From: Polyangiales bacterium
GTDB taxonomy: Bacteria > Myxococcota_A > Polyangia > Polyangiales > Houyiibacteriaceae
DNA length: 64,000 bases
Direction: 5' to 3'
Assembly (NCBI GenBank): GCA_041576815.1
Contig: JBFGKE010000001.1
Coordinates: 147,708-211,707, forward strand
Positions 1 to 64,000 of the stretch are shown piece by piece. The notes under the pieces were generated by a model, which saw nothing but the letters and a program-made list of their open reading frames with translations, made no database searches and was not told where the DNA came from. Every line of letters starts with the position of its first letter. Positions within the stretch are counted from its first letter, which is position 1. Position numbers and translations under genes: made by a program.

Positions 1-814
1 CAAGCCCGTCCTCGAGCTGGCCGCGCGTGGCAAAGACGTGTCCGTCGTCGACGGCTTTGCCGACCAGGTGCAGGATCGCGCCCTGCACCCGGCGAAGGTC
101 GTCTCCCGCGATCCCGAGAGCCTCCGCGATCCGGTCCGCCGTCCGAAAGCCGATGCCCCGGATCTGCTCGGCCACGATGTACGGATCGTCACGCACGATC
201 CGAGGCGCATCCGGTCCGTACTTGCGCACGATTTCTCGCGCCGTCGCCGGCCCCATCCCGAGCGCGTGCAGGAAGCTCATCGTTTCCGCCTCGATGCGAC
301 GCTGCCGGACGGCCTTGGCGATCGATTCAGCGCGCTGCTTTCCGATGCCGGAGACCTCGCGCAGGCGCGCCGACTGCGTGGCGATCACGTCGAGCGTGTC
401 GGGGCCGAAGCGCTCGACGAGGCGGGCTGCGAGCGCGGGGCCGATGCCCGGGATCAGCCCCGAGCCGAGGTAGCGCGCGATCCCCTTTTCGGTCGACGGG
501 ATGGTCGGCGTGAACGAGCTCACCCGAAAGCGAGGGCCGTACACGGCGTGCTGTGTCCATCGCCCGACGAGGCGAACGTTTTCGCCGGCGGCGATTTGGC
601 CCAGATCCCCGACCGCCGTATGCGTGGGGGAAAGCTCGTCGTCGGGGTCGACCCCGAGCCGAACCACCGCAAAGCTTCCGTCATCACTCCGGAAAAGGAC
701 GTCCTCGACGACGCCTTCCAGCACTTGGTCTGACTCCGGAGACCCCACGATCACTGGGGAATCTACCAGTCTTGGCCTGCAAACGCTCTTGGGCCGTGCT
801 TTGTCGAGAACCAT
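1..814 (-). CDS. recD2: ATP-dependent RecD2-like DNA helicase, N-terminal part (runs off the window edge; absent from the ORF track)
   Basis: Manual translation of the minus strand from ATG at 814: ...VLEGVVEDVLFRSDDGSFAVVRL...GENVRLVGRWTQHAVYGPRFRV...GIARYLGSGLIPGIGPALA...DPYIVAEQIRGIGFRTADRIA, typical of the RecD2 N-terminus and HhH region. The start may be a later GTG. Confidence 0.88.
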   Translation of the reverse strand, partial: MVLDKARPKSVCRPRLVDSPVIVGSPESDQVLEGVVEDVLFRSDDGSFAVVRLGVDPDDELSPTHTAVGDLGQIAAGENVRLVGRWTQHAVYGPRFRVSSFTPTIPSTEKGIARYLGSGLIPGIGPALAARLVERFGPDTLDVIATQSARLREVSGIGKQRAESIAKAVRQRRIEAETMSFLHALGMGPATAREIVRKYGPDAPRIVRDDPYIVAEQIRGIGFRTADRIAEALGIAGDDLRRVQGAILHLVGKAVDDGHVFATRGQLEDGL

Positions 815-854
815 CCATTAGGATTAAGAGCAGCCCGTTACACCTTGGAGGGGA

Positions 855-1058
855 ATGGCAACTCGACCACGGATGAGTGCACCGATCGGCCGGCTTCGCG
901 TCCGCCCGACCGAGACCCGGCCCAAGCGCGTCTCCGGCGGACCCTGGGAACCCGCCGACCCGCCGTCCGCGGCCGACGTGACCGAGGAAGACGAGAGCGC
1001 GCGCGACGGCGCGCCGCCGAGCTTCTATCCGTTTCCACTCAAAAGAGCAGGCGGCTAA
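855..1058 (+). CDS. Small hypothetical protein (67 aa)
   Basis: GGAGGGG Shine-Dalgarno directly before the ATG; co-directional with the downstream operon; no recognisable domain. Confidence 0.4.
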   Translation: MATRPRMSAPIGRLRVRPTETRPKRVSGGPWEPADPPSAADVTEEDESARDGAPPSFYPFPLKRAGG

Positions 1059-1112
1059 GAGGCTGGCGCCGGCTTCGTTGCGCCCAAAACGCGCAATTGG
1101 TAAGAGCGCTCG

Positions 1113-2666
1113 ATGCCCCCAACGACGATCGCGATACTCGGGGCGAAAGGGGGCGTGGGCACCTCGCTCCTCAGCGCCAACCTCGCGATCTATCTCGCGA
1201 CCGTCGGCAAGCGCGTGCTCGCGGTCGATGCCGATCCCGCGGGCGCCGACCTTCATGCGATGCTCGGGATCCGGCCCCGCGTCGCTCCGTACGTGGCGCC
1301 GACGCCCGCGTTTGGCGCGGAAGGGAGCTTTGCGCGCTTGGCCAGCGCGCTCGACCACGACGCGATCAACACGTTGCCGTCGCGCGAGCCGGTCGAGGGC
1401 CCGATCCCGGGCCTTTGGCTATGGGACGGTGGGTTGAGCGAGCCTCATCGCGGCAGCGCCCGTCGAAGCTCCATGCGGGAGCTGGAACGCCGGCTGACCA
1501 AGCAGGACGCGGATTTTGCGGTCGTCGACCTCGGATCCGCGGCAACCGATGCTTCCGTCCGGTTCTGGTGCAACGCCACCCATCGCCTGGCGCTGACGAT
1601 GCCCGAGCCCAACGCGGTGAGCGGCCTCTACAGGCTGGTTCGCAAGGCGTTTGCGACCGCGGCGCATGCCCACGTCAAGGACGAGCGTCAGCAGGCCGCG
1701 CTTCACGCCGCGTTCAACAAAGCCGGCCACCACCCTGCGCCGTCCGACATCGCGCTGCTGCTCCAGCGTGAATGGCCCGAGATCGGTCATGCGCTCGAGG
1801 ACTGCATGGAGGCGCTCGAGCTGCCGTTCATCGTGAACCAGGCGAGGCTGCGGGCAGACCTCGAGCTCGGCGATCAGATCACGGTGGCCGTGCGCCGCCG
1901 GTACGGCATTCACCCGAAGTACCTCGGCTATGTCGAGCACGACGACGGCGTGCGGGCGTGTGCGCGCCGGCGAAGGCCGCTGCTGCTCGAGAGCCCGGGC
2001 AGCCGCGCGAGCCGGAACATCGAAAAGATCGCGCGTCGGCTTTTTGCATCGGCCGGCAGTCGACGCGACCGGGCGCCGTGGCGCGAAGTGCCTCGAAGCT
2101 CGCATCACGACGTGCTCGAGGTCGAGCGCGGCGCCACGGATGAGGAGATCCGACGCGCGTACAAGCGAATGTGCGCCGTGTTCGACGAGGACAACCTCGT
2201 GACCTTCGGCCTCTTCGACGGGGAGGGGCTGCAGGCCGCGCGCGCTCGCGTCGACGAGGCCTACGACGTGCTTCTAGATCCCGCGCGTCGGCGACCGTAC
2301 GAAATCTCCGTGTTCCCCGAGGCGCCCGAGGCCGCGCCACCGGCGGAGACGGAGCGCCTGCCGGCCGCCGAGCTTCCGCCCGCGCCCAGCATCACGCCGG
2401 ACACGGAGTTCAGCGGTGCGCTTCTCCGGGCGGTGAGGGAGTCGCAGGGCACGAGCCTCGGGCAGATCAGCGACCGCACGAAGGTGGGGCTCAACCACCT
2501 TCGCTCGATCGAAGACGACGAGTTCGAGAAGCTCCCGGCCGCGGTGTACGTGCGTGGTTTCGTGACCGAGTTTGCGAAGTGTCTGCGGCTCGATCCCGAG
2601 CAGGTGAGCCAGAGCTATCTTCGGCGCTACAAAGCGCGAATGGACGGCCGAGGAGGCGGCGCGTGA
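1113..2666 (+). CDS. MinD/FlhG-like P-loop protein fused to a J-like domain and a RodZ-type HTH
   Basis: N-terminal GAKGGVGTS...VLAVDAD (MinD/ParA deviant Walker A region); central HHDVLEVERGATDEEIRRAY (DnaJ-like, no HPD); C-terminal GALLRAVRESQGTSLGQISDRTKV...LRSIEDDEFEKLPAAVYVRGFV (HTH_25/RodZ-like). Confidence 0.8.
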   Translation: MPPTTIAILGAKGGVGTSLLSANLAIYLATVGKRVLAVDADPAGADLHAMLGIRPRVAPYVAPTPAFGAEGSFARLASALDHDAINTLPSREPVEGPIPGLWLWDGGLSEPHRGSARRSSMRELERRLTKQDADFAVVDLGSAATDASVRFWCNATHRLALTMPEPNAVSGLYRLVRKAFATAAHAHVKDERQQAALHAAFNKAGHHPAPSDIALLLQREWPEIGHALEDCMEALELPFIVNQARLRADLELGDQITVAVRRRYGIHPKYLGYVEHDDGVRACARRRRPLLLESPGSRASRNIEKIARRLFASAGSRRDRAPWREVPRSSHHDVLEVERGATDEEIRRAYKRMCAVFDEDNLVTFGLFDGEGLQAARARVDEAYDVLLDPARRRPYEISVFPEAPEAAPPAETERLPAAELPPAPSITPDTEFSGALLRAVRESQGTSLGQISDRTKVGLNHLRSIEDDEFEKLPAAVYVRGFVTEFAKCLRLDPEQVSQSYLRRYKARMDGRGGGA

Positions 2667-3250
2667 GCGCGCTGATTCTCGCGTCCTCGTCGCCGCGCCG
2701 CCGCGAGATCTTGTCCGCGCTGGGGCTTGGGTTCGACGTCATGCCAAGCGACGTCGACGAGCGCGGGCTCGAAACGGGCGATCGCGACGCGCTCGTGCGG
2801 GCCGCAGCCCTTGCAAAGCTCGAGCACGCGCTCGCCGTGAGTGACCGGAAGGGTGCGCACGTGCTGGCGGCAGACACGATGGTCTTCGTCGACGATCGTC
2901 ACCTTGGAAAGCCAAGCGACGACCACGATGCCATGCGGATGCTTCGTCTGCTCGCCGGGCGCGACCACCAGGTGCGAACGGCGGCAGCGCTCGGCCGTGT
3001 CGGTCAGGGCGTGCTCGAGTGCCGGGTCGTCGAGACCCGCGTATGGTTTCGGGAGGCGTCGAACGACGAGCTCCGTCGCTACGTCGCTACGGGCGAGAGC
3101 CGAGACAAAGCGGGGGCGTACGGAATTCAGGGGCTCGGCGGAGGCTTCGTCACGCGCATCGAGGGCTCGTACACGAACGTGGTGGGGCTCCCGGCGGCCG
3201 AGGTGATCGACATGCTTCGGGAGCACGGCGCGTTGGAGAGCTGGCCGTGA
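2663..3250 (+). CDS. maf: Maf family nucleoside triphosphate pyrophosphatase
   Basis: GTG start overlapping the upstream TGA; LILASSSPRRREIL, LAADTMV, DKAGAYGIQG, YTNVVGLP. Confidence 0.93.
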   Translation: MSALILASSSPRRREILSALGLGFDVMPSDVDERGLETGDRDALVRAAALAKLEHALAVSDRKGAHVLAADTMVFVDDRHLGKPSDDHDAMRMLRLLAGRDHQVRTAAALGRVGQGVLECRVVETRVWFREASNDELRRYVATGESRDKAGAYGIQGLGGGFVTRIEGSYTNVVGLPAAEVIDMLREHGALESWP

Positions 3251-3921
3251 GACCCGCCATCGCCGACGCGATCGAGCGCCTGCGCGAGCGGATCGAGGCC
3301 GCCTGCGCGAGGGCCGGCCGGGACGCCGGCTCGGTGCAGCTGGTGGCGGTCTCCAAAGCGCATCCCGAGGACAAGATCCGGGCCGCGTATGAAGCGGGCC
3401 TGCGCGTCTTCGGAGAGAACTACGCCCAGGAGCTCGACGAGAAAGCGTCCGCACTGGCCGACCTTTCGGACATCACGTGGCGCTTCATCGGCCACCTCCA
3501 GCGAAACAAGATCAAGCTGATCGAACGGGCGCGCGCCACGGTGGACACGGTCGATTCACTGCGTCTCGCGCAGGCTCTCGCCGCCCGCGCCGAAGCCCAT
3601 CGGGCCGTGGTCGAGGTGCTGCTCCAAGTCAACGTGGGCGGCGAAGCGCAGAAGTCCGGCTGCGCACCGGACGACGTTCCCGCGCTGGTCTCCGCCGTGC
3701 GCGAGCTCCCGAGCCTCGACCTTCGAGGGCTGATGACGGTCGCACCTCACCTCGACGACCCCGAGGACACGCGCCCGTTCTTCGCAAAGCTCCGCGAGCT
3801 CGCAGAAGCGCATCGCCTACCCGAGCTGTCGATGGGCATGACCCACGACCTCGAGGCCGCGGTCGCGGAGGGCGCGACGATGCTTCGAATCGGAACCGCG
3901 ATCTTCGGACCGCGTCCCTAG
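3247..3921 (+). CDS. yggS: PLP homeostasis protein YggS/PROSC
   Basis: [62 protein letters not shown]; GTG start overlaps the maf stop. Confidence 0.94.
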
Positions 3922-4751
3922 GGCTCGTTCGACTCGGCGATCTTGCCGAGCTCGGCCGAACGCCGCGTGGCTGCCCGCACCGCACCGGCAAGGGCGTCCT
4001 CGAAGCCCGCACGCGCGAGCGCGTCGAGACCCGCGCGGGTCGTCCCGCCGGGGCTCGTCACCCGCTCCCGCAGGGCCTCGGGCGCCGCCTGCTCCTCGAG
4101 CAGCAGCTTGGCTGCGCCAAAGACGGTCTGCGACGCGAGAAGAAGCGCGGTCTCTTCCGGCAAGCCCTCGCGGACGCCCGCATCGCGGAGCGCCTCGATC
4201 ATCGCAAAGACGTATGCCGGACCGGACCCGCTCAGCCCGGTGACCGCGTCGATCGAGGCCTCGGGCACGCGCACGGAGACGCCCACGCTATCGAACAGCG
4301 TTTCGGTGAGCGCGAGGTCCTCGTCGGTCGCGTGCCGGCCGGCCGCGATGGCGGTGGCACCCGCGCCGACGAGCGCAGGCGTGTTGGGCATCGTCCGTAC
4401 GACGCGCGCACCGTCCGGAAGTGCGCGCTCGATGAACGCCGTGGAAATTCCGGCCGCGATCGAAATCAAGAGAGCGTCCGCGGGAAGGGCGCCGTCAAGT
4501 CCTGCCAGCACCTGCGGAAACACCTGCGGTTTGGTCGCTAGGACAATCACGGCGGCGCCGTCGACCGCGTTGCCGTTGTCGCCCGTGACGCGAATTCCGA
4601 GCTCCGACCGAAGCGCGGTCAGTCGTTCGCCGTCCGGGTCGGCGGCCACGATCTGCGGGGCGGTGACGGAGCCCGTTCCGATCAGCCCGCGGATGAGCGC
4701 GCCGGCCATGTTTCCCGCCCCAATGAAAGCGAACGTCTGCTGCCCTGCCAT
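3918..4751 (-). CDS. proC: Pyrroline-5-carboxylate reductase
   Basis: FIGAGNMAG Rossmann motif, VRTMPNTPALVGAG, GLSGSGPAYVF, VTSPGGTT; start trimmed from the ORF track to MAGQQ. Confidence 0.95.
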   Translation of the reverse strand: MAGQQTFAFIGAGNMAGALIRGLIGTGSVTAPQIVAADPDGERLTALRSELGIRVTGDNGNAVDGAAVIVLATKPQVFPQVLAGLDGALPADALLISIAAGISTAFIERALPDGARVVRTMPNTPALVGAGATAIAAGRHATDEDLALTETLFDSVGVSVRVPEASIDAVTGLSGSGPAYVFAMIEALRDAGVREGLPEETALLLASQTVFGAAKLLLEEQAAPEALRERVTSPGGTTRAGLDALARAGFEDALAGAVRAATRRSAELGKIAESNEP

Positions 4752-4800
4752 TCGGCGCGACATACCACACTCCGCGAACCGAAGGTACGGGCCGATGCCC

Positions 4801-6096
4801 CTACGCGCAGGCCGCCTCGACTTCGTCGATCTCTTTCGGAATGCCTTCGGTGAGCACGGTGTGGCCGTCGTCGGTGACCAGAACGTCATCTTCGATTCGG
4901 ATCCCGATGCCACGCCACTCCGGGCCGACGTCTTCGTTGTCCGCGGCAACGTAGATGCCCGGCTCGACGGTCAGCACGAAACCCGGCTCGAGTGGGCGCG
5001 GCTTGCCGTCGAGGTAGTAGCGGCCGACGTCGTGCACGTCCATGCCGAGCCAGTGCGAGGTCCGGTGCATGTAGAACGTCTCGTGCTTCTTTTCTTCGAT
5101 GAGCGCGCCGACGTCGCCCTCGAGCAGTCCGATGTCGATCAACCCCTCGACGATCGATCGGACCGCGCCGTCGTGGATCTCCTGCAGCGTGACCCCGGGC
5201 TTGACCGCATCAATGCTCGCCTTCTGCGCCCGGAGGACCACCTCGTAGACGGCTCGCTGCGGCGCGGAAAACGCACCTGACGCGGGAAAGGTCCGCGTCA
5301 CGTCGCTCGCGTAGTAGCCGTACTCGCATCCCGCATCGATCAACACCAGCTCGCCGGCGCCCACGGCACGGTTGCCCGCGCGGTAGTGGAGGATGGTGGC
5401 ATTCGGCCCCGAGCCCACGATGCTCTCGTAGGCGGGACGCTCGCTTCCGTGCTTGCGAAAGACGTGAAGCAGCTCGGCGTCGATCTCGTATTCATGGATG
5501 CCGGGCCGCGTCAGCTGCATGGCGCGGATGTGCGCTTCACGCGTGATCGCGGCGGCGAGACGCATCGTGTCGATCTCGGCATCGCTCTTGCGAAGGCGCA
5601 TCTCGTGCAGGTGGACCGAGGGGTCGACGATGACCTCGGGCGCGGCGATTCCCCGACGGCCACCGCGGCGGAGCAGGTTCAAGCAATCGAACAGCTTGGC
5701 GTCCGCGTCGTCGTCCTGGCCGAGGCGATAGTGCAGGCGCTCGACGTTGCCGAGATAGTCGGGGAGCCGTTTTTCTAGCTCGTCGATGGGGAAGGCCGCG
5801 TCGGCACCGAAGGTTTCGACCGCGCCCTCCACGCCAGCCCGCGGCCCGTCCCAGATCTCGCGCTCTCGCTTCCTCGGCCGGACGAAAAGCACGGTTTGGT
5901 GCTCTGCGTGTTGGTTCGTGAGCACGAGGACGCTTTGTGGCTCGTCGAACCCCGTCAAATAGTAGAGGTCGCTGTTTTGGCGGTAGGGATGCTCGACGTC
6001 TTGATTGCGAACCGCGAGCGGCGCCGACGGGAACACCGCGACGCCATCTCCAATCGCTTCGAGAAGCTTCGCGCGCCGCCGTGCAAACTCCGACAT
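4801..6096 (-). CDS. pepP: Xaa-Pro aminopeptidase P (M24B)
   Basis: YRQNSDLYYLTGF, LVLIDAGCEYGYYASDVTRTFP, HRTSHWLGMDVHD, TVEPGIY, GIRIEDDVLVT. Confidence 0.95.
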   Translation of the reverse strand: MSEFARRRAKLLEAIGDGVAVFPSAPLAVRNQDVEHPYRQNSDLYYLTGFDEPQSVLVLTNQHAEHQTVLFVRPRKREREIWDGPRAGVEGAVETFGADAAFPIDELEKRLPDYLGNVERLHYRLGQDDDADAKLFDCLNLLRRGGRRGIAAPEVIVDPSVHLHEMRLRKSDAEIDTMRLAAAITREAHIRAMQLTRPGIHEYEIDAELLHVFRKHGSERPAYESIVGSGPNATILHYRAGNRAVGAGELVLIDAGCEYGYYASDVTRTFPASGAFSAPQRAVYEVVLRAQKASIDAVKPGVTLQEIHDGAVRSIVEGLIDIGLLEGDVGALIEEKKHETFYMHRTSHWLGMDVHDVGRYYLDGKPRPLEPGFVLTVEPGIYVAADNEDVGPEWRGIGIRIEDDVLVTDDGHTVLTEGIPKEIDEVEAACA

Positions 6097-6114
6097 GGAT
6101 CGAGCCTAGCAGAG

Positions 6115-7662
6115 TTACCTTCGGGGCTGCATCTCGCCCGCCCTGAAGCGGCTCCAGTAGCTTTGCAGCGCGTCGCGAACCTTGCCGCTCAGCAGCACCG
6201 CACCGAGAATGTTGGGAAAGGACATGCCGAGAATCATCAGGTCCGAGAAATCGATCACGTTACCGAGCTTGAGGACCGAACCGAGCACGATGAACCCGAG
6301 GAACAAGACCTTGTAGAGGATCGAGTAGTCCGCCCCGAACAGGTACGTCCAGCATCGCTCGCCATAGTAGCTCCACGAAATCATCGTCGAGAACGCAAAC
6401 AGAAACACGGCGAGGCTCAACACCTTTGGAAACCAGGGAAGCACCGTGGCAAAGGCCTTCGAGGTCATCAACACTCCCTCTTCGCCACCGGTTTGGTACG
6501 CGCCGGTGATCACCACGACCAGACCGGTCATCGTGCACACGACGATCGTGTCGATGAAAGGCTCTAGAAGTGCGACGATCCCTTCCCGCACCGGTTCGTC
6601 GGTCGCCGCCGCCGAGTGCGCGATCGAGGCGGACCCCACGCCGGCTTCGTTCGAGAACGCCGCGCGCCGGAAACCGGTGATGAGCACGCCTACAAGCCCT
6701 CCGAGACCGGCCTTCGGCGTGATCGCCTCGCCGACGATCTTGCCGAAGGCCGGAACGACCTGATCGGTGTGGGTCAAGATGATGAAAAACCCGGCCACGA
6801 GATAGATGCCGCACATGATCGGCACGATGAACCCCGCGACTTGGCCGATGCGGCGGATGCCCCCGATGATCACGATGCCGACGAGGAACGCGAGCACGAC
6901 GCCGTAGGCGAGCGAGCCCCAGCCACCGGAAAAGAAGGGGAGCACGTCGGCGACCTGCGCGTAGCTCTGGTTCGCTTGAAACATGTTGCCGCCCCCGAAG
7001 CTTCCGCCGACGCACATCACTGCGAAGAGGATCGCGAGCACTCTCCCGAGGCGCGGGAGGCTCAGCTCCCGGAGCCCGGATTCGAGGTACCGCATCGGGC
7101 CGCCCAAGATGTGTCCGTCTTTGCCGACCTCGCGGTACATCTGACCAAGCGTGCACTCGGCGAACTTCGACGACATGCCGAGGAACCCCGCGACGATCAT
7201 CCAAAAGACGGCCCCGGGGCCCCCGACGGCCACCGCCACGGCGACGCCCGCGATGTTCCCGAGGCCCACCGTCGCCGAAAGCGCCGAAGAGAGGGCCTGA
7301 AAGTGCGTCACCTCGCCGGGATCGTCGGGGTTGTCGTAGTGCCCGGAGGTGACCGCCCAGGCGTGCTTGAACGCCCGGAGGTTGATGAAGCCGAAGCGGA
7401 GGGTGAAGAAGGTCGCGCCGGCGATCAGCCAGACCACGATGAAGGGCAGCTTGACGTCGTGGTCGGTGCCGTTGTCCCAAAAGGCCAGGTCATAGAAGAG
7501 CACCGTGGCCATGGGACCGACGACGTTGGCGCCGAATCCCTCGTCCAGGGACCTCAGGACGCCCCCGATGCCCGCTTCCGAGTGCGCGTCGGCCTGAGCC
7601 AGAGCGGACGCCGGGAACAGCCATGCCCCAAAGACCGCGAGCGCTCGCAGGCATCTCCCCAT
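6115..7662 (-). CDS. Alanine/glycine:cation symporter (AGCS family)
   Basis: FQALSSALSATVGLGNIAGVA, GGPGAVFWM, FSNEAGVGSASIAH, FAFSTMISWSYYGE; start trimmed to MGRCLR. Confidence 0.92.
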   Translation of the reverse strand: MGRCLRALAVFGAWLFPASALAQADAHSEAGIGGVLRSLDEGFGANVVGPMATVLFYDLAFWDNGTDHDVKLPFIVVWLIAGATFFTLRFGFINLRAFKHAWAVTSGHYDNPDDPGEVTHFQALSSALSATVGLGNIAGVAVAVAVGGPGAVFWMIVAGFLGMSSKFAECTLGQMYREVGKDGHILGGPMRYLESGLRELSLPRLGRVLAILFAVMCVGGSFGGGNMFQANQSYAQVADVLPFFSGGWGSLAYGVVLAFLVGIVIIGGIRRIGQVAGFIVPIMCGIYLVAGFFIILTHTDQVVPAFGKIVGEAITPKAGLGGLVGVLITGFRRAAFSNEAGVGSASIAHSAAATDEPVREGIVALLEPFIDTIVVCTMTGLVVVITGAYQTGGEEGVLMTSKAFATVLPWFPKVLSLAVFLFAFSTMISWSYYGERCWTYLFGADYSILYKVLFLGFIVLGSVLKLGNVIDFSDLMILGMSFPNILGAVLLSGKVRDALQSYWSRFRAGEMQPRR

Positions 7663-7978
7663 CCCCGTCGAGCACCATGGCACAGCGCCAGAAAGCCGAC
7701 CAGTTTGTCGGCCTGCGGGCAGCGCCAACGTCCGCTCCGTGGCCCCACCCCGCCGTCTTGAACAAACGACCAGTCCGTCCAAACTTCGACCAACGGTGAA
7801 GCTGAAATCGACCGTACGAGCGCAGGCACAGAGGAAGCAATGATTTCGGATGCTTGAGAAGCAGTGAGACAGCGTGTTCGCGGACGCTTTGGTCCATGGT
7901 GTAATTCCTCATTTACTTCCGGTAGTTGCACATCAAGCGTTGTCCTGGACAATCCGTGACCAAGGGGTATCAAAAAGG

Positions 7979-8007
7979 TTGTGAAACGACCAAGTCGTCC
8001 GTAGGCT
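7979..8007 (+). promoter_or_regulatory. Putative sigma70 promoter of the regulator-PKS operon, with a dyad in the spacer
   Basis: TTGTGA (7979-7984), 17 nt, TAGGCT (8002-8007). The spacer contains the palindrome ACGAC-CAA-GTCGT. ATG lies 8 nt after the -10 with no SD, so the transcript may be near-leaderless. Confidence 0.45.
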
Positions 8008-8015
8008 AATTCGAC

Positions 8016-8834
8016 ATGGTGGAGTTGCTGAGCACGTCGGAGGCCGCCCGCATCATCGGGGTGGGCACGACCAGCGTAAAGCGCTGGGCGGATACCGGGC
8101 TGCTCGACTGCGTGCGAACGGCGGGTGGCCATCGGCGATTCACGCGCAACGCCCTCGACCGCTTCGTGCGCCTGCAGCAGCAGCAAGAGCCCGTGGTCGA
8201 CGAGGTCGACCGGTGGTTGGATGTGCTGCTTTCGGAGATGAGCCACGAGCTTGCGCTGGTGCGCGCGTGCGCGCGGCTGGGCTCGTGGTGCGCCGTCGCC
8301 GAAGAGCTGTCGCCGGTCCTGACCGAGCTCGGCCTGCGTTGGAGCAGAGGCGAGATCAGCGTCGGCGAAGAGCACGCCACGTCGGAACGCCTGTCGCGGG
8401 CGCTCGCTCGCATCGTCGAGTCGCTTCCGCTCTTGCCCACGGCACCTCTCTGTCTTTTGGCGTGTATCGAAACCGAAGATCACGCCTTGGGCCTTTCGCT
8501 TGCCGAGCTGTGTCTTCGAGAGCTCGGGTGGGCATCGCTTTGGCTTGGTCGGCGTACGCCCACCTCGGCGATCGTCGATCAGATTTGCAACAATGATCGC
8601 ATTCGCATGGTGGGTCTTTCCGCTTCGGAAGCATGCGCCAATCCGTCCTTACTTCGACTCATCAGCTCTTCCGTGGGTTCCGTTTGCCGGGACCGAGACG
8701 TTGCCTTGATCTTGGGGGGGAGAGGCCCGTGGCCGGAGGTGCCGAGCTACGGCACTCGAATTTGGGGTTTCCACGAGATCGAGGTCGCGCAAAGACGAGT
8801 TCAGAAAAACAGCCGGAGACCGTCCGTACGGTGA
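8016..8834 (+). CDS. CarH/LitR-like cobalamin-binding transcriptional regulator (MerR/excisionase-type HTH plus B12-binding domain)
   Basis: N-terminal HTH LSTSEAARIIGVGTTSVKRWAD...RTAGGHRRF; W-x9-EH motif (RWSRGEISVGEEH); E-x-H-x2-G motif (TEDHALG); Rossmann-like C-terminus (VGLS...LILGG). Confidence 0.85.
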   Translation: MVELLSTSEAARIIGVGTTSVKRWADTGLLDCVRTAGGHRRFTRNALDRFVRLQQQQEPVVDEVDRWLDVLLSEMSHELALVRACARLGSWCAVAEELSPVLTELGLRWSRGEISVGEEHATSERLSRALARIVESLPLLPTAPLCLLACIETEDHALGLSLAELCLRELGWASLWLGRRTPTSAIVDQICNNDRIRMVGLSASEACANPSLLRLISSSVGSVCRDRDVALILGGRGPWPEVPSYGTRIWGFHEIEVAQRRVQKNSRRPSVR

Positions 8835-8858
8835 CCAACGCCTTGCTTCGATAGGGAA

Positions 8859-11800
8859 ATGCCCGTGATCGATCGAACCCTGATTCCCGACTCCGCCGTT
8901 GCCGTCATCGGCATCGGCTGCTGGTACCCAGACGCGCCGAACCCATCGCGGCTCTGGGAGAACGTGCTGGCTCGTCGACTCGCGTTTCGTCGCCTCCCTG
9001 CTCAGCGTCTTCCGCTCGAGGCATACCACGACCCCGATTTTCGAACGCCGGACAAAACGTACGGACGCAAAGCCGCCGTCATCGATGGCTTCGAGTTCGA
9101 TTGGAAGAGGAGACGCATTCCGAAAAGCACGTTCGAAGGCACGGACATCGCCCATTGGCTTGCGCTCGAGGTCGCGCTTCAGGCGCTGTGGGACTCCGGG
9201 TATGGGCGGGGGACGCTGCCAAGAGAGCGCACGGGTGTGATTGTCGGCAATACGTTGACCGGCGAGCAGAGTCGCTCCACCAATTTGCGGATGCGGTGGC
9301 CGTTCGTCGAGCGTGCGATCCGTGCCGCTGCCAATCACGAGGGCATGAGCGTGCGCGCCACCAGTGATTTGATCGATTCCACGCGTTCGTACTTCAAGTC
9401 CGTCTTTCCGGCGGTCGACGAAGACACGCTTGCCGGGTCCCTTTCCAACACCATTGCGGGCCGGATCTGCAACTTCCTCGACCTTCAAGGAGGCGGGTAC
9501 ACCGTCGACGGGGCATGTGCGTCGTCGCTGCTGGCCGTGACCAACGCGGCCAACGTGCTGAGGAACGGCGACCTCGACGTGGCGCTCGTTGGTGGTGTCG
9601 ACATCAGCCTCGACCCGTTCGAGCTCGTGGGCTTTGCCAAAGTGGGCGCGCTGAGCCCGACGCAGATGCGGGTCTACGACCGCGCCGCGAACGGTTTCGT
9701 GCCGGGGGAGGGCTGCGGCTTCGTCGTCCTCAAGCGCCTCGAGGATGCGCGTGCGGATGGGGACTACATCTATGCGACGCTCCGCGGTTGGGGTGTGTCT
9801 TCGGACGGCGCGGGCGGGATCACCGCCCCGAGCGTCGCCGGCCAGGCGCTTGCGATTCGGCGTGCGTACAAGCGCGCGGGTTACTCCCCCGAGCTCCTCG
9901 ATTTCGTCGAGGGACACGGCACCGGCACCCCGGCGGGCGACCCGGTGGAGCTCAAGGCGATCGCGAGCGCGATGGAAGCGTACGGCGTGCGGAATCCGCG
10001 TCGGTGCGGCGTCACCTCCTTCAAGTCCATCGTCGGGCACACCAAGGCGGCTGCCGGCATCGGAGGTTTCATCAAGGCCGTCATGGCGGTGAATCGCCGG
10101 GTCATCCCGCCGACCTCTGGTTGCGTCGATCCCAGCGCGACCTTCGCAGACGACGCGCGCGTGCTCTACCCCGTGAAGACCGGGCACGTCGATTCGCCGG
10201 ACGAGGTCGTTCGGGCAGGCGTTTCCGCGATGGGGTTTGGGGGCATCAATACGCACGTGACGATCGAGTCGTGCGACCCTCCTGCATCACGGCTCAGGCC
10301 CTCCCTCGACGAGGATGTGCTGCTCGCCTCTGCACAGGACACCGAGCTGTTCGTGATGTCGGCCGCCAGCGTCGATGCGCTCAAGAAGCGCGTCGAGCAA
10401 GTTGCGGCACGCGCGGACGGCACCAGCACGGGCGAGCTCGGCGATCTTGCTGCCGAGCTCTCGCGAGAAGCGGCTCCGGACGGCTTGGTTCGGACCGCGG
10501 TCATCGCTGGCGACCCGGATGAGCTCGAGGAGCGCCTTCAAGAGGTTCTCGACGTGCTGAACGCCGAGCCGCCGGGCGAGGGAACGGTCGTACGCTGTCC
10601 GCGCGCCCGGCATCGCGCTTGGCTTTCGAATGCGCCCCGGCGGCCCCGGGTGGGGTTTCTTTTCCCGGGGCAGGGCTCGCAGCAGCTCGGCATGGCGCGT
10701 CGGCTCGTGCGACGCTTCGATTGGGCCAAGCGGTTCGCAGAGCAGACCGATGTGTGGCTGGCCGAGCTCGGGTGCGAGCCCGTGACCCCGTTGGTGTTCC
10801 GGCCCGTGGAGCGCGCACACGACCAAGAGCAGGTGCGTGACTGGGCACGGACGCTCCGCCAAACCGAACACGCCCAACCCGCCATCTGTTTCGCGAGCGC
10901 GCTGTGGTTGAAGTACCTCGCGAGACTGGGGGTGACCCCTGACTTCGTGGGCGGTCACAGCTTGGGGGAGCTGAGCGCGTTTCATGCAGCCGGCGCGCTC
11001 GACGAGCGCGCACTCCTTCAACTGGCGGCGACGCGCGGCAAGATCATGGCAGGCGCGAGCGCCTCGGGAACGATGGCAAATCTCTCGTGTACGCGCCAAG
11101 AAGCCGAGGCCCTGATCGCCGAGGTCTCCGGATACGCGACGATTGCAAACCTGAATGCATCCGATCAAACCGTCGTCTCGGGCGACCGCGAGGCGGTGGA
11201 GCAGATCGTCGAGCTGGCCAAGAAGCGCGCGATGGCCGCAGCGCCGCTCGCGGTCTCCGCGGCGTTTCATTCGGCCCACTTTCACGAGGCTGCGTACGCG
11301 CTCCGGCAAGCGGACGGTGTGCCGGAGATCTCGAACCCGATGCATGTGCCTGCGATCAGCGCGATCGACGGCACCGAGATTCGCACGGGGGTTTCGATGC
11401 GAGATTACTTGGGGCGCCAGATGTGCGCCGAGGTCGACTTCGTGAGGCTGGTGCGCGCGATGGACGAACGCTGCGACCTCCTCCTCGAGGTCGGGCCCGG
11501 GCGCGCTCTGAGCGGCCTCGTCAAACGGATCATCGACGACGAGCGTTTGAGCTGCTTCCCCCTCGAATCGCGGCCCGACAAGGATGAAGACCTCCACGTC
11601 GCCATTGCGGCGCTTTTCGTCGGCGGTCGGCGTCTTCGACTCGATGCGCTCTACGAGGGCCGTCTCAGCAGGCCGTTCATCCCGGCATCTCGAAGAAAAT
11701 TCATCGAGAACCCGTGCGAGCGTCCCTTCGTCGACGAAATTGCGGCTCGAGTCACGACGAGCGCCTCCCATCAGCCAGCGCTCTCAGTTCTGCCGCAGGC

Positions 11801-14800
11801 AGGGTCCGACGAGCACGCCAGGGAGGCGGAGCCACCACATCGCAGCGTCATCGAATCCCAGATCGTCACGAAGCCCTCCGTGCACGGCGCCGTTCTCGCA
11901 TCGGTGGAGGCGCAAACGGGGTTCCCGATCGAGACTCTGACCCTCGACCTCAGGCTCGTGGATGACCTTCACCTCGATTCGATCAAGACCGTGGAGCTGG
12001 TCTCCGAGGTCGCTGACCAGCTCAAAATCGAGGTGGATTTCGACGCGGCGCAGTTTGCAGACGTGACGCTCGGAGAGTTGGTCGAGCGGATGGAGGCTCT
12101 GCAGACCGATTCCTCACCGGCGCCGGCTCTCGACTCGGTGGGCGCCGCGGGCGCGACGCGGAGCACGTCGGCGCGCGAACGGCCCTGGGTGGCGAATTTT
12201 GCGCTCGAGTGGAAGGAATCCACGTTGCCCCCAGCGCCGGAGTACAACGATCTGAAGACGGGGCGCGCTCTCTTGGTGGCGCCCGACCCTTCTGATGGTC
12301 TCGTCACGGATCTCGCAAGGGAGCTCGGCAAGCGGGGCGTCGACGTGATCGTGTCGGGGTCCAGGCTGGACTCCGACGGGGACGCGCCCGTGGATCACCT
12401 GCTGGTCGTGAGCCCGGACGCGAGCGCTTCGGACGACGTTGCGGCATTGCACGAGGTCGTCGAGCTCTACACGGGCGCCGCGCGTCTGCTGCCATCGACG
12501 GGAGCGCGCCACGGAGGCGCCTCGTGCGTGGCGTGGATTCGAGCGCGCTCATCCGAGCCGCAGGCGAACGGCCACGCCGACTGGGCGGCAGATGCGTTCG
12601 CCGCCACGGTTCACCTCGAGCGAAGGCAGCTTCGCGTTCGTTCGCTCGACTTCGCCGGCGCCGACCTTCAACCCGGTCGCATCGCGGAGGCCCTTGTCGA
12701 AGAGCTCGCGGGCGACGGGACGTTCGAAGCGGCGCGCTATGACCGCGCGGGGCGACGCTCGGTGGGAGTGCCCACGCTTCAGTCCCGAACGGCGTACAAA
12801 CGCCGAACCACGGCCATATGCGCGGACGACGTCGTGCTGGTCACGGGCGGAGCCAAGGGAATCACCGCAGAATGTGCTCTTGCGCTCGGGCGCGAGACAA
12901 GGGCCACGATGGTTCTCGTGGGCAGCTCGGCGGCGCCCGAGGACGCTGCCGAGCCCGACCCGGGGAACGAGATCGGTGCGACCTTGGCGAGGTTCCGAGC
13001 GGAGGGGCTCCGGTGCCACTATCGCCAGTGCAATCTGGCGGTGCGCGACCAGGTGAACCGCCTCGTCGCGGGCGTGCAGCGCGACTTCGGCTCGCTCGAT
13101 GCGGTCGTCCACGGCGCCGGGCTCAATCGGCCGCGTCCGGTCGAGGAGCCTGACGCCGCGGAAGTCCTCTCCGAGATCGAACCGAAGCTCGCGGGAGCGC
13201 TTCATCTCTTCGAGGCGCTCGATTCGGCGCCTCCCAAGATGTTCGTCGCCCTCACCTCGATCATCGGCGTGGTGGGAATGCCGCGCAATGCCTGGTACGG
13301 CTTTTCAAACCAAGCTCTGGACCGCAGCCTCGAGCGCTTTGCGGCTCGCCATCCGTCCGTCGAGACCCTGTCCGTGGCGTACAGCGTCTGGGACGAAGTC
13401 GGCATGGGCGCGAAGCTCGGAAGCATCGAAAGGCTCGCGAAGCTCGGCATCGACGCGATCCCGGTGGAGGAAGGGGCCGCGCGTTTTCTGGAGCTCGTGG
13501 TGCGTGACCCGGGAACGCGCGAGGTCATCGTGGCCGCACGTTTGGGCGGCCTCGATACGTGGCGTCCCGCGCTGCCGCCGCTGCCGCGGGCCCACCGCTT
13601 CATCGACCAGATCGTGAGGCTCGAGCCGGGGCGTGAGCTCGTCTGTCGGACCAAGCTCGACGTCGAGCGAGACCCATATGTCGAGGATCACGTGTATGAG
13701 GGCGCCCGTCTCTTGCCGGCGGTGTTCGGCATCGAAGCGATGGCCGAGGCCGTCGCACACGTCACCGGTCGACCCGAGCTCCCTTTCCCGCTTTGGCTCG
13801 AGGACGTCGAGCTAAGGCGGCCGCTCGTCGTTCATCCGGAACGTGGGCTGCTGATCGAGATTCGCGCGCGAGTCGACGACGGTGACTTGTTCGAGTCGGC
13901 GCCACAGCGGATTCGCGCAGAGGTCCGCTGCCAACAGACGGGGTTCGCGAGCGCTCACTTTTCAGCATGTTTCGTTCTCGGCGCCGACACGAAAACGGGC
14001 GCGCGGTTTTTCGAGATGCCGGCCGAAGCTTTGCCCATTCGACCGCGCCAGCATCTGTATGGCTCCGTTCTCTTCCAGGGCCCGCGGTTTCAGCGAATCG
14101 AGAAGGTCTTCGCGCTCGACGCGCAGAGATGTGTCTTCGCCGCGGAGCGGGACCCGACACGCGAGAGCTGGCTCCTCGGCGATCCGTATTTCCGGGACGC
14201 TCTGCTCCAGAGCCTGCAGCTTTGCGTCGTGCCGGATCAGTGCCTGCCGGTACGCGTCGATCGCTGGGAGATTCACGGCCAACCGGCAAAGAGGGAGAGG
14301 GGCCTCGCACGGGCCACGATCGACGGCCACGAAGACGACACGTACATCGGGACCGTGAATGCCGTCAGCGCAGACGGATCGCCGCTCGAGAGCCTCCTCG
14401 GCTACCGCGCACGCACGCTGTCCCAACGACAAGACTGGCCCCGCGCGGCCGAGCTCGCCTCGCGCGGTGCTGTCCCGGCCGTTCCGCTTCGCGTGATTCA
14501 CGGCGATGCCCTGGAAGACGACGTGCGCATCCAGGTGAATCGGCCCGAGCCATGGGACGGCGGGGTCTTTTATCGAGATGTGCCCGGCTACGGCCACGAA
14601 GGCCAAACGGCGTTTTTCTGTCGTTTTCCCTTGAGCGCGCAGGATTCCTCCTCGGTGAGCGGGTCACTGAACTTCACCAGCTACTTCCGGTGGGCGGGCA
14701 AGCTTCGGGAGTGGGGCGGGATGAACACCCCGGGCGTCTACGAGGGCATCCTCGAAATGCTCGGCTCGAACTCGGTGATGTCGGCGACGAACGAATGCGA

Positions 14801-15590
14801 GACTCGCATCTTCAAGGTGCCGAAGCGCAACGACTTCATCGAAGGCCGGTATTGGATGGAGTACGTCAACAAGGGCGACGCGGGAAACATCTTCGAGTGG
14901 TGGCGCATCCCTTTCCCGAGCGGCGAGCCCGAAATGATCGCGTGGACGAAGATGCGGATCTCGGCGGTCAAGTCGGTGCGCCACGGCGTCATCTCCGCCA
15001 CGGATTGGCCAGACTTCTTGTACCGGTTCTTGAAAGACATGGGAGACGATGCGCCCGAGCCCACGGTCGGCCCCGCGCTCGAGCTCGACCTCGGCGCCAC
15101 CCTGTTTGCCAAGGTGCCGGGGCCTCAGCCGGGCCCGCTCCTCGCCGAGCAAACCTACTCCACCGCAACAGAGGACTCCAACGTCGTCGGCAACATCTAC
15201 TTCGCGAACTACAGCGCGTGGCAAGGTCGACTGACGGACGGGTTCTTTCACTCCCTGGCGCCGCACCTCTTCGAAGAGCGCGGCACGCACGGAGAGCTCC
15301 ATCGTGCTCAGACCCGCATCAGCCAGCTCCGAGATGCGATGCCGTTCGACGAGGTTGGCGTTCTCATGCGTCTCGAGGAGCTTTACGAGCGCGGGGCGCG
15401 GTTGAGCTTCGAGTTTTTCCGGAAAGAGCCAGCCGGCGTCACCAAAATCGCCGCGGGGCGCAACCTCATCGCGTGGGCGACGCTCGAGCGCGGCGCAGCG
15501 CCTCGACCGTTGCCATGGCCGGAGGAGCTCCGCGACGCGCTTCTAGCAGCCACGGGACAAAGCGTGCGCATCTCGCAGGGCCATGTCTGA
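8859..15590 (+). CDS. Enediyne-type (PksE-like) iterative type I PKS: KS-AT-ACP-KR-DH-TE(hot-dog)-TE(hot-dog)
   Basis: KS: LWENVLARR, GNTLTGE, EDTLAGSLSNTIAGRICN, DGACASS, EGHGTGT, GHTKAAAG. AT: FPGQGSQ, GHSLGE, AFHS. ACP: DDLHLDSI. KR: VTGGAKGITAECA, YGFSN. DH: DHVYEGARLLP, DPYFRDA. C-terminal hot-dog motifs: TSYFRWAGKLRE and EDSNVVGNIYFANYSAWQGR. Confidence 0.9.
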   Translation: MPVIDRTLIPDSAVAVIGIGCWYPDAPNPSRLWENVLARRLAFRRLPAQRLPLEAYHDPDFRTPDKTYGRKAAVIDGFEFDWKRRRIPKSTFEGTDIAHWLALEVALQALWDSGYGRGTLPRERTGVIVGNTLTGEQSRSTNLRMRWPFVERAIRAAANHEGMSVRATSDLIDSTRSYFKSVFPAVDEDTLAGSLSNTIAGRICNFLDLQGGGYTVDGACASSLLAVTNAANVLRNGDLDVALVGGVDISLDPFELVGFAKVGALSPTQMRVYDRAANGFVPGEGCGFVVLKRLEDARADGDYIYATLRGWGVSSDGAGGITAPSVAGQALAIRRAYKRAGYSPELLDFVEGHGTGTPAGDPVELKAIASAMEAYGVRNPRRCGVTSFKSIVGHTKAAAGIGGFIKAVMAVNRRVIPPTSGCVDPSATFADDARVLYPVKTGHVDSPDEVVRAGVSAMGFGGINTHVTIESCDPPASRLRPSLDEDVLLASAQDTELFVMSAASVDALKKRVEQVAARADGTSTGELGDLAAELSREAAPDGLVRTAVIAGDPDELEERLQEVLDVLNAEPPGEGTVVRCPRARHRAWLSNAPRRPRVGFLFPGQGSQQLGMARRLVRRFDWAKRFAEQTDVWLAELGCEPVTPLVFRPVERAHDQEQVRDWARTLRQTEHAQPAICFASALWLKYLARLGVTPDFVGGHSLGELSAFHAAGALDERALLQLAATRGKIMAGASASGTMANLSCTRQEAEALIAEVSGYATIANLNASDQTVVSGDREAVEQIVELAKKRAMAAAPLAVSAAFHSAHFHEAAYALRQADGVPEISNPMHVPAISAIDGTEIRTGVSMRDYLGRQMCAEVDFVRLVRAMDERCDLLLEVGPGRALSGLVKRIIDDERLSCFPLESRPDKDEDLHVAIAALFVGGRRLRLDALYEGRLSRPFIPASRRKFIENPCERPFVDEIAARVTTSASHQPALSVLPQAGSDEHAREAEPPHRSVIESQIVTKPSVHGAVLASVEAQTGFPIETLTLDLRLVDDLHLDSIKTVELVSEVADQLKIEVDFDAAQFADVTLGELVERMEALQTDSSPAPALDSVGAAGATRSTSARERPWVANFALEWKESTLPPAPEYNDLKTGRALLVAPDPSDGLVTDLARELGKRGVDVIVSGSRLDSDGDAPVDHLLVVSPDASASDDVAALHEVVELYTGAARLLPSTGARHGGASCVAWIRARSSEPQANGHADWAADAFAATVHLERRQLRVRSLDFAGADLQPGRIAEALVEELAGDGTFEAARYDRAGRRSVGVPTLQSRTAYKRRTTAICADDVVLVTGGAKGITAECALALGRETRATMVLVGSSAAPEDAAEPDPGNEIGATLARFRAEGLRCHYRQCNLAVRDQVNRLVAGVQRDFGSLDAVVHGAGLNRPRPVEEPDAAEVLSEIEPKLAGALHLFEALDSAPPKMFVALTSIIGVVGMPRNAWYGFSNQALDRSLERFAARHPSVETLSVAYSVWDEVGMGAKLGSIERLAKLGIDAIPVEEGAARFLELVVRDPGTREVIVAARLGGLDTWRPALPPLPRAHRFIDQIVRLEPGRELVCRTKLDVERDPYVEDHVYEGARLLPAVFGIEAMAEAVAHVTGRPELPFPLWLEDVELRRPLVVHPERGLLIEIRARVDDGDLFESAPQRIRAEVRCQQTGFASAHFSACFVLGADTKTGARFFEMPAEALPIRPRQHLYGSVLFQGPRFQRIEKVFALDAQRCVFAAERDPTRESWLLGDPYFRDALLQSLQLCVVPDQCLPVRVDRWEIHGQPAKRERGLARATIDGHEDDTYIGTVNAVSADGSPLESLLGYRARTLSQRQDWPRAAELASRGAVPAVPLRVIHGDALEDDVRIQVNRPEPWDGGVFYRDVPGYGHEGQTAFFCRFPLSAQDSSSVSGSLNFTSYFRWAGKLREWGGMNTPGVYEGILEMLGSNSVMSATNECETRIFKVPKRNDFIEGRYWMEYVNKGDAGNIFEWWRIPFPSGEPEMIAWTKMRISAVKSVRHGVISATDWPDFLYRFLKDMGDDAPEPTVGPALELDLGATLFAKVPGPQPGPLLAEQTYSTATEDSNVVGNIYFANYSAWQGRLTDGFFHSLAPHLFEERGTHGELHRAQTRISQLRDAMPFDEVGVLMRLEELYERGARLSFEFFRKEPAGVTKIAAGRNLIAWATLERGAAPRPLPWPEELRDALLAATGQSVRISQGHV

Positions 15591-18279
15591 CGCAGCGAGT
15601 CGCATTTCAGGTCCAGCGACTTTCGACGAAGCGCGGCGGAAGACGAACATTCAGGGCCTGAAAGCGGCGACCCTCTCGGCGCTCGTCGTCGTGTCGTCTT
15701 TTGCGTGGGTGGAGTACTACCAGGTCCGAGAGCATTTCTGGCTTCTTCAAACGCTCCGCGGAGTTTGTCTGGCCGTGCTTGCGGTGATCGCGTTCGCGGC
15801 ATTCCGCGCGCGGCCATGGACGGTCCGTCACGTGGACGCTCTGACGATCGGTGCGTTCCTGGTCTGCGGTTGGTACAGCATCACGCTCATGCTGCTTCAC
15901 GATGGGTACAACTCCGAGTTCTTTCTCACGCTCGTCTTCATCATCGTAGGAGTAGGCGCGGTCACCCTTTGGCCGATCGAGACCGCGTTGGTCTACATGC
16001 TCCTCATCATCGTCTCCTATCTCGCGCCGCTCCTCTTCGGCCTCGCCGAGGTGAAGAAGGGGGACGTGTTCCCGATCCATCTCAGCTTCCTGCTCGGAAT
16101 GGCGATGATCAGTGTCGTCGCGCAACAGCTTCGCTACCGAATCGAGAGGCGGGAGTTTCTGACCAGCCGAAGCCTCGAGGAAACCAAGGCCTCTCTCGAG
16201 GTGGCGTACGACCGGCTCAAGGAGCTCGACCAGCTCAAAACCGACTTCTTTGCGAACGTTTCCCACGAGCTTCGAACGCCCCTTACGCTTTCGCTCGGGC
16301 CGCTGGAGTCGCTGCTGCGGGAACGACACCGGCCCGAGGTCGAAGAGCAGCTCGAAGGCCTCCGGCGAAACCAGCTCCGGCTGCTCCGCTTGATCAACCA
16401 GCTGCTCGATTTCGCGAAAGTGGAGTCCGGCAACGTCCAAGCGGAATTCGGCAAGGAGGACGTAGCCGCCTTGGCGCGCCGGCTGGTTGGCGATGTCGAA
16501 GGCGCTGCCGGAGCGAAAAGCCTCGAGATCGAGCTCGCCGTGCCGTCGGAGCCGGTGTGGCTTTACATCGATCGCGAAAAGCTCGAACAGACGCTCCTCA
16601 ACCTGCTCTCGAATGCCTTCAAGTTCACGCCAAAGGGCGGCCGCATCACCGTGAGGGTGAGGGAGCTCGATCAGGCGGTGGAGATCCGCGTGAGCGACAC
16701 AGGCATCGGGATCGACCCCGACAAGATCCACACGATTTTCGACCGGTTCGCCCAGGCGGACTCGTCCGAGACCCGCCGCTACGCGGGGACGGGGATCGGC
16801 CTTTCCCTGGTGAAGACCAACCTCGAGCTTCACGGCGGCACGGTCGACGTGCAGAGCGAGCCTGAGCGCGGCACGACGTTCATCCTCTCGATTCCTCGCG
16901 GCAAGGCGCACCTCCCCGACGCACACGTGTTCGAGCATTCGCGAACGCCGGCGGAGTCGGCCCTGAAAGCCGAGCAGCTCGTCGAGTTCGCGGCCGAGCC
17001 CCAGGAAGAGCCGGCCGACGCCCATGCGGCAGACCAAGCCCTGCGGCTCGATCAACTCGATGAAGACGAGGACGACCCCGTCTCCGTGGATTGGGTCAAC
17101 CGGCTCTTCGAAATCGACGATGACAAGCCCCGCGTGCTCGTCGTCGACGATGCCGCGGACATGCGGCGGTATCTATGCTCGATCCTCGAGCCCGATTACG
17201 AAATCAGAACTGCCAAGGATGGCGCCGAAGGCTTGCAGGAGGCCACACGCTGGGATCCCGACCTCGTCGTGTCCGACGTCATGATGCCGGTGATGTCGGG
17301 CTCCGAGCTGTGTCGGGCGATCAAGCGCGCAGGAGGGCGGCTCGCGCGCACACCGGTCATCCTCGTGACGGCGCGCGCCGAGGAGCAGTCCAAGCTGCGC
17401 GGGCTCGGATATGGGGCTGACGACTATCTCCTGAAGCCGTTTCTTCAGGACGAGCTCCTCCTTCGCGTGCGAAATCTCGTGACGAAGCGCCGTCAAGAGC
17501 GTGCGCTCTTCGACGCGCACCTCACGCTGCGCGCGCAGCACGACAACCTGCTTTCGGACCTCGAGCTCGCCCGCAACTTTCAGGAGAGCTTGCTTTCCAA
17601 GCTCGAGATGCCCGAGCCGCTCGACGCGCACGTGGAGTTCCACCCCGCGGACGTCGTGGGCGGCGATTTTTATCACCTCACGTCGCTCGGCCCGAGTCGT
17701 GTCCGGCTGTTCGTCGCGGACATGGTCGATCACGGGGTCAAGGCTGCCGTGCGGGCGGCGGCGGCGTGGCCGGAGTACACGAGCCTCGAGCATCCTGAGC
17801 TCGGCCCGGCCGACGTTCTGACGCGCCTCAACGATGTCGCCACCTCGAAGTATGCCGACCTGTCCGGGAGCTTTCTCTGTCTCGATCTGGACACCGCGGC
17901 CGGCGCACCGACCTCGGCTTGCTACGCCCAGGCCGGCGAAATGCCGTTCATCGTGATGGCCAACGGATCATTCGAGACACCCCCTCACACCGAAGGGTTC
18001 GTCGTCGGCTTGTTTCCCGGCATGAGCTACCAGTCGCGGGAGCTGAGCCTCACCCCCGGCACCCGTCTGTTTCTTTACTCCGATGGCCTGTACACTCAAC
18101 CTGACCACACGGGGCAGACCTTCCGTGAGGGGGGGTTGAAAGAGGCCTGGAGCATCGCGATGGGGCACACCGACATCCGAGCGGCAACCGAGGAGATCAT
18201 CGAATCGATGAAGCGGTTTCGCGGCATGACGGCGCAGCTCGACGACGTGACGCTGATCGGCATCGAGGTAGGGAAATAG
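15583..18279 (+). CDS. Membrane hybrid sensor: 6 TM helices - HisKA - HATPase - receiver - SpoIIE/PP2C phosphatase
   Basis: Six hydrophobic segments with short loops; H-box FFANVSHELRTPL; N-box NLLSNAFKFT; G-boxes SDTGIGI and GTGIGLSL; receiver VLVVDD...SDVMMP...LLKPF; PP2C ARNFQESLL, GGDFY, LYSDGL, DDVTLI. Overlaps the PKS stop by 8 nt. Confidence 0.9.
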   Translation: MSDAASRISGPATFDEARRKTNIQGLKAATLSALVVVSSFAWVEYYQVREHFWLLQTLRGVCLAVLAVIAFAAFRARPWTVRHVDALTIGAFLVCGWYSITLMLLHDGYNSEFFLTLVFIIVGVGAVTLWPIETALVYMLLIIVSYLAPLLFGLAEVKKGDVFPIHLSFLLGMAMISVVAQQLRYRIERREFLTSRSLEETKASLEVAYDRLKELDQLKTDFFANVSHELRTPLTLSLGPLESLLRERHRPEVEEQLEGLRRNQLRLLRLINQLLDFAKVESGNVQAEFGKEDVAALARRLVGDVEGAAGAKSLEIELAVPSEPVWLYIDREKLEQTLLNLLSNAFKFTPKGGRITVRVRELDQAVEIRVSDTGIGIDPDKIHTIFDRFAQADSSETRRYAGTGIGLSLVKTNLELHGGTVDVQSEPERGTTFILSIPRGKAHLPDAHVFEHSRTPAESALKAEQLVEFAAEPQEEPADAHAADQALRLDQLDEDEDDPVSVDWVNRLFEIDDDKPRVLVVDDAADMRRYLCSILEPDYEIRTAKDGAEGLQEATRWDPDLVVSDVMMPVMSGSELCRAIKRAGGRLARTPVILVTARAEEQSKLRGLGYGADDYLLKPFLQDELLLRVRNLVTKRRQERALFDAHLTLRAQHDNLLSDLELARNFQESLLSKLEMPEPLDAHVEFHPADVVGGDFYHLTSLGPSRVRLFVADMVDHGVKAAVRAAAAWPEYTSLEHPELGPADVLTRLNDVATSKYADLSGSFLCLDLDTAAGAPTSACYAQAGEMPFIVMANGSFETPPHTEGFVVGLFPGMSYQSRELSLTPGTRLFLYSDGLYTQPDHTGQTFREGGLKEAWSIAMGHTDIRAATEEIIESMKRFRGMTAQLDDVTLIGIEVGK

Positions 18280-18288
18280 AGCACACCG

Positions 18289-18711
18289 ATGGGACCTGCT
18301 GGAACATTCGAGTTGAAGGGCCATTCTCGACTCCAGATCGATCACCGGGTCGACGAGCATCACGAGCTCACGATCTGGTTCCAAGGAGATATGGTGGTGC
18401 GTCGGGGGACGCGTTTCGACCGATATCTCAGCCATTTGGAAGAACTGGCGGCGCTTGCCTGCGGGACCCCGGCAACCCACGTGCACTGCCACCTCGAGGA
18501 CCTCGGGGAGGCGCTTTCCCGTGCCCAGCACGCGATCTATCGAATGCTAAATGGCATGCGCGGACATGGAATCCCGATTACTATTTACGCGACGGGCGAA
18601 CGTCCAGAGCAATCGGAGCATCTGAAGATGTCCAAGCTCTTCGTGGAGGGGCTATCCAAGCAACCCGGGCCTCCGCTCGAGTTGGTGGAGATCAGGCGGC
18701 GAGCATCTTGA
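18289..18711 (+). CDS. STAS-like / SiaC- or Slr1659-like phospho-acceptor protein (putative)
   Basis: 140 aa; LTIWFQGD...VHCHLEDLGEALSRAQHAI...IPITIY aligns by eye with the STAS/SiaC topology; Ser77 sits at the anti-anti-sigma phosphorylation position. Context next to a PP2C and a kinase supports the call. Confidence 0.55.
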   Translation: MGPAGTFELKGHSRLQIDHRVDEHHELTIWFQGDMVVRRGTRFDRYLSHLEELAALACGTPATHVHCHLEDLGEALSRAQHAIYRMLNGMRGHGIPITIYATGERPEQSEHLKMSKLFVEGLSKQPGPPLELVEIRRRAS

Positions 18712-19259
18712 GCAAAGATTCCCAAGTCATGTATGACCTGCTCCTCAAGCCGCTCCGGTTCGATCCGGAGCTGACCGAGTCGGTCATCTTCGGGTTGAAG
18801 TGGACCCTGAGTTCGATGTTTGCCGACCCGTTTCCGGTCCGCGACGTGGTTGTCGCCGTTCGCGAGGTCGTCGACAACGTCTTGACGCACGCCGATTGGG
18901 ACGCGTCGCCGGCGCCTTCGCTTTACGTCCGCTACCGGCTTCACAAAGGCAAGCCCCAGCTCTGCGTGTCGACCACGAACGCGGTCAAAGACGTCGAAGA
19001 GGCGCAGCGCGCGCTGCGCTTCGTGAAGGAATACGTGGGAAGCAAGTCTCCCGCCGCGCTTCATCGCGAGCTCACGGCGCACCTCATCGAATCGGCCAGC
19101 ATTCGCAACAACGGGGGCATCGGCCTTCTACAGGTCGCCTCGTCTCCGCGCTGCAAGCTCGACATCCGCCTCGAAGGACAGGTGTTCCACGTACGGGTCG
19201 ATGTGAATGTGCCGCAGCTTCAAGCGGCCCCGGCGCTCCAAAACCGCACCGGGTCCTAA
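18708..19259 (+). CDS. HATPase_c-like Ser/Thr kinase (SiaB/Slr1658/anti-sigma-like)
   Basis: N-box AVREVVDNVLTHA, VSTTNAV, G2-like NNGGIGLLQVA; TTG start overlaps the upstream TGA (an ATG at 18729 is an alternative). Confidence 0.65.
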   Translation: MSKDSQVMYDLLLKPLRFDPELTESVIFGLKWTLSSMFADPFPVRDVVVAVREVVDNVLTHADWDASPAPSLYVRYRLHKGKPQLCVSTTNAVKDVEEAQRALRFVKEYVGSKSPAALHRELTAHLIESASIRNNGGIGLLQVASSPRCKLDIRLEGQVFHVRVDVNVPQLQAAPALQNRTGS

Positions 19260-19388
19260 CTCCCGGCCTCCGCTCGTCGCCCGCCTTTTCCCTCTGAACG
19301 CGGGGGCTGCACAGGCGAATAGCGGCGTAGTTTATTCAGCATGAACATAAGATTCGACAAATAGTAGAATTCTTGCTTTATTGTCGAC

Positions 19389-22300
19389 ATGGCCGTCGAC
19401 TTAGTCGTTTTACCCACTCAATCCGGCCAACCCGGCTATCAGCGCGCCCCCGTTGTAATTCTGCTCACGTTGGTTTCGGCGCTCGGCGTCTCGGTGGGCG
19501 TAGAAGCCCAGTGCTCGACGGCCGACGCCGACATGAACGGCGTGCCTGACGTCTGTCCGGCGGGCTCCAACTACATCGCCGGAACCGGTGGAGACGACAA
19601 GCTGCGCGGGACAAACGGGCCAGACTGCATCTTCGGGTTTGGAGGCGACGACGACATCGATGGCCGCAAGGGCGACGACTACATTTGCGGTGGGGCCGGC
19701 GACGACAAGCTCAAGGGCAAGGACGGCACCGACATCATCCACGGCGGGGACGGCGCCGACGAAATCAAGGGCGGCAACGGCAACGACGCCCTGAGCGGGG
19801 GGCCGGGGATCGACACGGTCGACGGGGGCAACGGCACCGACTCCTGTGTCGAAGAGGTGCCTGGAACCTCCCAGGGTCTGACCAGCTGCCAGCTTCTCAC
19901 CTACGCCAACGTGAGCGGCCTCGAGGTTTCGCAAGACGACACGGGCTTGCTCGTCACCTGGGAAACCACCACCGAGGTGGGCTCGGTGGCCTTCCGCCTG
20001 TGGCGGAGTGACGCCGATGGCCGCCTTCGGTGGGTTGGCGAGGTGCCCGCCGCGCCCGAAGGTGAAGTGCACGGAGCGCGCTACTTCCTCCGCGACGACG
20101 AGGCGCCGCTCGACAGCACCGTCGAATACATCATCGAGGAGCGCACGGTCTCGGGAGGGAGCGTACAGTACGGCCCGTACGTTCGAAACCCCGAGCCCGT
20201 GGACGCTCGCTTCGCGTTCGCGCGTGTCCGCTCCCGAGCTGCCGGCCGCGTCCCGCGCGAGATCGAGCTACGCCGTAGGGCGCGGCCAGTGCGCGCGCAC
20301 TCGCTCCGGTCGGCCGCGCGGAAGAGCGCCGCGGCGGTCTCTGCGGCGGTTCTGACGGTCGCCGAGCCGGGTGTCGTCGAAGTCGATGCCGGGACGCTGG
20401 CCGACGTGTTCGGGGCGAGCCGGGACGGCGCTGCAGGACTGATTCAGTCCGGCGGGCTCGATCTCCGCCTACGCGGAGAGCCCGTGGCGTGGCACCCAGT
20501 CGGCGACGGAGCTGCGCTCCGGTTCGTCGCCCCTGAAATCAATTCGCCGTTCTCTCGCGAGCACCGCTACCTCCTTTCGATCAATGACGGCCTGACGATG
20601 GAGGCGGCGGTGCTCGTCGAGGGGGCTGCGATGGCGCCTCACACGTTCGTCGCGACGAAGCGGTTCGAAGAAAACGTGTTCCCCGGACCGACGGGAGGCC
20701 CCGACCCCCGCCAAGACCTCTTCTTCTGGCATGCGCTTTCCTCCGAGGCGGAGGCGGTCATCCCGGTTTCGCTTCCCGGGCTGGTCGACGCCGGCGCGGA
20801 AGAGCTTCGGGTCTACGTCCACGGAGCGACCGAGCATCCGGAGCAGCCACACCTCGTCGAGCTTCGTTGGAACGGGCAGAGCCTCGGCACGTTCGAGCTC
20901 TTCGGGCGAAGCCGACACGCGATTCACGTGCCTCTCGACGGCGTGAGCGTCGCCGCGCTGAACGAGCTCGTCGTCGTGCAGCACGTTGCAGGGGAAGCGC
21001 CGCCCGTCCTCTACGTCGATGCCCTCGAGGTGGATTACGCGCGTTTCGCCGAGGCGGATGCGCCCTCGTTCGGTTTCGGCGCGGCCAGTGACGGCACGCA
21101 GCGCGTGACCGGTCTCACGTCTCAAACGGTTCATCTCTACGACGTCACGGACCCGAGCGCGCCGCGGCACTACGGTGAGGTGCCTGTCGACGAATCGGGG
21201 GGCCTGGGCTTTACGTCGGAGGCGCACGCCGGTCGTTTCCTCGCCGCAGCCCCAGAGAGCGTGTCGGTGCCGGTCGCGGTCGCACCGCACGACGCCGCCG
21301 ACCTCCGCTCCCCCGACCTCCGGGTCGACTACCTGGTCGTCGCGGCATCGCACCTGGTCGAGGAGGCGCAAACGCTTGCAGGCCATCGAGAGGCCGACGG
21401 CTATCGCACCCTGGTGGTCGACATCGACGATGTCTTTTGGGCGTTCGCCGACGGCGAGCCCGACCCCCTCGCGGTTCGCGACCTTCTCGCGTTTGCATCG
21501 CGCCAGTGGGCGGTCGCACCGCGATTCGCAGTGCTCGTCGGCAAGGGCAGCATGGACTACCGAGACCTGATCGGGCTCGGCGGCAACTGGCTGGCGCCGG
21601 CGCTCGCCGAGACCGACGGCGGCCTGTTCCCCTCGGATTCGATGCTCGGGGACATCGTCGGTGATGACGGCGTACCCGAGATCGCGATCGGTCGCTTGCC
21701 GGTGACGACGGCCGACGAGCTGAGCCGCGCGCTCGACGCGATTCGGTCGTTCGAAGCCAATCACGAGACGATGAAGGCGCTCTTCGCGGCCGACGACTCC
21801 GAGCGCGGCGAGTTCGTAGCCACCGCCCGCGCGCTTGCCGCGGACGTGGCACCGGGGCGCCTCGATGAGATCGACCTGAATACCGAAGCCCTAGAAGAGG
21901 CTCGACATCGACTGCGGTCCGCGTGGCAGAGCGGCGTCAGCTGGCTGACGTATGTCGGACATGGGGGCCTCGATCGGTTGTCGACCGAGGGCCTGCTCAC
22001 CACCGCAGACCTCCCCGAGCTCGCGCAGACCCCAAGCAGCCCGGTCGTGCTCGGTTGGAGCTGCAACATCGCCCGATTCGACATCCCCGGCTTCGCATCG
22101 CTCGGAGAGCAGCTGGTGGTCGACGGGGGGAGCGCGGCGGTCTTCAGCGCGACCGGCTGGTCGAATCACGTCGAGACCGATGAGCTTCGACAGGCCTTCA
22201 ACGCGGCGGTGTTTGCCTCCGATGCGGAAACCCTCGGCGACGCCATGCTCCGCGCACATGAGGCGGCCGCGAACGCTCCGGTGGCCCAGCATCGAGTGTA

Positions 22301-22547
22301 CCTGCTCCTCGGAGATCCCGCGCTTCGGCTTCGGGCCCCCAAGGCGGCCGCGGCACCAGAGCCCGCCCCTCCAGTGCCGTCCGACGACCCATCGCGCAAC
22401 CCGGTTCAAACCTCTAGTGAAGTCGAGGTTTCGACCGACGCCGGCTCCAGCTGCGCCGTTCGGGCGCCGGGCGCCGGGGAAGGGCCGAGCGGCTTGGCGC
22501 TCCTGGTGTCGGGAGCGCTCCTCGCGGCTCGCCGCAGGCGTCGCTGA
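19389..22547 (+). CDS. Secreted C25 (gingipain-like) cysteine peptidase with RTX Ca-binding repeats and a MYXO-CTERM-like tail
   Basis: GGxGxD nonapeptide repeats near the N-terminus; C25 motifs DYLVVA, DGEPDPLAVRD, PEIAIGRLP, YVGHG (His), GWSCN (Cys), YLLLGDPAL; C-terminus SSCAVRAPG...LALLVSGALLAARRRRR. Confidence 0.85.
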   Translation: MAVDLVVLPTQSGQPGYQRAPVVILLTLVSALGVSVGVEAQCSTADADMNGVPDVCPAGSNYIAGTGGDDKLRGTNGPDCIFGFGGDDDIDGRKGDDYICGGAGDDKLKGKDGTDIIHGGDGADEIKGGNGNDALSGGPGIDTVDGGNGTDSCVEEVPGTSQGLTSCQLLTYANVSGLEVSQDDTGLLVTWETTTEVGSVAFRLWRSDADGRLRWVGEVPAAPEGEVHGARYFLRDDEAPLDSTVEYIIEERTVSGGSVQYGPYVRNPEPVDARFAFARVRSRAAGRVPREIELRRRARPVRAHSLRSAARKSAAAVSAAVLTVAEPGVVEVDAGTLADVFGASRDGAAGLIQSGGLDLRLRGEPVAWHPVGDGAALRFVAPEINSPFSREHRYLLSINDGLTMEAAVLVEGAAMAPHTFVATKRFEENVFPGPTGGPDPRQDLFFWHALSSEAEAVIPVSLPGLVDAGAEELRVYVHGATEHPEQPHLVELRWNGQSLGTFELFGRSRHAIHVPLDGVSVAALNELVVVQHVAGEAPPVLYVDALEVDYARFAEADAPSFGFGAASDGTQRVTGLTSQTVHLYDVTDPSAPRHYGEVPVDESGGLGFTSEAHAGRFLAAAPESVSVPVAVAPHDAADLRSPDLRVDYLVVAASHLVEEAQTLAGHREADGYRTLVVDIDDVFWAFADGEPDPLAVRDLLAFASRQWAVAPRFAVLVGKGSMDYRDLIGLGGNWLAPALAETDGGLFPSDSMLGDIVGDDGVPEIAIGRLPVTTADELSRALDAIRSFEANHETMKALFAADDSERGEFVATARALAADVAPGRLDEIDLNTEALEEARHRLRSAWQSGVSWLTYVGHGGLDRLSTEGLLTTADLPELAQTPSSPVVLGWSCNIARFDIPGFASLGEQLVVDGGSAAVFSATGWSNHVETDELRQAFNAAVFASDAETLGDAMLRAHEAAANAPVAQHRVYLLLGDPALRLRAPKAAAAPEPAPPVPSDDPSRNPVQTSSEVEVSTDAGSSCAVRAPGAGEGPSGLALLVSGALLAARRRRR

Positions 22548-22586
22548 TCTGTTCGGTCTCCGGCTGATTTCTGCGATACTTCAGGC

Positions 22587-24941
22587 GTGCGTTGGGCGCG
22601 AATCACTTGGCTCGGGGCCTTGTTCGTGCTTTCCGCGCCGGTCGCGGCTCAGGCCCAGTCGTCGACCGCGGTGCCCAAGCGGGTCGGGTCGGCCGCCGGC
22701 GCCGTGCTCTTGGTGGAGGGGCCCGGGGTCGTGGAGGTCAGCGCGTCGTCGCTTGCCGAGGCGCTCGACAGCACGGCCGCGGATGTGTCGAGCCTCGTGC
22801 GGTCGGGATGGCTGGACCTACGGCTCGGCGGCGAGTCGATCGCCTGGCATGCGGTCGACGGCGGCGAGGCCCTTCGGTTCGTGACTCCGGATGTCCGTTC
22901 TCCATTCTCCCGCGACCACCGAGTCCGGGTGTCGATGGAGCAGGGGTCGACGATGCCGTCGCGGGGGCTCGTGCCTCTCCTCGCGGGCGCGCCCCACACC
23001 TATCTCGAGACCACGCGCCTCGAGGAAAACCTCTTTCCGGGCCCGTCGGGCGCTCCCGACCCTCGGCAGGACCTGTTCTTCTGGCATGCCCTGTCTTCGG
23101 GCGCGGAGGTGGAGATTGCGGTGCCGTTGCCGGCGCTCGGCGCGCCGTCCGCGGCGGAGCTCCGAGTCTACGTCCACGGGGCGACCGAGCATCCCGATCA
23201 GCCGTTTCGCGTGGAGCTCCACTGGAACGGGCAGAGCGTGGGCGTGTTCGACCGAATGGGCCGAGCGCGGTACACGATCGCGGCAGCTCTAAGCGGCATC
23301 GCGGCGACGCCCGACAACGAGCTCGTCGTGCAGCAGCACGTCGCTGGCGACGAAGCCCCGGTGCTCTACCTCGATGCGGTCGAAGTGGACTACGTGCGGT
23401 CCGCAGAGGCCGACTCTCCGTCATTTCGATTTTCAGGGGCCGCAGACGGCGTTCACTCGGTGATCGGGCTTTCTGCGAACGCCACGCTTCTCTACGACGT
23501 CACCGACCCCATGGCCCCAGCGCGGTATGACCGCGTCGTCCTGAACGAGCAGGGCGGCCTCCGCTTCGCAACCGAAGGGTCCGATCTGCGCTTCGTCGTC
23601 GCGACGCCGGAAAGCATCATCACCCCGGTTGAAATTCGCCAGCATTTGCCGACGGATCTGCGCGGGACCGATCGCGAGGTCGACTATCTGATCATCGCGC
23701 CCGCGCACCTGTTGGCCGCTGCGGAGGCACTGGCCGATTACCGCGCAGCCGACGGCTATCGCGTCCTCTCCGTCGACATCGAGGACGTCTACTGGGAGTT
23801 TGCCGACGGCGAGCCGGACCCTTTCGCAATCCGGGAATTCCTGGCCTTTGCCACCGAGCACTGGCGGACGGGCCCGAGGTTCGTCGTGCTGATCGGGAAC
23901 GGAAACCTCGACTATCGCGACCTGATGGGGCACGGCGAGAACTGGCTTCCGCCGGCGCTTGCGGTCACCGATGGCGGCCTCTTCCCCTCGGACTCGATGC
24001 TCGCGGACTTGGTCGGCAATGACGGAGTTCCCGAGATCGCCATGGGACGTCTTCCGATCGAGCGCGGAGAGCAGCTCGGCCCCATTCTCGCATCGATCGA
24101 ATCGTTCGAGGCGACCCACGACTCGATGGACGTGCTCTTCGCGTCGGACGACTCGCAGTACGACGAGTTCATCGCAGCGTCCCGTCTGCTTTCGGCTTGG
24201 GTGGCGCCGGACCGAGCGCTCGAGATCGATTTGACGGTCGAGACTCCGGACGAGGCCCGCAGCCGGCTTCTGTCGATGTGGAGCACGTTGGGATGGATGA
24301 CCTACGTGGGGCACAGCAGCATCGACCGCATGGCGGCCGAGGGACTGGTGACGCTCACGGATGTCGCCGCGCTCGCCGAGCGTTCGACCACGCCCGTCGT
24401 GCTCGGCTGGACGTGCAACATGGTTCGCTTCGATATCCCTGGGTTTTCCTCTCTCGGCGAGCAGCTCCTCGTCGAGGGCGCGAGCGCCGGAATTTTTAGC
24501 GCGACCGGCTGGTCGAATCACTTCGAAAGCGACCTCCTTCGCGTCGCGTTTACCGAGGCGGTCTTCGACTCCGACGCCGAGACGATTGGGGACGCCATGC
24601 TGCGGGCACACCGCGCCGCAGCGAACGCATCGCTGCCACAGCACCGGGTCTACTTGCTGCTCGGCGACCCGGCGCTTCGGATCCGCGGCAAAGCGCGATC
24701 GGATCCAGAGCCTCCGTCCAATCCCGATCCGCCATCGAATCCGGTGTCGAGCGCCGGCCCGAACGAGCCCTCCGACCCCGCAACGGCTGTCGAGGCTTCG
24801 TCTCAATCCGCGACTGGATGCGAAATTGCACGCCCCGGCACGCATCGGGGGCCTCTGGGATCGGCCGTCTGGCTGCTCGCGATCGTCTGGGGCGCCCGCG
24901 GGACGTTTACTTCGCAGCGCCGTCGACTTCGCCTTCATTGA
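22587..24941 (+). CDS. Second C25 (gingipain-like) peptidase, paralog of the upstream gene without the RTX region, MYXO-CTERM-like tail
   Basis: Signal peptide ending AQA; shared motifs PDPRQDLFFWHALSS, YVGHS, GWTCN, SATGWSNH, YLLLGDPAL; tail GCEIARPG...AVWLLAIVWG...RRRLR. Confidence 0.85.
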   Translation: MRWARITWLGALFVLSAPVAAQAQSSTAVPKRVGSAAGAVLLVEGPGVVEVSASSLAEALDSTAADVSSLVRSGWLDLRLGGESIAWHAVDGGEALRFVTPDVRSPFSRDHRVRVSMEQGSTMPSRGLVPLLAGAPHTYLETTRLEENLFPGPSGAPDPRQDLFFWHALSSGAEVEIAVPLPALGAPSAAELRVYVHGATEHPDQPFRVELHWNGQSVGVFDRMGRARYTIAAALSGIAATPDNELVVQQHVAGDEAPVLYLDAVEVDYVRSAEADSPSFRFSGAADGVHSVIGLSANATLLYDVTDPMAPARYDRVVLNEQGGLRFATEGSDLRFVVATPESIITPVEIRQHLPTDLRGTDREVDYLIIAPAHLLAAAEALADYRAADGYRVLSVDIEDVYWEFADGEPDPFAIREFLAFATEHWRTGPRFVVLIGNGNLDYRDLMGHGENWLPPALAVTDGGLFPSDSMLADLVGNDGVPEIAMGRLPIERGEQLGPILASIESFEATHDSMDVLFASDDSQYDEFIAASRLLSAWVAPDRALEIDLTVETPDEARSRLLSMWSTLGWMTYVGHSSIDRMAAEGLVTLTDVAALAERSTTPVVLGWTCNMVRFDIPGFSSLGEQLLVEGASAGIFSATGWSNHFESDLLRVAFTEAVFDSDAETIGDAMLRAHRAAANASLPQHRVYLLLGDPALRIRGKARSDPEPPSNPDPPSNPVSSAGPNEPSDPATAVEASSQSATGCEIARPGTHRGPLGSAVWLLAIVWGARGTFTSQRRRLRLH

Positions 24942-25011
24942 CACCCCCAGAGGCTGATACTAAGCACCTCACGATCGGCGCGGCTTGCTGCGTCGGGAAA
25001 GCTAGCACTCG

Positions 25012-25371
25012 ATGTTCTCCGCCTATTTGCCGGTGTTTCTGATGCTCGGTGCCGCGCTGGTGGTTGCCCTGGCCGTCTTCACCCTGACCAGCGCGCTCGG
25101 TCCGAAGAACATGACGGCCGAGAAGGCGATTCCGTACGAGTCGGGCTCGGAGACCACAGGCGCCCGCCACATTCGCCTGAGCATCAAATTCTACCTCACG
25201 GCCATCCTCTTCGTCGTGTTCGACATCGAGGCGGTGTTCCTCTACCCGTGGGCGAGCCTCTTTCGAAAGCTCGGCTGGTTCGGCTTCGTCGAAATGATGC
25301 TCTTTCTCATCGTTCTCCTCGTCACGCTGATGTACGCCTGGCGGAAAGGTGCCCTCGAATGGGAGAGCTGA
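25012..25371 (+). CDS. nuoA: NADH-quinone oxidoreductase subunit A
   Basis: PYESG, KFYLTAILFVVFDIEAVFLYPWA, YAWRKGALEW. Confidence 0.95.
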   Translation: MFSAYLPVFLMLGAALVVALAVFTLTSALGPKNMTAEKAIPYESGSETTGARHIRLSIKFYLTAILFVVFDIEAVFLYPWASLFRKLGWFGFVEMMLFLIVLLVTLMYAWRKGALEWES

Positions 25372-25901
25372 AAGTCATCGGCGGCGACGCCGACGTGGCG
25401 GTGACCACACGCCTCAGCGACTTGCTTCAATGGGCGCGCAAGTGGTCGCTCTTCCAGTACCCCTTCGTCACGGCCTGCTGCGGGATGGAGTTCATGGCCA
25501 CGGCGGCACCGCGCTACGACATCGCCCGGTTCGGTGCCGAAGCGCCGCGCTTCAGTCCCCGGCAGTCCGACGTGCTTTGGGTCGTCGGGACGATCAGCCA
25601 GCGGCAAGGTCCGGCCGTTCGCCGCATCTGGGAGCAGATGGCCGACCCCAAGTGGGTCATCGCCTTTGGCACCTGCGCCTCGTGCGGCGGCTTCTACGAC
25701 AACTACACGACGATTCCGGGCGTCGACAAAGTCATTCCCGTCGACGTCTACATTCCGGGCTGTCCGCCGAGGCCCGAAGCCGTTCTCGATGCCCTCATGC
25801 TGCTTCAAGAGAAGATTCAGGCCAACGACCGCCGGCCCATCGTCGTTCCACCGAAGCTCGTTCCCGAACAGGCGCCCGGGAAAGCGGGGGAGGGCTCGTG
25901 A
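25359..25901 (+). CDS. nuoB: NADH-quinone oxidoreductase subunit B
   Basis: TACCGMEF, FSPRQSD, GTCASCGG, VDVYIPGCPPRPEA. Confidence 0.95.
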   Translation: MGELKVIGGDADVAVTTRLSDLLQWARKWSLFQYPFVTACCGMEFMATAAPRYDIARFGAEAPRFSPRQSDVLWVVGTISQRQGPAVRRIWEQMADPKWVIAFGTCASCGGFYDNYTTIPGVDKVIPVDVYIPGCPPRPEAVLDALMLLQEKIQANDRRPIVVPPKLVPEQAPGKAGEGS

Positions 25902-26617
25902 GCCAGGCGGTCGTGGACCGGCTGACCGAGGCGCTCGGGCCGCGCGTCCTCGAGACCAGCGATGCCTTTGGCGATTACGAGGTCGTGGTTGCCGCTTCAG
26001 ACTGGGTCGAGCTCGCGAAGCTGATGCGGCACGACGACGCGCTCCAGATGGATCATTTCATCGACCTCACCGCCGTCGACTATCCGGAGCGGGCATCTGC
26101 GCGTTTCGACGTCGTTCTGATGTTGCGCTCGTCGGTCACCGGAGCGCGCATCCGGGCTCGGACCTACGTGAAGGACGGCGAGAGTCTCGAGACGGTCAGC
26201 GGGATTTGGGCCGGCGCCAACTGGGCCGAGCGAGAGGTGTGGGATATGTTCGGCATCCCGTTCGAGGGCCATCCCGACCTCCGGCGCATCCTCATGTATG
26301 ACGAGTTCGTCGGGTATCCGCTTCGCAAGGACTACCCGATCGACAAGGCACAGCCCCTCGTCCCGTATCGGGACGTGGACGACGTCGCTAAGCTTCCGCC
26401 GTTTGGCATCGAGGAAGGCCAGCCGTTCGCTCGAATCGATTGGGAATCCCGATTGGCGGGGCGCGACAACCAGGTCTCGCCCGCCATCGGCGTTCAGCAG
26501 GGTCAGCGCCGCGCCCTGAGCGACTCCGAGGCTGCACAGCGGATTCAAGCTCGCATCGCAGCGCGCATGGCCGAAGAAGGCGAGGCCGAGGATTCGGAGA
26601 AGGGCGCGGGGGACTAG
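25898..26617 (+). CDS. nuoC: NADH-quinone oxidoreductase subunit C (C-terminal extension)
   Basis: DLTAVDY, ANWAEREVWDMFGIPFEGHPDLRRILM, PLRKDYP; GTG start overlaps the nuoB stop. Confidence 0.93.
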   Translation: MSQAVVDRLTEALGPRVLETSDAFGDYEVVVAASDWVELAKLMRHDDALQMDHFIDLTAVDYPERASARFDVVLMLRSSVTGARIRARTYVKDGESLETVSGIWAGANWAEREVWDMFGIPFEGHPDLRRILMYDEFVGYPLRKDYPIDKAQPLVPYRDVDDVAKLPPFGIEEGQPFARIDWESRLAGRDNQVSPAIGVQQGQRRALSDSEAAQRIQARIAARMAEEGEAEDSEKGAGD

Positions 26618-27835
26618 ATGGAACCAGCCGACGAGCTCGCGAACGACGAGGCCGCGCTCGAGCTGTCTGCGGACCCGATGCGGTTGAACATGGGGCCATC
26701 GCATCCGGCGATGCACGGCACCATTCGAATGGTGCTCGATCTCGATGGCGAAACGGTGATGAACCTGGACGTGCAGCCGGGCTACCTTCACCGCGGCTTC
26801 GAGAAGTCGTGCGAGCGGGGGACTTGGAGTCAGGTCTTTCCGTACGCCGACCGCCTCAACTACGTCTCACCGATGCTCAACAACGTCGGATGGTCGCTCG
26901 CGGTCGAGAAGCTTCTGCAAATCGAGGTACCGGAACGCTGCCAGTACTATCGCGTCATCCTCGGGGAGCTCTCTCGCATCTCCGACCACTTCACGTGCAA
27001 CGGGGCGTCCGCGATGGAGCTCGGCGCGTTCACGCCGTTTCTATGGTTGCTCAAGGTTCGCGACTGGGTCTGGGACATCCTCGAGCGAGAGACCGGCGCC
27101 CGGATGACGCATAGCTTCGGCCGCATCGGGGGCATGGCCGAGCCGCCCACGGCCACCTTCAAAGACGACGTCCGGCACTTGATTCCCGAGGTTCACAAAG
27201 TCGTGAAAGAAACGGAAATCATGCTGCTTCGGAACCGGATCTTTCTCGACCGGATGCAAGGTGTCGGGGTGCTCACCAAGGAGCAGGCGCTCTCGTACGG
27301 GGTCACCGGTCCGGTCGCACGGTCGACGGGCCTTCCGTACGATGTCCGCAAAGACTACCCGTACATGGTCTACGACCGCTTCGACTTCGATGTGCCGGTG
27401 GGCGAGGACGGCGACAACTGGGATCGCTTCATGGTGAGGCTCGAGGAGATTCGGCAATCGGTCCGCATCATCGAGCAAGCGCTCGATCAGATGCCCGACG
27501 AGGGTCCGGTCAACGTGGACGACCCGCGCATCGTCTACCCGGACAAACAGGCGGTGTACAACACAATCGAGGCGACGATTGCACACTTCAAGCTGGTGAT
27601 GGAGGGGCTTCGGACGCCCAAAGGCGAGGTCTACAGCTTCACCGAGGGCGGCAACGGAGAGCTCGGCTTTCACATCGTCTCGGATGGAAGCGGCACGCCG
27701 TATCGGGTTCGCGTCCGCCCGCCGTGCTGGTACAACCTGGCCGCGTCGCACGAGATGCTCAGGGGCGGCATGATTGCCGACATCGTTCCGACGTTTGGCT
27801 CGGTCAACATGATCGGCGGGGAATGCGACCGATGA
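26618..27835 (+). CDS. nuoD: NADH-quinone oxidoreductase subunit D
   Basis: LNMGPSHPAMHGTIR, GYLHRGFEK, DRLNY, EGGNGELGF, GGECDR. Confidence 0.96.
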   Translation: MEPADELANDEAALELSADPMRLNMGPSHPAMHGTIRMVLDLDGETVMNLDVQPGYLHRGFEKSCERGTWSQVFPYADRLNYVSPMLNNVGWSLAVEKLLQIEVPERCQYYRVILGELSRISDHFTCNGASAMELGAFTPFLWLLKVRDWVWDILERETGARMTHSFGRIGGMAEPPTATFKDDVRHLIPEVHKVVKETEIMLLRNRIFLDRMQGVGVLTKEQALSYGVTGPVARSTGLPYDVRKDYPYMVYDRFDFDVPVGEDGDNWDRFMVRLEEIRQSVRIIEQALDQMPDEGPVNVDDPRIVYPDKQAVYNTIEATIAHFKLVMEGLRTPKGEVYSFTEGGNGELGFHIVSDGSGTPYRVRVRPPCWYNLAASHEMLRGGMIADIVPTFGSVNMIGGECDR

Positions 27836-27838
27836 TGG

Positions 27839-29422
27839 GTGGCCGAGATGCCTAGCTTCAAGCTCAATGGGAAAGAGATCGTCTTCCAGCCGGGGGAGAC
27901 CGTCATGGAGGCGGCTTGGCGCGAGGGAATCGAGATTCCCCACTACTGCTGGCACCCCGGGCTTTCGATCGCGGCCAATTGCCGGATGTGTCTCGTGCAC
28001 GTCCAGAGCGGGCGTCAGATGGAGATGCCTCAGCTCGTGCTCGACGACGCTACGGGGGAGTTCGTTCCCGCGACCAAGCCGAAGCTCCAGCCCGCCTGTC
28101 AGCTCGCCGCCGCCGAGGGCATGGAGGTGTCGTCGATCGACGACGAGGCGAAAGAGGCGCAGGCCTCCGTGCAGGAGTTCTTGCTGCTCAACCACCCCGT
28201 CGACTGTCCGATCTGCGACCAGTCCGGGGAATGCAAGCTTCAAGACTACTATTACGAGCACCAGGCAACCTTGAAGCGCAAGCTCACCGAGCCGGTGCAC
28301 AAGCCCAAGGGGGTTCGCTTCGGGCCGACCATCGTCTACGACGGCGAGCGCTGCATCATGTGCACGCGATGCATTCGTTTCTGTAGCGAGGTGGTGAAGG
28401 ACGACGTGCTGGACATGCGCGAGCGCGGCAATCGCAACGAGATCTTCGTCGCGCCGGGCCGCGAGCTCGATCACCGCTACACGTTCATGACCGAGCACGT
28501 TTGCCCGGTTGGCGCGCTCACGACCCAAGACTTTCGGTTCAAGGCCAGGGTCTGGTTCCTAAAGTCGGGGAAGGGCGTCTGCACGGGCTGCGCGACCGGC
28601 TGCAACAGCCACGTCGACTACGACCCCCGCTACGGCAAGGTCTACCGGCTTCGCCCCCGGGACAACCCCGATGTCAACGAGTTTTGGATGTGCGACGACG
28701 GCATGATGACGTACACGCGCCACGACACCGACCGCCTCGCGATGCCGACCGAGGGGCGTGGGGACGCGCGCATGCCGATCGGCGAGTCCGAGGCGCTCGA
28801 CCTCGCAGCCCAGAAGCTCGGGGGTGTCGACGGCTCCAAGCTAGGGGTGGTGCTGAGCGCGCAGCACACGACCGAGGACAACCTCGCGTTGGCCAAGCTC
28901 GCTGCGTCCCTTGGCGCGAGCCGTCTGTACCTCGCGGCGCTCGGCGGCTGGGAGGGCGACGACATCCTCCGCAGCAGCGACAACAACCCCAACCGGGCCG
29001 GCGCAACGCAGGCCGCTGGGGGCGTCGAGCTCGCGAGCATCCAGGACCTCCTGGGGGACGTGCAGAGCGGCTCGATCGAGGGCGTGATCGCGCTGGGCTG
29101 GGCCACCGCCGAGCGCCTCGAAGAGCTCGCCCCGCTGGTGTCGCTCGATGCCGTGGTTTCGCTGACCAGCCACGTCGGGGCGCTTCCCGCCGTCGCGTCG
29201 GTGGTGATTCCGGTCGCCGACATCTTCGAGATCGAAGGCAGCTTCATCAACGAAAAAGGAATGAGCCAAGGGTTTCGACCCGTCCTCGATGCGCCTGCAG
29301 GCGTCGATCCCTGCTGGCAGGCGATCGCGGCGCTTGCAAATCGGCTCGGCCACGACCTCGGCTTCAAAGACCTCGCCTCGCTCCGTGCGGGTATGACGGA
29401 CGCGGTGGAGGCGGCGCAGTGA
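27839..29422 (+). CDS. nuoG: NADH-quinone oxidoreductase subunit G (short form)
   Basis: IPHYCWHPGLSIAANCRMC, NHPVDCPICDQSGECKLQD, CIMCTRCIRFC, CPVGAL, CTGCATGC...C. Confidence 0.92.
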   Translation: MAEMPSFKLNGKEIVFQPGETVMEAAWREGIEIPHYCWHPGLSIAANCRMCLVHVQSGRQMEMPQLVLDDATGEFVPATKPKLQPACQLAAAEGMEVSSIDDEAKEAQASVQEFLLLNHPVDCPICDQSGECKLQDYYYEHQATLKRKLTEPVHKPKGVRFGPTIVYDGERCIMCTRCIRFCSEVVKDDVLDMRERGNRNEIFVAPGRELDHRYTFMTEHVCPVGALTTQDFRFKARVWFLKSGKGVCTGCATGCNSHVDYDPRYGKVYRLRPRDNPDVNEFWMCDDGMMTYTRHDTDRLAMPTEGRGDARMPIGESEALDLAAQKLGGVDGSKLGVVLSAQHTTEDNLALAKLAASLGASRLYLAALGGWEGDDILRSSDNNPNRAGATQAAGGVELASIQDLLGDVQSGSIEGVIALGWATAERLEELAPLVSLDAVVSLTSHVGALPAVASVVIPVADIFEIEGSFINEKGMSQGFRPVLDAPAGVDPCWQAIAALANRLGHDLGFKDLASLRAGMTDAVEAAQ

Positions 29423-30834
29423 CCACCACCTTTCTCGTCGTCTCTGCCTTGGTGAAGGTTGCGGTCGTCCTGCTCATCACGGTCGGCGCATTTGCGCCCG
29501 TCCTGATCTGGGCGGAGCGACGCCAAAGCGCGATGATTCAGGACAGGCTCGGACCGAGCCGCGCGGCGATCGTGCTGCCCGACGGGGCGGTGACGGTCAT
29601 CGACCGCGCGCGCGCGCCCCTCAAGGGTTTGGCCGCGATGACGGGCGTCGTTGCGCTGCTCACGCTGCTGGTTCTGTCCTACATCGCCATTCGAGGCAGC
29701 AATCCGCTTCCGATCGCCACGTCCGTGCTGGCAAAGACCCTCGCCGGGACGGGCATTGCATTCGTGCTCTTGCGAATTGGCTACGGTGTGCACACGACGA
29801 TCGTTCGAAACGGCGGGCGCATCATGCTCATCGGGCTCCTTCACCCGCTCGCCGACGCGATCAAGTTCATCTTCAAAGAGGATTTCGTCCCGCCCAAGTC
29901 TGACAAGCTCCTCTTCTCCGCCGGTCCGATCATCGCGCTGATCCCCGCCATCGCCGCGTTTGCGGTGATTCCCTTCGCGAGCACGTTGCACTGGGACCAC
30001 CTCGACCAAGTGTTGCCGAGAACGGGTGCCATCGCCGGGCCCGCCATCCCGATGCAGATCGCCAGCATCAACGTCGGGATCCTCTTCATCTTCGCCATCG
30101 CGAGCACGGGGATCATCGGCGCTGCGGTTTCCGGCTACGCCTCGGACAACAAGTACTCGCTGCTCGGCGGCATTCGCGCAGCAAGCCAAATGGTGAGCTA
30201 CGAGGTCGTGCTCGGCCTCACCCTCGTGCCGGCCTTCATGGTCTACGCCTCGCTTCGACTGGAGGACATGGCGCTCTGGCAGCACGAGCACTTCTGGGGA
30301 ATCTTCATCCCCCCTCTGACCCTCGCGGCGATCAACTTCTTCGTGGCTGCCATCGCCGAGACCAAGCGCGTGCCGTTCGATTTGCCCGAGGGGGAAAGCG
30401 AGCTCGTGGGGGGCTACCTCACGGAGTACTCGGGCATGAAGTTCGGCATGTTTTTCATGGGTGAATTCGTCGAGGTGGTGTCTTTGGCCGCCATCGCCTC
30501 GGTGCTCTTTTTCGGTGGTTGGGACGTGCCCTATCTCTATCGAGACGGGTTCGAATTCACGTTTCCTTTCGTCGCGGGCAGCTTCAGCGTGCCGCTGGTC
30601 CACTGGCTGGTCGTCGCCATCCAGTTCTTTTTCTTTCTTTTCAAGATCATCGTGCTGATCTGGCTGCAGCTCATGATCCGCTGGTCGCTTCCACGGTTCC
30701 GCTACGACCAGCTGATGTCGCTCTGCTGGAAGGGACTCTTGCCCGTTTCCTTGCTCAACATCTTCGTCGTGGGCGCGTTCATCCTGTCCGGTTGGCTCGA
30801 CCAGTGGGTGGCGTTCTTCGAGCGGATCTTCTGA
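29419..30834 (+). CDS. nuoH: NADH-quinone oxidoreductase subunit H with a large internal insertion
   Basis: WAERRQSAMIQDRLGP, GLLHPLADAIKFIFKED, ASQMVSYE, AETKRVPFDLPEGESELVGG, PRFRYDQLM; 471 aa. Confidence 0.93.
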   Translation: MTTTFLVVSALVKVAVVLLITVGAFAPVLIWAERRQSAMIQDRLGPSRAAIVLPDGAVTVIDRARAPLKGLAAMTGVVALLTLLVLSYIAIRGSNPLPIATSVLAKTLAGTGIAFVLLRIGYGVHTTIVRNGGRIMLIGLLHPLADAIKFIFKEDFVPPKSDKLLFSAGPIIALIPAIAAFAVIPFASTLHWDHLDQVLPRTGAIAGPAIPMQIASINVGILFIFAIASTGIIGAAVSGYASDNKYSLLGGIRAASQMVSYEVVLGLTLVPAFMVYASLRLEDMALWQHEHFWGIFIPPLTLAAINFFVAAIAETKRVPFDLPEGESELVGGYLTEYSGMKFGMFFMGEFVEVVSLAAIASVLFFGGWDVPYLYRDGFEFTFPFVAGSFSVPLVHWLVVAIQFFFFLFKIIVLIWLQLMIRWSLPRFRYDQLMSLCWKGLLPVSLLNIFVVGAFILSGWLDQWVAFFERIF

Positions 30835-30841
30835 GGTCGCC

Positions 30842-31435
30842 ATGGCAGTCGAAGTCAAAGTCATCAAGAAGCCCGGCCGGACGGTCGCCGAGCAGCTCTA
30901 TGTGCCGGAAATCGCGAAGGGCCTGGGCTTCGCCATGGGGCGTTTCTTCAAGAACACGTTCGGCCCGAAGTCGAAGAAAGAAATCGCGACCGTCCGATAC
31001 CCCGAAGAGAAGATCGAGTACCCGGAACGGTTCCGTGGCATTCACCGCCTCACCCAGCGGACTGACGGGTCGCCCCGCTGCGTGGCGTGCCTTTGCTGCA
31101 GCACGGCGTGCCCCGCGCAGTGCATCTACATCGAGCCCGCGGAATACGAGCCCGGCGATCCTCGCTTCGGCTACGAGCGGTACCCGTCGGTGTTCGTGAT
31201 CGACGAGCTTCGATGCATCTTCTGCGGCTACTGCGTCGAGGCGTGCCCCTGCGACGCGATCCGAATGGACACGGGGATGCACATGCCACCGTCGACCCGA
31301 CGCGAGCACTTCCTCTACGACAAAGAGACCCTGCTCTCCATCCCGGGCCGCGACGGCACCTACGAGACGGCCAACATGCGCCACGAGCCGGGCGACCCGA
31401 CGCACCCCGGCATCGATCGCGAGCGCGGACACTAG
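30842..31435 (+). CDS. nuoI: NADH-quinone oxidoreductase subunit I
   Basis: TVRYPEEK, CVACLCCSTACP, CIFCGYCVEACPCDAI. Confidence 0.95.
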   Translation: MAVEVKVIKKPGRTVAEQLYVPEIAKGLGFAMGRFFKNTFGPKSKKEIATVRYPEEKIEYPERFRGIHRLTQRTDGSPRCVACLCCSTACPAQCIYIEPAEYEPGDPRFGYERYPSVFVIDELRCIFCGYCVEACPCDAIRMDTGMHMPPSTRREHFLYDKETLLSIPGRDGTYETANMRHEPGDPTHPGIDRERGH

Positions 31436-31437
31436 GC

Positions 31438-32286
31438 GTGTCCCGGGCGCGCGCCGCGAGCCGAACGGCGATCATGGTCGCTGCGTATCGGGGGCGAGCG
31501 AGCGAGGGGCCCCATCCGATCTGCGCCGACCCCTGGGCGCTCCGCTTGGCTGGGCCCGAGGGAGAGGCGCTGTCGCGTCGTTGGGACGCGCACTCTCCAT
31601 CGATGGAGCTGTGGGTGGCCCTTCGCACCCGATACCTCGATGACTGCGTGACTCGGGCGCTCGATCGGGGCATCGCGCAGGTGGCGATCCTCGGTGCGGG
31701 CCTGGACACGCGGGCCGTGCGCCTCGGCCGCAGCGGGGTGCGGTTTTTCGAAGTCGACCAGCCGGCGAGCCAAGCCGACAAACGTGAGCGAGTTTCGAAG
31801 TTCGAGGGCTATCCCCTCGATGCGGCGACGTTCGTGCCTTGCGATTTCGAGCGGGACGACTTCGTCCAGCGCCTGGCCGACGCGGGCTTCGACCGCAGAG
31901 CGCCCGCGTGTCTCGTTTGGGAGGGCGTCGTCTACTACCTTGCCGAGGACGCCGCTCGCTCGACCCTCGGGCGCGTGGCCTCGGCGCTCGAGCCCCGCTC
32001 GCTTCTGATATTCGACTATTTGAACAGCCACATGGCCAAGTCGAGCCCCCGGCTCCGCGATGAAGACCGGGCGATGAAAGACATCATCGAGGAGCTGGGC
32101 GAGCCCATGCAGTTCGGGATCGATGATCCGACGCCGCTGATGGCGGAAGCGGGCTACCGGTTTCTTCGGACGGTCTCCTTCGACGAGCTCGCGCTCCAGT
32201 ACACCGGCACCTATGCGCGCGACCGCTTCTTTCGCTTTCAATCGATCGCGCTCGCGAGCGCCAGCGCGGAGGCGATGTCGTGGTAG
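31438..32286 (+). CDS. SAM-dependent methyltransferase (leucine carboxyl methyltransferase / TIGR00027-like)
   Basis: TAIMVAAYR, DPWA, LRTRYLDD, QVAILGAGLDTRA, FEVDQP, WEGVVYYL. Confidence 0.88.
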   Translation: MSRARAASRTAIMVAAYRGRASEGPHPICADPWALRLAGPEGEALSRRWDAHSPSMELWVALRTRYLDDCVTRALDRGIAQVAILGAGLDTRAVRLGRSGVRFFEVDQPASQADKRERVSKFEGYPLDAATFVPCDFERDDFVQRLADAGFDRRAPACLVWEGVVYYLAEDAARSTLGRVASALEPRSLLIFDYLNSHMAKSSPRLRDEDRAMKDIIEELGEPMQFGIDDPTPLMAEAGYRFLRTVSFDELALQYTGTYARDRFFRFQSIALASASAEAMSW

Positions 32287-32312
32287 GCCGCGCGGAGGTC
32301 GGCGGACGAACG

Positions 32313-33044
32313 ATGACCTTTCGACGAGTCGAAGGGAGCGGCCCGACCCTGGTTTGCGTACACGGCTCGGCGGACAACCATCACGTCTACGACCGCCTCC
32401 TCGACGCGCTGGCCGGATGCAACGCCGCCGCGATCGACATGCCCGGACGCGCGGGCACCGACGGGCCGCCGCTCACGACAGCGGCCGAGATGGAGCAGCT
32501 TCTCCGCGGTTTCGTCGAGACGCAGGTGCATGGAGATTACGTCGTCGTGGGCCACTCGCTCGGCGGCGGCGTGGCGCTCGAGCACGCGCTCGGAACGCCT
32601 GGCGAGCGGCTGAAAGGCCTCGTGCTGCTCGCCACCGGGGCTCGCCTTCGCGTGCACCCGATGATCCTCCAGCTGTTCGAGCAGATCGCAGAGTCAGGCG
32701 TGCTTCCCCCGCAGCCGCCGGGCCTTTACGAACCCGGCGTGGATCCCACGATCGTCGAAGAGGCGGCCAGGTATCGAGAGCTCACGCCGATCGCCACCGG
32801 GGGCGCGGACTGGCGCGCGGCCAACGCGTTCGATCGAATGGAAGACCTCGGCGACATCGCGGTCCCGGCGCTGATCGTTGCCGGCACCAAAGACGCTCTG
32901 ACGCCGCCGAGGTACGCCGAGTACCTCCACACGCGCATCGAAAAGAGCGAGCTCCGGGTCCTCGAGGGAGCGGGGCACATGTTCCTGATGGAAAGAGCGT
33001 TCGAAACCGCCGAAGCCATCCGAGGGTTCATGCGGAGCATGTAG
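32313..33044 (+). CDS. Alpha/beta hydrolase
   Basis: VHGS, GHSLGG nucleophile elbow, GTKDALTP, GAGHM; start could be the GTG at 32280. Confidence 0.88.
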   Translation: MTFRRVEGSGPTLVCVHGSADNHHVYDRLLDALAGCNAAAIDMPGRAGTDGPPLTTAAEMEQLLRGFVETQVHGDYVVVGHSLGGGVALEHALGTPGERLKGLVLLATGARLRVHPMILQLFEQIAESGVLPPQPPGLYEPGVDPTIVEEAARYRELTPIATGGADWRAANAFDRMEDLGDIAVPALIVAGTKDALTPPRYAEYLHTRIEKSELRVLEGAGHMFLMERAFETAEAIRGFMRSM

Positions 33045-33169
33045 ACCTGTACGGCCACTTGGCACTCGCGAGGTGCCTGACCCCTTTTCCAGCACCACAA
33101 CAACGTTGGTGTGGAATGTCCGATACCCATGGCATGCAGCCAGCGGTCGCTGTAGGGTGGCTTTCGTTC

Positions 33170-35062
33170 ATGGGGGATGTGGATTCGGTCTTGGGGGAGA
33201 GGTTTGGGCTCTCCTCCTTTTATCCATGGCAGCGCGAAGCGATCGACGAGCTGCTCGAGGGCAAGCGTAAGGTCCTGGTGATCGCGCCCACCGGGGGCGG
33301 CAAGTCGCTCTGCTATCAGCTGCCGGCGGCGGTTCTGGAGGGCACGTCCATCGTCATCTCGCCGCTCATCGCGCTGATGGAAGATCAGGTGCGCGCGTTG
33401 TCCCAGCGTGGCATGGCCGCCACCTATCTCGCATCCACCCTCGAGCCCGCCGAGCTTCGCCGCCGCGAGCAGGAGATCGCGCGCGGCCGCTATGAGCTCG
33501 TGTACGTGGCGCCCGAGCGCCTCGAGTCCCCGCGGCTGGTCCACCTGCTCGAGGGCCTTCGGCCGCCGCTCGTGGCGGTCGACGAGGCGCACTGCATCTC
33601 GCAGTGGGGGCACGATTTCCGGCCCTCTTACCTGCGCCTCGGCGAGGTGCTCGCAAGGCTTCAACCGTCTCGGCTGATCGCGTGCACCGCCACCGCCACG
33701 CCGATCGTCCGCGAAGAGATTCAGGCGCGGCTCGGCCTACCGTCAGACGAGACCGGGGTGATCCTTCGCGGCTTCTCGCGGCCTAATTTGCACCTGGCGG
33801 CGATTGAGACGGACAGCACGAGCGGCCGCCGTAGGCGCATGCTCGATGCGCTCCGGGGCGCGCTCGGCGATCCGGCAAAACCCAACGGGGGCGCGATCGT
33901 CTATGCGGCGACGCGGCGCAACACGGAAAAGGTCGCCGAGGTCGTGGCGGCGCACGGCTGGCGGGTCGCGGCCTACCACGCGGGCCTGTCCGCAGCCGTG
34001 CGCGAGGACGTCAACCGGCGGTTTGCAGCGCGTGCGCTGGATGTCGTGGTGGCTACCAACGCGTTTGGAATGGGGATCGACCGTCCGGACATACGTACGG
34101 TCGTGCACGTTCAGGCGCCGGGATCGGTCGAGGCCTACTATCAAGAGGTTGGACGCGCCGGGCGCGACGGGCAGCCCGCGCATGGTCTCCTGCTGACGAG
34201 CTCGGGCGATCTGGGGCTCCGGCGTCGTTTGATCGGCCTGAGTGGCGAGCGCGATGCAAACGCGGCGTCCGATTCGGACCACGCCCAACAGCAGTGGCGC
34301 CTGTTCCTCGACCTCATGCGCTACGTCGAAGCGGGAAGCTGCCGCCACGATTTCATCTTGCGCTATTTCGGCGACGAACAGGAAACGCTGGGCGGGTGCG
34401 GCCACTGCGACGTTTGCGAGCGGCTCGAGCGCGGAGACGAGGGCCGGGGCGGCACCTCGGAAGGGGACGCGCTGGTCGTGCGTAAAGCGCTCGCCGGGGT
34501 CGCGCGCAATCGAGGTCGGGCGGGCCTCACCGCGGTCGCCGACATGCTGCACGGTGCCGACAACGATCGCCTTCGCCGGCTCGGGCTCGACTCGCTCACG
34601 ACACACGGGCTGCTGCACGACCGGCCCAAAGCGTGGGTGCTCGTGCTCCTCAGACGCCTGATCACCGCCGGCCTCGTCGACTTGAGCACCAGCGAGTTTC
34701 CCGTTCCCCATTTGACCACCGACGGCGTGGCGACGATGAAGGGCGAGGCGCCAGTCCGGGTGTTGCTGCCGAGCCCAGACGCGGGCCGCACACGGTCGAG
34801 TCGGCCGCCTCGAGTGTCGCCCGACCTACCCACCGACGTCGACGCAACGCTCTTCGAGCGCCTTCGTGCGGCGCGCCTCGACATTGCTCGGGCCAAGGGA
34901 GTGCCCGCCTACGTGATCTGCCACGATCGTACGCTCCTCGAAATCGCAGCCTTCAAACCCACGTCCGTCGAGGCCCTTGCCGAGATCCACGGGATGGGCC
35001 CGGCGCGAATCGCGAGCTACGCGGAGCCGTTCCTCGACGCGGTGAACGCCCACGCGCCGTAG
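33170..35062 (+). CDS. recQ: ATP-dependent DNA helicase RecQ (helicase, RQC, HRDC)
   Basis: APTGGGKSLCYQLPA, VDEAHCISQWGHDFRPSY, NAFGMGIDRPD, YYQEVGRAGRDG, CGHCDVC, HRDC-like C-terminus; start trimmed from the ORF track. Confidence 0.93.
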   Translation: MGDVDSVLGERFGLSSFYPWQREAIDELLEGKRKVLVIAPTGGGKSLCYQLPAAVLEGTSIVISPLIALMEDQVRALSQRGMAATYLASTLEPAELRRREQEIARGRYELVYVAPERLESPRLVHLLEGLRPPLVAVDEAHCISQWGHDFRPSYLRLGEVLARLQPSRLIACTATATPIVREEIQARLGLPSDETGVILRGFSRPNLHLAAIETDSTSGRRRRMLDALRGALGDPAKPNGGAIVYAATRRNTEKVAEVVAAHGWRVAAYHAGLSAAVREDVNRRFAARALDVVVATNAFGMGIDRPDIRTVVHVQAPGSVEAYYQEVGRAGRDGQPAHGLLLTSSGDLGLRRRLIGLSGERDANAASDSDHAQQQWRLFLDLMRYVEAGSCRHDFILRYFGDEQETLGGCGHCDVCERLERGDEGRGGTSEGDALVVRKALAGVARNRGRAGLTAVADMLHGADNDRLRRLGLDSLTTHGLLHDRPKAWVLVLLRRLITAGLVDLSTSEFPVPHLTTDGVATMKGEAPVRVLLPSPDAGRTRSSRPPRVSPDLPTDVDATLFERLRAARLDIARAKGVPAYVICHDRTLLEIAAFKPTSVEALAEIHGMGPARIASYAEPFLDAVNAHAP

Positions 35063-35868
35063 CCGACCACCTCGCGCCGGCTGCCCGCGGTGTCTCCCGA
35101 GCTCCGCAGGTCGAGGGTCTGCGCACGAAGCGAGTGCGCCTTTGCGCTCTGCAGCAGCCCTTGCACCGCGATGCGCCCACACGCGTCCTCTTGCCCGATC
35201 GAGTCCGGGCTCAGCGTTTCGATCGCCTTTGCAGTGGCGGTGTCCATTCGCTTCGCCGTCCTGTAGTCACGATAGTGGCTGAGATCGGAGCTCACCACGA
35301 TCAACGTTTCGTCCCCGCCCCACAGCGCGTCGAGCGCTTCGGCGACGTCCGCGGGCGACGCACGGCCTACCGCGATGGGCAGGACCTCGAACGAACCGAG
35401 CACGTGCTGCAAGAACGGAAGCTGTACCTCGAGTGAATGTTCCCACTGATGTGCGTCGTCGCGGACCGTCGCAACGGAGCCCGCGAGCAGCGTGCGCCGC
35501 GCCTCCTCGTCGACGCGGACCGATCCAAGCGGAGTTTCGAACGCGTCGTGACTCGGCACCGCCAGCCCCGAAAATGGAACGTGATGGGTCGGCCCGACCA
35601 AGACGATCCGGCGTACTGCATCGCGTGACGCTTCCAGTCGCGCAAATGCATGTGCGGCGACCGGCCCCGAGTACACATAACCGGCATGCGGAACGATCAG
35701 CGCCTTGGGAGGCGGTGACTCCGGCCAACGTGCTTCACGGGCCTCTGCGAGGTGTCGTTCCACCGTATCGCGCAGGACTTGCGCGTCCGCTGGGTAAAAA
35801 GCCCCAGCCACTGCCGGCATGCGAACACTCACCAGATGGGAGTCTGCCGCTGCAACGAGAATTGTCAA
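35017..35868 (-). CDS. amrB: AmmeMemoRadiSam system protein B (MEMO1 family)
   Basis: PAVAGAFYP, IVPHAGYVYSG, EHSLEVQLPFLQ, VSSDLSHY, ACGRIAV, VVGYGA; exact start uncertain. Confidence 0.9.
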   Translation of the reverse strand: MTILVAAADSHLVSVRMPAVAGAFYPADAQVLRDTVERHLAEAREARWPESPPPKALIVPHAGYVYSGPVAAHAFARLEASRDAVRRIVLVGPTHHVPFSGLAVPSHDAFETPLGSVRVDEEARRTLLAGSVATVRDDAHQWEHSLEVQLPFLQHVLGSFEVLPIAVGRASPADVAEALDALWGGDETLIVVSSDLSHYRDYRTAKRMDTATAKAIETLSPDSIGQEDACGRIAVQGLLQSAKAHSLRAQTLDLRSSGDTAGSRREVVGYGAWAFTASRNGSA

Positions 35869-35920
35869 AGCTGCTCGGCGAGGGTTGTCACGGGTCCTTT
35901 ACGTGCGCATCGTATGTTCG

Positions 35921-37021
35921 ATGGGCGATGCAGCACCGACGACCGTACCCACCAGCTACTGGAGCCGTCTCGAGGACGGACGGGTTGTATGCGAGCTCTG
36001 TCCGAGAGCGTGCAAGCTCGCGGAGGGGCAGCGAGGGCTGTGCTTCGTCCGCGCCAACGAAAAGGGCGCCGTCGTGCTCACAACCTACGGCCGCTCGAGT
36101 GGGTTTTGCGTCGACCCAATCGAGAAGAAGCCGCTGAACCATTTTCTTCCAGGCACACCAGTGTTTTCCTTTGGCACCGCCGGCTGCAATCTCACCTGCA
36201 AATTCTGCCAAAACTGGGACATCTCGAAATCCCGCGAGACCGACACCCTGGCCCATGCCGCGAGTCCCGACGAGATCGCGAGCTCCGCGGCGCGCCTAGG
36301 CTGCAGGAGCGTGGCCTTCACCTACAACGACCCCGTGATCTTTCTCGAGTACGCTCGCGACGCGGCGGAGGCCTGTCATGCGCGCGGGATCCGGACGGTC
36401 GCGGTGACCGCGGGCTACGTGAACCCCGCTCCTCGCGCGGAGCTCTTCTCGTTCATCGACGCCGCCAACGTCGATCTCAAGGGCTTCGATGAAGACTTTT
36501 ATCGACGGGTCGCTGGAGGACGCCTCGCCCCCGTGCTCGATACGCTTCGATTCCTCCGGCGGGAAACCGACGTCTGGTTCGAGATCACGAATCTCGTGAT
36601 TCCCGGGCACAACGACGCCGACGACACGATTCAACGGATGGCGGATTGGATCCTGGAAGAGCTCGGCCCCGACGTGCCCCTTCACTTCTCGGCGTTCCAC
36701 CCGAGCTACAGGATGCGGGATGTGCCGCCGACTCCGAGGGCAACCCTTCGACGCGCCCGCGACCTCGCGCGCCGAGCCGGCCTGCATCACGTCTACACCG
36801 GCAACGTGCACGACCGCGAAGGCGATACCACTTATTGCGCTGGGTGCGGCGCGGTGCTGATCGAGCGCGACTGGTACGAGCTCTTGTCGTGGAATCTCAG
36901 GGGCGGCACCTGCGCGTCATGCGGCACGCCGTGCGCCGGGGTCTTCGAGGCCGATCCCGGGACCTGGGGATCGCGCCGACTCTCCGTGACGGTGGGCCAA
37001 AGCGGCATCTCCCTCTCGTAG
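35921..37021 (+). CDS. amrS: AmmeMemoRadiSam system radical SAM enzyme
   Basis: CELCPRAC, VDPIEKKPLNHFLPG, GCNLTCKFCQNW (CxxxCxxC), FTYNDP, HVYTGNV. Confidence 0.93.
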   Translation: MGDAAPTTVPTSYWSRLEDGRVVCELCPRACKLAEGQRGLCFVRANEKGAVVLTTYGRSSGFCVDPIEKKPLNHFLPGTPVFSFGTAGCNLTCKFCQNWDISKSRETDTLAHAASPDEIASSAARLGCRSVAFTYNDPVIFLEYARDAAEACHARGIRTVAVTAGYVNPAPRAELFSFIDAANVDLKGFDEDFYRRVAGGRLAPVLDTLRFLRRETDVWFEITNLVIPGHNDADDTIQRMADWILEELGPDVPLHFSAFHPSYRMRDVPPTPRATLRRARDLARRAGLHHVYTGNVHDREGDTTYCAGCGAVLIERDWYELLSWNLRGGTCASCGTPCAGVFEADPGTWGSRRLSVTVGQSGISLS

Positions 37022-37034
37022 AGGAAGAGCCCGA

Positions 37035-37922
37035 TCAGGCTGCGGACACCGCTTCTTGAGGCGGCGTCAAGATCTTCCCGAGAAAGTCGAGCACCGCGCG
37101 GATTCGCGCGCTGTCACGAAGGTCCTTGTGCACGGCCTGCCAGATCTGCCGCGGCTCCGGCGCACCCTCGAGCGGTATCCGCACCAAGTGCCGGTCGTGG
37201 TCGGCAACCAGGCAGGGAAGGAGCCCGATGCCGGTCCCCGCCACCGTCGCAGAGTAGATAGCAGACACACTGTCGGACCGAAGCGCGACCCGCGCGCCGT
37301 CCGCTCGCGCGTCGATCCAATCGTTCTCCCGCCGGAAGGGACGAAGCTTGGCAAACAGGATCAGCTGATGCCCGGCCAGTGAGTCCTTGGGAAGCCCGAA
37401 CCGATCGACGTAATCGACGGATGCGTATAGACCGAGGTGAATGAACGACAGCCGCTTGATGATCAGGTCTTCCTGGGTCGGTCGGGCGAGCCGAAGCGCG
37501 ATGTCGGCTTCGCGCCGTGCGAGATTCACATCCAGATTGGTGCAGTGAAGCTCCAGCTGGATCTCCGGATAGCGTTCCCGAAACCGACGCAGGTGGGGCG
37601 CGATGAAGCGCGTCGTCAGCATCTCGGTCGCCGTGAGCCGTACGACGCCCTCGAGCTTCTGGTCTTCCCCAGCGACGTCTCGCTCGACCCCGAGCGTTTC
37701 CCGTTCGATGCGCTCCGCACGCGGCAGCAGCCGGTGGCCCGCCTCGGTCAGCACGTAGCCGCTGGGCGTTCGATCGAACAGGCGTGCGCCCAGCTCCTCC
37801 TCGAGCTTGACGAGTCGGCGTCCGACGGTCGTCGGGTCCAGCGATAACGCAGCGCCGGCTGCAGCAAGCGTCCCGTGCCGCTGAAGGGTCAGGAAGTACC
37901 GCACATCGTCCCAGTTAAACAT
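37035..37922 (-). CDS. LysR family transcriptional regulator
   Basis: NWDDVRYFL...GTLAAAGAAL...TVGRRLVKLEEELGARLFDR, LARREADIALR. Confidence 0.93.
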   Translation of the reverse strand: MFNWDDVRYFLTLQRHGTLAAAGAALSLDPTTVGRRLVKLEEELGARLFDRTPSGYVLTEAGHRLLPRAERIERETLGVERDVAGEDQKLEGVVRLTATEMLTTRFIAPHLRRFRERYPEIQLELHCTNLDVNLARREADIALRLARPTQEDLIIKRLSFIHLGLYASVDYVDRFGLPKDSLAGHQLILFAKLRPFRRENDWIDARADGARVALRSDSVSAIYSATVAGTGIGLLPCLVADHDRHLVRIPLEGAPEPRQIWQAVHKDLRDSARIRAVLDFLGKILTPPQEAVSAA

Positions 37923-38017
37923 GCCTGCAGCTTCGCAGCACTTGCGCGGCCATGCAACTGCAGAAATGCCCTTGGGAGCTGCGGTGGAAAGGGCTCATGA
38001 GGCCCTAAGTCTTCCAT

Positions 38018-38230
38018 ATGACGGCTGAAAGGAGTTCGATCATGCACATGCTCAGACAAATCGATCCGGAGCTCCATCGAGAGGTCCTCCGAAACCGAGA
38101 GCGCGTTTGGATCGACCTCGCGCACTGGCTGGGAAACGCTTGGACGCAGGTCCGCGGCCGATCCTGGCGGGTGGAGGTTCCCATCCTCATCGACGAGATC
38201 CTCACGGATCTCGCCTACGGCAGGGAGTGA
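38018..38230 (+). CDS. Small hypothetical protein divergent from the LysR gene
   Basis: 70-aa ORF filling the gap between lysR and the large lipoprotein; plausible codon usage; no known motif. Confidence 0.45.
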   Translation: MTAERSSIMHMLRQIDPELHREVLRNRERVWIDLAHWLGNAWTQVRGRSWRVEVPILIDEILTDLAYGRE

Positions 38231-38276
38231 TAACGTAAAAATATGTTAGCATAGTAATTCGGGCAAAGACCGAATC

Positions 38277-41200
38277 ATGGGAACTATGCGTTGTTGGCTT
38301 GCGGCGTGCGCCGTGCTCTCGGTGTTCGCCGCGAGCTGTGGGGGTGGGACCACACCGAACGGTCGAGTGGCGCCGTCGATCGACTCGACGCCTCCGATGA
38401 CCGCGACCGAAGGCGTTCCCTACAACTACACGGTGACGGCGACGGGCATGACGCCGATCACGTTCGCGATGGTGTCGGGGCCACCGGGCTTCAGCGTGCA
38501 TCCCGCAACAGGCGTCGTGACCTGGACGCCTGCGGCCGGAGGCACGACGTCGGTCGAGGTCAGCGCGAGCAATCTCGCCGGGACCGATACGCAAGCGTTC
38601 GTCGTCGAGGTCGAGGCTCTGACCGGACCGGTCTTCACGACGGAGCCGCCGACCGAAGCCACCGTTGCGGCCGAGTACGCGTACGACGCCGCGGTCGTTG
38701 CAAACGGCACCGTGACGTGGAGCGCGCCCGTGGCACCGATCGGGCTCACCATCGATCCCGAAAGCGGCTCGGTCCGGTGGACGCCGACCACCGAACAGGC
38801 GGGCACGCAGGACATCACGATTCGTGCAACCGAAGATGGCAGCGGTCTGTTCGCCGATCAGTCGTTTGCGGTCGAGGTAGAAGATACCGGCGGGCCGGCC
38901 GTGATCACATCGACGGCGCCGGACCGCGTCTTTGCGGGAGAGACTTTCCAATACGATGCGACGGCTGCGGGCGCGCCGACGATTCGGTGGACGCTTCAGA
39001 CGCCGTCGAGCGGCGTTCCGGCGGATGGCGTCGTGATCGCAACCGATCCTCCCGAAGGCGCGGCGGTGACGGTCGAATGGGACACCGCGGATGTCGCTCC
39101 GGGCGACTATACGATCGCTCTACAGGCGCAAAACGACCTCGGCGGCCCGAGCGTGCAGGAGATGACCGTGACGGTCGACCCCCGACCGCCCGTGCCGGTG
39201 ATCGATCTCGTGACCAACCCGCCGCCCGACACGATGTTTGTCGGGACGGAGTACGCTTACGACGCTGCGCTGACGCCTGAAAGCGAGAGCCCAGGGGTGA
39301 CATGGAGCCTGATCGGCGAAACCGTCCCGGCGGATCTCGCGGTCACCATCGACGCCGACACGGGGTTGGTGCGTTTCACCGCGTCGGATTCCAACGGTGA
39401 GATCGCGTACAGCTATACTGCGCGCGCCGAAAACGTCCTCGGGGAGGGGGACGAAGCAACGATTACGGTCGACGCGGTGTTCCCGCCAGCAAGCCCGATT
39501 CTCACGGTGACGCCCGACACCGCCTTCGCGCTCGAGGTGGGACAAGCCTTCCCTGGCGCTTCGGCGACGGCGACCGGGAACCCGCCGCCGGTCCTCACGA
39601 TCGACGGCACCCTCCCGGACTTCTTGGAGTTCGACCCGCTGACGGGCTTTCTGTCCGCGTCGTCGACCAAGCCCGCTCCCGAGGTGTCGGATCTCGGCGC
39701 ATACTCCTTCGACATCGTGGCGTCCAACAGCGAGGGCGTCGATCGGGCGTCGATCGACATCACCGTCGTCGCACCACCGCCTTCCGTCGATTCGATCACG
39801 CCCGCAGCTGGCCGCCGGCAGTCGGACGTGCCAATCGTCGTCCGCGGCGGCGGCTTCGTCACCGAGGCGACGCCGTCGATTCGCCTCTCGTTGGGAAACT
39901 ATCAGGAGACCCTGGCGACCACCTTCGTCGATGACGGCACGCTCGTCGCCACCGTCCCCATCGACCTCGCACGGCCGTCCGGTGTCTACGACGTCGTCGT
40001 CGATCAGGGCTCGACGAGCACCTTGGCCAAGCGGTTCACCGTGACCGAGGGAGCAGGGACCACGCTCGGCGGCAGCGTCGGCGTCGATATCACCCTGACC
40101 GCGGTCGACAGCCCCCACGTGATCACCAGCGATCTTCGTATCGAGAACGGGGCGACGCTGACCGTGCAGCCGGGCGCGGTCGTGATGCTCGCCGGCAACA
40201 CCAATTTGAGAATCGACGTCGGCACGGGGACCGCCGGTGCCCTCGTCGCGGACGGAGGGGCGCCGGGCGTGAACGACCAAATCGTGTTTACGCGCTTTCA
40301 AGACGTCGGCGGCCCGCCTCCGAGCGGCCATTACAGAGGCGTTCGGTTCGGGGCCAACATCATCTCGGCGACGACGATCCTGCAAAACGTCGTGCTGGAG
40401 TTCGGCGGTCGCAGGGACACGGACATCGACGTAGGCGCCATCGAGGTGCTGAGCGGGTCCGCGCCCACCGTTCGAGGCTCGCTCGTTCGGGAGAGCTTCA
40501 ACTACGGCCTCTATGCGCAGAGCGGCGCCGGATCGGAAACCGTCGACTGGTTCGCCCAGAACGAGGTCACTGCCAACGCACGCTCTCCGATCAGCATCGG
40601 CGCAGACGACGTCTCCACGCTCGGCGCAGAGCTCGATCTGTCCGGCAACGGCGAGGATCGGGTCTTCGTTCGTGGGTCGATGGTCACCCGGCTCGACGCG
40701 TCTTGGGAGAACTACGGCGTTCCGTACTTCCTCGACAGTGGGCTCACGGTCGTCGGCGGCAGCACGATGACGCTTGCCGCCGGGACTGAAATGCGATTCG
40801 ACACGGGGACCCGCCTCGAGGTCGGGAATGATACCGAAGACGGAAGGCTGGTCGCCGCCGGAACGGCGTCGTCGCCGATCCGGTTCGTCCCGAACGACAC
40901 CGTGTGGGACGGCGTGCAGCTTGGCCGCCGGGTCCAGCCCGGTACGGTAGTCCGGCACGCGCGAATCGAGGGATTCAGCGGCACGGTCGACGGCGGCATC
41001 CGCGTCGATGACCCGGTCACGCCGGGTGACCGGCTCGCGATCGTCGAAAGCTGTCTCGTGCAGAGCATGGAGAGCGGTGCCGTCGGGGTCTACCTTTCCG
41101 GCAACGCCCGGGTCGCCTCGTTTGAAAACAATGCGCTCGACGTCGGGGGCGTGTCGATCAGCGCCGAGCTCGCCGGGTTCGACGACCTCCTCCAGCGCTC

Positions 41201-42413
41201 CAATACATACGAGGCGCCGCTTCGAGTCCGGGCCGGCTCGGTAGCGAACGCCGACATGGTTTGGAGCAAGCCGGTGGCTGGCGACGGCTCGCCGCAGCCC
41301 ATTCGGCCGACGGGCGATCTGGCCCTCACCGACGGATCGTTGACGATCTTGGCAGGCACTCAGCTAGAGATGCCGCTGAACGGGGAGATCGCGATGAGCC
41401 AAAGCCGGCTCGTCGTGAGCGGAACCGCCGGCCAGCCGGTGGTGTTCCGACCGGTCGCGGGGGCGGCGTATTGGAATCGGATTCGACTTCGGGGGACCGG
41501 CGGGCCCGTCTCGCGCATCGTTCACGCAGTGCTCAACGCGGCGGGGTCTGACCCTGCGCTCGGCGCGGGGGACGAGCGGGCTGCGATCGTCGTGGAGGAC
41601 CAGTCGGGGACCCCTGCCACGCCGGTGGTGCGCGACACGAGGATCGTCGGCAGCAACGGGTATGGGATGACCTTTGCCGAAGGGACTCACTGCCGCGGCG
41701 ACTGCGACGACAACACGATCGTGGGGTCGCGCTTTTCGGCGGTACGCATCTACGCCAACTTCATCGGGCGCTTCGGCACCGGGAACACGCTAGCGGGCAA
41801 CAACACCTCGGTAACACCCGGGCACGAGGGCGTTCGGACGATTGGAGGCACGGTTCACACGACCGCGTTCTGGCCCGCCAACGACGTCCCGTACGTCGTG
41901 CTGGGAGACATCGAGCTTCGTCAGCTGATTCCGGTCGACCCGATCCCGGTGGTGACGCTCGAGCCCGGCACGGAGATTCGCTTTGAAACCGACGGGCGAC
42001 TGCGGGTCGGCGAGGGCAATGACGGCGTCTTGGATGCGCAGGGCACGGTCGCTGCGCCGATTACGTTCACGACGGCGGATGTTGCGGCGCCGGCGTTCTG
42101 GCGTGGAATCGACTTCAACCAGGGATCGGATGGCTCGGTCCTGGATCACGTGACCGTCTCCTACGGGGGGCGAAGCGAAGACACGGGGAACGTGAACTTC
42201 CGGTCGGGCGCCGAGGTGACCGTGGGCGCCGTGACCTTCACACATGCCGAAGACTACGCCGCCGTGATCTACACCGGCTCTGGACCGATGTTCACCGGTC
42301 CATCGACCGAACGCGTCTACACGCGCAACGGACAGGAGTCGAATCCGGGTCCTGGAGACCCCGCGTTCGACTGCGTGCGCGACGTCTCCGCAGGCACCTG
42401 CTTGCCACTCTGA
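38277..42413 (+). CDS. Large surface lipoprotein: five Ig/cadherin-like repeats, IPT/TIG domain, repeated beta-helix modules
   Basis: Lipobox FAASC; repeats such as P..T.Y.Y...A...P.GLTIDP.SG.V.WTP; PSVDSITPAAG (IPT); four recurrences of an L.I..G.TLT(V/L).PG..(M/I)RF-type motif. Confidence 0.8.
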   Translation: MGTMRCWLAACAVLSVFAASCGGGTTPNGRVAPSIDSTPPMTATEGVPYNYTVTATGMTPITFAMVSGPPGFSVHPATGVVTWTPAAGGTTSVEVSASNLAGTDTQAFVVEVEALTGPVFTTEPPTEATVAAEYAYDAAVVANGTVTWSAPVAPIGLTIDPESGSVRWTPTTEQAGTQDITIRATEDGSGLFADQSFAVEVEDTGGPAVITSTAPDRVFAGETFQYDATAAGAPTIRWTLQTPSSGVPADGVVIATDPPEGAAVTVEWDTADVAPGDYTIALQAQNDLGGPSVQEMTVTVDPRPPVPVIDLVTNPPPDTMFVGTEYAYDAALTPESESPGVTWSLIGETVPADLAVTIDADTGLVRFTASDSNGEIAYSYTARAENVLGEGDEATITVDAVFPPASPILTVTPDTAFALEVGQAFPGASATATGNPPPVLTIDGTLPDFLEFDPLTGFLSASSTKPAPEVSDLGAYSFDIVASNSEGVDRASIDITVVAPPPSVDSITPAAGRRQSDVPIVVRGGGFVTEATPSIRLSLGNYQETLATTFVDDGTLVATVPIDLARPSGVYDVVVDQGSTSTLAKRFTVTEGAGTTLGGSVGVDITLTAVDSPHVITSDLRIENGATLTVQPGAVVMLAGNTNLRIDVGTGTAGALVADGGAPGVNDQIVFTRFQDVGGPPPSGHYRGVRFGANIISATTILQNVVLEFGGRRDTDIDVGAIEVLSGSAPTVRGSLVRESFNYGLYAQSGAGSETVDWFAQNEVTANARSPISIGADDVSTLGAELDLSGNGEDRVFVRGSMVTRLDASWENYGVPYFLDSGLTVVGGSTMTLAAGTEMRFDTGTRLEVGNDTEDGRLVAAGTASSPIRFVPNDTVWDGVQLGRRVQPGTVVRHARIEGFSGTVDGGIRVDDPVTPGDRLAIVESCLVQSMESGAVGVYLSGNARVASFENNALDVGGVSISAELAGFDDLLQRSNTYEAPLRVRAGSVANADMVWSKPVAGDGSPQPIRPTGDLALTDGSLTILAGTQLEMPLNGEIAMSQSRLVVSGTAGQPVVFRPVAGAAYWNRIRLRGTGGPVSRIVHAVLNAAGSDPALGAGDERAAIVVEDQSGTPATPVVRDTRIVGSNGYGMTFAEGTHCRGDCDDNTIVGSRFSAVRIYANFIGRFGTGNTLAGNNTSVTPGHEGVRTIGGTVHTTAFWPANDVPYVVLGDIELRQLIPVDPIPVVTLEPGTEIRFETDGRLRVGEGNDGVLDAQGTVAAPITFTTADVAAPAFWRGIDFNQGSDGSVLDHVTVSYGGRSEDTGNVNFRSGAEVTVGAVTFTHAEDYAAVIYTGSGPMFTGPSTERVYTRNGQESNPGPGDPAFDCVRDVSAGTCLPL

Positions 42414-42473
42414 ACGGACGACGGGCTCTAGGCGGAGGTTGCGCCGTCAAATCGGCTCTCCTACGCTCACCCC

Positions 42474-43664
42474 TTGGTGTCAGACGAAGACAAGATCTCG
42501 CAGAAGACGTTGGCGGTTCACGGGGGTGAGCCACGCACGTACCCGTACGACGCGCTGGTTGCGCCGATCACCCAGACCGCGACGTACTCGTTTGCCGACA
42601 CCGCCGAGCTGATCGCCTATTTCGAGGGGCGGAAGGAGCGGGAGGAATACGGCCGCTATGGAAACCCATCGGTCCGGCTGGTCGAGGAAAAGGTCGCGGC
42701 ACTCGAGCGCACCCAGGATGCCGTCGCGTTCGCAAGCGGGATGGCTGCGGTCACGTCGACGATCCTAGCGCTCGTCAAATCGGGCTCACACGTGATTCTC
42801 TTCGCCGATTGTTACCGGCGGACACGGCAGTTCGTGACCACGTTTCTCGACCGCTTCGGAGTGTCGAGCACCCTGATCCCACCTGCGGACGTCGACGCGC
42901 TGCGGGACGCGATTCGTCCAGAGACCCGTCTCGTGATTGCCGAGGCGCCGACGAACCCGTATCAGACGATCCCGGATCTCGACGAGGTGGCCGAGGTCTG
43001 CCGCGCCGCCAAGGTCAAGACCCTGATCGACAGCACCTTCGCGACGCCGGTCAACTTCAAGCCGGCGGGCCACGGCATCGATATCGTCGTTCACAGCGCA
43101 ACCAAGTACTTGGCGGGCCACAACGACGTTCTCGGCGGCGTGGTCGCGGGCAAATCCGGTCTGGTGTCGCTCGTGCGCGACCTTCGGAGCGTGTTAGGCG
43201 CCTGCCTCGATCCGCACGCGGCCTATCTGATTCACCGCGGCATCAAGACGCTCGCGATCCGGCTCGAGCAGCAAAACGCGTCTGCCCAAGCGCTTGCGGC
43301 GCGGCTCGAGAAGCACCCGCGCGTGCGGCAGGTTTGGTATCCGGGGTTGCCCTCCCACCCCAACCACGAAACCGCGAAACGACTCATGTCGGGGTTCGGT
43401 GGCGTCGTGACGTTCGAGGTCGACGCCGACCTGCACGGGACGAGCCGCTTCGTCGACGCCTGTCGGATCCCCCGCATCGCGCCGAGCCTCGGAGGCGTCG
43501 AGTCGCTGATCGAGCAGCCCGCGCTGATGAGCTATTTCGAGCTCAGCACCGAGGAGCGCGAAGCGATCGGCATCAAGAACAACCTCGTGCGCTACGCGGT
43601 CGGCATCGAGGACACCGATGAGCTCATCGCCGACGCGGTGGCCGCGCTCGACAGCACGGCTTGA
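42474..43664 (+). CDS. metB: Cystathionine gamma-synthase / Cys-Met PLP-dependent enzyme
   Basis: YGRYGNP, FASGMAAV, DSTFATP, HSATKYLAGHND (PLP lysine), PSLGGVESL. Confidence 0.85.
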   Translation: MVSDEDKISQKTLAVHGGEPRTYPYDALVAPITQTATYSFADTAELIAYFEGRKEREEYGRYGNPSVRLVEEKVAALERTQDAVAFASGMAAVTSTILALVKSGSHVILFADCYRRTRQFVTTFLDRFGVSSTLIPPADVDALRDAIRPETRLVIAEAPTNPYQTIPDLDEVAEVCRAAKVKTLIDSTFATPVNFKPAGHGIDIVVHSATKYLAGHNDVLGGVVAGKSGLVSLVRDLRSVLGACLDPHAAYLIHRGIKTLAIRLEQQNASAQALAARLEKHPRVRQVWYPGLPSHPNHETAKRLMSGFGGVVTFEVDADLHGTSRFVDACRIPRIAPSLGGVESLIEQPALMSYFELSTEEREAIGIKNNLVRYAVGIEDTDELIADAVAALDSTA

Positions 43665-43781
43665 AGTATCGCCTCCGACACTGCGATTCGCCTCACAAAA
43701 CGGCGCTGCAACTCTTCTCTCGTACTGGCGAAGGCGCCGTCACCGCCTGTTGACAAAGGGTGCAAGTGCGCGAAATCGCTA

Positions 43782-43809
43782 TTGACGCGCCTAGGCCCCT
43801 CGTTATACT
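43782..43809 (+). promoter_or_regulatory. Sigma70-type promoter of the ihfB-tyrS operon
   Basis: TTGACG (43782-43787), 16 nt, TATACT (43804-43809), followed by a GGGGAGAG SD. Confidence 0.65.
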
Positions 43810-43833
43810 CAGCCCGCAATGGGGAGAGAATCG

Positions 43834-44130
43834 ATGACGAAATCGGAGCTCATCGACGCTGTGGCCCAGCGGACGAAGATCACGAAGAGCCGAGCTGAAC
43901 AGGTTGTCAACTGCGTCTTCAACGCGATGACCTCGGCGCTCGAGCAGGGGGAGGGGATCGAGATCCGCGGCTTCGGGAGCTTCACGGTGCGCGAATACAA
44001 GTCCTACAGCGGACGGAATCCGCGGACCGGCAAACCGGTGCCCGTGCCGGAAAAACGTCTCCCTTTTTTCAAGGTGGGCAAAGAGCTCAAAGAGCTCGTC
44101 AACGGCGGCAGCGCCGGGCCCGGCGAATAG
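43834..44130 (+). CDS. ihfB: Integration host factor beta / HU family DNA-binding protein
   Basis: MTKSELI, IEIRGFGSF, GRNPRTG, PFFKVGKELK. Confidence 0.88.
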   Translation: MTKSELIDAVAQRTKITKSRAEQVVNCVFNAMTSALEQGEGIEIRGFGSFTVREYKSYSGRNPRTGKPVPVPEKRLPFFKVGKELKELVNGGSAGPGE

Positions 44131-44139
44131 GGGCCCCGG

Positions 44140-45363
44140 ATGGAGCCGGAAGCGCAGCTCGCCGAGCTCAAGCGCGGGGTCGTCGACCTGCACGTCGAAT
44201 CGGAGCTGTTGGAGCGGTTGAGCACCGGCCGGCCGCTCAAGATCAAGGCTGGGTTCGACCCGACGCGGCCGGACCTGCACCTCGGGCACACCGTGCTGCT
44301 CAACAAGATGCGGCAGTTTCAGGAGCTCGGCCACGACATCGTCTTCATCGTGGGGGATTTCACCGCGCAGATCGGCGACCCGTCTGGACGAAGCAGCACG
44401 CGACCCGTGCCGACGCGGGAAGAAATCCTCGAAGGCGCCCGCACGTACGCCGAGCAGGCCTTCAAGATCCTCGATCGGGGGCGCACGCAGATCGTTTACA
44501 ACGGCGAGTGGCTCGGGAAGATGGCGTTCGACGACGTGATCCGGCTGGCGGGCAAGTACACGCTGGCGCGGATGATGGAACGAGACGATTTCAAGCGGCG
44601 CTGGGCGGAGCATCAAAGCATCTCGATTCACGAGCTCCTCTACCCGCTGGCGCAGGCCTATGATTCGGTCGTGCTCGAGTGCGACGTAGAGCTCGGCGGC
44701 ACCGACCAGCTCTTCAACCTGTTGGTCGGCCGGGAGATCATGCGGGAGATGGGGCAGCGCCCGCAGATCGTGATGACGACGCCGATTCTCGAGGGGATCA
44801 ACGCGCGCACGGAAAACGGAAAGATCGTCGGCGCCAAGATGAGCAAGTCGCTCGACAACTACGTCGGCGTCGCCGAGCCTCCGATCGAGCAGCTCGGCAA
44901 GCTGATGAGCATTTCGGATGACCTGATGTGGCGGTACTACGCCCTATTGTCGGCCGCGCCGGAGTCCGAGATCGAGCGAAAGAAGAACGCCTGCGCGTCC
45001 GGCGAGATGAACCCGCGTGATGCGAAGCTCCAGCTCGGCAAGGAGATCGTGACTCGCTATCACGATCGCGCGGCTGCCGACGCGGCAGAAGGGGCGTGGC
45101 TCGCCCAGTTCTCGAAGCGCCAGGTTCCCGACGAGATGCCCGAGCACGAGGTGGTCCTCGACGAGGACGAGGTCTGGGTACCGAAGCTCCTGTGCGACAT
45201 CGGCCTCGTGAAAAGCTCGAGCGACGGCCGCCGGCGCATCGAGCAGGGCGGCGTCGAGGTCGACGGCGAGCGAGTCACGGACCCCCAAGCCAAGCTCGAA
45301 AAAGGCCACCGATACGTCATCAAGGCCGGAAAACGCGCCTGGGCCACCGTCACCCTGAAGTAG
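44140..45363 (+). CDS. tyrS: Tyrosine--tRNA ligase
   Basis: GFDPTRPDLHLGH, ELGGTDQLFN, KMSKS, C-terminal S4 domain. Confidence 0.96.
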   Translation: MEPEAQLAELKRGVVDLHVESELLERLSTGRPLKIKAGFDPTRPDLHLGHTVLLNKMRQFQELGHDIVFIVGDFTAQIGDPSGRSSTRPVPTREEILEGARTYAEQAFKILDRGRTQIVYNGEWLGKMAFDDVIRLAGKYTLARMMERDDFKRRWAEHQSISIHELLYPLAQAYDSVVLECDVELGGTDQLFNLLVGREIMREMGQRPQIVMTTPILEGINARTENGKIVGAKMSKSLDNYVGVAEPPIEQLGKLMSISDDLMWRYYALLSAAPESEIERKKNACASGEMNPRDAKLQLGKEIVTRYHDRAAADAAEGAWLAQFSKRQVPDEMPEHEVVLDEDEVWVPKLLCDIGLVKSSSDGRRRIEQGGVEVDGERVTDPQAKLEKGHRYVIKAGKRAWATVTLK

Positions 45364-45376
45364 GCTAAGGTCCGGC

Positions 45377-47026
45377 ATGCGCATTGGGACGTCCTACAAG
45401 CAGCATCCTGGGCTCGCGGAGACGTGGGATGCGATCGTCATCGGATCGGGGATCGGCGGGCTCTCGGTGGCGGCCACGCTATCGAAGCTTGCGGGTCAGC
45501 GCGTGCTCGTTCTCGAGCGGCACTACACCGCCGGCGGGTTCACGCACACGTTCCGGCGACCGGGGTACGAGTGGGATGTCGGGATTCACTACATTGGAGA
45601 CGTGTCGCACCCGAAAGCCGTGGGGCGGCGGCTGTTCGATTTCCTCACCGACGGAGAGCTCGAGTGGGCTGACATGGGCGAGGTCTACGATCGCATCATC
45701 CTCGGCGACAACGCATACGACTTCGTGAAGGGTCGCGAGAATTTCCGCGCGAAGATGCACGAGTACTTTCCAGACGACAAAGCCGCAATCGACGAATACC
45801 TCGACAAGGTCCTGGCGACGGCCAAGAAGGCGAGCCTGTTCTTTGCCGAAAAGGCCGTCCCACCGATCGTGTCCACGCTCTTCGGCGGTGCGATGCGTAG
45901 GCCCGGACTGAGGGAGGCCAACCGAACGACCCGCGAGGTCCTCGAAGAGATCACGCAGAACCAGGAGCTCATCGGCGTCCTCACCGGTCAGTTCGGCGAC
46001 TACGGCTTGGTGCCCGCGGAAAGCAGCTTTTTCATGCATGCGATGCTCGTCTCGCACTATTTGCGGGGCGCGGGCTATCCGGTAGGCGGGGCCTCGCGCA
46101 TCGCCGCCACGATCCTTCCCGTGATCGAGCGAGCGGGGGGCGAGGTCGTCACGAACGCCGAAGTCCGCGAGATCGTGATCGAAAAGGGCAAGGCCGTTGG
46201 CGTCCGGCTCGAAGACGGCCGCGAGCTGAGGGCGCCGACGGTGATCAGCAACGCAGGCGTCCTCAACACGTTCGAGCACCTCCTGCCCTCCGACGTCGCG
46301 TCCGAGGCGGGTTTTTCGAGCAGGGCGCGCGAGGTAGGCAACTCGATCGCGCACCTCTCGCTCTACATTGGACTGAAGGGCACCACCGAGGAGCTTCAGC
46401 TCGAGAAGACCAACCTGTGGATCTACCGGGACCACGACCACGAGAAGAACTTCGCGGAGTTCCGGCGCGACATCAACGCGCCGCTCCCAGTCGTCTACCT
46501 CTCGTTCCCTTCCGCCAAAGACCCGGACTTCCAACGTCGCTTTCCGGGCCGCTCGACGATCGAAGCGATCACGCTCGGCCCCTACGAGCCGTTTCGACGC
46601 TGGGCCGACACGAGCTGGAAAAAGCGAGGCAGCGAGTACGAGGAGCTCAAGCAGAGCCTTTCGGACCGCCTGCTCGAAACGCTCTACGCGCACGTGCCGA
46701 CGGCGCGCGGAAGGATCGAAATCGCCGAGCTCTCGACGCCCTTGACGACAAGCAACTTCGCCGCGCATCCGGACGGCGCGATCTACGGTCTTGCGCACTC
46801 GCCGACGCGCTTTCAGGCCCGCTGGCTGCGTCCGCGTACGCCGATCAAGGGCCTGTATCTGACAGGCGCAGACGTCGTGAGCGCGGGCCTCATGGGGGCG
46901 TTGATGGGAGGCATGAGCTGCAGCTCCGCCGTGCTCAAAGGCAACGTGCTCGGCCAGGTGCTCAAGCACCAGGCGCAAAGCTTGCGCGCCAAAGCGCCCA
47001 TACCGCCTTCGACTGCCGAAGCCTGA
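45377..47026 (+). CDS. Phytoene dehydrogenase-like / all-trans-retinol 13,14-reductase-like FAD oxidoreductase
   Basis: IVIGSGIGGL, LERHYTAGGFTHTF, YEWDVGIHY, YPVGGASRIA, STPLT, GLYLTGAD. Confidence 0.85.
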   Translation: MRIGTSYKQHPGLAETWDAIVIGSGIGGLSVAATLSKLAGQRVLVLERHYTAGGFTHTFRRPGYEWDVGIHYIGDVSHPKAVGRRLFDFLTDGELEWADMGEVYDRIILGDNAYDFVKGRENFRAKMHEYFPDDKAAIDEYLDKVLATAKKASLFFAEKAVPPIVSTLFGGAMRRPGLREANRTTREVLEEITQNQELIGVLTGQFGDYGLVPAESSFFMHAMLVSHYLRGAGYPVGGASRIAATILPVIERAGGEVVTNAEVREIVIEKGKAVGVRLEDGRELRAPTVISNAGVLNTFEHLLPSDVASEAGFSSRAREVGNSIAHLSLYIGLKGTTEELQLEKTNLWIYRDHDHEKNFAEFRRDINAPLPVVYLSFPSAKDPDFQRRFPGRSTIEAITLGPYEPFRRWADTSWKKRGSEYEELKQSLSDRLLETLYAHVPTARGRIEIAELSTPLTTSNFAAHPDGAIYGLAHSPTRFQARWLRPRTPIKGLYLTGADVVSAGLMGALMGGMSCSSAVLKGNVLGQVLKHQAQSLRAKAPIPPSTAEA

Positions 47027-47074
47027 CCGCATTCGCCTCGCCGGCCGGTCGTGATTCGGTATTCTAGATGAATC

Positions 47075-47659
47075 ATGACTCCACTCGACCTCGAGCATCC
47101 GGTTTGGGAGCAGGTTTACATGGTGGCACCGCTCACCATCGTCGGAACCCGCGAGCCCGATGGCACGTACGACCTCGCGCCGAAGCATCTCGCGATCCCC
47201 ATGAGCTGGGAGGACCACTTCGGTTTCGTTTGCACGCCGTCCCATGCGACCTTCGTCAACGCGCGTAGGGAGGGCTGCTTCACGGTCAGCTTCCCGAGGC
47301 CCGATCAGATCGTGCTCACCAGTTTGGCTGCTGCGCCGCGCTGTGACGACGACCACAAGCACACGCTCGAAGCGATTCCCACCGTACCGGCGCGAAAAGT
47401 CGAGGGCGTCCTGCTCGAAAACGCCTACCTGCACTTCGAGTGCGAGCTCGACCGCATCGTCGACGGCCTCGGGCAGAACAGCCTCATCATCGGCCGGATC
47501 GTGGCGGCGTCGGTGGCAGAGGAGAGCCGGAGATACAGGGACCGCGACGCCCAAGAGATGATCGCCCACTCTCCGATGCTGGCCTATCTGCACCCGGGTC
47601 GATTCGCCGAGATTGTGCAGACCCAGGCGTTCCCGTACCACGTCGGCTTCAAACGCTGA
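47075..47659 (+). CDS. Flavin reductase-like (FMN-binding split barrel) protein
   Basis: PLTIVGT...DLAP, HATFVNARREGCFTVSFP, LHFECEL. Confidence 0.8.
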   Translation: MTPLDLEHPVWEQVYMVAPLTIVGTREPDGTYDLAPKHLAIPMSWEDHFGFVCTPSHATFVNARREGCFTVSFPRPDQIVLTSLAAAPRCDDDHKHTLEAIPTVPARKVEGVLLENAYLHFECELDRIVDGLGQNSLIIGRIVAASVAEESRRYRDRDAQEMIAHSPMLAYLHPGRFAEIVQTQAFPYHVGFKR

Positions 47660-47666
47660 GCGTTCG

Positions 47667-48851
47667 ATGCCCCCTGATCTTCCAACGCGAATTCTCGACT
47701 ACCTCGATGGGCAGCGCGCCGAGATGACGACGCTTCTCGAGCGACTCGTCCTGTGCGAATCACCCTCGGGAGACCCGGCGTCGCTCGGTCACATGCTCGA
47801 GCTGCTGTCGGCGGCGTTCGCCGAACGAAGCTTTAGGCCGCGCATTCTGTCGGGCAAGGAGAGCGGCGGGATGCTGCTTGCCATGCCCGTCGACCGGGCC
47901 CGCCACCGTCCGCACCAGCTCGTGCTCGGGCACTGCGACACGGTGTGGCCAACCGGAACTCTGCAAACCATGCCTGTGCGGATCGAGAACGGCGTGTTTT
48001 GGGGGCCGGGCTCCTACGACATGAAGGCAGGATTGGTCCAGGGGCTCTTTGCGCTTCAATCGCTCGCCGCGGCCGGCGCCAACGCGCTGCCGGTGACGCC
48101 GGTGTTTTTCATCAACTCCGACGAGGAGGTCGGGAGCCACGACTCGACCCGGGTGATCACGCGTCTGGCGAGAGGCGCAGACCGATGTTTCGTGCTCGAG
48201 CCGTCACTCGGCGCCGAGGGCGAGCTCAAAACCGCTCGAAAAGGGGTCGGGCGCTTCACCATCACGGTTCGCGGCAAAGCCGCCCATGCCGGTCTCGATC
48301 CAGGCAAAGGCGCCAGCGCCATCCTCGAGCTCTCCCACATCATCCAAAAGCTGTTCGCGCTCAACGATCCCGAACGAGGCGTCACGGTCAACGTCGGCAC
48401 CATCGATGGCGGCCTCAGCCCGAACGTGATCGCGCCCGAGAGCAAAGCCACGGTAGATGTCCGAGTGCCGACCCGGGAAGACGCCGAGCGCATCGAGGCG
48501 ACGATTCATGGCATCACCGCCGAGACGCCAGGAACCGAGGTCGTGATCGAGGGCGCGGTTCGGCGTCCCCCCATGGAGCGGACGCCCCGCAACCAGCGCC
48601 TTTGGCGCCTCGCGGAGCGAGCCGCCGAAGAGCTCGGAATCCGCATCCAGCAGGCGACGGCCGGCGGCGGCTCGGACGGCAACACGACGAGCCAGTATGC
48701 ACCCACGCTCGATGGCCTTGGCGCAGTTGGGGCCGGCGCCCACGCGAGCCACGAGCACCTCGTCCTCGACAGAATGGTGGAGCGCGCCGCGCTCTTGGCA
48801 CGGTTGCTCGCGTTTCCGCCGCTCGACGACGCCTCTCCGCGGGACGCCTAG
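47667..48851 (+). CDS. M20 family metallopeptidase (glutamate carboxypeptidase-like)
   Basis: LGHCDTVW, GPGSYDMKAG, SDEEVGS, GKAAHAG, GGGSDGN, DGLGAVG.GAHA.HE. Confidence 0.9.
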   Translation: MPPDLPTRILDYLDGQRAEMTTLLERLVLCESPSGDPASLGHMLELLSAAFAERSFRPRILSGKESGGMLLAMPVDRARHRPHQLVLGHCDTVWPTGTLQTMPVRIENGVFWGPGSYDMKAGLVQGLFALQSLAAAGANALPVTPVFFINSDEEVGSHDSTRVITRLARGADRCFVLEPSLGAEGELKTARKGVGRFTITVRGKAAHAGLDPGKGASAILELSHIIQKLFALNDPERGVTVNVGTIDGGLSPNVIAPESKATVDVRVPTREDAERIEATIHGITAETPGTEVVIEGAVRRPPMERTPRNQRLWRLAERAAEELGIRIQQATAGGGSDGNTTSQYAPTLDGLGAVGAGAHASHEHLVLDRMVERAALLARLLAFPPLDDASPRDA

Positions 48852-50239
48852 ACCTTTGCCGCACCGATCACGGCGTCGCGCGAAGGCAGGTCATCCGGCA
48901 CGTCAGCCAGCAAGACATCTGCCGGGCATCGCGCGCCCTCGAGCAGCGCGCGAAGAGGGCGCAGGAGCACCGTCTCGTCTTCACCGGCGTGGTTGCGGTC
49001 GCCGATGCGCCGAAGGCCCGCCTCCGCGAGCTCGAGCACCTCGCCCGCCAAGTCCGCTGCGTCGCGGTTCATGAACTTCGCGTGAAGACCGTGTCGGGCG
49101 AGGGAATCGCGTTGGCGCTCGACATCCGGATATGCCCAAGGATCAACGAGCCCCTCGAGCGCTCTGAAGCTCTCATCATCGTAGAGCAGACCTTTCCATA
49201 GCGCGGGGACGGCAAAGGAGAGCTCTGGACGCTGCGCATCGGCGCCGCGATACTCGAGCGTGCTCTTCAGTCGCACTTCGGGGAAGAGTGTGCTCAGGTG
49301 CATCACCCAGTCTTTGTAGCGCGCTCGCACGTCCTCGAACCCCTGCTCCATGAACGCGCGGAACGTCTGCCCCGTGTTGTAGTACGCCTTGCGGTTACGC
49401 TTCACGAGAAACATCGGCGCATCGAGCGCCCACTCGACGTAGTCCCGATAGCGAGGCTGGTCTTTCCAAGCAAACGGCAAGAGCCCGGAGCGATCTGGGT
49501 CCATGTGGAGCCACGTGAGCGCCCGATAGGACCGATAGTCACTGCGTTTGCCGCTTTCCCAAGGGCTGTTCGCGAACATCGCAGTCACCAGCGGCTGTGC
49601 GCGAAGGCCCACCCGGAGCTTCCGCATGGCGTCTTCCTCGGACGCGTAGTCGAGGTTCGCCTGCACGGTGCAGGTCTTGGTCATCATCTCGGCCGCCATC
49701 GTGCCGCGCGTCGGCAGGTAGCGGCGCATCACGTCGTAGCGCATCTTGGGGACCCAGCCGAGCTCCTCGACCGACGCAAAGGGGTGATAGCCGAGCGAAA
49801 GCCACACGAGCCCCAGCTCCTCGATGACCGGCTGAAGCGCGGCCCAGTGCGCATCCGATTCTGCTTTGCCTTCGTGCACCGTCGTGAACGGCGAGCCCGA
49901 GAGCTCGATTTGGGATCCGGGCTCGAGTGTGATCGACCCGTCCTTGCGGCGGAGTGCGACGATCGGCCCTGCGGCGGTCTCCCGCTCGGGCTCCCAGCCC
50001 TGGTTTCGAATCAGCTGGTCGAAGATCGCGACGACACTGACCTGGCCGTCGTAGGGAAGGTGCTCGCCTCCGCTGGCCCGCACCGCGAACCGCTCCGCCT
50101 CGGTGCCGATTCGCCACTCTGCCCGTGGCGTCTCCGAGTCGTAAAACAGTGCAAGCAGGTCATCGATCCCGCGAAGCGGCGCATCGGGTGTTGGCAACGT
50201 GTCCTCTAGGTCCGCCCGTCGGGCGCCGGACCCTACCAC
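48848..50239 (-). CDS. gshA: Glutamate--cysteine ligase (plant/alphaproteobacterial type)
   Basis: IGTEAERF, TLEPGSQIELSG, PKMRYDVMRRY, MMTKTCTVQANLD, AMFANSP, TLFPEVRLK..LEYRGAD; start uncertain (GTG at 50239 assumed). Confidence 0.88.
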   Translation of the reverse strand: MVGSGARRADLEDTLPTPDAPLRGIDDLLALFYDSETPRAEWRIGTEAERFAVRASGGEHLPYDGQVSVVAIFDQLIRNQGWEPERETAAGPIVALRRKDGSITLEPGSQIELSGSPFTTVHEGKAESDAHWAALQPVIEELGLVWLSLGYHPFASVEELGWVPKMRYDVMRRYLPTRGTMAAEMMTKTCTVQANLDYASEEDAMRKLRVGLRAQPLVTAMFANSPWESGKRSDYRSYRALTWLHMDPDRSGLLPFAWKDQPRYRDYVEWALDAPMFLVKRNRKAYYNTGQTFRAFMEQGFEDVRARYKDWVMHLSTLFPEVRLKSTLEYRGADAQRPELSFAVPALWKGLLYDDESFRALEGLVDPWAYPDVERQRDSLARHGLHAKFMNRDAADLAGEVLELAEAGLRRIGDRNHAGEDETVLLRPLRALLEGARCPADVLLADVPDDLPSRDAVIGAAKV

Positions 50240-50318
50240 GAAGGTCGCACGCGTGCCCCCCCGGGCCCCGGTTCGAAACGAGGTTGCGCCGGCCGGCCGG
50301 ACGTGGTGGAACACCCCC

Positions 50319-50867
50319 GTGGATCGTTTGCTCGAGCTTCTTCGGGAACGTGGTTTCCGGCGTGGCCATTTCGTGTTGAGCTCCGGACGCGAGAGCGACT
50401 TCTTCATCGACTGCAAGCCGGCGGTCTTGTCGGCAGAAGGGCATGCGCTGGTCGGGAAGGCGCTCCTCCAGAGAATTCGCGAGGCCTTCGGCCCGGTGAA
50501 CGCCGTGGCGGGCGTCGAGCTCGGCGGATGTCCGCTCGCGTCGGCGGTGGCTCAGGCGTCTTGGTCGAACGGACCGCCGCTCGATGCGGTTTACGTCCGC
50601 AAAGCGAGCAAACGGCACGGCACACGGAAGCTCCTGGAGGGCGCCGGTCATCTGGCACCGGGTGCAAAGCTCGCGGTCGTCGAGGATACGGTCACGACGG
50701 GCGGCTCCACGCGTCGCGCCATTCAGGCCATCCGCGAGGCGGGCTTCGACGTGGAGGGCGTCGTCACCGTGGTCGACCGCCTCGAAGGTGGCGCCACGGC
50801 CATTCGAGACGAGGGCGTGCGATTCAGCGCGCTCTACGATCGCAGCGACTTCATGGAGGATCCATGA
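50319..50867 (+). CDS. pyrE: Orotate phosphoribosyltransferase
   Basis: GHFVLSSGRESDFFIDCK, VAGVELGG, VRKASKRHG, VVEDTVTTGGS, VVDRLEG. Confidence 0.93.
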   Translation: MDRLLELLRERGFRRGHFVLSSGRESDFFIDCKPAVLSAEGHALVGKALLQRIREAFGPVNAVAGVELGGCPLASAVAQASWSNGPPLDAVYVRKASKRHGTRKLLEGAGHLAPGAKLAVVEDTVTTGGSTRRAIQAIREAGFDVEGVVTVVDRLEGGATAIRDEGVRFSALYDRSDFMEDP

Positions 50868-51508
50868 GACGGGCCGGGCTGTTGATCATCGCCGCTTCTC
50901 TCTGCGTCGCCGGCTGCAAGCCCCAGAAGATCTCGATGGACCCGGGCGCACGCACCTTCACGCCCGATTCCTACAGGCGGGTGTGGGACGCCTGGACTCG
51001 GGAAAAGGAGTCCTTCGCGTGGAAAGAGCTCTCCCACGAGATCTTCGTCTCGGCGACCTTCGAATCGTGGGAGTTTCGATGGGCGTACGTGGTTCGGTAC
51101 GCGCACGACTACAGCCTGACCCCTGAAGCGCGAGACGAGATGCTCCAAGCCAGTCTCTCGAGCTCGCGGCAGGAGCATCGGTTCTTCGTGACGCTTTCCG
51201 GGATGGACTTTCGCGAGTCGAACCTCGCCGGCAAGACATCGGCATGGCGCGTGCTGCTCGTCGACCCGTCGGGGAACCAGACCGTGCCGGTGCTGATGGA
51301 GCGGGTGAGGCGGCCGACCGCCGTCGACCGGGTCTACTTCCCGCAGGTCAATGCCTTCCGTCAGACGTTCCGGGTCACATTTCCCGCCGTGGAGGCCGAC
51401 GGCCGCCAAACCATCCCCGAAGACGCCGAATTCGTCATTCTTCGCTTCACAGGCGCCCGGGGCAGGGCCGACCTCCGATGGCAGCTGCGGCCGTCTCAGG
51501 GCGGCTGA
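50864..51508 (+). CDS. Hypothetical lipoprotein
   Basis: ATG overlaps the pyrE stop; signal peptide with lipobox VAGC; no known domain recognised. Confidence 0.75.
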   Translation: MRRAGLLIIAASLCVAGCKPQKISMDPGARTFTPDSYRRVWDAWTREKESFAWKELSHEIFVSATFESWEFRWAYVVRYAHDYSLTPEARDEMLQASLSSSRQEHRFFVTLSGMDFRESNLAGKTSAWRVLLVDPSGNQTVPVLMERVRRPTAVDRVYFPQVNAFRQTFRVTFPAVEADGRQTIPEDAEFVILRFTGARGRADLRWQLRPSQGG

Positions 51509-51514
51509 AGAAGT

Positions 51515-51544
51515 TTGACAGCGTCGATCCCGGGTCGCTATGAT
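51515..51544 (+). promoter_or_regulatory. Sigma70-type promoter
   Basis: TTGACA (51515-51520), 18 nt, TATGAT (51539-51544), upstream of the HEAT-repeat gene. Confidence 0.7.
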
Positions 51545-51604
51545 TCTGTTGTCGCGTAAGCCTTCGTAACAAATGGGGAAACGGGTTCACGCGGGGAGGT
51601 CCGA

Positions 51605-53293
51605 ATGATTGTGCGCCACAGGGGGTGGGCGGTTGCAGTTCTCGTTGCAGCGCTCGGGTTGGGTTGTCACGCCGCCGAAGACGATCCGGAAGGTCAGGCC
51701 AGTGAGCTGTCGGATCCGGTTCGGCGCGAAAACGCCATCTTCAACTTGAAGAAGATCTACACCGAGACGCTCGCGGCCAACGGCGGCGACCGTTCGAGCG
51801 CCGGCGTGCAGGAGGTGGCGGACGACATCGTCGGTCCGCTGACGCAGGCCTATCTCGACTACCCGGAGGATCGGATCAACGGGCTCGGCATTCTCGACCT
51901 GCTGTACGAAATGCAGGATCCGCGAAGCCTTCCTGCGCTGACCGAAGCGCTCAACTGGCGCAACGAGGTGTCCGAGGACCATGCGATTCGCGCTGCGCAG
52001 ACGATCCAAGGAATGGACGTGCCAGCCGCGGAGCGGCCCGACGTCATTCAAACGCTTTCGAGCTCGCTCGAGCGCATCACGGATTCGCGCACGGTCGACA
52101 ACAAGATGCGCGTCGCGATGATTCGCGCGCTCGGCTCGCTCGAGGACCGCGGAGCGACGCAGATCCTCACGAAGATTGCGACCAAGCAGGACGAGAAGCA
52201 GAACTTCCTGATCAACCGTCTGGCCGCGCAGCAGCTCGGCGAGCTCAAGGATCCCGCGGCGATTCCAGCGCTGATTCAATGCCTGTTCTTGTTTGCGCCC
52301 AACCGGCCCGAGCTGCGCATGAACGACGTCGCGGCCGAGGCGCTGATCCTGATCGGCCGCCCCTCTCTCAAACCGCTGCTCGGAGTCCTCGCGGGCAAGG
52401 ATGCTACGGCAAACGCGATCGCAGAGCAGTACATCGGCGCGATCAAGGCCAGACGGCCGGACCTCGCCAACCAGATGACCGTTCGGCAGGTCACCGGTGG
52501 CGAAGCGAGCTTTGCGCTCGGCGCGCTCGGTTTCTCGGAGGCCCTCGACCCGCTCCTGAACGAGGCCACCTCTTCGGACACGGCCCGCAAGCTCAACGCG
52601 GCGATCGCGCTCGTTCGTATCAACGCACCGGCCGCGGAGAGGGACCGCGTCCGGTCGACCTTGAAGAAGGTCTACGGGGAGCTGCCCAAGGGCCTTGAGG
52701 GGGTCCGCATGAGGGGTCAGCTCCTCGCGGCAATTGCCCACACCTACGACGCCGAGATGATGCCGTTCATCCTCGAACAGGTCACGGACACGAAGGCCAA
52801 CCCAGAGGTCCGGCTGATCGCGGTTCAGAACTACGCGCTGCTCGCCAACGAAGCGGAGGCTGCCAAGCTGGCGGCGGCCATCGCGGCTGAAAAACCATCC
52901 GAGGCGGGCGGGTATCGGGAAAAGTTCGAGGAGCGAAAGCCGTTGCTCGATCTCGCGAAGGAGTGCGACACGAGCGTCGATTGCTGGATCTCCAAGGCGG
53001 GCAGCGCCGACGCGAACAAGGCGCGTAAGGGCGCTTACATGTTGGGCCGATACGGAAGCGGGAACGACCAGGCCATCGACGCCTTGGTGGGTCAGCTCGG
53101 AAGCGACGACCTCGGTGTTCGTCTCTCGGCCCTGATGGCGACCGATCGAATCGCAAGCAAGGGCAGCACAGCCGCCGTCGCCAAGATCGACGAGCTTCGG
53201 ACGCGGGAAGAGGGACAGTCCGTGTGGGCGCGCTTCCGGGGTGAAGCGCTTCCGATCCAGGCGCGCCTCCGAAGCCGTGCGCACAACGGTTGA
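51605..53293 (+). CDS. HEAT-repeat lipoprotein
   Basis: Lipobox LGLGC; recurrent helical repeats (IRALGSL, AAQQLGEL, ASFALGALG, AAIALVRI, GAYMLGRY). Confidence 0.75.
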   Translation: MIVRHRGWAVAVLVAALGLGCHAAEDDPEGQASELSDPVRRENAIFNLKKIYTETLAANGGDRSSAGVQEVADDIVGPLTQAYLDYPEDRINGLGILDLLYEMQDPRSLPALTEALNWRNEVSEDHAIRAAQTIQGMDVPAAERPDVIQTLSSSLERITDSRTVDNKMRVAMIRALGSLEDRGATQILTKIATKQDEKQNFLINRLAAQQLGELKDPAAIPALIQCLFLFAPNRPELRMNDVAAEALILIGRPSLKPLLGVLAGKDATANAIAEQYIGAIKARRPDLANQMTVRQVTGGEASFALGALGFSEALDPLLNEATSSDTARKLNAAIALVRINAPAAERDRVRSTLKKVYGELPKGLEGVRMRGQLLAAIAHTYDAEMMPFILEQVTDTKANPEVRLIAVQNYALLANEAEAAKLAAAIAAEKPSEAGGYREKFEERKPLLDLAKECDTSVDCWISKAGSADANKARKGAYMLGRYGSGNDQAIDALVGQLGSDDLGVRLSALMATDRIASKGSTAAVAKIDELRTREEGQSVWARFRGEALPIQARLRSRAHNG

Positions 53294-53312
53294 GGACCCG
53301 CGCGAGTGAGCC

Positions 53313-54206
53313 GTGGTGCGGACCGTCGCCATCATCGTCGCGTTCGGCGCCATCGTGCTCGCGGGCTGCGCTCCGAGAAAACCGGACTCGGAGACGACGA
53401 CGGCCCCGCAGCAGGCCGTCGAGAACGTGGTTGCCCGGGTTGGAGACCGTGCGATCGGAGCCTCCGACGTTCGTGCGAGGATGGCCGCCGAAGGCCTCGA
53501 CGCCGAGGGCGCCCTCCAGCAGCTCGTCGACGAGGAGCTTCTCTTGTCCGAGGCGAGACGTCTCGGCTTCTCAGAGGACCGGCAGACCAAGCGCGCGCTC
53601 GAGCGGCAAATGGTCCGCGCGATGCTTCGAGACCTCGAAGCGCAAAACACGCCCGCTTCGATCACGGTCGAGGAGCTGCGCGAGGACTTCGCGCTGCACC
53701 GAGAAAAGCTCCAAGTGCCGGAGCGTCGCCGTTCGTGGCACATCCTCGTCCGCGAGCCCGGTGATGCAGGTCGTTTGCAGGCCGAGTCCATCCTCCGCGA
53801 CCTGCGCACGGCGAAAGAGCCGCGCTCCGTCTTCGACCGATATGCGGCCGACGGCTCGGCGGAGCTCAAAGCGGAGGAACTTCCGCCGATTACCCGCAAA
53901 GCCTCGATTGAAAAGCCATACCTCGACGCGGTCTTCGAAGCCGAGTCCGAGGGCCTGATCGATCGGGTCGTGAAGACTTCGTATGGGTGGCACGCGATTT
54001 TCGTGGCGGAGATCCAGCCCGCGGAACGCAGGACGCTGGCTGACGTCGAGGAGGAAAGCCGCGAGCGGCTCAGTCAGAAGAAGCGCTTCGAGCGGCTGAA
54101 CGCGATCATCCAGGGTCTCGAAGCAGATGGGCTCGTCGAGCTCGAGGAAGAGATGGTGGAGCGGCTCGTTTCAGCAAAGGGCCTTCCGCAGCCCGCCCCC
54201 AAGTGA
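53313..54206 (+). CDS. Parvulin/PpiC-type peptidyl-prolyl isomerase lipoprotein (PrsA/SurA-like)
   Basis: Lipobox LAGC; VARVGDRAI, LQQLVDEELLL.EARRLG, HILV, VKTSYGWHAI. Confidence 0.8.
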   Translation: MVRTVAIIVAFGAIVLAGCAPRKPDSETTTAPQQAVENVVARVGDRAIGASDVRARMAAEGLDAEGALQQLVDEELLLSEARRLGFSEDRQTKRALERQMVRAMLRDLEAQNTPASITVEELREDFALHREKLQVPERRRSWHILVREPGDAGRLQAESILRDLRTAKEPRSVFDRYAADGSAELKAEELPPITRKASIEKPYLDAVFEAESEGLIDRVVKTSYGWHAIFVAEIQPAERRTLADVEEESRERLSQKKRFERLNAIIQGLEADGLVELEEEMVERLVSAKGLPQPAPK

Positions 54207-54216
54207 TCGCGACGCC

Positions 54217-56046
54217 TCAATCGGCGGACTGAAGGCGCGAGCCGCGCACCTCGTACACCCGCGGAGGCCGCGCCGGTGTGCGTTCGATCGACAGGGAGTC
54301 CACGGAGGTCACCGGGTCCACACCCGAGCCGGCTTTCAGTGCATCGGCCAGCGCCTCGCGAGTCTGGTTCCCGCGCCTCAGCGTCGACGCGATGATGCGA
54401 TACGCATCGTAGCCATATGCCGCGAATACGTGCGGCGGCCGGCCGTATCGCGTTTCATAGGCCGCTCGGAACTCCTCGTTGAGGGCGGTTTCGGAGGCCG
54501 AATAGAAGGGCAGGGAGACGAGGGCGCCCTGCAGATATCGCTGTGCTTGCCCGAGGAGCTCGGGCGACCAACTCGGGCTCGGCAGGAGAAAGGTCACCTG
54601 GCGTTCCGCGTGCTCGGGCAGGGTTCGGCCGGCAAGGCTCCACGCGCCTTCGGCGGCAAAGGTGGGCGCAATCAGGGCGACCTGCTCGGAGACGTCCGCG
54701 AAGAGGACGACGTCGCAGCTGGTTTCGAGCACGGTTCGCACGTAGTCGACGAACGATTTGGTTCCCGGCGGGTAGGCGATGCCTTCGCAGTAGACACCGC
54801 CCGCGGCCGCGACCTCCTGATCGAAGAGGCGCTCCATCGTGCGCCCGTAGCCGTGATCGGGATAAAGGATCACGAAGCGCGATCGCCCACGCGCGCGCGC
54901 TTTTCCGACCAACGCCGTCAGCTCGTCACGCGGGCTGTACGAGAAGCGGAAGACGCGATCGCCGGACAGCGTGACGTCCTCGGACGCCGAAAAGCTCAGC
55001 AGCGGTACGCCCGCGCGGCTGGTGGATTCCGCGACGGCTGCCGTCTCTTTGGCTCCTACGGGCCCGAGAACCGCTACCACGCGTCGATTGCCAATGAGAG
55101 ACCCGACGGCGGCGGACGCCGTCGATGCGCTGCCGGCCGTATCTTCGACGACGAGCTCCGGGCCGCCCTCTTCGAGCGCTGCGAGCTGCATCCCCTGAAG
55201 CAGATGGCGGCCCACCTCGCGACCGCGCCCGCTCAATGGCAGCAACGCACCCACGACGTACGGATTGCCGTGAAGAAACTCGTCGGCGCGTGCGATCAGC
55301 ATGGCGACTTCCGGTTCCGCCGCCGCCTCGCTCCTGCGCAGCGCGTCGGAGGTGCGAACGACGAGATCGGCATCCGAGTCGTCGAGCCCGTGCTCCAGGA
55401 GTCGCACCGCGACCGACGTGTGGGGGGCGGCCCCGTCGCGAAGCTCGTCGAAAAGGGCCACGGCCTCTTCGAGGGTGAGCTTGCGCGCGAGGAGGTCGAC
55501 CGCTGCGCGGGTGCGCTGTGGGTCTGGTGGTGGCCCGCCCCGCTCGAAGAGCCGGTCTACGATTCGCAGCCCGGTGGAGCCCGTCGTCGTCTGCTCGGCG
55601 GCAATGACCGCCGTGTCCCAAAGGAGCGCTTGCTCCTCCGCGGAAAATCGCTCGCCTGCCAGAGGCTCGATCGATTGGAGCGCGCTTTCGGGGTCGTTTT
55701 CACGAAGCTGACATACGGCGAGATGGAGCGATGCACGCAGCGCAATCGCCCGATCGACGCTGTCCCGGGCTTGGTCGAAGTACGAAATCGCTCGCGAGCA
55801 CCGATCGAGGTCCGACGCGAGAATGCCGAGCTCGAGACGGGCGAGGTCGGCTTCCGGCGTCCCGGGATGCTCGATGATGAAGGTTTCGTACGCGTTTTGG
55901 GCACCGCCGATGTCGCCGTCTTCCGCGAGCGCGCGCGCCCGCGCGATCTCCGCGGGCGGCGCTTTTTCCAGAGGGCTTTCGACTTTCTTTGGCGCGCAGC
56001 CGACGAAGAGCGCCAGCGCCGCGCATGCGAGCACGCGTCTGACCAT
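54217..56046 (-). CDS. Penicillin-binding protein activator LpoA-like lipoprotein (TPR plus periplasmic binding protein fold)
   Basis: Lipobox FVGC; N-terminal TPR-like helices; VGALLPLSGR, AVLGPV, ILYPDHGYG, AAYGYDA. Confidence 0.8.
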   Translation of the reverse strand: MVRRVLACAALALFVGCAPKKVESPLEKAPPAEIARARALAEDGDIGGAQNAYETFIIEHPGTPEADLARLELGILASDLDRCSRAISYFDQARDSVDRAIALRASLHLAVCQLRENDPESALQSIEPLAGERFSAEEQALLWDTAVIAAEQTTTGSTGLRIVDRLFERGGPPPDPQRTRAAVDLLARKLTLEEAVALFDELRDGAAPHTSVAVRLLEHGLDDSDADLVVRTSDALRRSEAAAEPEVAMLIARADEFLHGNPYVVGALLPLSGRGREVGRHLLQGMQLAALEEGGPELVVEDTAGSASTASAAVGSLIGNRRVVAVLGPVGAKETAAVAESTSRAGVPLLSFSASEDVTLSGDRVFRFSYSPRDELTALVGKARARGRSRFVILYPDHGYGRTMERLFDQEVAAAGGVYCEGIAYPPGTKSFVDYVRTVLETSCDVVLFADVSEQVALIAPTFAAEGAWSLAGRTLPEHAERQVTFLLPSPSWSPELLGQAQRYLQGALVSLPFYSASETALNEEFRAAYETRYGRPPHVFAAYGYDAYRIIASTLRRGNQTREALADALKAGSGVDPVTSVDSLSIERTPARPPRVYEVRGSRLQSAD

Positions 56047-56093
56047 GCGGGCGCACGATACTCGCCCGACCTCCGGCCCGCCACGTTGGGCCG

Positions 56094-56936
56094 CTAACCC
56101 GCCGCGTCCCAGTGCTCTGCCAGCGCCGCGAACTCCTCGATCGAGAGTGTTTCTCCCCGTCTCGCCGGGTCGATCTTCGCGCTTTTCAGCGCGCGTTCAC
56201 TCCGCCCGGGGTCGCCTAGGCCGCGGAGGGCGTTCTTGAGGGTCTTTCGGCGCATTTGAAAGGACGCACGAACCACCCTGCGAAACGACTCGGTCTCCTC
56301 GACGATCGGTGTCGGGCGCGGCCGTAGACGAACGACCGCGCTGTCCACCCGGGGAGCCGGGTAGAACGCCCCGGGGCGAAGCCGGAAAAGCGTCTCGACG
56401 TCGAACGCGGCGCGGACGAATACGGTCAGCGCGCCGTATTCCTTGGTCGACGCGGAGGCGACGAGGCGGTCTCGAACCTCTCGTTGGACCATCAAGACGG
56501 CCCCGGAGAGTGCGCTTCGATGCTCGACGACGCGACGCAGAATTGCCCCGGTCGCCTGGTAGGGAAGGTTTCCGGTCACGACCAGGTTAGCGTCCGAAAC
56601 GCCGGACTCGGCAACCCAATCGAGTCTCGCCGCATCACCTTCGACGATTCGAAGCGCCGGCCTCTCCCCGAGCTCCGACCGAAGCACCCGCACCATGTCC
56701 CGATCGAGCTCGACCGCCAGGACCTCGCAGCCCTGCGCGAGCAGCTCGACGGTGAGGGCGCCCAGGCCCGGCCCTAGCTCGACCACCTGCCTGCCGAGAT
56801 CCACCACGGCCGTGGCGATTCGCTGCGCCGCGCCGGGCTGAATCAGAAAATTTTGTGAAAAAGACCGCTTCGGCTGCAGGTCGTATTTCCTCAAGAGATC
56901 CCGGGGATCTCGCGGTTGCGCACGATCGGCTGTCAC
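56094..56936 (-). CDS. rsmA: 16S rRNA (adenine1518/1519-N6)-dimethyltransferase
   Basis: SQNFL, VELGPGLGALT, GNLPYQ, MVQREV, FYPAPRVDSAVV, RRKTLKNAL, RGETLS. Confidence 0.95.
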   Translation of the reverse strand: MTADRAQPRDPRDLLRKYDLQPKRSFSQNFLIQPGAAQRIATAVVDLGRQVVELGPGLGALTVELLAQGCEVLAVELDRDMVRVLRSELGERPALRIVEGDAARLDWVAESGVSDANLVVTGNLPYQATGAILRRVVEHRSALSGAVLMVQREVRDRLVASASTKEYGALTVFVRAAFDVETLFRLRPGAFYPAPRVDSAVVRLRPRPTPIVEETESFRRVVRASFQMRRKTLKNALRGLGDPGRSERALKSAKIDPARRGETLSIEEFAALAEHWDAAG

Positions 56937-57078
56937 GTGCCCAACTCCGCAAGATCACGTGTTTTTCTGGATGGCATCAGCCGAATGTCTCCCCCTCGTC
57001 ACGTGCGTTGTCAGCCTGGACGGCGTTATTATATTGGTCGAGTGCTTAGATTGACCTAGGTTAAAGACAGAGGATCCA

Positions 57079-57252
57079 ATGCTCCCAGGCTTCATCATCG
57101 ACCAAATCCGCCAGCGCGAGGAAGAGGAGCGGGGGAAGCGCCGACACCACCAGGTCGAGCTTCCGCTGCCGGCCCGCGAGGGGTCTCGTGCGCCGGAGGG
57201 CGACGAGGAGTCGGACCGGGGCGTCGTCATCATCGATCTTCTCCCTGACTGA
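57079..57252 (+). CDS. Small hypothetical protein (57 aa), missed by the ORF track
   Basis: AGAGGA SD then ATG; MLPGFIIDQIRQREEEERGKRRHHQVELPLPAREGSRAPEGDEESDRGVVIIDLLPD*. Confidence 0.7.
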   Translation: MLPGFIIDQIRQREEEERGKRRHHQVELPLPAREGSRAPEGDEESDRGVVIIDLLPD

Positions 57253-57272
57253 CGATCCGCTACACTGCGGGT

Positions 57273-59660
57273 GTGCCAGACCGTGCCTTAGTGGGCCTCG
57301 AGGGTGTCATCGAGGCGCTTCACGCCGCGCTCGAGGCGCCGGCCTGCGGAGAGCGCGCGGCTCTGGAAGCCGAGCTGGCCTGGTGCCACGCTGAGCGGGG
57401 CGAGCTCGGAGAAGCGTTTCGGCGCCTCTGGGAGGCCGATCGGGGCGCCGGCGAGAGCGACTCGCTCCGACTGCGAACCCGCGCGGAGCTCCAGGCGTTT
57501 TGTGGAAACGAGGACGCCGCCCTAGCGTTGATCGCCGGGCTCGACGACGAGCCGGGATCGAACCTCGTACGCGCCCGCGTCGCCGCTTCACGAGGGGACT
57601 GGGAGCTGGCCTCCGAGCATGCGAGCGCGGCGGTCCGCTCCAGCGATTCCGTGCAGGCGCGCCTGCTCTTCGCGCGAGTCCGGTTCGAGCTCGGACGCCC
57701 CGAAGAGGCGCGCGAGATACTCGACCCAATCGAGCCTGCAACGCCGGTCGACGCCATGCGAATCGACGCGATGCGGGCGCGTCTCGTTGCCGACGACCCG
57801 CGGACGGCCCTTCGAGAGATCAATGCCCGAGCCAGAAAGGCCGGTGCGCTGCGGACGCAGGCCGAGACCTGGGGTTGGCTCGCCGAGTGCTGCCGATCCG
57901 ACGGTGACGGCGAAGAGATGCGAAAGGCATCGATGCGAGCGGTCGAGCTTTGGGACGAGATGGCCACGTCGCTGCCTCCTCCGCTTCGTGCAGGCTTTTG
58001 GACCGACGCACAGCGAAGGGCGGTTCGCAACGCCTCGAAGCGTACGAAGGACGAAACCGCGGGGCCCGGCATCGCTGCGCTTGCGCCGCTCCTCGCGAAC
58101 CTTCGCCGTCTCGCGAGCGAGCGTGACCTCGCGGTGCTGCTGAAGGTCATCACCGACGGTGCCGTCTCTTTGAGCGGTGCAGAGCGCGGTTTCGTGCTCT
58201 TGGTCGATGACCGCGGCGCATTGGAAGCCAAGACGGTGCGCAGCGCCGAAAGCGAGCTCGGCGAGCCGACCGCCGCCTTCAGCCGTTCGATCGCAGAAAC
58301 GGTGCTCATCGACGGGGACCCGGTGGTGACCGTCGATGCGACGCACGACGCACGGGTGCAGGACTACATGTCGGTTCACCAGCTCATGCTGAAGTCGGTG
58401 GCCTGTCTGCCGATCGAGTCTCGCGGCCGGGTATGGGGCGTGCTCTACCTCGAGCACCGGAGCGCGAGCGGGCGCTTCTCCGGCACGGATTTGTCGTTGC
58501 TGCGAGCCTACGCAGATCAGGCCGCCATCGCGATCGAGACTTCCCACCTGTTCGACCAAATCGAGTCGCAGAACGAAGCGGTCGAGCGTGCCAACGTCGC
58601 ACTGCGCGAAGCCAACGAGCAACTCGAGCAGCGCCTGCTCGGGCAGACGGAAGCGCTTCACCGATCGCGACGTGAAATCGCCACGCTGCAGGGCTCGGCG
58701 GTGACCGGCGAGCGTTGGGGGCTGGTGGGCGGCAGCGAGGGGATGCGAACCGTGTACGACGTGCTCGACCGCGTCGCGACCAACGAGGTGCCGGTGGTGA
58801 TCACCGGTGAAAGTGGTACGGGCAAAGAGCTCGTCGCGCGGGCAATCCATCGTGGCAGCACCCGCGCGGACGGGCCATTCGTGTCGCTCAACTGCGGGGC
58901 GATCCCCGAAGGCCTTCTGGAGAGCGAGCTCTTCGGTCACGTAGCAGGCGCGTTTACCGGCGCCACACACGCACGCGAGGGTGTTTTTCAGCAGGCTCAC
59001 GGGGGAACGCTGTTCATGGATGAAATCGCGGACATGCCGCCTCGAATGCAGCTCGACCTGCTGCGCGTGCTTCAAGAGCGGCGCGTGAGGCCGGTCGGAA
59101 GCGCGGACGAGAGGCCCGTCGACGTGCGATTGCTCACGGCGAGCAAGCAGCCTTTGCGCCAGCTGATCGAGAACGGGACGCTTCGCGAAGACCTGTACTA
59201 CCGGCTGGCAGTCGTCGAGCTTCCGCTGCCTCCGCTTCGGGAGCGGCGGTCCGACGTTCCACTGCTCGCCGATCATTTCCTGACCCGCATCGCCGAGGAG
59301 CGCGGGGAGCCCAAGAAGCGCTTGAGCCGAGCCGCGATCGACCGCCTTTGCGCGCACGACTTTCCCGGCAACGTGCGCGAGCTCGAGCATCTCCTCATCA
59401 ACGCGACCGTCTTTGCATCCGGCGATACCATCGAGGCCGACGAGTTGGCGATCGAAGTCGTGGCGGCCACGACCCCCACGACCGGCGAGGCGGGCAACTA
59501 CCGAGATTTCAAACACGCGGAGCGCGATCGAATTCTCGCAATGCTCAACGCACATGGTTGGAATCGCGCCAAAGCCGCCCGGGCGCTCGGCATGGCCCGA
59601 AGGACGTTCTATCGCCGCCTAAAGGAACATGGGATCGAGCTCCCGAAAGGCGGCACGTAG
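57273..59660 (+). CDS. Sigma54-dependent enhancer-binding protein (TPR-like - GAF - AAA+ - Fis HTH)
   Basis: GAF region (LSGAERGF...FSRSI...GVLYLEHR...QAAIAI), GESGTGKE, ESELFGHVAGAFTGA, LFMDEI, FPGNVREL, ARALGMARRTFYRRL. Confidence 0.92.
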   Translation: MPDRALVGLEGVIEALHAALEAPACGERAALEAELAWCHAERGELGEAFRRLWEADRGAGESDSLRLRTRAELQAFCGNEDAALALIAGLDDEPGSNLVRARVAASRGDWELASEHASAAVRSSDSVQARLLFARVRFELGRPEEAREILDPIEPATPVDAMRIDAMRARLVADDPRTALREINARARKAGALRTQAETWGWLAECCRSDGDGEEMRKASMRAVELWDEMATSLPPPLRAGFWTDAQRRAVRNASKRTKDETAGPGIAALAPLLANLRRLASERDLAVLLKVITDGAVSLSGAERGFVLLVDDRGALEAKTVRSAESELGEPTAAFSRSIAETVLIDGDPVVTVDATHDARVQDYMSVHQLMLKSVACLPIESRGRVWGVLYLEHRSASGRFSGTDLSLLRAYADQAAIAIETSHLFDQIESQNEAVERANVALREANEQLEQRLLGQTEALHRSRREIATLQGSAVTGERWGLVGGSEGMRTVYDVLDRVATNEVPVVITGESGTGKELVARAIHRGSTRADGPFVSLNCGAIPEGLLESELFGHVAGAFTGATHAREGVFQQAHGGTLFMDEIADMPPRMQLDLLRVLQERRVRPVGSADERPVDVRLLTASKQPLRQLIENGTLREDLYYRLAVVELPLPPLRERRSDVPLLADHFLTRIAEERGEPKKRLSRAAIDRLCAHDFPGNVRELEHLLINATVFASGDTIEADELAIEVVAATTPTTGEAGNYRDFKHAERDRILAMLNAHGWNRAKAARALGMARRTFYRRLKEHGIELPKGGT

Positions 59661-59668
59661 AGGCTCGT

Positions 59669-60796
59669 TCAGAGGCTTGCGGGCGGGACCGCGCTGGCGG
59701 CGCCCGCGTCGTATTTCTCCGGCGTTTCACCGGGCGGAAGATACAGGGGCGGTTGGCCGGGCCTCGACCAATCGACCCAGTAGACACCTTTCTTCCGAAT
59801 GTCGATGTGTACGAAGCTACTGCGTGGGTAGTATCCGACCCCAACCTTCGTCAGCGTCAAACAGTAGTCGCGAAGCACCTCGTTCGGCACGCCCTCGACA
59901 CGGATGTCGATGGCCTCGCCGGTTGCGTGCCTACTCGCGCCGTTGTTGCCTTCTTGCTCCGAGCGATACGCGCTGACGACGATGATCGTTCGGCCGTTGA
60001 AGTGGTCCGCGAGGTACGACAGCACCCGCATCAAACGGGTGTGCGGCCGCTTCGTCGCGTCGTTCTCGCGGTCTCTGAGGAAACGAGCAAGCCGCTCGCG
60101 CGCTTTGGGATCTGGTTTGCCGTTCTTGTTGAAGAGCCGCACCCGGAGGCTTTCCTGGCTGGCGGGGCGTTCGAGGCTCACCAAGCCGTACAGCACCGCA
60201 TTGCGTGCCTTGGTCGCTTTGGCGCTGGCGCTGTAGCCCGGGAGCTCGAGGCGCTGTCCGATGCGGAGCGTCGTCCCGGGCTTGAGGCCGTTGGCCCGCG
60301 CGAGGGCATTGACGCTGACCTTGTTGAGCTGGGCGATTCCGGTGAGGGTTTGGCCTGGGTAGACGTAGACCACGCCTTTGGGCGGGACTCGGAGCACTTG
60401 GCCGACACGGAGATTGGAGGTCTTCTTCAACCGGTTGGCCGCTGCGAGGTTGGTGACCGACACCCGGTACCGCTTGGCGATCACCCCGAGGGTCTGGCCC
60501 GCCTGAACCGTGTGCCTCCGCTGAGCCTGGGCCGATGTGGTCAACAGAAGGCAGAGGGAAACCACGGCGACGACGCGCCACACCGTGCTGGAGCTCGACG
60601 ACACGACCTCGCGAGTATTGATGAGTCGCCGCGCAGGGCAACTAAGCGGCGCGTGCTCGGTTTTTTTGCCTTCGGCTTCGAGCATTGCCACCATGATTTT
60701 CGACACGTTCGTTCGTTGATAATCGGTGGGTTCGCGCGTCGAGCACAAGCAGTGCCCGACGATCGCGGATGTCTGTGTTCCGCGGGTAAGGTTCAC
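59669..60796 (-). CDS. LysM + DUF882 (YcbK/MepK-like M15 peptidase) cell-wall endopeptidase
   Basis: LysM HTVQAGQTLGVIAKRY and VYPGQTLTGIAQ; M15 SAYRS...SRHATGEAIDI...FVHIDIR. The real start is probably near 60604. Confidence 0.85.
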   Translation of the reverse strand: MNLTRGTQTSAIVGHCLCSTREPTDYQRTNVSKIMVAMLEAEGKKTEHAPLSCPARRLINTREVVSSSSSTVWRVVAVVSLCLLLTTSAQAQRRHTVQAGQTLGVIAKRYRVSVTNLAAANRLKKTSNLRVGQVLRVPPKGVVYVYPGQTLTGIAQLNKVSVNALARANGLKPGTTLRIGQRLELPGYSASAKATKARNAVLYGLVSLERPASQESLRVRLFNKNGKPDPKARERLARFLRDRENDATKRPHTRLMRVLSYLADHFNGRTIIVVSAYRSEQEGNNGASRHATGEAIDIRVEGVPNEVLRDYCLTLTKVGVGYYPRSSFVHIDIRKKGVYWVDWSRPGQPPLYLPPGETPEKYDAGAASAVPPASL

Positions 60797-60838
60797 ATAA
60801 TTTATACATAATTAGCGCCTAATTCAGCACTAATTTTT
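60795..60838. repeat. Four tandem 11-bp imperfect direct repeats with a TAATT core
   Basis: TAATT at 60798, 60809, 60820 and 60831 (exact 11-bp period). Confidence 0.8.
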
Positions 60839-60848
60839 TCTAAGTTGC

Positions 60849-60877
60849 TTGACCCTAGGGCGGTTCGGTCATAGCCT
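60849..60877 (+). promoter_or_regulatory. Putative sigma70 promoter of the HTH-pilMNOP operon
   Basis: TTGACC (60849-60854), 17 nt, TAGCCT (60872-60877). Confidence 0.5.
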
Positions 60878-60924
60878 TGTTGAGGAACGGCGAAGTGCGC
60901 GTTCCTCTTCGATCGAGCCAAGCC

Positions 60925-61248
60925 ATGACCTACGACCCTGAGGCGAACGAAGCGATGCAAAAGCCCGGTGCGCTGGGTACATCCGCCTCGGATGCGAGCG
61001 GCGAGGAAGGGTCTCCGAAGCCGCGAGCGAGCAAGAAAAGTGGCAACAAGCCCAATAATGTTCGCAAGATTCGCATCGAACGCATGATGTCCAAGGCAGA
61101 GTTGGCTCGACGCGCGAACCTATCGGTGTTGACGATTGATCGTGTCGAGAAGGGTTTTGGATGTCGAATGGACACAAAACGAAAGATTCTCGAAGCTTTG
61201 GGTCTGAGACTCGCCGACCGGGTACGGGTGTTTGGCGAGGAGGAGTAG
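60925..61248 (+). CDS. XRE/Cro-type helix-turn-helix protein
   Basis: NNVRKIRIERMMSKAELARRANLSVLTIDRVEKG...KILEALG. Confidence 0.85.
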   Translation: MTYDPEANEAMQKPGALGTSASDASGEEGSPKPRASKKSGNKPNNVRKIRIERMMSKAELARRANLSVLTIDRVEKGFGCRMDTKRKILEALGLRLADRVRVFGEEE

Positions 61249-61257
61249 CGTGCCTAC

Positions 61258-62307
61258 ATGGCGGCAGAGGGGAAGAACTTAATCGGCGTCGACATCGGCT
61301 CGAGCTCGATTAAGGTTTGTGAAATCAAAGAGGGGCGCCGGGGGGCACGGACCATCACCAGGTTCGGGTATCACCCTCTACCTGCCGAAACCATCGTCGA
61401 TGGGCACATCATCAACTCGGGTGCCGTCGTCGAAGGGCTCGAAAAGCTATTCGCGCGCACCAAGCGGCGCAACGTGGCACTTCGTGCAAGCGGCCACAGC
61501 GTGATCATCAAGAAAATCGCGATGCCGCTGATGACGGCCGCCGAGCTCCACGAGCAGATCAACTGGGAGGCCGAGCAGCACATCCCGTTCGATTTGGAGG
61601 AGGTTCACGTCGATTACGAGGTGCTTCACGAACGCGCCGACCACGGGCAAATGGACGTGCTTCTCGTCGCTGCCAAGAAGGAAGAGATCACCGATCTCAC
61701 CAACCTCGCGATGGAAGCTCGACTTCGTCCCATCGTCGTCGACCTCGACGCGTTTACCGTGCAGAACGTGTTCGAGGCCGGGTATGGCGCTGCATCGCCC
61801 GACGAGACCACGGTCCTCGTCCACTGCGGCGCCTCGACCACCACGGTGAACATCCTCGCAGACGGGACGACCGCGTTTACGCGCGACATCGCCAACGGGG
61901 GCAACGCGATCACGGAAGAGATCCAGCGCCAGCTAGGCATCGGCCGCGACGAGGCGGAGTCGTACAAGTGCGGAGGCGAGGGAAGGGGCATCGTTCCTCG
62001 TGAGGTTCCCGAAATCGTCAATCAGGCGGTCGAGCAGCTTGCCGGTGAGATTCAACGCTCGCTGGATTTCTACCTGGCAACGAGCGGGGACCGGGACCTG
62101 ACCCGAATCTGTCTGTCTGGCGGCACGGCCAACATTCAGGCGCTTCTCGAAATTCTCCAGTCCCGCGCCCAGGTGCCGGTGGAGCCCCTCGACCCGACGC
62201 GCGTCGCGGACGTCGATGAGCGCGCCCTCGCGGACCTCCAAGGTCGTGCCGCACAGGCCGTGGTGAGCATCGGGTTGGCGCTGCGGAAAGAAAGGGAGCG
62301 GAACTGA
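61258..62307 (+). CDS. pilM: Type IV pilus assembly protein PilM
   Basis: IGVDIGSSSIKV, SVIIKKI, EAEQHIPF, VLLVAAKK, EIQRSLDFY, LSGGTA. Confidence 0.95.
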   Translation: MAAEGKNLIGVDIGSSSIKVCEIKEGRRGARTITRFGYHPLPAETIVDGHIINSGAVVEGLEKLFARTKRRNVALRASGHSVIIKKIAMPLMTAAELHEQINWEAEQHIPFDLEEVHVDYEVLHERADHGQMDVLLVAAKKEEITDLTNLAMEARLRPIVVDLDAFTVQNVFEAGYGAASPDETTVLVHCGASTTTVNILADGTTAFTRDIANGGNAITEEIQRQLGIGRDEAESYKCGGEGRGIVPREVPEIVNQAVEQLAGEIQRSLDFYLATSGDRDLTRICLSGGTANIQALLEILQSRAQVPVEPLDPTRVADVDERALADLQGRAAQAVVSIGLALRKERERN

Positions 62308-62978
62308 TGATTCGCATCAATCTGCTGCCTTCCGACAGGAAGAAGCGTGCGCGGCGCATCGCCCCGTCGCCGATGCCGACGGGTGACCTGAGCCTCGGCA
62401 CGTGGGGTATCGTCTACGCCGGCGCGATTGCCGTATGGCTCGCCGTTCTCGGAGTCCTCTATTTCGTGCAGAGCGGCGAGGTCGACAAGATCGCGCAAGA
62501 GAACAAGACCCTCGAGGCGCGGCGTGACGAGCTCAAGGCCAAGACCAAGGGTTTGGCGGACGTCGAGGAGCGGCTCGAGAGGAGCCGGCGACTCGAGAAG
62601 GTCGTTCAGGAGCTCGAGCGTGCCCGTAGGGGGCCCACGCGCGCGGTCATGGAGCTTTCGAAGGTGCTGAGCAGCCCTGGAGGCCCGACGATCAATTCCA
62701 AGGAACTCGAGCGCATGCGGGAGGAGAACCCGCTGGCGGGATACAACGAGTCTTGGGACGTTCGACGCTTGTGGATCTCGCGTTTCGAGGAAATCGAGCG
62801 CGAGTGCAAGATCACGGGGATGGGGCGCTCCAACGAGGATGTCGCCGAATTCTTGCGCAGACTCACGCTCAGCGAGATCTACGACGACGTGACGCTTCAG
62901 CGAACGCGCGCGGCGAGCGACCCTGAAACGGGCCTTCAGATGGTCGGCTTCGACATTACCTGCAAGGTGAAATACTGA
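62307..62978 (+). CDS. pilN: Type IV pilus assembly protein PilN
   Basis: MIRINLLP N-terminal motif, single TM, coiled coil, ferredoxin-like C-terminus. Confidence 0.93.
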   Translation: MIRINLLPSDRKKRARRIAPSPMPTGDLSLGTWGIVYAGAIAVWLAVLGVLYFVQSGEVDKIAQENKTLEARRDELKAKTKGLADVEERLERSRRLEKVVQELERARRGPTRAVMELSKVLSSPGGPTINSKELERMREENPLAGYNESWDVRRLWISRFEEIERECKITGMGRSNEDVAEFLRRLTLSEIYDDVTLQRTRAASDPETGLQMVGFDITCKVKY

Positions 62979-63559
62979 TGGCCAGTCTCGAAGATACGTT
63001 CATTGGGCTGCCCGGCTGGGGCAAGGGGCTCGCGCTCGTGGGCGTCTTGGCGCTGCTCGGAGGCGCCTACTACGCTCTCGTTCACAACAACGTTTCGACG
63101 AGCCTCGAAGCCGCGAAAAACAAGAGCAAGCAGCTGCAGGATCAGATTCGCGAGGCGGAGCGCCGAGAAAAGCAGTATCTCGAGCTCACGCAAGAGCTCG
63201 CCAACCGCGAGGTCGCCGATCGGCAGAATCGCCGAATCCTTCCGGAGGATGCCGAGATTGCGGCGTTCCTTCAGGACCTCAACCGTGTTGCCGAGCTCAG
63301 CGGTCTGACGATTCGGCTGGTCGAGCCGCGACCGGAGCAACGACAAGAGCTTTACTCGAAGATTCCGGTCGTCCTCGCGCTGACGGGGCGGTTCCATCAA
63401 ATGGGGAAGTTCTTTTACAACGTCAGCAAGCTCGACCGCGCGATCAGCATGGAGAACATCCGAATGACGAACCCGCAGCTGCTGCCGTCGGGCGAAGTGG
63501 TCATCAAGGTGGACGTCCGTGCGACGACCTATCGACGTCCACCGAGCGAGGGGAAGTAA
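62978..63559 (+). CDS. pilO: Type IV pilus assembly protein PilO
   Basis: Single TM, coiled coil, LPEDAEI..FL, LTGRFHQMGKFF. Confidence 0.92.
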   Translation: MASLEDTFIGLPGWGKGLALVGVLALLGGAYYALVHNNVSTSLEAAKNKSKQLQDQIREAERREKQYLELTQELANREVADRQNRRILPEDAEIAAFLQDLNRVAELSGLTIRLVEPRPEQRQELYSKIPVVLALTGRFHQMGKFFYNVSKLDRAISMENIRMTNPQLLPSGEVVIKVDVRATTYRRPPSEGK

Positions 63560-63565
63560 CGCGCC

Positions 63566-64000
63566 ATGGGCTTCAAGCTTCGCATTTTCGCTGGAGTGCT
63601 CCTGATCGTTCTGTCGGGCATCGTCGGATGCGGCGACGAAGAGGAAGTTGCGGGCTCCATGAGCCTCGGGACCGGCAGCAGCAGCGACAGCAAGAAGAAG
63701 GCCGGCGAGGGTGAGACTGAGGCCGGCGGCACGGTCGCGGACTCCGGTCCAATCATCTACACCGACGAGGATTTCTCGGAGCTCGACATCCAGAACCGCG
63801 ACCCGTTCCGCTCCTTCGCGAAAGCGTTCAAGGCGCAGGCGGCCGCACCGGCGCAGCGTCGCGTACTTCTGCCGAGCACGAGCCTCGATGAAATGAAGCT
63901 CATCGCCATCGTGACCGGCATCGCGACACCACGCGCGATGCTCACCGATACGGCAAGCGTCGGCCATGTCATTCGGCGCGGGGACTACATCGGACGTCCA
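63566..64000 (+). CDS. pilP: Type IV pilus assembly lipoprotein PilP (partial, runs off the window)
   Basis: Manual translation: lipobox IVGC, NRDPFRSF, LDEMKLIAIVTG..PRAML, IRRGDYIG. Confidence 0.88.
   Translation, partial: MGFKLRIFAGVLLIVLSGIVGCGDEEEVAGSMSLGTGSSSDSKKKAGEGETEAGGTVADSGPIIYTDEDFSELDIQNRDPFRSFAKAFKAQAAAPAQRRVLLPSTSLDEMKLIAIVTGIATPRAMLTDTASVGHVIRRGDYIGRP

Follow-up and report, generated by a model that had tools for sequence, protein, structure and literature searches.

A five-gene operon in an uncultured soil/marine myxobacterium (Polyangiales) may constitute an undescribed lipid-signalling circuit. The operon lies in a 64,000-nucleotide stretch of genomic DNA (the window) and comprises genes for a B12-type regulator, a polyketide synthase (PKS), a membrane sensor kinase and two partner-switch proteins. 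Judging from sequence, we consider the evidence about evenly balanced on whether these five genes are one transcription unit that links membrane polyene synthesis to a sensor within the membrane and to a switch based on serine phosphorylation. The features of the locus are as follows.

7979..8007, plus strand: promoter-like element with -35 TTGTGA (7979-7984), a 17-nt spacer (7985-8001) and -10 TAGGCT (8002-8007)
8016..8834, plus strand: gene 1, CarH/LitR-like regulator, 272 aa, HTH_17/MerR-type HTH at aa 4-57 followed by a B12-binding domain
8859..15590, plus strand: gene 2, iterative type I PKS, 2243 aa, KS-AT-ACP-KR-DH plus two tandem hotdog domains
14400..16100, plus strand: hypervariable block, from the PKS Y-TE end (from ~aa 1850) through the kinase TM sensor (to ~aa 170)
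15583..18279, plus strand: gene 3, hybrid sensor kinase-phosphatase, 898 aa (from Pfam, hydropathy and motifs)
18289..18711, plus strand: gene 4, STAS-fold partner-switch protein, 140 aa (from AlphaFold, Foldseek and a 21-homologue alignment)
18708..19259, plus strand: gene 5, SpoIIAB/RsbW-like GHKL protein, 183 aa, TTG start (from AlphaFold, Foldseek and a 23-homologue alignment)
19397..19409, minus strand: second dyad copy AACGACTAAGTCG, just inside the 5' end of the C25 peptidase gene that follows the operon

Operon organization and conservation

The five co-directional reading frames are joined by junctions of +24, -8, +9 and -4 nt, which exactly matches the layout given in an earlier note on this DNA. 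The borders it described are also present, with a divergent Na:alanine symporter gene upstream (6115-7782, minus strand) and a 129-nt gap downstream that is followed by two Peptidase_C25 genes. As it had stated, no tailoring, export or resistance gene adjoins the operon. The operon genes themselves encode no output protein for the partner switch. Terminator-like sites inside the operon number 10 against 9.3 expected, with none above chance. Domain content was assigned with Pfam plus NCBIfam, PDB sequence search, and AlphaFold plus Foldseek. These assignments agree with the note's gene identities at the family level, whereas its PKS class, cassette extent, switch type and pigment role had to be amended.

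The entire cassette also occurs in the Polyangiales MAGs or loci G024, G005, L024 and L034, and again on a TARA marine contig (L104/L109) with flanks unrelated to those of the window. Conservation of the whole cassette amid different flanks indicates that the arrangement is more than chance. In Myxococcota, PKS orthologues with downstream sequence have a 6-TM kinase homologue as the next gene in all but one truncated G005 copy, and TM-domain orthologues at E<1e-25 are adjacent to the PKS in nine of nine cases. More distant Myxococcota PKS orthologues have the same 6-TM kinase with a different output domain, and the pair is retained across families at 33-38% sensor identity (G038, G027). Members of the same PKS family are accompanied in Desulfobacterales (Desulfobacterota) by a non-homologous 6TM hybrid kinase upstream, and in Desulfobulbaceae- and Pseudomonadota-labelled MAGs by a non-homologous HisKA_7TM-GAF kinase downstream; in Rhodococcus, Thermoactinomycetaceae, Oligoflexus and Nitrospirota the family occurs without any kinase. 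Within the genus the pair is patchy, being found in about 11 of 25 genomes, and fragmented copies of the locus exist (L014, L017, L111). By these comparisons only the PKS and the TM kinase form a conserved core, to which the five-gene combination put forward in the note is reduced, with the B12 regulator, PP2C, STAS and kinase-like genes limited to one sub-clade. The co-occurrence of PKS homologues with the sensor, on which the note had staked its proposal, is kept in Myxococcota, so the proposal is not refuted on this point.

The polyene synthase

The PKS contains a KS (aa 12-420; Cys220, His353, His394), a malonyl-type AT (aa 600-878; GHSLGE, AAFHS), an ACP (aa 1012-1077; Ser1041), a KR (1326-1512), a DH (1579-1857; His1611), a hotdog 'Y' domain (~1905-2075; YFRWAGKLRE) and a hotdog TE (~2095-2225). 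The domain search of this protein found no ER and no PPTase domain, and the genome has one PPTase. Its best NCBIfam match is PfaA, under the cut-off and over KS-AT. In the PDB sequence search the C-terminal TE matched SgcE10, CalE7 and DynE7 at 1e-13 to 3e-12, while the Y-domain profile matched DynE7 at 2.5e-9, and Y and TE match each other with an hhalign probability of 96.8%. In the TE of the window, a Thr replaces the Arg that the WQGxxRD motif carries in nearly all relatives.

The PKS resembles enediyne PKSEs that act with a discrete TE (SgcE/SgcE10, CalE8/CalE7, DynE8/DynE7) in the order of its domains, where the ACP stands between AT and KR, and in having a TE of the E7/E10 hotdog family (E 1e-13). 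However, it differs in that a C-terminal PPTase and the E3/E4/E5 genes of the enediyne cassette are missing at the locus, which sets it apart from the true enediyne PKSEs, and in that the TE is duplicated and fused. DynE8 is absent from the best 60 PDB matches to the window's KS-AT. The enediyne-type assignment of the earlier note is thus right for the PKS family but not for the class, since without the PPTase and the E3-E5 cassette the protein is better filed as a RerA/RerB-type polyene synthase; the E10 thioesterase that the note named is no separate gene but is present as two copies fused to the PKS C-terminus.

RerA/RerB of Rhodococcus were experimentally characterised as polyene synthases in 2024, and yield, both in vivo and in vitro, C15-C19 hexa- to nonaenes plus polyenones with lambda-max of 362-429 nm (PMC11563203). 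The window's PKS shares with RerA/RerB of Rhodococcus erythropolis PR4 (PMC11563203) the KS-AT-ACP-KR-DH order without ER followed by a Y plus TE didomain, the absence of an enediyne cassette, and extended conjugated polyenes as the predicted product. The Rhodococcus loci L093/L094 are homologous to its Y-TE didomain (31-32% over ~350 aa), and L094 shows the RerA/RerB gene split. In contrast to RerA/RerB, the window's PKS is one polypeptide with one ACP rather than two and no PPTase domain, and its operon also encodes a B12 regulator, a TM kinase and a partner switch, which the main text of PMC11563203 does not mention beside RerA/RerB. On sequence grounds, the PKS most likely makes yellow conjugated polyene lipids.

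The membrane kinase and the hypervariable block

The ATG of gene 3 overlaps the PKS stop by 8 nt. Hydropathy predicts six TM helices with short loops (aa 25-180), a domain that matches no Pfam family, and these are followed by HisKA (His228) plus HATPase (219-439), a REC domain (518-629; Asp565) and a PP2C/SpoIIE domain (705-896) in which GGDFY, ADMVDHG, YSDGL and LDDVT are all intact.

The hypervariable block shows ~18-50% identity as opposed to 88-98% in the adjoining kinase core. Specifically, between G000 and G024 the Y-TE region is 32-53% and the TM domain 28-41% identical, against 60-88% for most flanking segments; between G000 and both L024 and TARA, conservation is highest in the Y domain (86-95%). 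In the sister clade there is a sharp break at the TM/HisKA junction, with 18-40% before and 88-98% after it. The Y-TE and TM types mostly co-vary, so the PKS release end and the kinase sensor vary together between species much as signal-receptor pairs do, and this mosaic lends indirect support to a synthase-sensor relationship. The block is one contiguous DNA stretch, so a single recombination could yield this co-variation without a functional link, and in L021 and L023 TE type a occurs together with TM type c', indicating that the PKS TE and the TM sensor can be uncoupled. From the conserved adjacency, the translational coupling and the shared hypervariable block, we infer that the kinase senses the polyene.

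The agrBDC system of staphylococci and comQXP of Bacillus are signal-synthase/sensor-kinase pairs with pherotype polymorphism, and CqsA/CqsS and RpfF/RpfC are also such synthase-kinase pairs. As in these systems, the synthase gene of the window lies directly next to that of a kinase whose membrane sensor has several helices and no loops, and the variable block spans the synthase and sensor half while the cytoplasmic half is nearly invariant. The difference is that the putative signal would be a polyketide polyene rather than a peptide, hydroxyketone or fatty acid, and that a PP2C partner switch or second kinase forms the output.

The partner switch

Gene 4 has no Pfam or NCBIfam match. Its AlphaFold model (pLDDT 90.9) is best matched in Foldseek by TM1442/RsbV, RsbV and SpoIIAA, then SiaC (E 1e-4 to 9e-3, probability ~1.0), and Ser77-Arg78, invariant in 21 homologues, sits at the N-terminus of helix 2, which is the SpoIIAA/RsbV phospho-serine position. 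Gene 5, whose start position is backed by the alignment of 23 homologues, weakly matches HATPase_c_2, DUF6272 and RsbW, and its model (pLDDT 81.5) is closest to SpoIIAB and UsfX (E 5e-4, TM-score 0.4-0.56). An N-box (REVVDNVLTHA, 52-62) and a G2 box (GGIGLLQV, 136-143) are present, but STTNAV (88-93) stands in place of the G1 box DxGxG. Because this SpoIIAB-like protein has no G1 ATP-binding box, it is an uncertain candidate for the kinase acting on Ser77. Of the SiaABC-type switch that had been suggested, the STAS, GHKL and PP2C parts stand, but RsbU/V/W or SpoIIE/AA/AB are closer.

Partner-switching modules include RsbK-RsbY-RsbV-RsbW of Bacillus cereus, SpoIIE/AA/AB, HsbR/HsbA and SiaABC. 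The operon resembles them in the succession of a hybrid kinase, a receiver-gated PP2C and a STAS protein with a GHKL anti-sigma-type antagonist. In contrast to these modules, one membrane protein combines its kinase, receiver and PP2C, its STAS and GHKL proteins have diverged too far for Pfam and the G1 box is missing, and neither a sigma factor nor a diguanylate cyclase nor any other output is encoded nearby.

The B12-type regulator and promoter region

Gene 1 matches HTH_17 (4.9e-10), MerR_1 (5e-9) and B12-binding_2 (1.4e-5) in Pfam and CarH in NCBIfam (4.4e-16, yet 59 bits against a 400-bit equivalog cut-off). Its B12-binding motifs GLRW (106-109), Wx9EH (109-120), EDHALG (His156) and GRRTP (178-182) are kept among orthologues, and the B12 photoreceptor family named in the note is correct at the family level. 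Of the four light-signature elements of PMC11796333 it has three; the Gly of the GxxH signature is missing and HxxG is present. Like CarH/LitR of Thermus, Myxococcus and Streptomyces, it combines a MerR-type HTH with a B12-binding domain, Wx9EH and a lower-axial His, and heads the genes that it would control. It differs from them in its excisionase/BldC-type HTH, shorter helical bundle and absent GxxH Gly, and in that its target would be a PKS-signalling operon rather than crt genes. The genome carries two more canonical CarH paralogues, one of which adjoins crtB and cyclase genes at a separate CarH-crt locus, and encodes a PduO-type adenosyltransferase for cofactor supply.

The dyad CGACCAAGTCG sits in the spacer of the promoter-like element, and promoter and dyad together form the sole conserved stretch of the intergenic region across five orthologous loci (G000, G024, G005, L024, TARA L109). 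A promoter scan with the E. coli consensus did not pick up this element. The -10 ends 8 nt before the ATG, implying a leaderless or near-leaderless transcript. We infer that 7979-8007 is a promoter with a candidate operator for the MerR-B12 regulator, through which gene 1 would gate the operon by light.

Proposed circuit and alternative interpretations

In the circuit that we propose, gene 1 would occupy the dyad in the promoter spacer in the dark and be released upon cleavage of AdoCbl by light. The PKS, its ACP primed in trans by the single PPTase of the genome, would produce linear polyenes with conjugated double bonds (hydrocarbons from hexaene to nonaene, or polyenones, absorbing at 360-430 nm) that are released by the tandem E7/E10-type hotdog thioesterase and partition into the membrane. 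There the six-helix loop-less sensor would detect the polyene, or its light- or oxygen-damaged state, and a phosphorelay from His228 to the internal receiver (Asp565) would gate the PP2C that dephosphorylates Ser77 of the STAS protein. The dephosphorylated STAS protein would then bind the SpoIIAB-like protein, releasing a target encoded outside the operon.

A possible but rather unlikely account is that the polyene is a light-induced membrane antioxidant or sunscreen made under a cluster-situated regulator, with no ligand-receptor pair, and that the kinase senses general membrane or photo-oxidative stress and tunes a stress response or PKS expression via the partner switch. PMC8156234 and PMC11519972 present CarH/LitR as classical regulators of photoprotective pigment genes, photoprotection is among the uses of polyenes (PMC11563203), biosynthetic clusters often carry their own two-component regulators, and the PKS family lacks kinases in several phyla. 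However, a second pigment is not obviously needed where a CarH paralogue already stands beside crtB and cyclase genes, and retention of that locus also makes it unlikely that a photoprotective pigment, one of the roles considered in the earlier note, here takes the place of carotenoids. A generic stress sensor would moreover leave unexplained both the contrast between a sensor domain at 18-40% and a kinase core at 88-98% and the recruitment of three unrelated multi-TM kinases to one PKS family, and no DNA-binding response regulator is encoded. We think it improbable that the polyene serves as a chromophore or sacrificial probe in the TM bundle, so that the kinase would be a new sensor of blue/UV-A light or singlet oxygen, comparable in function to a rhodopsin-kinase or to the plasmalogen/CarF singlet-oxygen pathway of Myxococcus. 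RerAB polyenes do absorb light of 362-429 nm and decay in tens of minutes (PMC11563203), the sensor has six or seven helices without loops, and a B12 photoreceptor-type gene heads the operon, but no conserved Lys/Cys for chromophore attachment and no photoreceptor fold were detected, and the TM domain matches no known family.

We assign similarly little weight to the PKS product being a polyunsaturated acyl chain that is moved to a lipid or protein acceptor, with the kinase TM domain as membrane anchor or hand-off acceptor site. The proximity of KS-AT to PfaA-type PUFA synthases in NCBIfam, the loss of the canonical TE Arg from the window's allele and the still unknown native RerAB product (PMC11563203) are in keeping with such a transfer, whereas the absence of an ER domain and of a FabA-type isomerising DH pair, the E7/E10-type hydrolase character of both hotdog domains and the lack of an acyltransferase gene in the operon argue against it. 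The highly mosaic locus, its patchiness within the genus and its fragmented copies could also reflect a recombination hot spot or mobile cassette in which two or three unrelated functions are packed together, so that adjacency has no functional meaning. This seems improbable too, given that overlaps of -8/-4 nt and a gap of 9 nt are what translationally coupled operons typically show, that the pair persists between families at low sensor identity and on a marine contig with different flanks, and that non-homologous kinases became associated with the PKS on at least three occasions.

Only three copies of the dyad motif exist in the 3.69-Mb genome. The second copy, which may be a second operator and perhaps belongs to the system, lies downstream of a promoter-like site at 19342-19370 and is kept in G024 and G005, rare TTA codons included.

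Layout and conservation of the operon

The earlier note placed five co-directional genes in this part of the window, with gaps or overlaps of +24, -8, +9 and -4 nt between them, and the ORF coordinates reproduce these junctions:

8016-8834, + strand, gene 1, B12 regulator (ORF)
8859-15590, + strand, gene 2, polyketide synthase (PKS) (ORF)
15583-18279, + strand, gene 3, hybrid kinase (ORF)
18289-18711, + strand, gene 4, STAS protein (ORF)
18708-19259, + strand, gene 5, GHKL protein (ORF)

A divergent Na:alanine symporter gene lies upstream, and 129 nt separate the 3' end of the operon from two Peptidase_C25 genes. Its G+C content is uniform with that of the surrounding DNA, and terminator-like hairpins inside it show no excess over shuffled sequence. 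Complete cassettes with the same flanks are present in two congeners (G024 and G005), a further complete cassette is found in a metagenome-assembled genome (MAG) at locus L024, and a partial one at L034. A TARA Oceans contig carries the cassette with unrelated flanks, specifically a GerE regulator upstream and patatin, S8 peptidase and metallo-beta-lactamase genes downstream. The operon is real and conserved, and the family-level functions of its genes are secure. The synthase adds a member to a family already known, and the operon as a whole, which assembles modules of familiar kinds, is a variant that had not been described; a literature search turned up no publication on such a combination, in line with the earlier note. 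Note that the kinase-PP2C gene of G005 (L014:4125-6834) is split over two frames and that at locus L111 the PKS and the kinase are each in fragments; either indel errors from long-read sequencing or decay of these copies accounts for this.

The synthase is a RerA/RerB-type enzyme

Pfam analysis of the PKS identified KS, AT, one ACP, KR and DH domains with intact catalytic motifs, and no ER. The last 150 residues match the thioesterases SgcE10, CalE7 and DynE7 (PDB 4i4j, 2w3x and 2xfl) with E values of 1e-13 to 3e-12, so that the E10-type thioesterase proposed in the earlier note holds as to family, although it is part of the PKS polypeptide and not a separate protein. The 170 residues that precede this TE domain, termed domain Y, repeat its hotdog fold; a profile built on Y recovers DynE7 at 2.5e-9, and comparing the Y and TE profiles with each other gives a probability of 96.8%. 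Pfam detected no PPTase or ACPS domain in the PKS, where the Y-TE didomain directly follows DH. The only ACPS-family PPTase gene found in this genome, which is 99.6% complete (3.69 Mb in 85 contigs), is C25:48240-48479, and on this gene content its product must serve both fatty-acid synthesis and the PKS.

The Y-TE didomain is 31-32% identical over ~350 aa to two Rhodococcus loci (L093 and L094; tblastn, E ~1e-45), the second of which shows the RerA (2053 aa) / RerB (518 aa) gene split. RerB has been described as a PPTase, an unknown domain Y and a TE, and RerA/RerB make, both in E. coli and in vitro, hexa- to nonaene polyenes and polyenones whose lambda-max values lie at 362-429 nm (PMC11563203). 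Like RerA/RerB, the window PKS has a KS-AT-ACP(n)-KR-DH architecture without ER and a homologous Y-TE didomain; unlike them, it has no PPTase encoded with the synthase. By its domain content it is a fully fused, PPTase-less member of the RerA/RerB family, as in Oligoflexus tunisiensis, and a polyene is its likely product. A scan of one genome per species recovered 213 Y-TE loci, nearly always with the didomain behind a KS-AT-ACP-KR-DH synthase, in Desulfobacterota, Nitrospirota, Thermoactinomycetaceae, Rhodococcus, Oligoflexus, cyanobacteria and others.

The assignment as an enediyne-type PKS did not survive this comparison. Enediyne PKSE clusters share the E7/E10-type hotdog thioesterase, but in the window PKS it is fused and duplicated, and the C-terminal PPTase and the E3/E4/E5 minimal cassette of those clusters are both absent, the genes beside the operon being those for the symporter and the C25 peptidases. 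A special closeness of the KS-AT region to DynE8 was also rejected, since DynE8 does not appear among the best 60 PDB matches. For these reasons the window PKS is no bona fide enediyne PKSE.

The motif segments of the two hotdog domains were compared across loci L013-L109:

14682-14711, Y motif segment of the window allele
15183-15239, TE motif segment of the window allele

The motif scan located the didomain in 77 loci, and 77/77 have the Arg-Glu pair of domain Y (W.G..RE). Most of these loci also have the equivalent Arg of TE (WQG..RD), which is replaced by Thr or Ala in type-a alleles, the window allele having Thr. Domain Y of RerB is a second E7/E10 hotdog, and with its Arg invariant where that of TE is lost, Y may carry the catalytic Arg in type-a enzymes.

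The synthase is paired with a membrane kinase across lineages

More distant PKS orthologues (44-56% identity; G012, G017, G020, G007, G004 and several other MAGs) occur without the B12 regulator, PP2C, STAS and GHKL components. Wherever downstream sequence is available, however, all of them are followed by a homologue of the six-helix (6-TM) kinase, with one partial exception, a truncated second PKS copy in G005 (L017) where a weaker TM homologue follows an intervening ORF. In this sister clade the kinase continues into a receiver and a second HisKA-HATPase, and the next genes code for a REC-HATPase protein and a 156-aa protein. The pairing reaches other families of the order (G038 and G027), and homologues of the TM sensor with E<1e-25 are PKS-adjacent in 9/9 cases, weaker homologues being found elsewhere too. 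At one locus of G038 (L020, on contig C1) the end of the PKS is a PPTase-like motif and not Y-TE, and a PilZ-methyltransferase gene lies between it and the TM kinase.

Kinases also adjoin synthases in other phyla. In Desulfobacterales, including Desulfosarcina variabilis, a 6-TM hybrid kinase is encoded immediately upstream of the synthase, and in MAGs labelled Desulfobulbaceae and Pseudomonadota a HisKA_7TM-GAF hybrid kinase is encoded immediately downstream. The gene pairing behind the coupling of PKS and membrane sensor proposed in the earlier note is therefore seen both among the Myxococcota orthologues and, with other kinases, in other phyla. Shared ancestry of the TM sensors in Myxococcota and Desulfobacterales was rejected (hhalign probability 0.4%), and because these sensors are not detectably homologous the synthase-kinase association probably arose more than once. 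In two Pseudomonadota-labelled MAG loci (L054:10985-12481 and L087) the synthase, of 3210-3217 aa, has a C-terminal flavin amine-oxidase domain after TE and the 7TM-GAF kinase gene comes directly next.

A variable block spans product release and sensor

Domain-wise identity matrices and sliding windows revealed a mosaic pattern of conservation. In comparisons between sister-clade loci, identity is 88-98% over the kinase from HisKA to the C-terminus and 76-92% over the two downstream genes, but only 18-40% in the TM sensor and 26-63% in the PKS, and the break in identity lies within ~25 residues of the TM/HisKA junction. Between the window genome (G000) and its congener G024, the stretch from PKS residue ~1850 to kinase residue ~170 has 28-53% identity as compared to 60-88% in most flanking windows. 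When G000 is compared with L024 and with the marine contig, domain Y is the best conserved part of the operon (86-95%). A given Y-TE type mostly goes with the matching sensor type (a-a, b-b, c-c and d-d), and L021 and L023 combine a with c'. Sister-clade operons (L015:14176-14952, L039 and L033) are preceded by a gene for a Cys-rich protein with a lipoprotein-like signal, which at ~45% identity between loci falls on the variable side of the locus.

A variable synthase and sensor half beside a conserved kinase half is the specificity-group polymorphism of agr and comQXP. The window family resembles these systems in having a synthase beside a multi-TM sensor kinase across lineages, and in a variable block that covers the synthase and the sensor half next to a conserved kinase half, with L021 and L023 as the recombinant exception. 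The mosaic pattern supports, but does not prove, that product release is functionally related to sensing, as one tract of recombination could also have produced it. That the kinase would sense the polyene is the best-supported, though unproven, reading of the comparative data. A broader proposal, which we regard as tentative and on balance improbable, is that polyketide polyenes are ligands, or light- or oxygen-labile chromophores, of an unrecognised class of intramembrane sensor kinases, that the Polyangiales release didomain and six-helix sensor co-diversify into agr/comQXP-like specificity groups, and that the same logic evolved independently in Desulfobacterota and other phyla. Such a system would constitute a new polyketide-based form of self- or cell-cell signalling, here placed under a B12 photoreceptor and read via a serine-phosphorylation switch.

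RerAB-type synthases occur in hundreds of bacteria of many phyla, and the operon suggests a testable native role for them, namely that the polyene may act as a membrane signal or as a light or oxygen probe for a dedicated sensor kinase. If this is true, the signal-receptor systems of bacteria would gain a further chemical class. Orphan multi-helix kinase sensors would acquire ligands, the CarH/LitR regulon would reach past carotenoids, and natural matched synthase-sensor alleles would become available for specificity studies and light-controlled synthetic circuits. If false, the locus would still be of biotechnological interest as a compact polyene synthase that releases its own product.

The kinase and its putative partner switch

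The product of gene 3 starts with a sensor of six hydrophobic helices joined by short loops (aa 25-180) and continues with HisKA-HATPase, receiver and SpoIIE/PP2C domains. The TM sensor has no Pfam match below E = 0.8, and its assignment to MASE8, 7TMR-DISM or HisKA_7TM was rejected. The PP2C domain (SpoIIE, 3e-28) retains all of the metal-binding motifs GGDFY, ADMVDHG, YSDGL and LDDVT. Gene 4 has no family match, but its model (pLDDT 90.9) has anti-sigma antagonists of the RsbV and SpoIIAA types as best Foldseek matches, with SiaC lower, and Ser77, the predicted phosphorylatable residue at the N-terminus of helix 2, is invariant in the alignment. The model of gene 5 is a GHKL domain like that of SpoIIAB and UsfX, in which the N-box and G2 box are present, and its kinase activity is uncertain because the G1 box DxGxG is replaced by STTNAV.

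The PP2C motifs and the STAS fold with Ser77 agree with a kinase/phosphatase/STAS switch, as had been claimed, while its assignment to the SiaABC type fails: there is no DUF1987 match up to E 10, Foldseek places SiaC after RsbV and SpoIIAA, and no GGDEF gene is present. We take the closest functional analogue to be the RsbK-RsbY-RsbV-RsbW route of Bacillus cereus, from which the window system differs in that the counterparts of the first two proteins are fused. Neither the operon nor the flanking DNA encodes a sigma factor or another output protein.

The STAS and GHKL proteins show no similarity to the products of the two genes located 3' of the sister-clade kinase, so that a relationship between these pairs was rejected. 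A word-based search returned 50-70 close metagenome relatives of the STAS and GHKL proteins, all with at least 54% identity and from Polyangiales-type metagenomes, and no distant ones. There is also an orphan GHKL subfamily (L106 and L110; ~59-61% identity) without PKS, STAS or PP2C genes. The orphan region holds RES-Xre toxin-antitoxin, RadC and DUF3768 genes, and at L110 a TM-HK-REC-HK kinase is encoded 5.5 kb from the orphan GHKL gene.

The B12 regulator and its putative promoter

Gene 1 contains an HTH_17/MerR helix-turn-helix and a cobalamin-binding domain (Pfam), with B12-binding_2 scoring above and B12-binding below the cut-off. The motifs GLRW, Wx9EH (aa 109-120), EDHALG with His156, and GRRTP are kept in its orthologues. 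Gene 1 has three elements out of four in the light-response signature GxxW/EH/GxxH/GxxxP described in PMC11796333; the position at -3 of His156, Gly in the signature, is occupied by Thr, Glu or Ser throughout the orthologues. Gene 1 reaches 59 bits on the NCBIfam CarH equivalog model against a cut-off of 400, and for this reason we term it CarH/LitR-like and not CarH. The B12 photoreceptor proposed in the earlier note therefore stands as regards the MerR helix-turn-helix, the cobalamin domain and most of the light motifs, but not as a CarH equivalog. Light/B12 gating of the operon is plausible from these motifs, and the genome encodes a PduO-type adenosyltransferase.

Two further CarH/LitR paralogues with Wx9EH and HxxG are encoded in this genome (C5:110025-117233 and C36:18249-19142), one of which adjoins a LuxR-type response regulator gene, giving three B12 photoreceptor-type regulators in total. 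There are also two SQS_PSY genes, and the one at C5:110025-111101 adjoins a lycopene-cyclase-like gene, an FAD oxidase gene and a canonical CarH paralogue. Since these crtB-like, cyclase-like and FAD oxidase genes lie beside a CarH paralogue, a classical light-carotenoid module is present, and the possibility that the polyene replaces missing carotenoids was rejected.

The otherwise poorly conserved intergenic region upstream of gene 1 has a single conserved element, found in 5/5 orthologous loci including a marine one. It consists of TTGTGA, 17 nt and TAGGCT, ends 8 nt before the ATG of gene 1, and has a dyad in its spacer. We infer that it is a leaderless promoter with a putative operator at a MerR-like spacer position. 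Only three copies of the dyad are present in the 3.69 Mb genome, and a genome-wide dyad regulon was rejected:

Spacer of the element upstream of gene 1, CGACCAAGTCG
19397-19409, second copy, AACGACTAAGTCG
40272-40284, third and last genomic copy, AACGACCAAATCG

The second copy lies within the first eight codons of the first of the two C25 peptidase genes, which is RTX-bearing, where it is conserved at the nucleotide level in three species (also L013:774-784 and L014:3059-3069) and uses two rare TTA Leu codons despite the 65% G+C content of the genome. This copy may be an operator shared with the carH-like promoter.

Follow-up and report, generated by a model that had tools for sequence, protein, structure and literature searches.

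The window, by which we mean the whole 64-kb stretch of DNA that was analyzed, contains five co-directional genes that extend from position 8016 to position 19259 and are separated by gaps or overlaps of +24, −8, +9, and −4 nt. The first gene (8016 to 8834, + strand) has a stop-free translation of 272 aa and encodes the regulator P0001. It is followed 24 nt downstream by the gene of an iterative type I polyketide synthase (PKS) of 2243 aa, P0122 (8859 to 15590, + strand), and then by a gene for a sensor histidine kinase with six transmembrane (TM) segments, joined to a receiver and a PP2C (SpoIIE) phosphatase (15583 to 18279, + strand), which overlaps the stop of the PKS gene by 8 nt. The last two genes encode a 140-aa protein (18289 to 18711, + strand), which has no family match and is present at all related loci that reach this far, and a 183-aa protein (18708 to 19259, + strand) with weak similarity to DUF6272/HATPase_c_2, that is, to RsbW/SiaB-like kinases. 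Of these two, the 140-aa protein probably serves as phospho-substrate in the partner switch. Between the regulator and the PKS genes, neither promoter-like nor terminator-like sites were found.

P0001 is composed of an excisionase-like DNA-binding domain of the HTH_17/BldC type (aa 4 to 57) and of a CarH-type cobalamin-binding domain that comprises a 4-helix bundle (aa 63 to 136) and a Rossmann domain (aa 145 to 240). HTH_17 was the best Pfam match (39.9 bits), with MerR_1 at 36.5 bits; B12-binding_2 scored 25.6 bits (cutoff, 23), and B12-binding stayed at 19.8 bits, under its cutoff of 32.1. The initial annotation had reported that both signatures of AdoCbl photoreceptors are intact behind a MerR/excisionase-type HTH, and we confirmed W109-x9-E119-H120 as well as E154-x-H156. 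The former (codons 8340 to 8375, + strand), which reads W109-SRGEISVGE-E119-H120, aligns with W131/E141/H142 of Thermus thermophilus CarH (TtCarH) and with the corresponding residues of CtMerR, and would form the cap that covers the adenosyl group. The latter belongs to the ExHxxG motif of the lower-axial His, E154-D-H156-A-L-G159 (codons 8475 to 8492, + strand). Further cobalamin motif residues are S202-A-S204 and G234-G235; in the SxT/V motif, the third residue is Ser and the spacing exceeds the textbook x41 by 1 residue.

Sequence and structure comparisons placed P0001 among the same proteins. The best PDB sequence match was CtMerR (8jbs; E, 8e-24), over both the HTH and the cobalamin-binding domain, followed by TtCarH (E, 6e-11), and the BldC-DNA entries 6ama and 6amk matched the HTH alone (E, 6e-5). 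A separate HTH stretch of 44 bits aligned aa 5 to 52 of P0001 with aa 18 to 65 of CtMerR. An AF2 model built from 58 homologues (pLDDT, 90) consisted of the 4-helix bundle and the Rossmann fold, and a Foldseek search of this model against the PDB returned AdoCbl photoreceptors (CarH, CtMerR, and photocobilins) as all of its top 50 matches, headed by 5c8d, 5c8e, and 5c8f, with an E value of 2.5e-12 for TtCarH. The model superposed on the cobalamin-binding domain of CtMerR with a TM score of 0.75 and an rmsd of 2.8 Å. Exact-sequence look-ups of P0001 and of P0057 gave no match.

The description of P0001 as a CarH-like photoreceptor in the initial annotation is supported, in that its sequence is that of an AdoCbl-photoreceptor-type regulator. 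It is not that of CarH proper, as the NCBIfam CarH model scored only 59 bits against a cutoff of 400 (BldC, 44 bits) and both the DNA-binding domain and the operator differ. With the CarH/LitR proteins of T. thermophilus, M. xanthus, and B. megaterium, P0001 shares the W-x9-EH in the 4-helix bundle, the ExHxxG...GG motif with the His ligand, and the fold. The likeness extends to features that are putative for P0001, namely, direct-repeat half-sites in an operator that overlaps its own sigma-70 promoter and autoregulation. CarH is characterized by a MerR winged helix with RxWERRY and by operator repeats of 11 bp, nAnnTnnACAn (PMC8156234, PMC9304148). In contrast, the recognition helix of P0001 reads SVKRWADTG, RxWERRY is missing, and the element conserved at the P0001 promoter, AAnCGACCAAnTCGTCCG, does not contain the tandem CarH repeats. 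P0001 also lacks the His that follows the Trp in CarH/LitR, and its proposed regulon consists of the PKS and a signaling module instead of crt genes. Since it has neither the winged helix nor the repeats of CarH, we classify P0001, on these sequence criteria, as a B12 photoreceptor-regulator of the CtMerR type that is predicted to act in the manner of CarH.

CtMerR from Chloracidobacterium thermophilum (PDB 8JBS/8JBT; Yu et al., FEBS J 2024, PMC11796333) has the same two-domain build as P0001. In vitro, it binds AdoCbl, undergoes photolysis under green light, and passes from tetramer to monomer in the light (PMC11796333). The two proteins have a near-identical type of HTH (SVKRW..G.L.C.RT.GGHRRF) and the GxxW, EH, and GxxxP motifs in common, but they differ in length (327 aa for CtMerR versus 272 aa), and their cobalamin-binding domains are only ∼26% identical. 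CtMerR is not known to have a target or an operator; for P0001, candidates for both emerge from the present analysis. The published signature of light-responsive cobalamin-binding regulators consists of GxxW, EH, GxxxP, and GxxH (PMC11796333). P0001 contains three of these four SignatureFinder elements, GxxW (GLRW, aa 106 to 109), EH, and GxxxP (G178-RRT-P182), but not GxxH, the position of which is occupied by T153-E-D-H156. This Gly is replaced in 25 of 26 members of the P0001 clade and is present in most sister sequences. As it supplies a main-chain carbonyl in CtMerR (PMC11796333), Thr153 may be tolerated at this position. Similarly, the Trp of P0001 is not followed by His, and in CtMerR the Trp is followed by Arg, yet the light response is retained (PMC11796333). 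BldC of Streptomyces (6AMA/6AMK) resembles P0001 in its HTH_17/MerR-like domain but has no sensor domain.

The polyene-type PKS that the initial annotation placed next to the regulator was likewise confirmed. P0122 has the order KS-AT-ACP-KR-DH, followed by a conserved domain of ∼230 aa and by a hot-dog thioesterase of the E10/E7 type; an ER is absent. At the C terminus, the hot-dog domain shows homology to the enediyne "ACP-polyene thioesterases" SgcE10, CalE7, and DynE7, and the region between DH and thioesterase has no PDB relative and resembles a second hot-dog half. KS-AT-ACP-KR-DH together with a polyene-type thioesterase is also the arrangement of the enediyne PKSEs with SgcE10, CalE7, or DynE7 and of RerA/RerB from Rhodococcus erythropolis PR4, which have the same domain logic as P0122 and make conjugated hexa- to nonaenes (PMC11563203). 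Unlike those systems, P0122 carries its thioesterase as a fused domain, has one ACP and no detected PPTase domain (a family search of P0122 for ACPS/PPTase was negative), and lies under a B12-type regulator beside a kinase module. One PPTase is encoded elsewhere in the genome and is available in trans to P0122, which is the sole PKS of this genome. No E3, E4, or E5 genes were found near P0122, its neighbors being signaling genes. The presence of KR and DH, the absence of ER, and the fused polyene-type thioesterase lead us to expect a yellow conjugated polyene as the product.

The operon is preceded by a predicted promoter (7979 to 8007, + strand), ATTGTAAAnCGACCAAnTCGTCCGTAnnCT, which is conserved in 27 of 27 loci of the P0001 clade and consists of a −35 hexamer TTGTGA (7979 to 7984), a 17-nt spacer (7985 to 8001), and a −10 hexamer TAGGCT (8002 to 8007). 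The intergenic DNA outside this element is unalignable across the 27 loci. The promoter was assigned solely from this cross-locus conservation, because a consensus promoter scan of positions 7700 to 9000 called none; the −10 hexamer of the window matches the consensus at only 3 of 6 positions. The −10 hexamer is followed by the start codon at a distance of 8 nt in the window and of 6 to 8 nt in 25 of the 27 loci, so the operon mRNA is probably leaderless. The spacer measures 17 bp in every one of the 27 loci and has an information content of 1.5 to 1.8 bits per position. As a promoter spacer is normally free to vary, this conservation suggests that something binds there. A putative operator (7984 to 8000, + strand) occupies the spacer and is made of two direct half-sites, AAACGACC (7984 to 7991) and AGTCGTCC (7993 to 8000), spaced by 9 bp start to start, with the consensus ARWCGWCC.

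A scan of the 3.69-Mb genome with a position weight matrix (PWM) of the operator yielded a single strong site (31.8 bits; runner-up, 18.2 bits), so that no further copies indicative of a wider regulon were found genome-wide. In the 215 nt that precede sister-clade regulators of other phyla, ARWCGWCC was 26-fold enriched (35 versus 1.3 expected), although the P value of this enrichment overstates the independence of the loci, since they are related. Together, these results suggest that the 17-bp element within the promoter is probably the operator of P0001, and we read the operon as autoregulated, with a repressor site that would occlude the promoter. With its optimal length of 17 bp, the spacer is more in keeping with occlusion than with activation of the MerR type.

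In order to place the locus in its family, we collected 631 homologues of the regulator. The P0001 clade (56 to 82% identity) is confined to uncultured Myxococcota assemblies, and its cassette consists of the regulator, a PKSE-like synthase with a fused thioesterase, the kinase-receiver-PP2C protein, and two small partner-switch proteins. This gene order is kept in 9 full loci with differing flanks, and the linkage of regulator and PKS persists down to 56% identity despite unrelated upstream flanks. The regulator is accessory within the genus, as it is present in only 4 of the 18 sampled species of the GTDB genus of the window. Nine loci contain an intact PKS gene, and another 10 contain at least its start. 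At 9 of ∼28 loci, the gene is lost or reduced to a remnant (KS aa 3 to 75 only, KS aa 9 to 309 joined to the thioesterase, a thioesterase stub, or nothing), and the regulator, the operator, and the kinase module are retained; on the tree, these losses correspond to at least 5 deletions. It follows that the PKS is not the essential target. The kinase-receiver-PP2C gene invariably follows the regulator in the clade, and, judging from gene content, the stable partner of the regulator is the kinase/partner-switch module and not the PKS.

Sister homologues (39 to 51% identity) occur in Planctomycetota, Sandaracinaceae, Nannocystis, Haliangium, Kofleriaceae, and Trueperaceae. All 33 sister-clade sequences retain W, EH, and the His ligand, and because of this invariance the AdoCbl-photoreceptor signature of P0001 is more than a chance pattern. 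About 25 of the sister loci adjoin clusters of the type DUF1295-CMAS-amine oxidase (UfaD-like)-DUF1365 (UfaO)-CMAS and also a divergent epimerase/DUF1731 gene, and one sister-clade regulator heads lipocalin-UvdE genes. DUF1365 is UfaO and the oxidase corresponds to UfaD, proteins of the singlet oxygen-induced furan fatty acid pathway (PMC7380195). The family as a whole is thus linked to photo-oxidative and light-stress genes, which lends independent support to light as the signal of the family.

In contrast to the sister sequences, the P0001 clade shows erosion of the B12 signature. W, EH, or the His ligand is missing in 14 of 49 members, in at least 5 events, versus 0 of 33 sister sequences (Fisher's P = 5e-4). 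The losses include W to C; EH to GQ, RR, LL, QR, VH, or EY; and His to N or D. In loci L004 and L005, both EH and the His are missing and the operator and the whole cassette are kept, so the cassette can work without B12 photochemistry, which, from these sequences, is dispensable in some lineages of the clade. No correlation between loss of the PKS and loss of the motifs was seen across the clade loci.

One such loss segregates in the population of the window itself. A polymorphic patch of 50 nt (8328 to 8377, + strand; codons 105 to 121) exists as a W-type allele, found in the window, and as a C-type allele with the substitutions L105F, W109C, G112S, S115G, and A121I and 7 silent changes. Three other assemblies carry the locus at 99.3 to 99.6% identity with the C-type allele, and more than half of their differences from the window (12 of 22 in 5087 nt) are concentrated at positions 8328 to 8377 (P = 5e-19). 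The C-type allele was found on contigs of runs X2 to X4, the contig ending in X1. The W-type allele is listed for runs X6 to X10 and was confirmed on contigs of all five (those of X7, X8, and X9 with zero differences), which rules out an assembly artifact. Run X10, a single sample, contains both alleles as a clean assembly bubble after position 8327, with the branch carrying all 12 changes at a depth of 3.6 and the branch carrying none at a depth of 2.0. RNA runs were sought among the runs holding the regulator gene, and none was listed.

The patch appears to have moved between lineages. In a relative from run X6, 17 of 249 positions surrounding the patch are different, but none of the 64 positions from 8322 to 8385 (P ∼ 0.002), which suggests transfer of the W-type patch by a very short recombination tract. 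Exchange is also supported by silent codons, since the CTT, CGG, and CGG of the C-type allele are common to loci L001 and L100, versus CTG, CGT, and AGA in the W-type allele. A donor for the C-type patch was sought in 29 related loci without success (best match, 48/62). Origin of the patch from a diversity-generating retroelement was rejected, as neither a template nor a second copy of positions 8280 to 8430 exists in the genome and the changes are not adenine specific.

A precedent for the C-type allele and for the degenerate members of the P0001 clade is provided by CarA of Myxococcus xanthus, a paralogue of CarH in which the Trp is absent and which represses without B12 (PMC8156234, PMC9304148). 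Indeed, loss of the Trp is the published mark of B12-independent CarA (PMC9304148), and this analogy suggests that the C-type (W109C) protein is light-blind. CarA differs in its origin, a tandem duplication next to carH, and in its dependence on the antirepressor CarS, whereas P0001 is encoded by a single-copy gene and its losses are allelic or lineage-wise.

The initial annotation described P0001 as heading a PKS instead of carotenoid genes and proposed that the polyene substitutes for carotenoids. For the window, the first statement holds, since the 64 kb contain no crt genes; a crtI candidate at 45377 to 47026 proved to be a generic amine-oxidase flavoprotein (127 bits versus a crtI cutoff of 238). 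The genome, which belongs to an uncultured marine myxobacterium and is 99.6% complete at 3.69 Mb, nevertheless carries a CarH-headed crt operon on contig C5. The genome-wide search for crt genes that the initial annotation had called for recovered crtB, crtI (605 bits, adjoining crtB), and a lycopene cyclase gene there, in the order CarH homologue P0123, SOUL-domain protein, 465-aa protein, lycopene cyclase, CrtI, and CrtB. P0123 contains RVWERRY, W-H-x8-EH, GHLH (GxxH), and GxxxP, and two tandem 11-bp repeats that fit nAnnTnnACAn, AATGTAGACAA and CAGATAGACAA, lie upstream of its gene. By its motifs and operator, P0123 is a canonical MerR-type CarH at the head of a presumably light-controlled crt operon. 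The substitution proposal therefore fails, and any polyene would be additional to carotenoids. A third MerR-B12 paralogue is located on contig C36, and the genome encodes a PduO-type adenosyltransferase for cofactor supply.

With modest confidence, we favor a model in which P0001, bound within the promoter, keeps its own operon repressed in the dark and is released by light, so that a polyene and a signaling module would be added to a cell that already has carotenoids under CarH control. The domains, the motifs, the fold, the synteny, the conserved and unique promoter/operator element, and the separate crt operon were observed, whereas we infer AdoCbl binding, the light response, repression, the PKS product, and the purpose of the polyene. 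In the dark, AdoCbl would be held under the W109/E119/H120 cap with H156 as its lower ligand, and P0001 would oligomerize, as a tetramer by analogy with CtMerR. The oligomer would sit on the two ARWCGWCC half-sites in the 17-bp spacer of the sigma-70-type promoter and block RNA polymerase. Light from UV to green would then cleave the Co-C bond, the oligomer would dissociate, and the promoter would fire, so that a single transcript would supply the regulator, the polyene synthase, the membrane kinase-receiver-PP2C protein, and the two partner-switch proteins. The polyene would add to the carotenoids, which have their own CarH. Points that speak against this model are Thr153 at the Gly of GxxH, the losses of W, EH, or the His ligand and of the PKS within the clade, the common W109C allele, the weak −10 hexamer, and the B12-binding score under the Pfam cutoff. 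Light control of the P0001 operon is, on the whole, plausible.

The erosion of the signature calls for consideration of the main alternative, a CarA-like one, in which P0001, or much of its clade, would repress the same promoter independently of B12 and light, or be on the way to doing so, with fading B12 motifs and with relief by another signal, such as one issued by the neighboring kinase/PP2C partner switch. At least 5 losses of the signature occurred, all in the P0001 clade; W109C is a common allele in the same population (three assemblies, runs X2 to X4); L004 and L005 keep the operator and the cassette without EH and the His; and the Trp-less, B12-free repression by M. xanthus CarA is a precedent (PMC8156234, PMC9304148). 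We nonetheless find this alternative unlikely, since every contact residue is present in the allele of the window, ∼70% of the clade retains the signature, far above the expectation from drift at 55 to 80% identity, PKS-deleted loci still have intact motifs, and the W-type patch was apparently exchanged between lineages, which suggests that it is useful. P0001 as a sensor of cobalamin availability, with no role for light, would account for the B12-binding domain as such, but it is highly improbable: the W-x9-EH cap is specific to the adenosyl form and to photoreceptors, the top structural matches are all photoreceptors and include no corrinoid enzymes, the sister regulons consist of light-stress genes, and the cassette is devoid of B12 metabolism genes. 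BldC binds direct repeats head-to-tail. P0001 could similarly bind as head-to-tail multimers, or between the −35 and −10 hexamers, and activate transcription in one of its states, considering that a site between the hexamers is the classical position of MerR activators, that its HTH is BldC-like (NCBIfam BldC, 44 bits; PDB 6ama/6amk), and that the −10 hexamer of the window is weak. Against such activation, which we judge very unlikely, stand the 17-bp spacer of 27 of 27 loci, versus the 19 to 20 bp that MerR activators untwist, and the fact that all characterized CarH-type proteins, and CtMerR by inference, are dark-state repressors.

A further alternative concerns the purpose of the operon and not the mechanism of the regulator. 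Instead of an antioxidant pigment acting as a screen or quencher, the polyene may be a membrane ligand or a photo-oxidizable reporter of the 6-TM kinase, in which case PKS and kinase would form a synthase-receptor pair. The 8-nt overlap of the kinase start with the PKS stop, the multi-TM and loop-poor input region of the kinase, the lack of export or tailoring genes in the cluster, and the carotenoids already encoded in the genome speak for this role. The kinase module survives in 9 PKS-less loci, so the polyene is not needed for retention of the kinase, and we regard this role as doubtful while keeping it in mind. A more speculative picture, which we also think unlikely to be right, combines a self-made membrane dosimeter that is turned on by the B12 photoreceptor and consumed by light, the module reading the polyene or its photo-oxidation products, with a standing sighted/blind polymorphism (W/W109C) of natural populations, in which the 50-nt patch is swapped between lineages by very short recombination tracts. 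Of these readings, we retain dark repression by P0001, released by light, as the working model.

To our knowledge, the B12 photoreceptors described so far almost all switch carotenoid genes, and the CtMerR type was without a known target. The locus described here supplies this type with a regulon, a promoter, and a candidate operator that are directly testable, and it would tie light control to a polyketide polyene and a signaling module instead of isoprenoid pigments. Being compact and having a short operator, P0001 might also be of use as a green-light switch that recognizes other DNA than CarH does. Finally, since both the PKS and the B12 signature were lost repeatedly and the W and C alleles coexist in one marine sample, the locus constitutes a natural experiment on the conversion of a photoreceptor into a light-blind repressor, in which a transition of the CarH-to-CarA kind may have been caught within a population.

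The codons for the W-x9-EH motif, which would cap the adenosyl group in the regulator, lie in a 50-nt patch (window 8328-8377) with two natural alleles among otherwise near-identical genomes: the W-type, carried by the window, and the C-type, which encodes W109C. Both patch alleles were present together in a single sample. Furthermore, a relative with only ~93% identity outside the patch carried the W-type patch itself without any difference, which points to short-tract recombination. We also observed lesser clusters of differences among near-identical assemblies (7910-7924, 9488-9518, and 10135-10204), suggesting that short recombination patches are common across the population and that the motif is not their sole site.

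Upstream of the regulator, an inverted repeat (TTGTCCTGGACAA, 7940-7952) lies ~30 nt 5' of the -35 element and is partially retained in two related loci, L100 and L001. An operator-like sequence, AAACGACCAGTCCGTCC, occupies the opposite end of the intergenic region (7765-7781), and another subclade carries a different palindrome, CTTTATTG...CAATAAAG, at the upstream position.

Nine loci (L020, L023, L025, L028, L102, L103, L110, L114, and L115) have lost the PKS gene from its place between the regulator and kinase genes or keep only differing remnants of it there, which represents at least five independent events, and the PKS-deleted loci retained the promoter/operator. In relatives, the most conserved part of the PKS (78-92%) was the DH-to-thioesterase stretch (amino acids ~1870-2243, window 14450-15590). 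This stretch contains a repeat of the thioesterase N-terminal motif (SLNFTSYFRWAGKLRE versus GNIYFANYSAWQGRLTD), which suggests a double hot-dog and not a PPTase.

The genome itself also encodes paralogues of the regulator. P0123, a canonical CarH homologue, heads an operon on the minus strand of locus L018 (C5:104000-123000; 6026-13234 within the locus) that encodes a SOUL-domain protein, a 465-aa protein, lycopene cyclase, CrtI, and CrtB, and that is preceded by a tandem pair of 11-bp CarH-type repeats. A CMAS-type methyltransferase gene is found close to this operon (15248-16303). A third MerR-B12 paralogue, P0124 (contig C36, locus L019, 4250-5143, minus strand), has an intact W-x9-EH motif and KxxH; the genes adjoining it encode a response regulator together with an ATPase of the FHA-TadA type.

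Sister-clade regulators from Planctomycetota and Myxococcota adjoin furan-fatty-acid-type clusters composed of DUF1295, CMAS, UfaD-like, DUF1365/UfaO, and CMAS genes (L033-L047, L119, L130-L133, and others), as well as a divergent epimerase/DUF1731 gene. The common upstream region of these loci holds two to five copies of GGACGAWT.

Directly 3' of the cassette are two large C25 (gingipain-type) peptidase genes (19389-24941), the first of which contains RTX calcium-binding repeats. Across the sampled genomes of the window's genus (G008-G144), the regulator was present in only 4 of 18 species; the cassette is thus an accessory island.

Follow-up and report, generated by a model that had tools for sequence, protein, structure and literature searches.

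The closest characterized relative of the synthase described here is RerA/RerB of Rhodococcus erythropolis PR4, an iterative polyene synthase that forms hepta- to nonaenes when expressed in E. coli and, given malonyl-CoA and NADPH, also in vitro (Prasongpholchai et al. 2024, PMC11563203). RerB is laid out as PPTase-"Y"-TE, the middle "Y" having been left as an unknown domain; its authors marked R415 as substrate-binding, and when the TE domain was inactivated a coloured enzyme-bound species remained (PMC11563203). Canonical enediyne synthases (PKSE) have a terminal PPTase, a separate homo-oligomeric thioesterase and an E3-E4-E5-E-E10 cassette. We analysed a 64-kb stretch of DNA (the window) in which the open reading frame 8859-15590 on the + strand encodes 2243 aa in a single uninterrupted frame, with a GC3 of 0.80 that is usual for genes of the source genome. 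The features of this locus are the following.

7979..8007, + strand: promoter/operator-like element, TTGTGA, 17-nt spacer, TAGGCT (conservation in the upstream alignment)
8016..8834, + strand: CarH/LitR-type regulator, MerR/excisionase-type HTH and B12-binding domain (Pfam, NCBIfam and PDB matches)
8859..15590, + strand: iterative type I PKS, KS-AT-ACP-KR-DH-HD1-HD2, RerAB-type polyene synthase lacking the PPTase domain (Pfam, KS tree, profile matches, RerB alignment)
8892..10118, + strand: KS domain, aa 12-420 (Pfam, 1.4e-55 and 5.8e-33)
10656..11492, + strand: AT domain, aa 600-878 (Pfam Acyl_transf_1, 2.6e-30; NCBIfam FabD, 1.8e-51)
11892..12089, + strand: single ACP, aa 1012-1077, attachment serine in LHLDSIKT (Pfam PP-binding, 6.5e-6)
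12834..13394, + strand: KR domain, aa 1326-1512 (Pfam KR, 7e-25; motifs TGGAKGIT and YGFSN read off the translation)
13593..14429, + strand: PKS-type DH, aa 1579-1857 (Pfam PKS_DH_N, 4.2e-11, and PS-DH, 3.4e-15; motifs HVYEGARLLP, i.e. HxxxGxxxxP, and DALLQ read off the translation)
14580..15020, + strand: hot-dog 1 (HD1), aa ~1908-2054, E7/E10-type thioesterase fold (profile, conservation, RerB alignment, structure model)
15147..15545, + strand: hot-dog 2 (HD2), aa ~2097-2229, corresponding to the RerB "TE" (sequence matches, conservation, RerB alignment)
15583..18279, + strand: membrane hybrid sensor, multi-TM N-terminus followed by HisKA-HATPase-REC-PP2C(SpoIIE) (Pfam)
18289..18711, + strand: 140-aa cassette protein, family not recognised (kept in L004, L010, L097 and L098)
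18708..19259, + strand: 183-aa cassette protein with weak RsbW-like kinase similarity (kept in the same four loci)

A first-pass annotation had described the protein as a PksE-like iterative synthase with a thioesterase fused in cis, ordered KS-AT-ACP-KR-DH and then two hot-dog domains. This description was borne out, the domain order by Pfam, profile matches and a structure model. The catalytic Cys of the KS (DGACASS) and both His residues (EGHGTGT, GHTKAAAG) are intact, and the translation of the AT domain contains GHSLGE and AAFHS, which we take to denote malonyl-type specificity. One ACP was matched in this protein, compared with 2-5 in some relatives. Because the DH and hot-dog 1 are only about 20-40 residues apart, a PPTase cannot fit between them. 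The HMM scan of the C-terminus that the annotation had proposed gave no ACPS or DH match in Pfam over the last ~350 aa, the sole match being a weak one to 4HBT_2.

The last 346 aa are collinear with RerB residues 182-520 (Y+TE), at 33% identity (E=2e-45), and the alignment contains nothing in the window protein equivalent to the RerB PPTase. "Y" thus corresponds to hot-dog 1, a second E7/E10-type hot-dog with the family's invariant Arg-Glu. Hot-dog 2 matched SgcE10 (1.2e-13), CalE7 (2.2e-13) and DynE7 (2.6e-12), and a hot-dog 1 profile made from 15 sequences matched DynE7 (1.2e-14), SgcE10 (4.7e-12) and CalE7 (2.8e-8), its other significant matches being just two unnamed 'Thioesterase' entries, 5vpj and 9ccr. 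An AlphaFold2 model of the C-terminus showed two hot-dog folds (pLDDT 82, pTM 0.84), and its Foldseek partners were double hot-dog acyl-ACP and acyl-CoA thioesterases (FatA/FatB, ACOT; E about 1e-12). Hot-dog 1 retains the Tyr...Arg-Glu motif, YFRWAGKLRE, of which W1945, G1947, R1950 (codon at nt 14706-14708) and E1951 are invariant in 86/86 family members, and this argues for a conserved catalytic site. The invariant residues of hot-dog 2 are N2108, G2111, N2112, Y2114, Y2118 and W2121. At the position of CalE7 R37 and RerB R415 this domain has Thr2126 (nt 15234-15236), and the residue is non-Arg in 25 of the 86 family members, so that hot-dog 2 may be inactive; release would then rest on the putative hot-dog 1 site.

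All three KS motifs, GNTLTGE, EDTLAGSLSNTIAGRICN and DPFELVGFAK, were found in the window KS. They are common to SgcE-type PKSE and RerA-like proteins and different in PfaA, and thus mark the PKSE-like superfamily at large and are not specific to enediyne producers. Identity of the window KS is 55-66% to the PPTase-HD1-HD2 family, 55% to RerA, 54.7% to SgcE and 35.5% to PfaA. In the KS tree, PfaA was the outgroup, parted from the rest by a branch of length 1.7-2.5 (support 100/100). The four canonical PKSE grouped together (100/99). Their sister is a clade of 61 rows (94/93; 96/95 in a first run) that contains RerA, every PPTase-HD1-HD2 protein and the window PKS. The annotation had proposed a KS phylogeny against PksE and PUFA synthases and had expected a KS within the PksE clade; the window KS is far from PfaA, and it lies outside the clade of the four PKSE sampled, as its sister. 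We infer, provisionally, that the RerA-like family is sister to the canonical enediyne PKSE and not nested among them, the sample being four Streptomyces plasmid cassettes, all SgcE-like and close relatives of one another, with no calicheamicin- or dynemicin-type synthase.

The arrangement KS-AT-ACPn-KR-DH-PPTase-HD1-HD2 occurs in one frame at about 45 loci in many phyla (Thermodesulfobacteriota, Planctomycetota, Bacillota, Cyanobacteriota, Omnitrophota, Bdellovibrionota, Pseudomonadota and others). Among these loci the PPTase-less form is restricted to a Polyangiales-like clade; one Polyangiales-like genus has it, and at least one or two further lineages have arrived at it separately. The annotation had held that the PPTase was replaced by thioesterases, but the usual family layout is DH-PPTase-HD1-HD2 in one polypeptide. 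As judged from these layouts, the family inherited its tandem thioesterase from its ancestor, and the window protein has simply lost the PPTase by deletion. Nor is the protein unique, as had been implied: a search of 50%-identity representatives recovers its C-terminal di-domain in 323 clusters (E<=1e-30), and a split member, RerA/RerB, is biochemically characterized (PMC11563203). The window protein can be viewed as a cut-down member of an enzyme family that is widespread and has been little studied.

A carH-like gene lies 24 bp upstream of the PKS. Its product matched HTH_17/MerR_1 and B12-binding_2 in Pfam (the latter under the gathering cut-off), TransRegCarH in NCBIfam (4e-16, under the cut-off) and PDB entries 5c8d (CarH, 6e-11) and 8jbs (8e-24); the alignment shows a W-x9-E-H motif (WSRGEISVGEEH) and an E-x-H motif (EDH). 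The protein is likely to be an AdoCbl-dependent, light-sensing regulator. Of 9 PKS-positive congeners, 4 have an orthologue (69-70% identity); of 15 PKS-negative congeners, none has. These orthologues adjoin the PKS wherever contigs allow, and the cassette is kept at L004, L097 and L098. Expression of the PKS is probably light-induced. A second PPTase-less subclade (P0011, P0013 and P0014) is without the CarH gene, so light control is no property of the enzyme family. Two SQS_PSY-family genes and a second, distant CarH-like paralogue are present in the source genome, and a carotenoid-based light response may therefore already exist.

The element at 7979..8007 ends 8 nt ahead of the carH-like start codon and is the sole strongly conserved block in an upstream alignment of the window, L004, L097 and L098; its spacer holds an imperfect direct repeat (AACGACC AAGTCGTCC). 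A sigma-70 consensus scan did not detect it, and its 9-mer is not enriched within the window; conservation across species suggests that it is promoter- or operator-like. Downstream, the sensor and PKS reading frames share 8 nt, from the sensor start codon to the PKS stop codon (ATGTCTGA), and a sensor kinase gene lies 3' of the PKS in all PPTase-less relatives with downstream sequence. The 140-aa protein has no Pfam match, and the 183-aa protein matched HATPase_c_2 (E=0.014) and DUF6272 (E=0.009), both under the cut-off.

E3/E4/E5 genes were found neither in the window nor in the source genome, which is 99.6% complete. Pfam DUF1702 and UnbV_ASPIC gave no match in the genome (the DUF1702 search had a positive control, which worked on three enediyne plasmids), nor did tblastn with SgcE2-E5, and profiles from four canonical cassettes gave no match at E<=1 to the six-frame translation. 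The genome also contains no PKSE-type PPTase domain and, by tblastn with SgcE, no second PKS, and the PKS flanks of relatives are free of the enediyne cassette. The claim of a synthase with neither a PPTase of its own nor an enediyne cassette thus holds across the genome. The search for an Sfp-type enzyme, likewise suggested earlier, returned the genome's one PPTase gene, Sfp-type (PptT/Npt-like), 216 aa, on contig C25 and unlinked to the PKS; its product could activate the PKS ACP. Given a protein that lacks its own PPTase and a genome that lacks the cassette, a polyene product, not an enediyne, and a need for a trans PPTase are still the best inferences, as first proposed.

We consider it probable that the protein is a RerA/RerB-type self-releasing polyene synthase, trans-primed and probably light-induced, which makes no enediyne because E3, E4 and E5 are absent. 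As a stand-alone, highly reducing iterative PKS, it would use KS, AT, ACP, KR and DH, with no ER, to repeat malonyl extension, ketoreduction and dehydration, and a conjugated polyenoyl thioester would accumulate on the ACP. The C-terminal tandem hot-dog, in effect an E7/E10 homodimer joined into one chain, would hydrolyse this thioester in cis; if the chemistry of CalE7/SgcE10 and RerB holds, decarboxylation/dehydration would give a linear C15-C19 polyene or polyenone pigment. The most likely product is a yellow conjugated polyene, built and released by the single enzyme, and its synthesis is most likely light-induced. Because the ancestral PPTase between the DH and the thioesterase has been deleted, another protein must prime the apo-ACP in trans, and the unlinked Sfp/PptT-type enzyme is the most plausible candidate. 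Since a dedicated gene for a putative CarH-type AdoCbl photoreceptor heads the PKS transcription unit, the polyene may have a photoprotective role, as a pigment or quencher, or may act as a light-dependent signal in the membrane.

That the protein is a true enediyne PKSE, in an organism that makes an enediyne with E3/E4/E5 unlinked or too diverged to see, is hardly credible. Its KS is as close to SgcE as to RerA, several relatives carry the JGI label 'enediyne polyketide synthase', and both thioesterase halves are E7/E10-like; but Pfam HMMs, tblastn and custom profiles found no DUF1702, UnbV/CRTAC1 or E5 homologue in a nearly complete genome, in the DUF1702 search against a working control, the KS falls outside the canonical clade, and no relative has the cassette in its flanks. 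Very unlikely, too, is a PUFA-type or 'secondary lipid' synthase that makes a fatty acyl chain (e.g. a membrane lipid or hydrocarbon) via a trans enoyl reductase. PfaA TIGR02813 is the top NCBIfam match, across KS-AT, but at 560 bits it is far under the 1010-bit cut-off. Some family members have 2-5 tandem ACPs like Pfa synthases, and one relative's genome has a separate PfaA-like gene; against this, the KS shares just 35-38% identity with PfaA, the long KS branch splits the groups, ER and FabA-type DH domains are missing, tblastn with SgcE showed no second PKS in the source genome, and RerAB, of the same clade, yields conjugated polyenes.

A polyene could also be made while the fused hot-dog pair of the window clade has some role other than releasing the chain by hydrolysis. 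It might gauge chain length, hold the chain or decarboxylate it, with release by another enzyme or transfer to a lipid or protein acceptor. The Arg lost from hot-dog 2 and the coloured species left on the enzyme after RerB TE inactivation are in keeping with this, and we know of no acidic catalytic residue defined for CalE7-class thioesterases. We nevertheless regard it as unlikely, since the W, G, R and E of hot-dog 1 are invariant throughout the family and the surroundings of the PKS gene contain no conserved acyltransferase or other enzyme for release.

As a putative self-releasing polyene synthase, the window protein shares with the canonical SgcE/SgcE10, CalE8/CalE7 and DynE8/DynE7 the KS-AT-ACP-KR-DH order, the KS signature motifs and the thioesterase family, and the steps as far as the ACP-bound polyene are presumed alike. 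It differs in having no PPTase, two tandem fused thioesterases, no cassette in the genome and a KS sister to theirs. RerAB has the same two hot-dog domains after KS-AT-ACP-KR-DH, belongs to the same KS clade (RerA pairs with P0015 inside the 61-row family) and requires no enediyne cassette for polyene formation; it consists, however, of two proteins with two ACPs and a PPTase heading RerB, whereas the window protein has one chain, one ACP and no PPTase, and Thr in place of R415. The uncharacterised PPTase-HD1-HD2 synthases of Desulfosarcina variabilis, Derxia lacustris, Thermoflavimicrobium daqui, Shimazuella kribbensis and Nostoc/Fischerella belong to the same family by the KS tree and the C-terminal di-domain. 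They keep the PPTase that the window clade has lost, and should therefore be able to self-prime, and most of them lack the CarH neighbour present here. Plant FatA/FatB and bacterial homologues likewise have tandem hot-dogs in one chain and thioesterase function, but sequence identity is just 10-13%; the two halves in the window protein stem from the E7/E10 lineage, so that this likeness is architectural. Finally, CarH/LitR proteins of Myxococcus xanthus, Thermus thermophilus and Streptomyces resemble the window regulator in their MerR-type HTH, B12-binding domain and W-x9-E-H/E-x-H motifs, and in each case the regulator gene heads its presumed target genes. The HTH of the window regulator is nearer the excisionase/BldC type, and where known CarH/LitR regulons comprise carotenoid (terpenoid) genes, the window has a predicted polyketide polyene synthase with an adjacent sensor kinase/phosphatase module.

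The synthase is encoded by a single ORF (8859-15590, plus strand; 6732 nt, 2243 aa), whose GC3 of 0.80 is usual for real genes of this genome (65% GC). Pfam assigns the following domains.

aa 12-420, plus strand: KS
aa 600-878, plus strand: AT
aa 1012-1077, plus strand: ACP, one copy
aa 1326-1512, plus strand: KR
aa 1579-1857, plus strand: DH, PKS-type
close to the C-terminus, plus strand: 4HBT_2, a weak match

The KS catalytic Cys and two His can be read in the translation, as can the motifs GHSLGE and AAFHS in the AT, LDSI in the ACP, TGGAKGIT and YxxxN in the KR, and HxxxGxxxxP and DALLQ in the DH. The three KS motifs that the first-pass annotation had taken as diagnostic of enediyne PKSs (PKSE) are present, by alignment, in the window PKS, in SgcE-type PKSE and in RerA-like proteins, and differ in PfaA. 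The window PKS shows two canonical PKSE features, the KS-AT-ACP-KR-DH order and the PKSE-type KS motifs. By score and KS grouping it does not qualify as a PfaA protein: it scores 560 bits with TIGR02813, against a cut-off of 1010 bits, and its KS is separate from the PfaA clade in the tree described below.

The last 376 aa match neither a PPTase nor a dehydratase family in Pfam. No ACPS match was found anywhere in the PKS, and searches with a PPTase-domain (PPT) query and with a PKSE-PPT profile were also blank. After a linker of ~20-40 aa, the DH is followed by two hot-dog domains, HD1 and HD2. HD2 (aa ~2097-2229) matched the PDB sequences of SgcE10 (1.2e-13), CalE7 (2.2e-13) and DynE7 (2.6e-12). 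HD1 gave no match to PDB sequences as a single-sequence query; a 15-member HD1 profile recovered DynE7 (1.2e-14), SgcE10 (4.7e-12) and CalE7 (2.8e-8), as well as two unnamed "Thioesterase" entries (5vpj and 9ccr), and no others significantly. An AlphaFold2 model of aa 1895-2243 contains two hot-dog folds (pLDDT 82, pTM 0.84), and Foldseek aligned the whole di-domain model with double hot-dog acyl-ACP/acyl-CoA thioesterases (FatA/FatB, ACOT7/12; E ~1e-12, TM 0.5-0.7). Both halves thus resemble CalE7, DynE7 and SgcE10 in sequence and predicted fold, and the initial description of two E7/E10-like hot-dogs straight after the DH, with no PPTase, is borne out.

To place the KS we built a maximum-likelihood tree of 68 KS rows (LG+C20, rooted on PfaA), in which canonical PKSE are represented by a narrow sample, four Streptomyces plasmid cassettes close to SgcE. 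KS identities to the window PKS were as follows.

PPT-HD1-HD2 family: 55-66%
RerA: 55% (OCR-derived RerA sequence)
SgcE-type PKSE: 53.5-54.7%
PfaA: 35-38%

PfaA is set off by a long branch (support 100/100) and the four cassette-associated PKSE form one clade (100/99). The window PKS, RerA and all of the di-domain proteins make up a 61-row sister clade (94/93; 96/95 in a first run). Within it, the eight Polyangiales rows that lack a PPTase group together with weak support (81/35), and the remaining 53 rows are their sister group. The window KS, which had been expected inside the PksE clade, is thus sister to the four canonical members and outside their clade.

A search with the C-terminal region yielded a first 16 full-length relatives, and in the more distant among them (P0015, P0017 and P0018; 2445-2628 aa) ~200 extra residues with PPTase motifs lie between the DH and HD1. 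With each species represented by one genome, a scan gave 102 relatives, from which 80 loci were retained. About 45 of the retained loci encode KS-AT-ACPn-KR-DH-PPT-HD1-HD2 in one uninterrupted frame, in Thermodesulfobacteriota, Planctomycetota, Thermoactinomycetaceae, Cyanobacteriota, Omnitrophota, Bdellovibrionota, Nitrospirota and several Pseudomonadota. There are split versions too: PPT-HD1-HD2 alone, HD1-HD2 alone or, in cyanobacteria, KS-AT separate from the remainder. The last arrangement, KS-AT plus ACP-KR-DH-PPT-HD1-HD2, was seen in Nostoc, Westiellopsis, Fischerella and a Gloeothece plasmid (L051, L053, L059 and L085), and the Gloeothece copy adjoins three tryptophan-7-halogenase-type genes. 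In three proteobacterial/Desulfobulbaceae loci (L020, L042 and L043; ORFs of ~3215-3229 aa) the frame extends ~500 aa past HD2. Among 1.84 billion representatives at 50% identity, a di-domain profile matched 323 clusters at E<=1e-30. In our literature searches, no paper was found that describes a PPT-HD1-HD2 fusion. The genome of a close relative has an extra 2762-aa PfaA-like synthase (L091, G006:C1:400738-403434; TIGR02813 605 bits); in the genome of the window itself, tblastn with SgcE turned up no other PKS.

Among the scanned loci, the PPTase-less form is confined to one clade of Polyangiales-like Myxococcota MAGs, comprising the window, L004-L010 and the metagenomic proteins P0003-P0014. 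The first-pass annotation had the PPTase replaced by thioesterases in what seemed a unique protein. Neither point survives the comparison. Relatives carry PPT as well as HD1-HD2, and the 323 clusters, the single-frame PPT loci and the characterised RerA/RerB pair leave nothing unique about the module. Because the canonical PKSE and the other family members have a PPTase at the same position, its absence from the Polyangiales clade is most parsimoniously read as a deletion. Three further PPTase-less DH-HD1-HD2 fusions in the representative set fall elsewhere in the KS tree, P0078 and P0134 together and P0056 apart, so the domain was lost more than once; the integrated PPTase is dispensable in this family. 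Such recurrent loss offers a natural experiment on what a built-in PPTase does for PKSE-type enzymes. What had looked like an odd protein now has its place among PKSE-like, non-enediyne synthases, a large family that spans phyla and has one biochemical study to its name.

We searched the organism's own assembly (3.69 Mb, 99.6% complete) for the enediyne cassette. Pfam UnbV_ASPIC (E4) and DUF1702 (E3) had no match in the whole assembly; as a positive control, the DUF1702 search picked out three enediyne plasmids. There was likewise no match in the genome by tblastn with SgcE2, E3, E4 or E5, and SgcE itself found the window PKS plus two short, far weaker matches to the KS and AT regions (contigs C15 and C29). 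NCBIfam has no model for E3, E4, E5 or E10; custom profiles for these and for the PKSE PPTase were built from the four canonical Streptomyces cassettes and searched against a six-frame translation of the genome. The E3, E4, E5 and PKSE PPTase-domain profiles had no match at E<=1. The E10 profile matched the PKS ORF (9.5e-13), and its sole other match was marginal (contig C85, E=0.018). The proposed lack of an enediyne cassette therefore holds genome-wide for E3, E4 (UnbV/CRTAC1) and E5 (UnbU), by Pfam for the first two and by tblastn and custom profiles for all three.

As regards the proposed priming of the ACP in trans, the genome has a single ACPS-superfamily gene, of the Sfp type.

Contig C25, 48240-48479 (L001:1405-2055), minus strand: Sfp/PptT-type PPTase, ACPS-superfamily match

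The gene encodes a PptT/Npt/EntD-like protein of 216 aa and adjoins polysaccharide export genes. It is the obvious candidate for priming the PKS ACP. No AcpS-type gene was detected in the 99.6%-complete genome, and this one PPTase probably serves primary and secondary carrier proteins, the fatty-acid ACP included.

The surroundings of the PKS bear on when it might be expressed.

7979-8007, just upstream of the carH-like gene: TTGTGA-N17-TAGGCT block with an imperfect direct repeat, AACGACC/AAGTCGTCC, inside
8016-8834, plus strand: CarH-like protein, 272 aa, ending 24 nt upstream of the PKS
18289-19259, plus strand: two conserved ORFs of 140 and 183 aa, following the PP2C-containing sensor
Contig C36, 18327-18842, outside the window: B12-binding MerR paralogue of the CarH-like protein, ~306 aa, 28% identity

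The CarH-like protein combines a MerR/excisionase-type HTH with a B12-binding domain (Pfam), matches CarH structures (5c8d, 6e-11; 8jbs, 8e-24) and retains W-x9-E-H and E-x-H, the two photoreceptor signatures; its score with the NCBIfam CarH model is below the cut-off (59 against 400 bits). Downstream, the start of a multi-TM HisKA-HATPase-REC-PP2C gene overlaps the PKS stop codon by 8 nt. The 183-aa protein has weak HATPase_c_2 and DUF6272 similarity and is weakly RsbW-like, which suggests that the two small ORFs could form an RsbV/RsbW-like partner switch, for which no output gene is evident. These five genes (8016-19259) recur with identical content and order in L004, L097 and L098. In the other PPTase-less subclade (P0011, P0013 and P0014) a hybrid kinase lies downstream of the PKS in P0011 and P0014; the contig of P0013 stops soon after the PKS. 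Neither a PP2C nor an upstream MerR gene was found in the flanks of these three. Further along the window, at 19389-24941, lie two large neighbouring genes for peptidase C25 (gingipain-type) proteins, the first with RTX calcium-binding repeats; ahead of them is a promoter-like site at 19342-19370.

The PKS is patchy in the window's genus: nine of 24 other species have it. The CarH-like protein has close orthologues (69-70% identity) in four of the nine PKS-positive and none of the 15 PKS-negative congeners, and they adjoin the PKS wherever contigs are long enough. The distant paralogue on contig C36 may be the housekeeping CarH/LitR; besides this genome, most congeners have it, PKS-positive and PKS-negative ones alike. 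Two SQS_PSY-family genes were also found in this genome (C5 and C14). The 7979-8007 block is the only well-conserved upstream element common to L004, L097 and L098, and AAATCGACC has a further copy at 7805. Within the window there is no enrichment of AAATCGWCC, the motif repeated upstream of carH, and a sigma-70 scan of the window did not call the conserved block. We regard it as a candidate promoter plus operator, as a lead only.

Across ~85 loci, clustering of flanking ORFs found no accessory gene conserved throughout the family, just generic ABC ATPases and sensor kinase/response regulators. Sensor kinase/response-regulator genes adjoin the PKS in several unrelated phyla, for example upstream in L026, L028, L031, L037, L050 and L054 and downstream in L017, L020, L042 and L043. 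This adjacency may be real or may reflect the abundance of such genes. For the CarH-linked subclade, the linkage and co-occurrence make light induction of the PKS likely, and we lean modestly towards it. The product could then be a photoprotective pigment or, alternatively, could serve the translationally coupled sensor as its ligand. It is a long shot that the whole cassette is an undescribed light-response module, in which light would induce a polyketide polyene, and not a carotenoid, as membrane pigment, and the polyene or a photo-oxidation product of it would be sensed in the membrane by the downstream kinase/phosphatase and relayed to the partner switch. Our literature searches found no description of a CarH-PKS link. 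A tie between the synthase and a dedicated, putative B12 photoreceptor in one myxobacterial genus brings polyketide polyenes into view as light-induced pigments or signals, beside carotenoids and aryl polyenes.

The sole characterised relatives are RerA (KS-AT-ACP-ACP-KR-DH) and RerB (PPTase, "unknown domain Y", TE) of Rhodococcus erythropolis PR4, which together turn E. coli yellow and in vitro convert malonyl-CoA and NADPH to hepta- to nonaenes and related polyenones (Prasongpholchai et al. 2024, PMC11563203). We took their sequences from the supplement as machine-read PDF text, with some errors. The last 346 aa of the window PKS align collinearly with RerB 182-520, that is Y plus TE (33% identity, E=2e-45), which equates Y with HD1. 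Sites were compared by conservation in 86 aligned di-domains. HD1 has W1945, G1947, R1950 and E1951 invariant in 86/86, and its motif YFRWAGKLRE aligns with YLHWQGHCRE of DynE7; in HD2, N2108, V2110, G2111, N2112, Y2114, Y2118 and W2121 are invariant in all 86. The position of RerB R415 equals that of CalE7 Arg37, which was reportedly essential in the work of Kotaka et al. (2009). At this CalE7 R37/DynE7 R35/RerB R415 position HD1 has the invariant R1950, and HD2 has Arg in 61 of the 86 di-domains and Thr2126 in the window PKS. R415 is marked as substrate-binding by the RerB authors (supplement, PMC11563203). Since that position varies in HD2 and R1950 does not vary, the family-wide invariant Arg sits in the Y half. 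Y is a second E7/E10-type hot-dog and bears the family's only invariant Arg-Glu pair, which shifts the choice of residue for mutation tests of release. One idea is that the HD1 Arg and the HD2 Asn/Tyr form one composite pocket; another is that there are two sites, one of them decayed.

Overall, the most plausible reading is that the window PKS is a single-chain RerAB-type polyene synthase without a PPTase, one that would release its own product through the fused thioesterase pair and depend on an Sfp-type PPTase in trans, and that its organism is not an enediyne producer. On function the first-pass annotation was largely right; its evolutionary framing and implied uniqueness were not. The window PKS is compact, should require nothing beyond malonyl-CoA, NADPH and a generic PPTase, and may be handy for making polyenes from one gene. 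The PPTase of RerB has no counterpart in the aligned window PKS; the two systems have in common their KS grouping and the tandem hot-dog (Y-TE) module after the DH.
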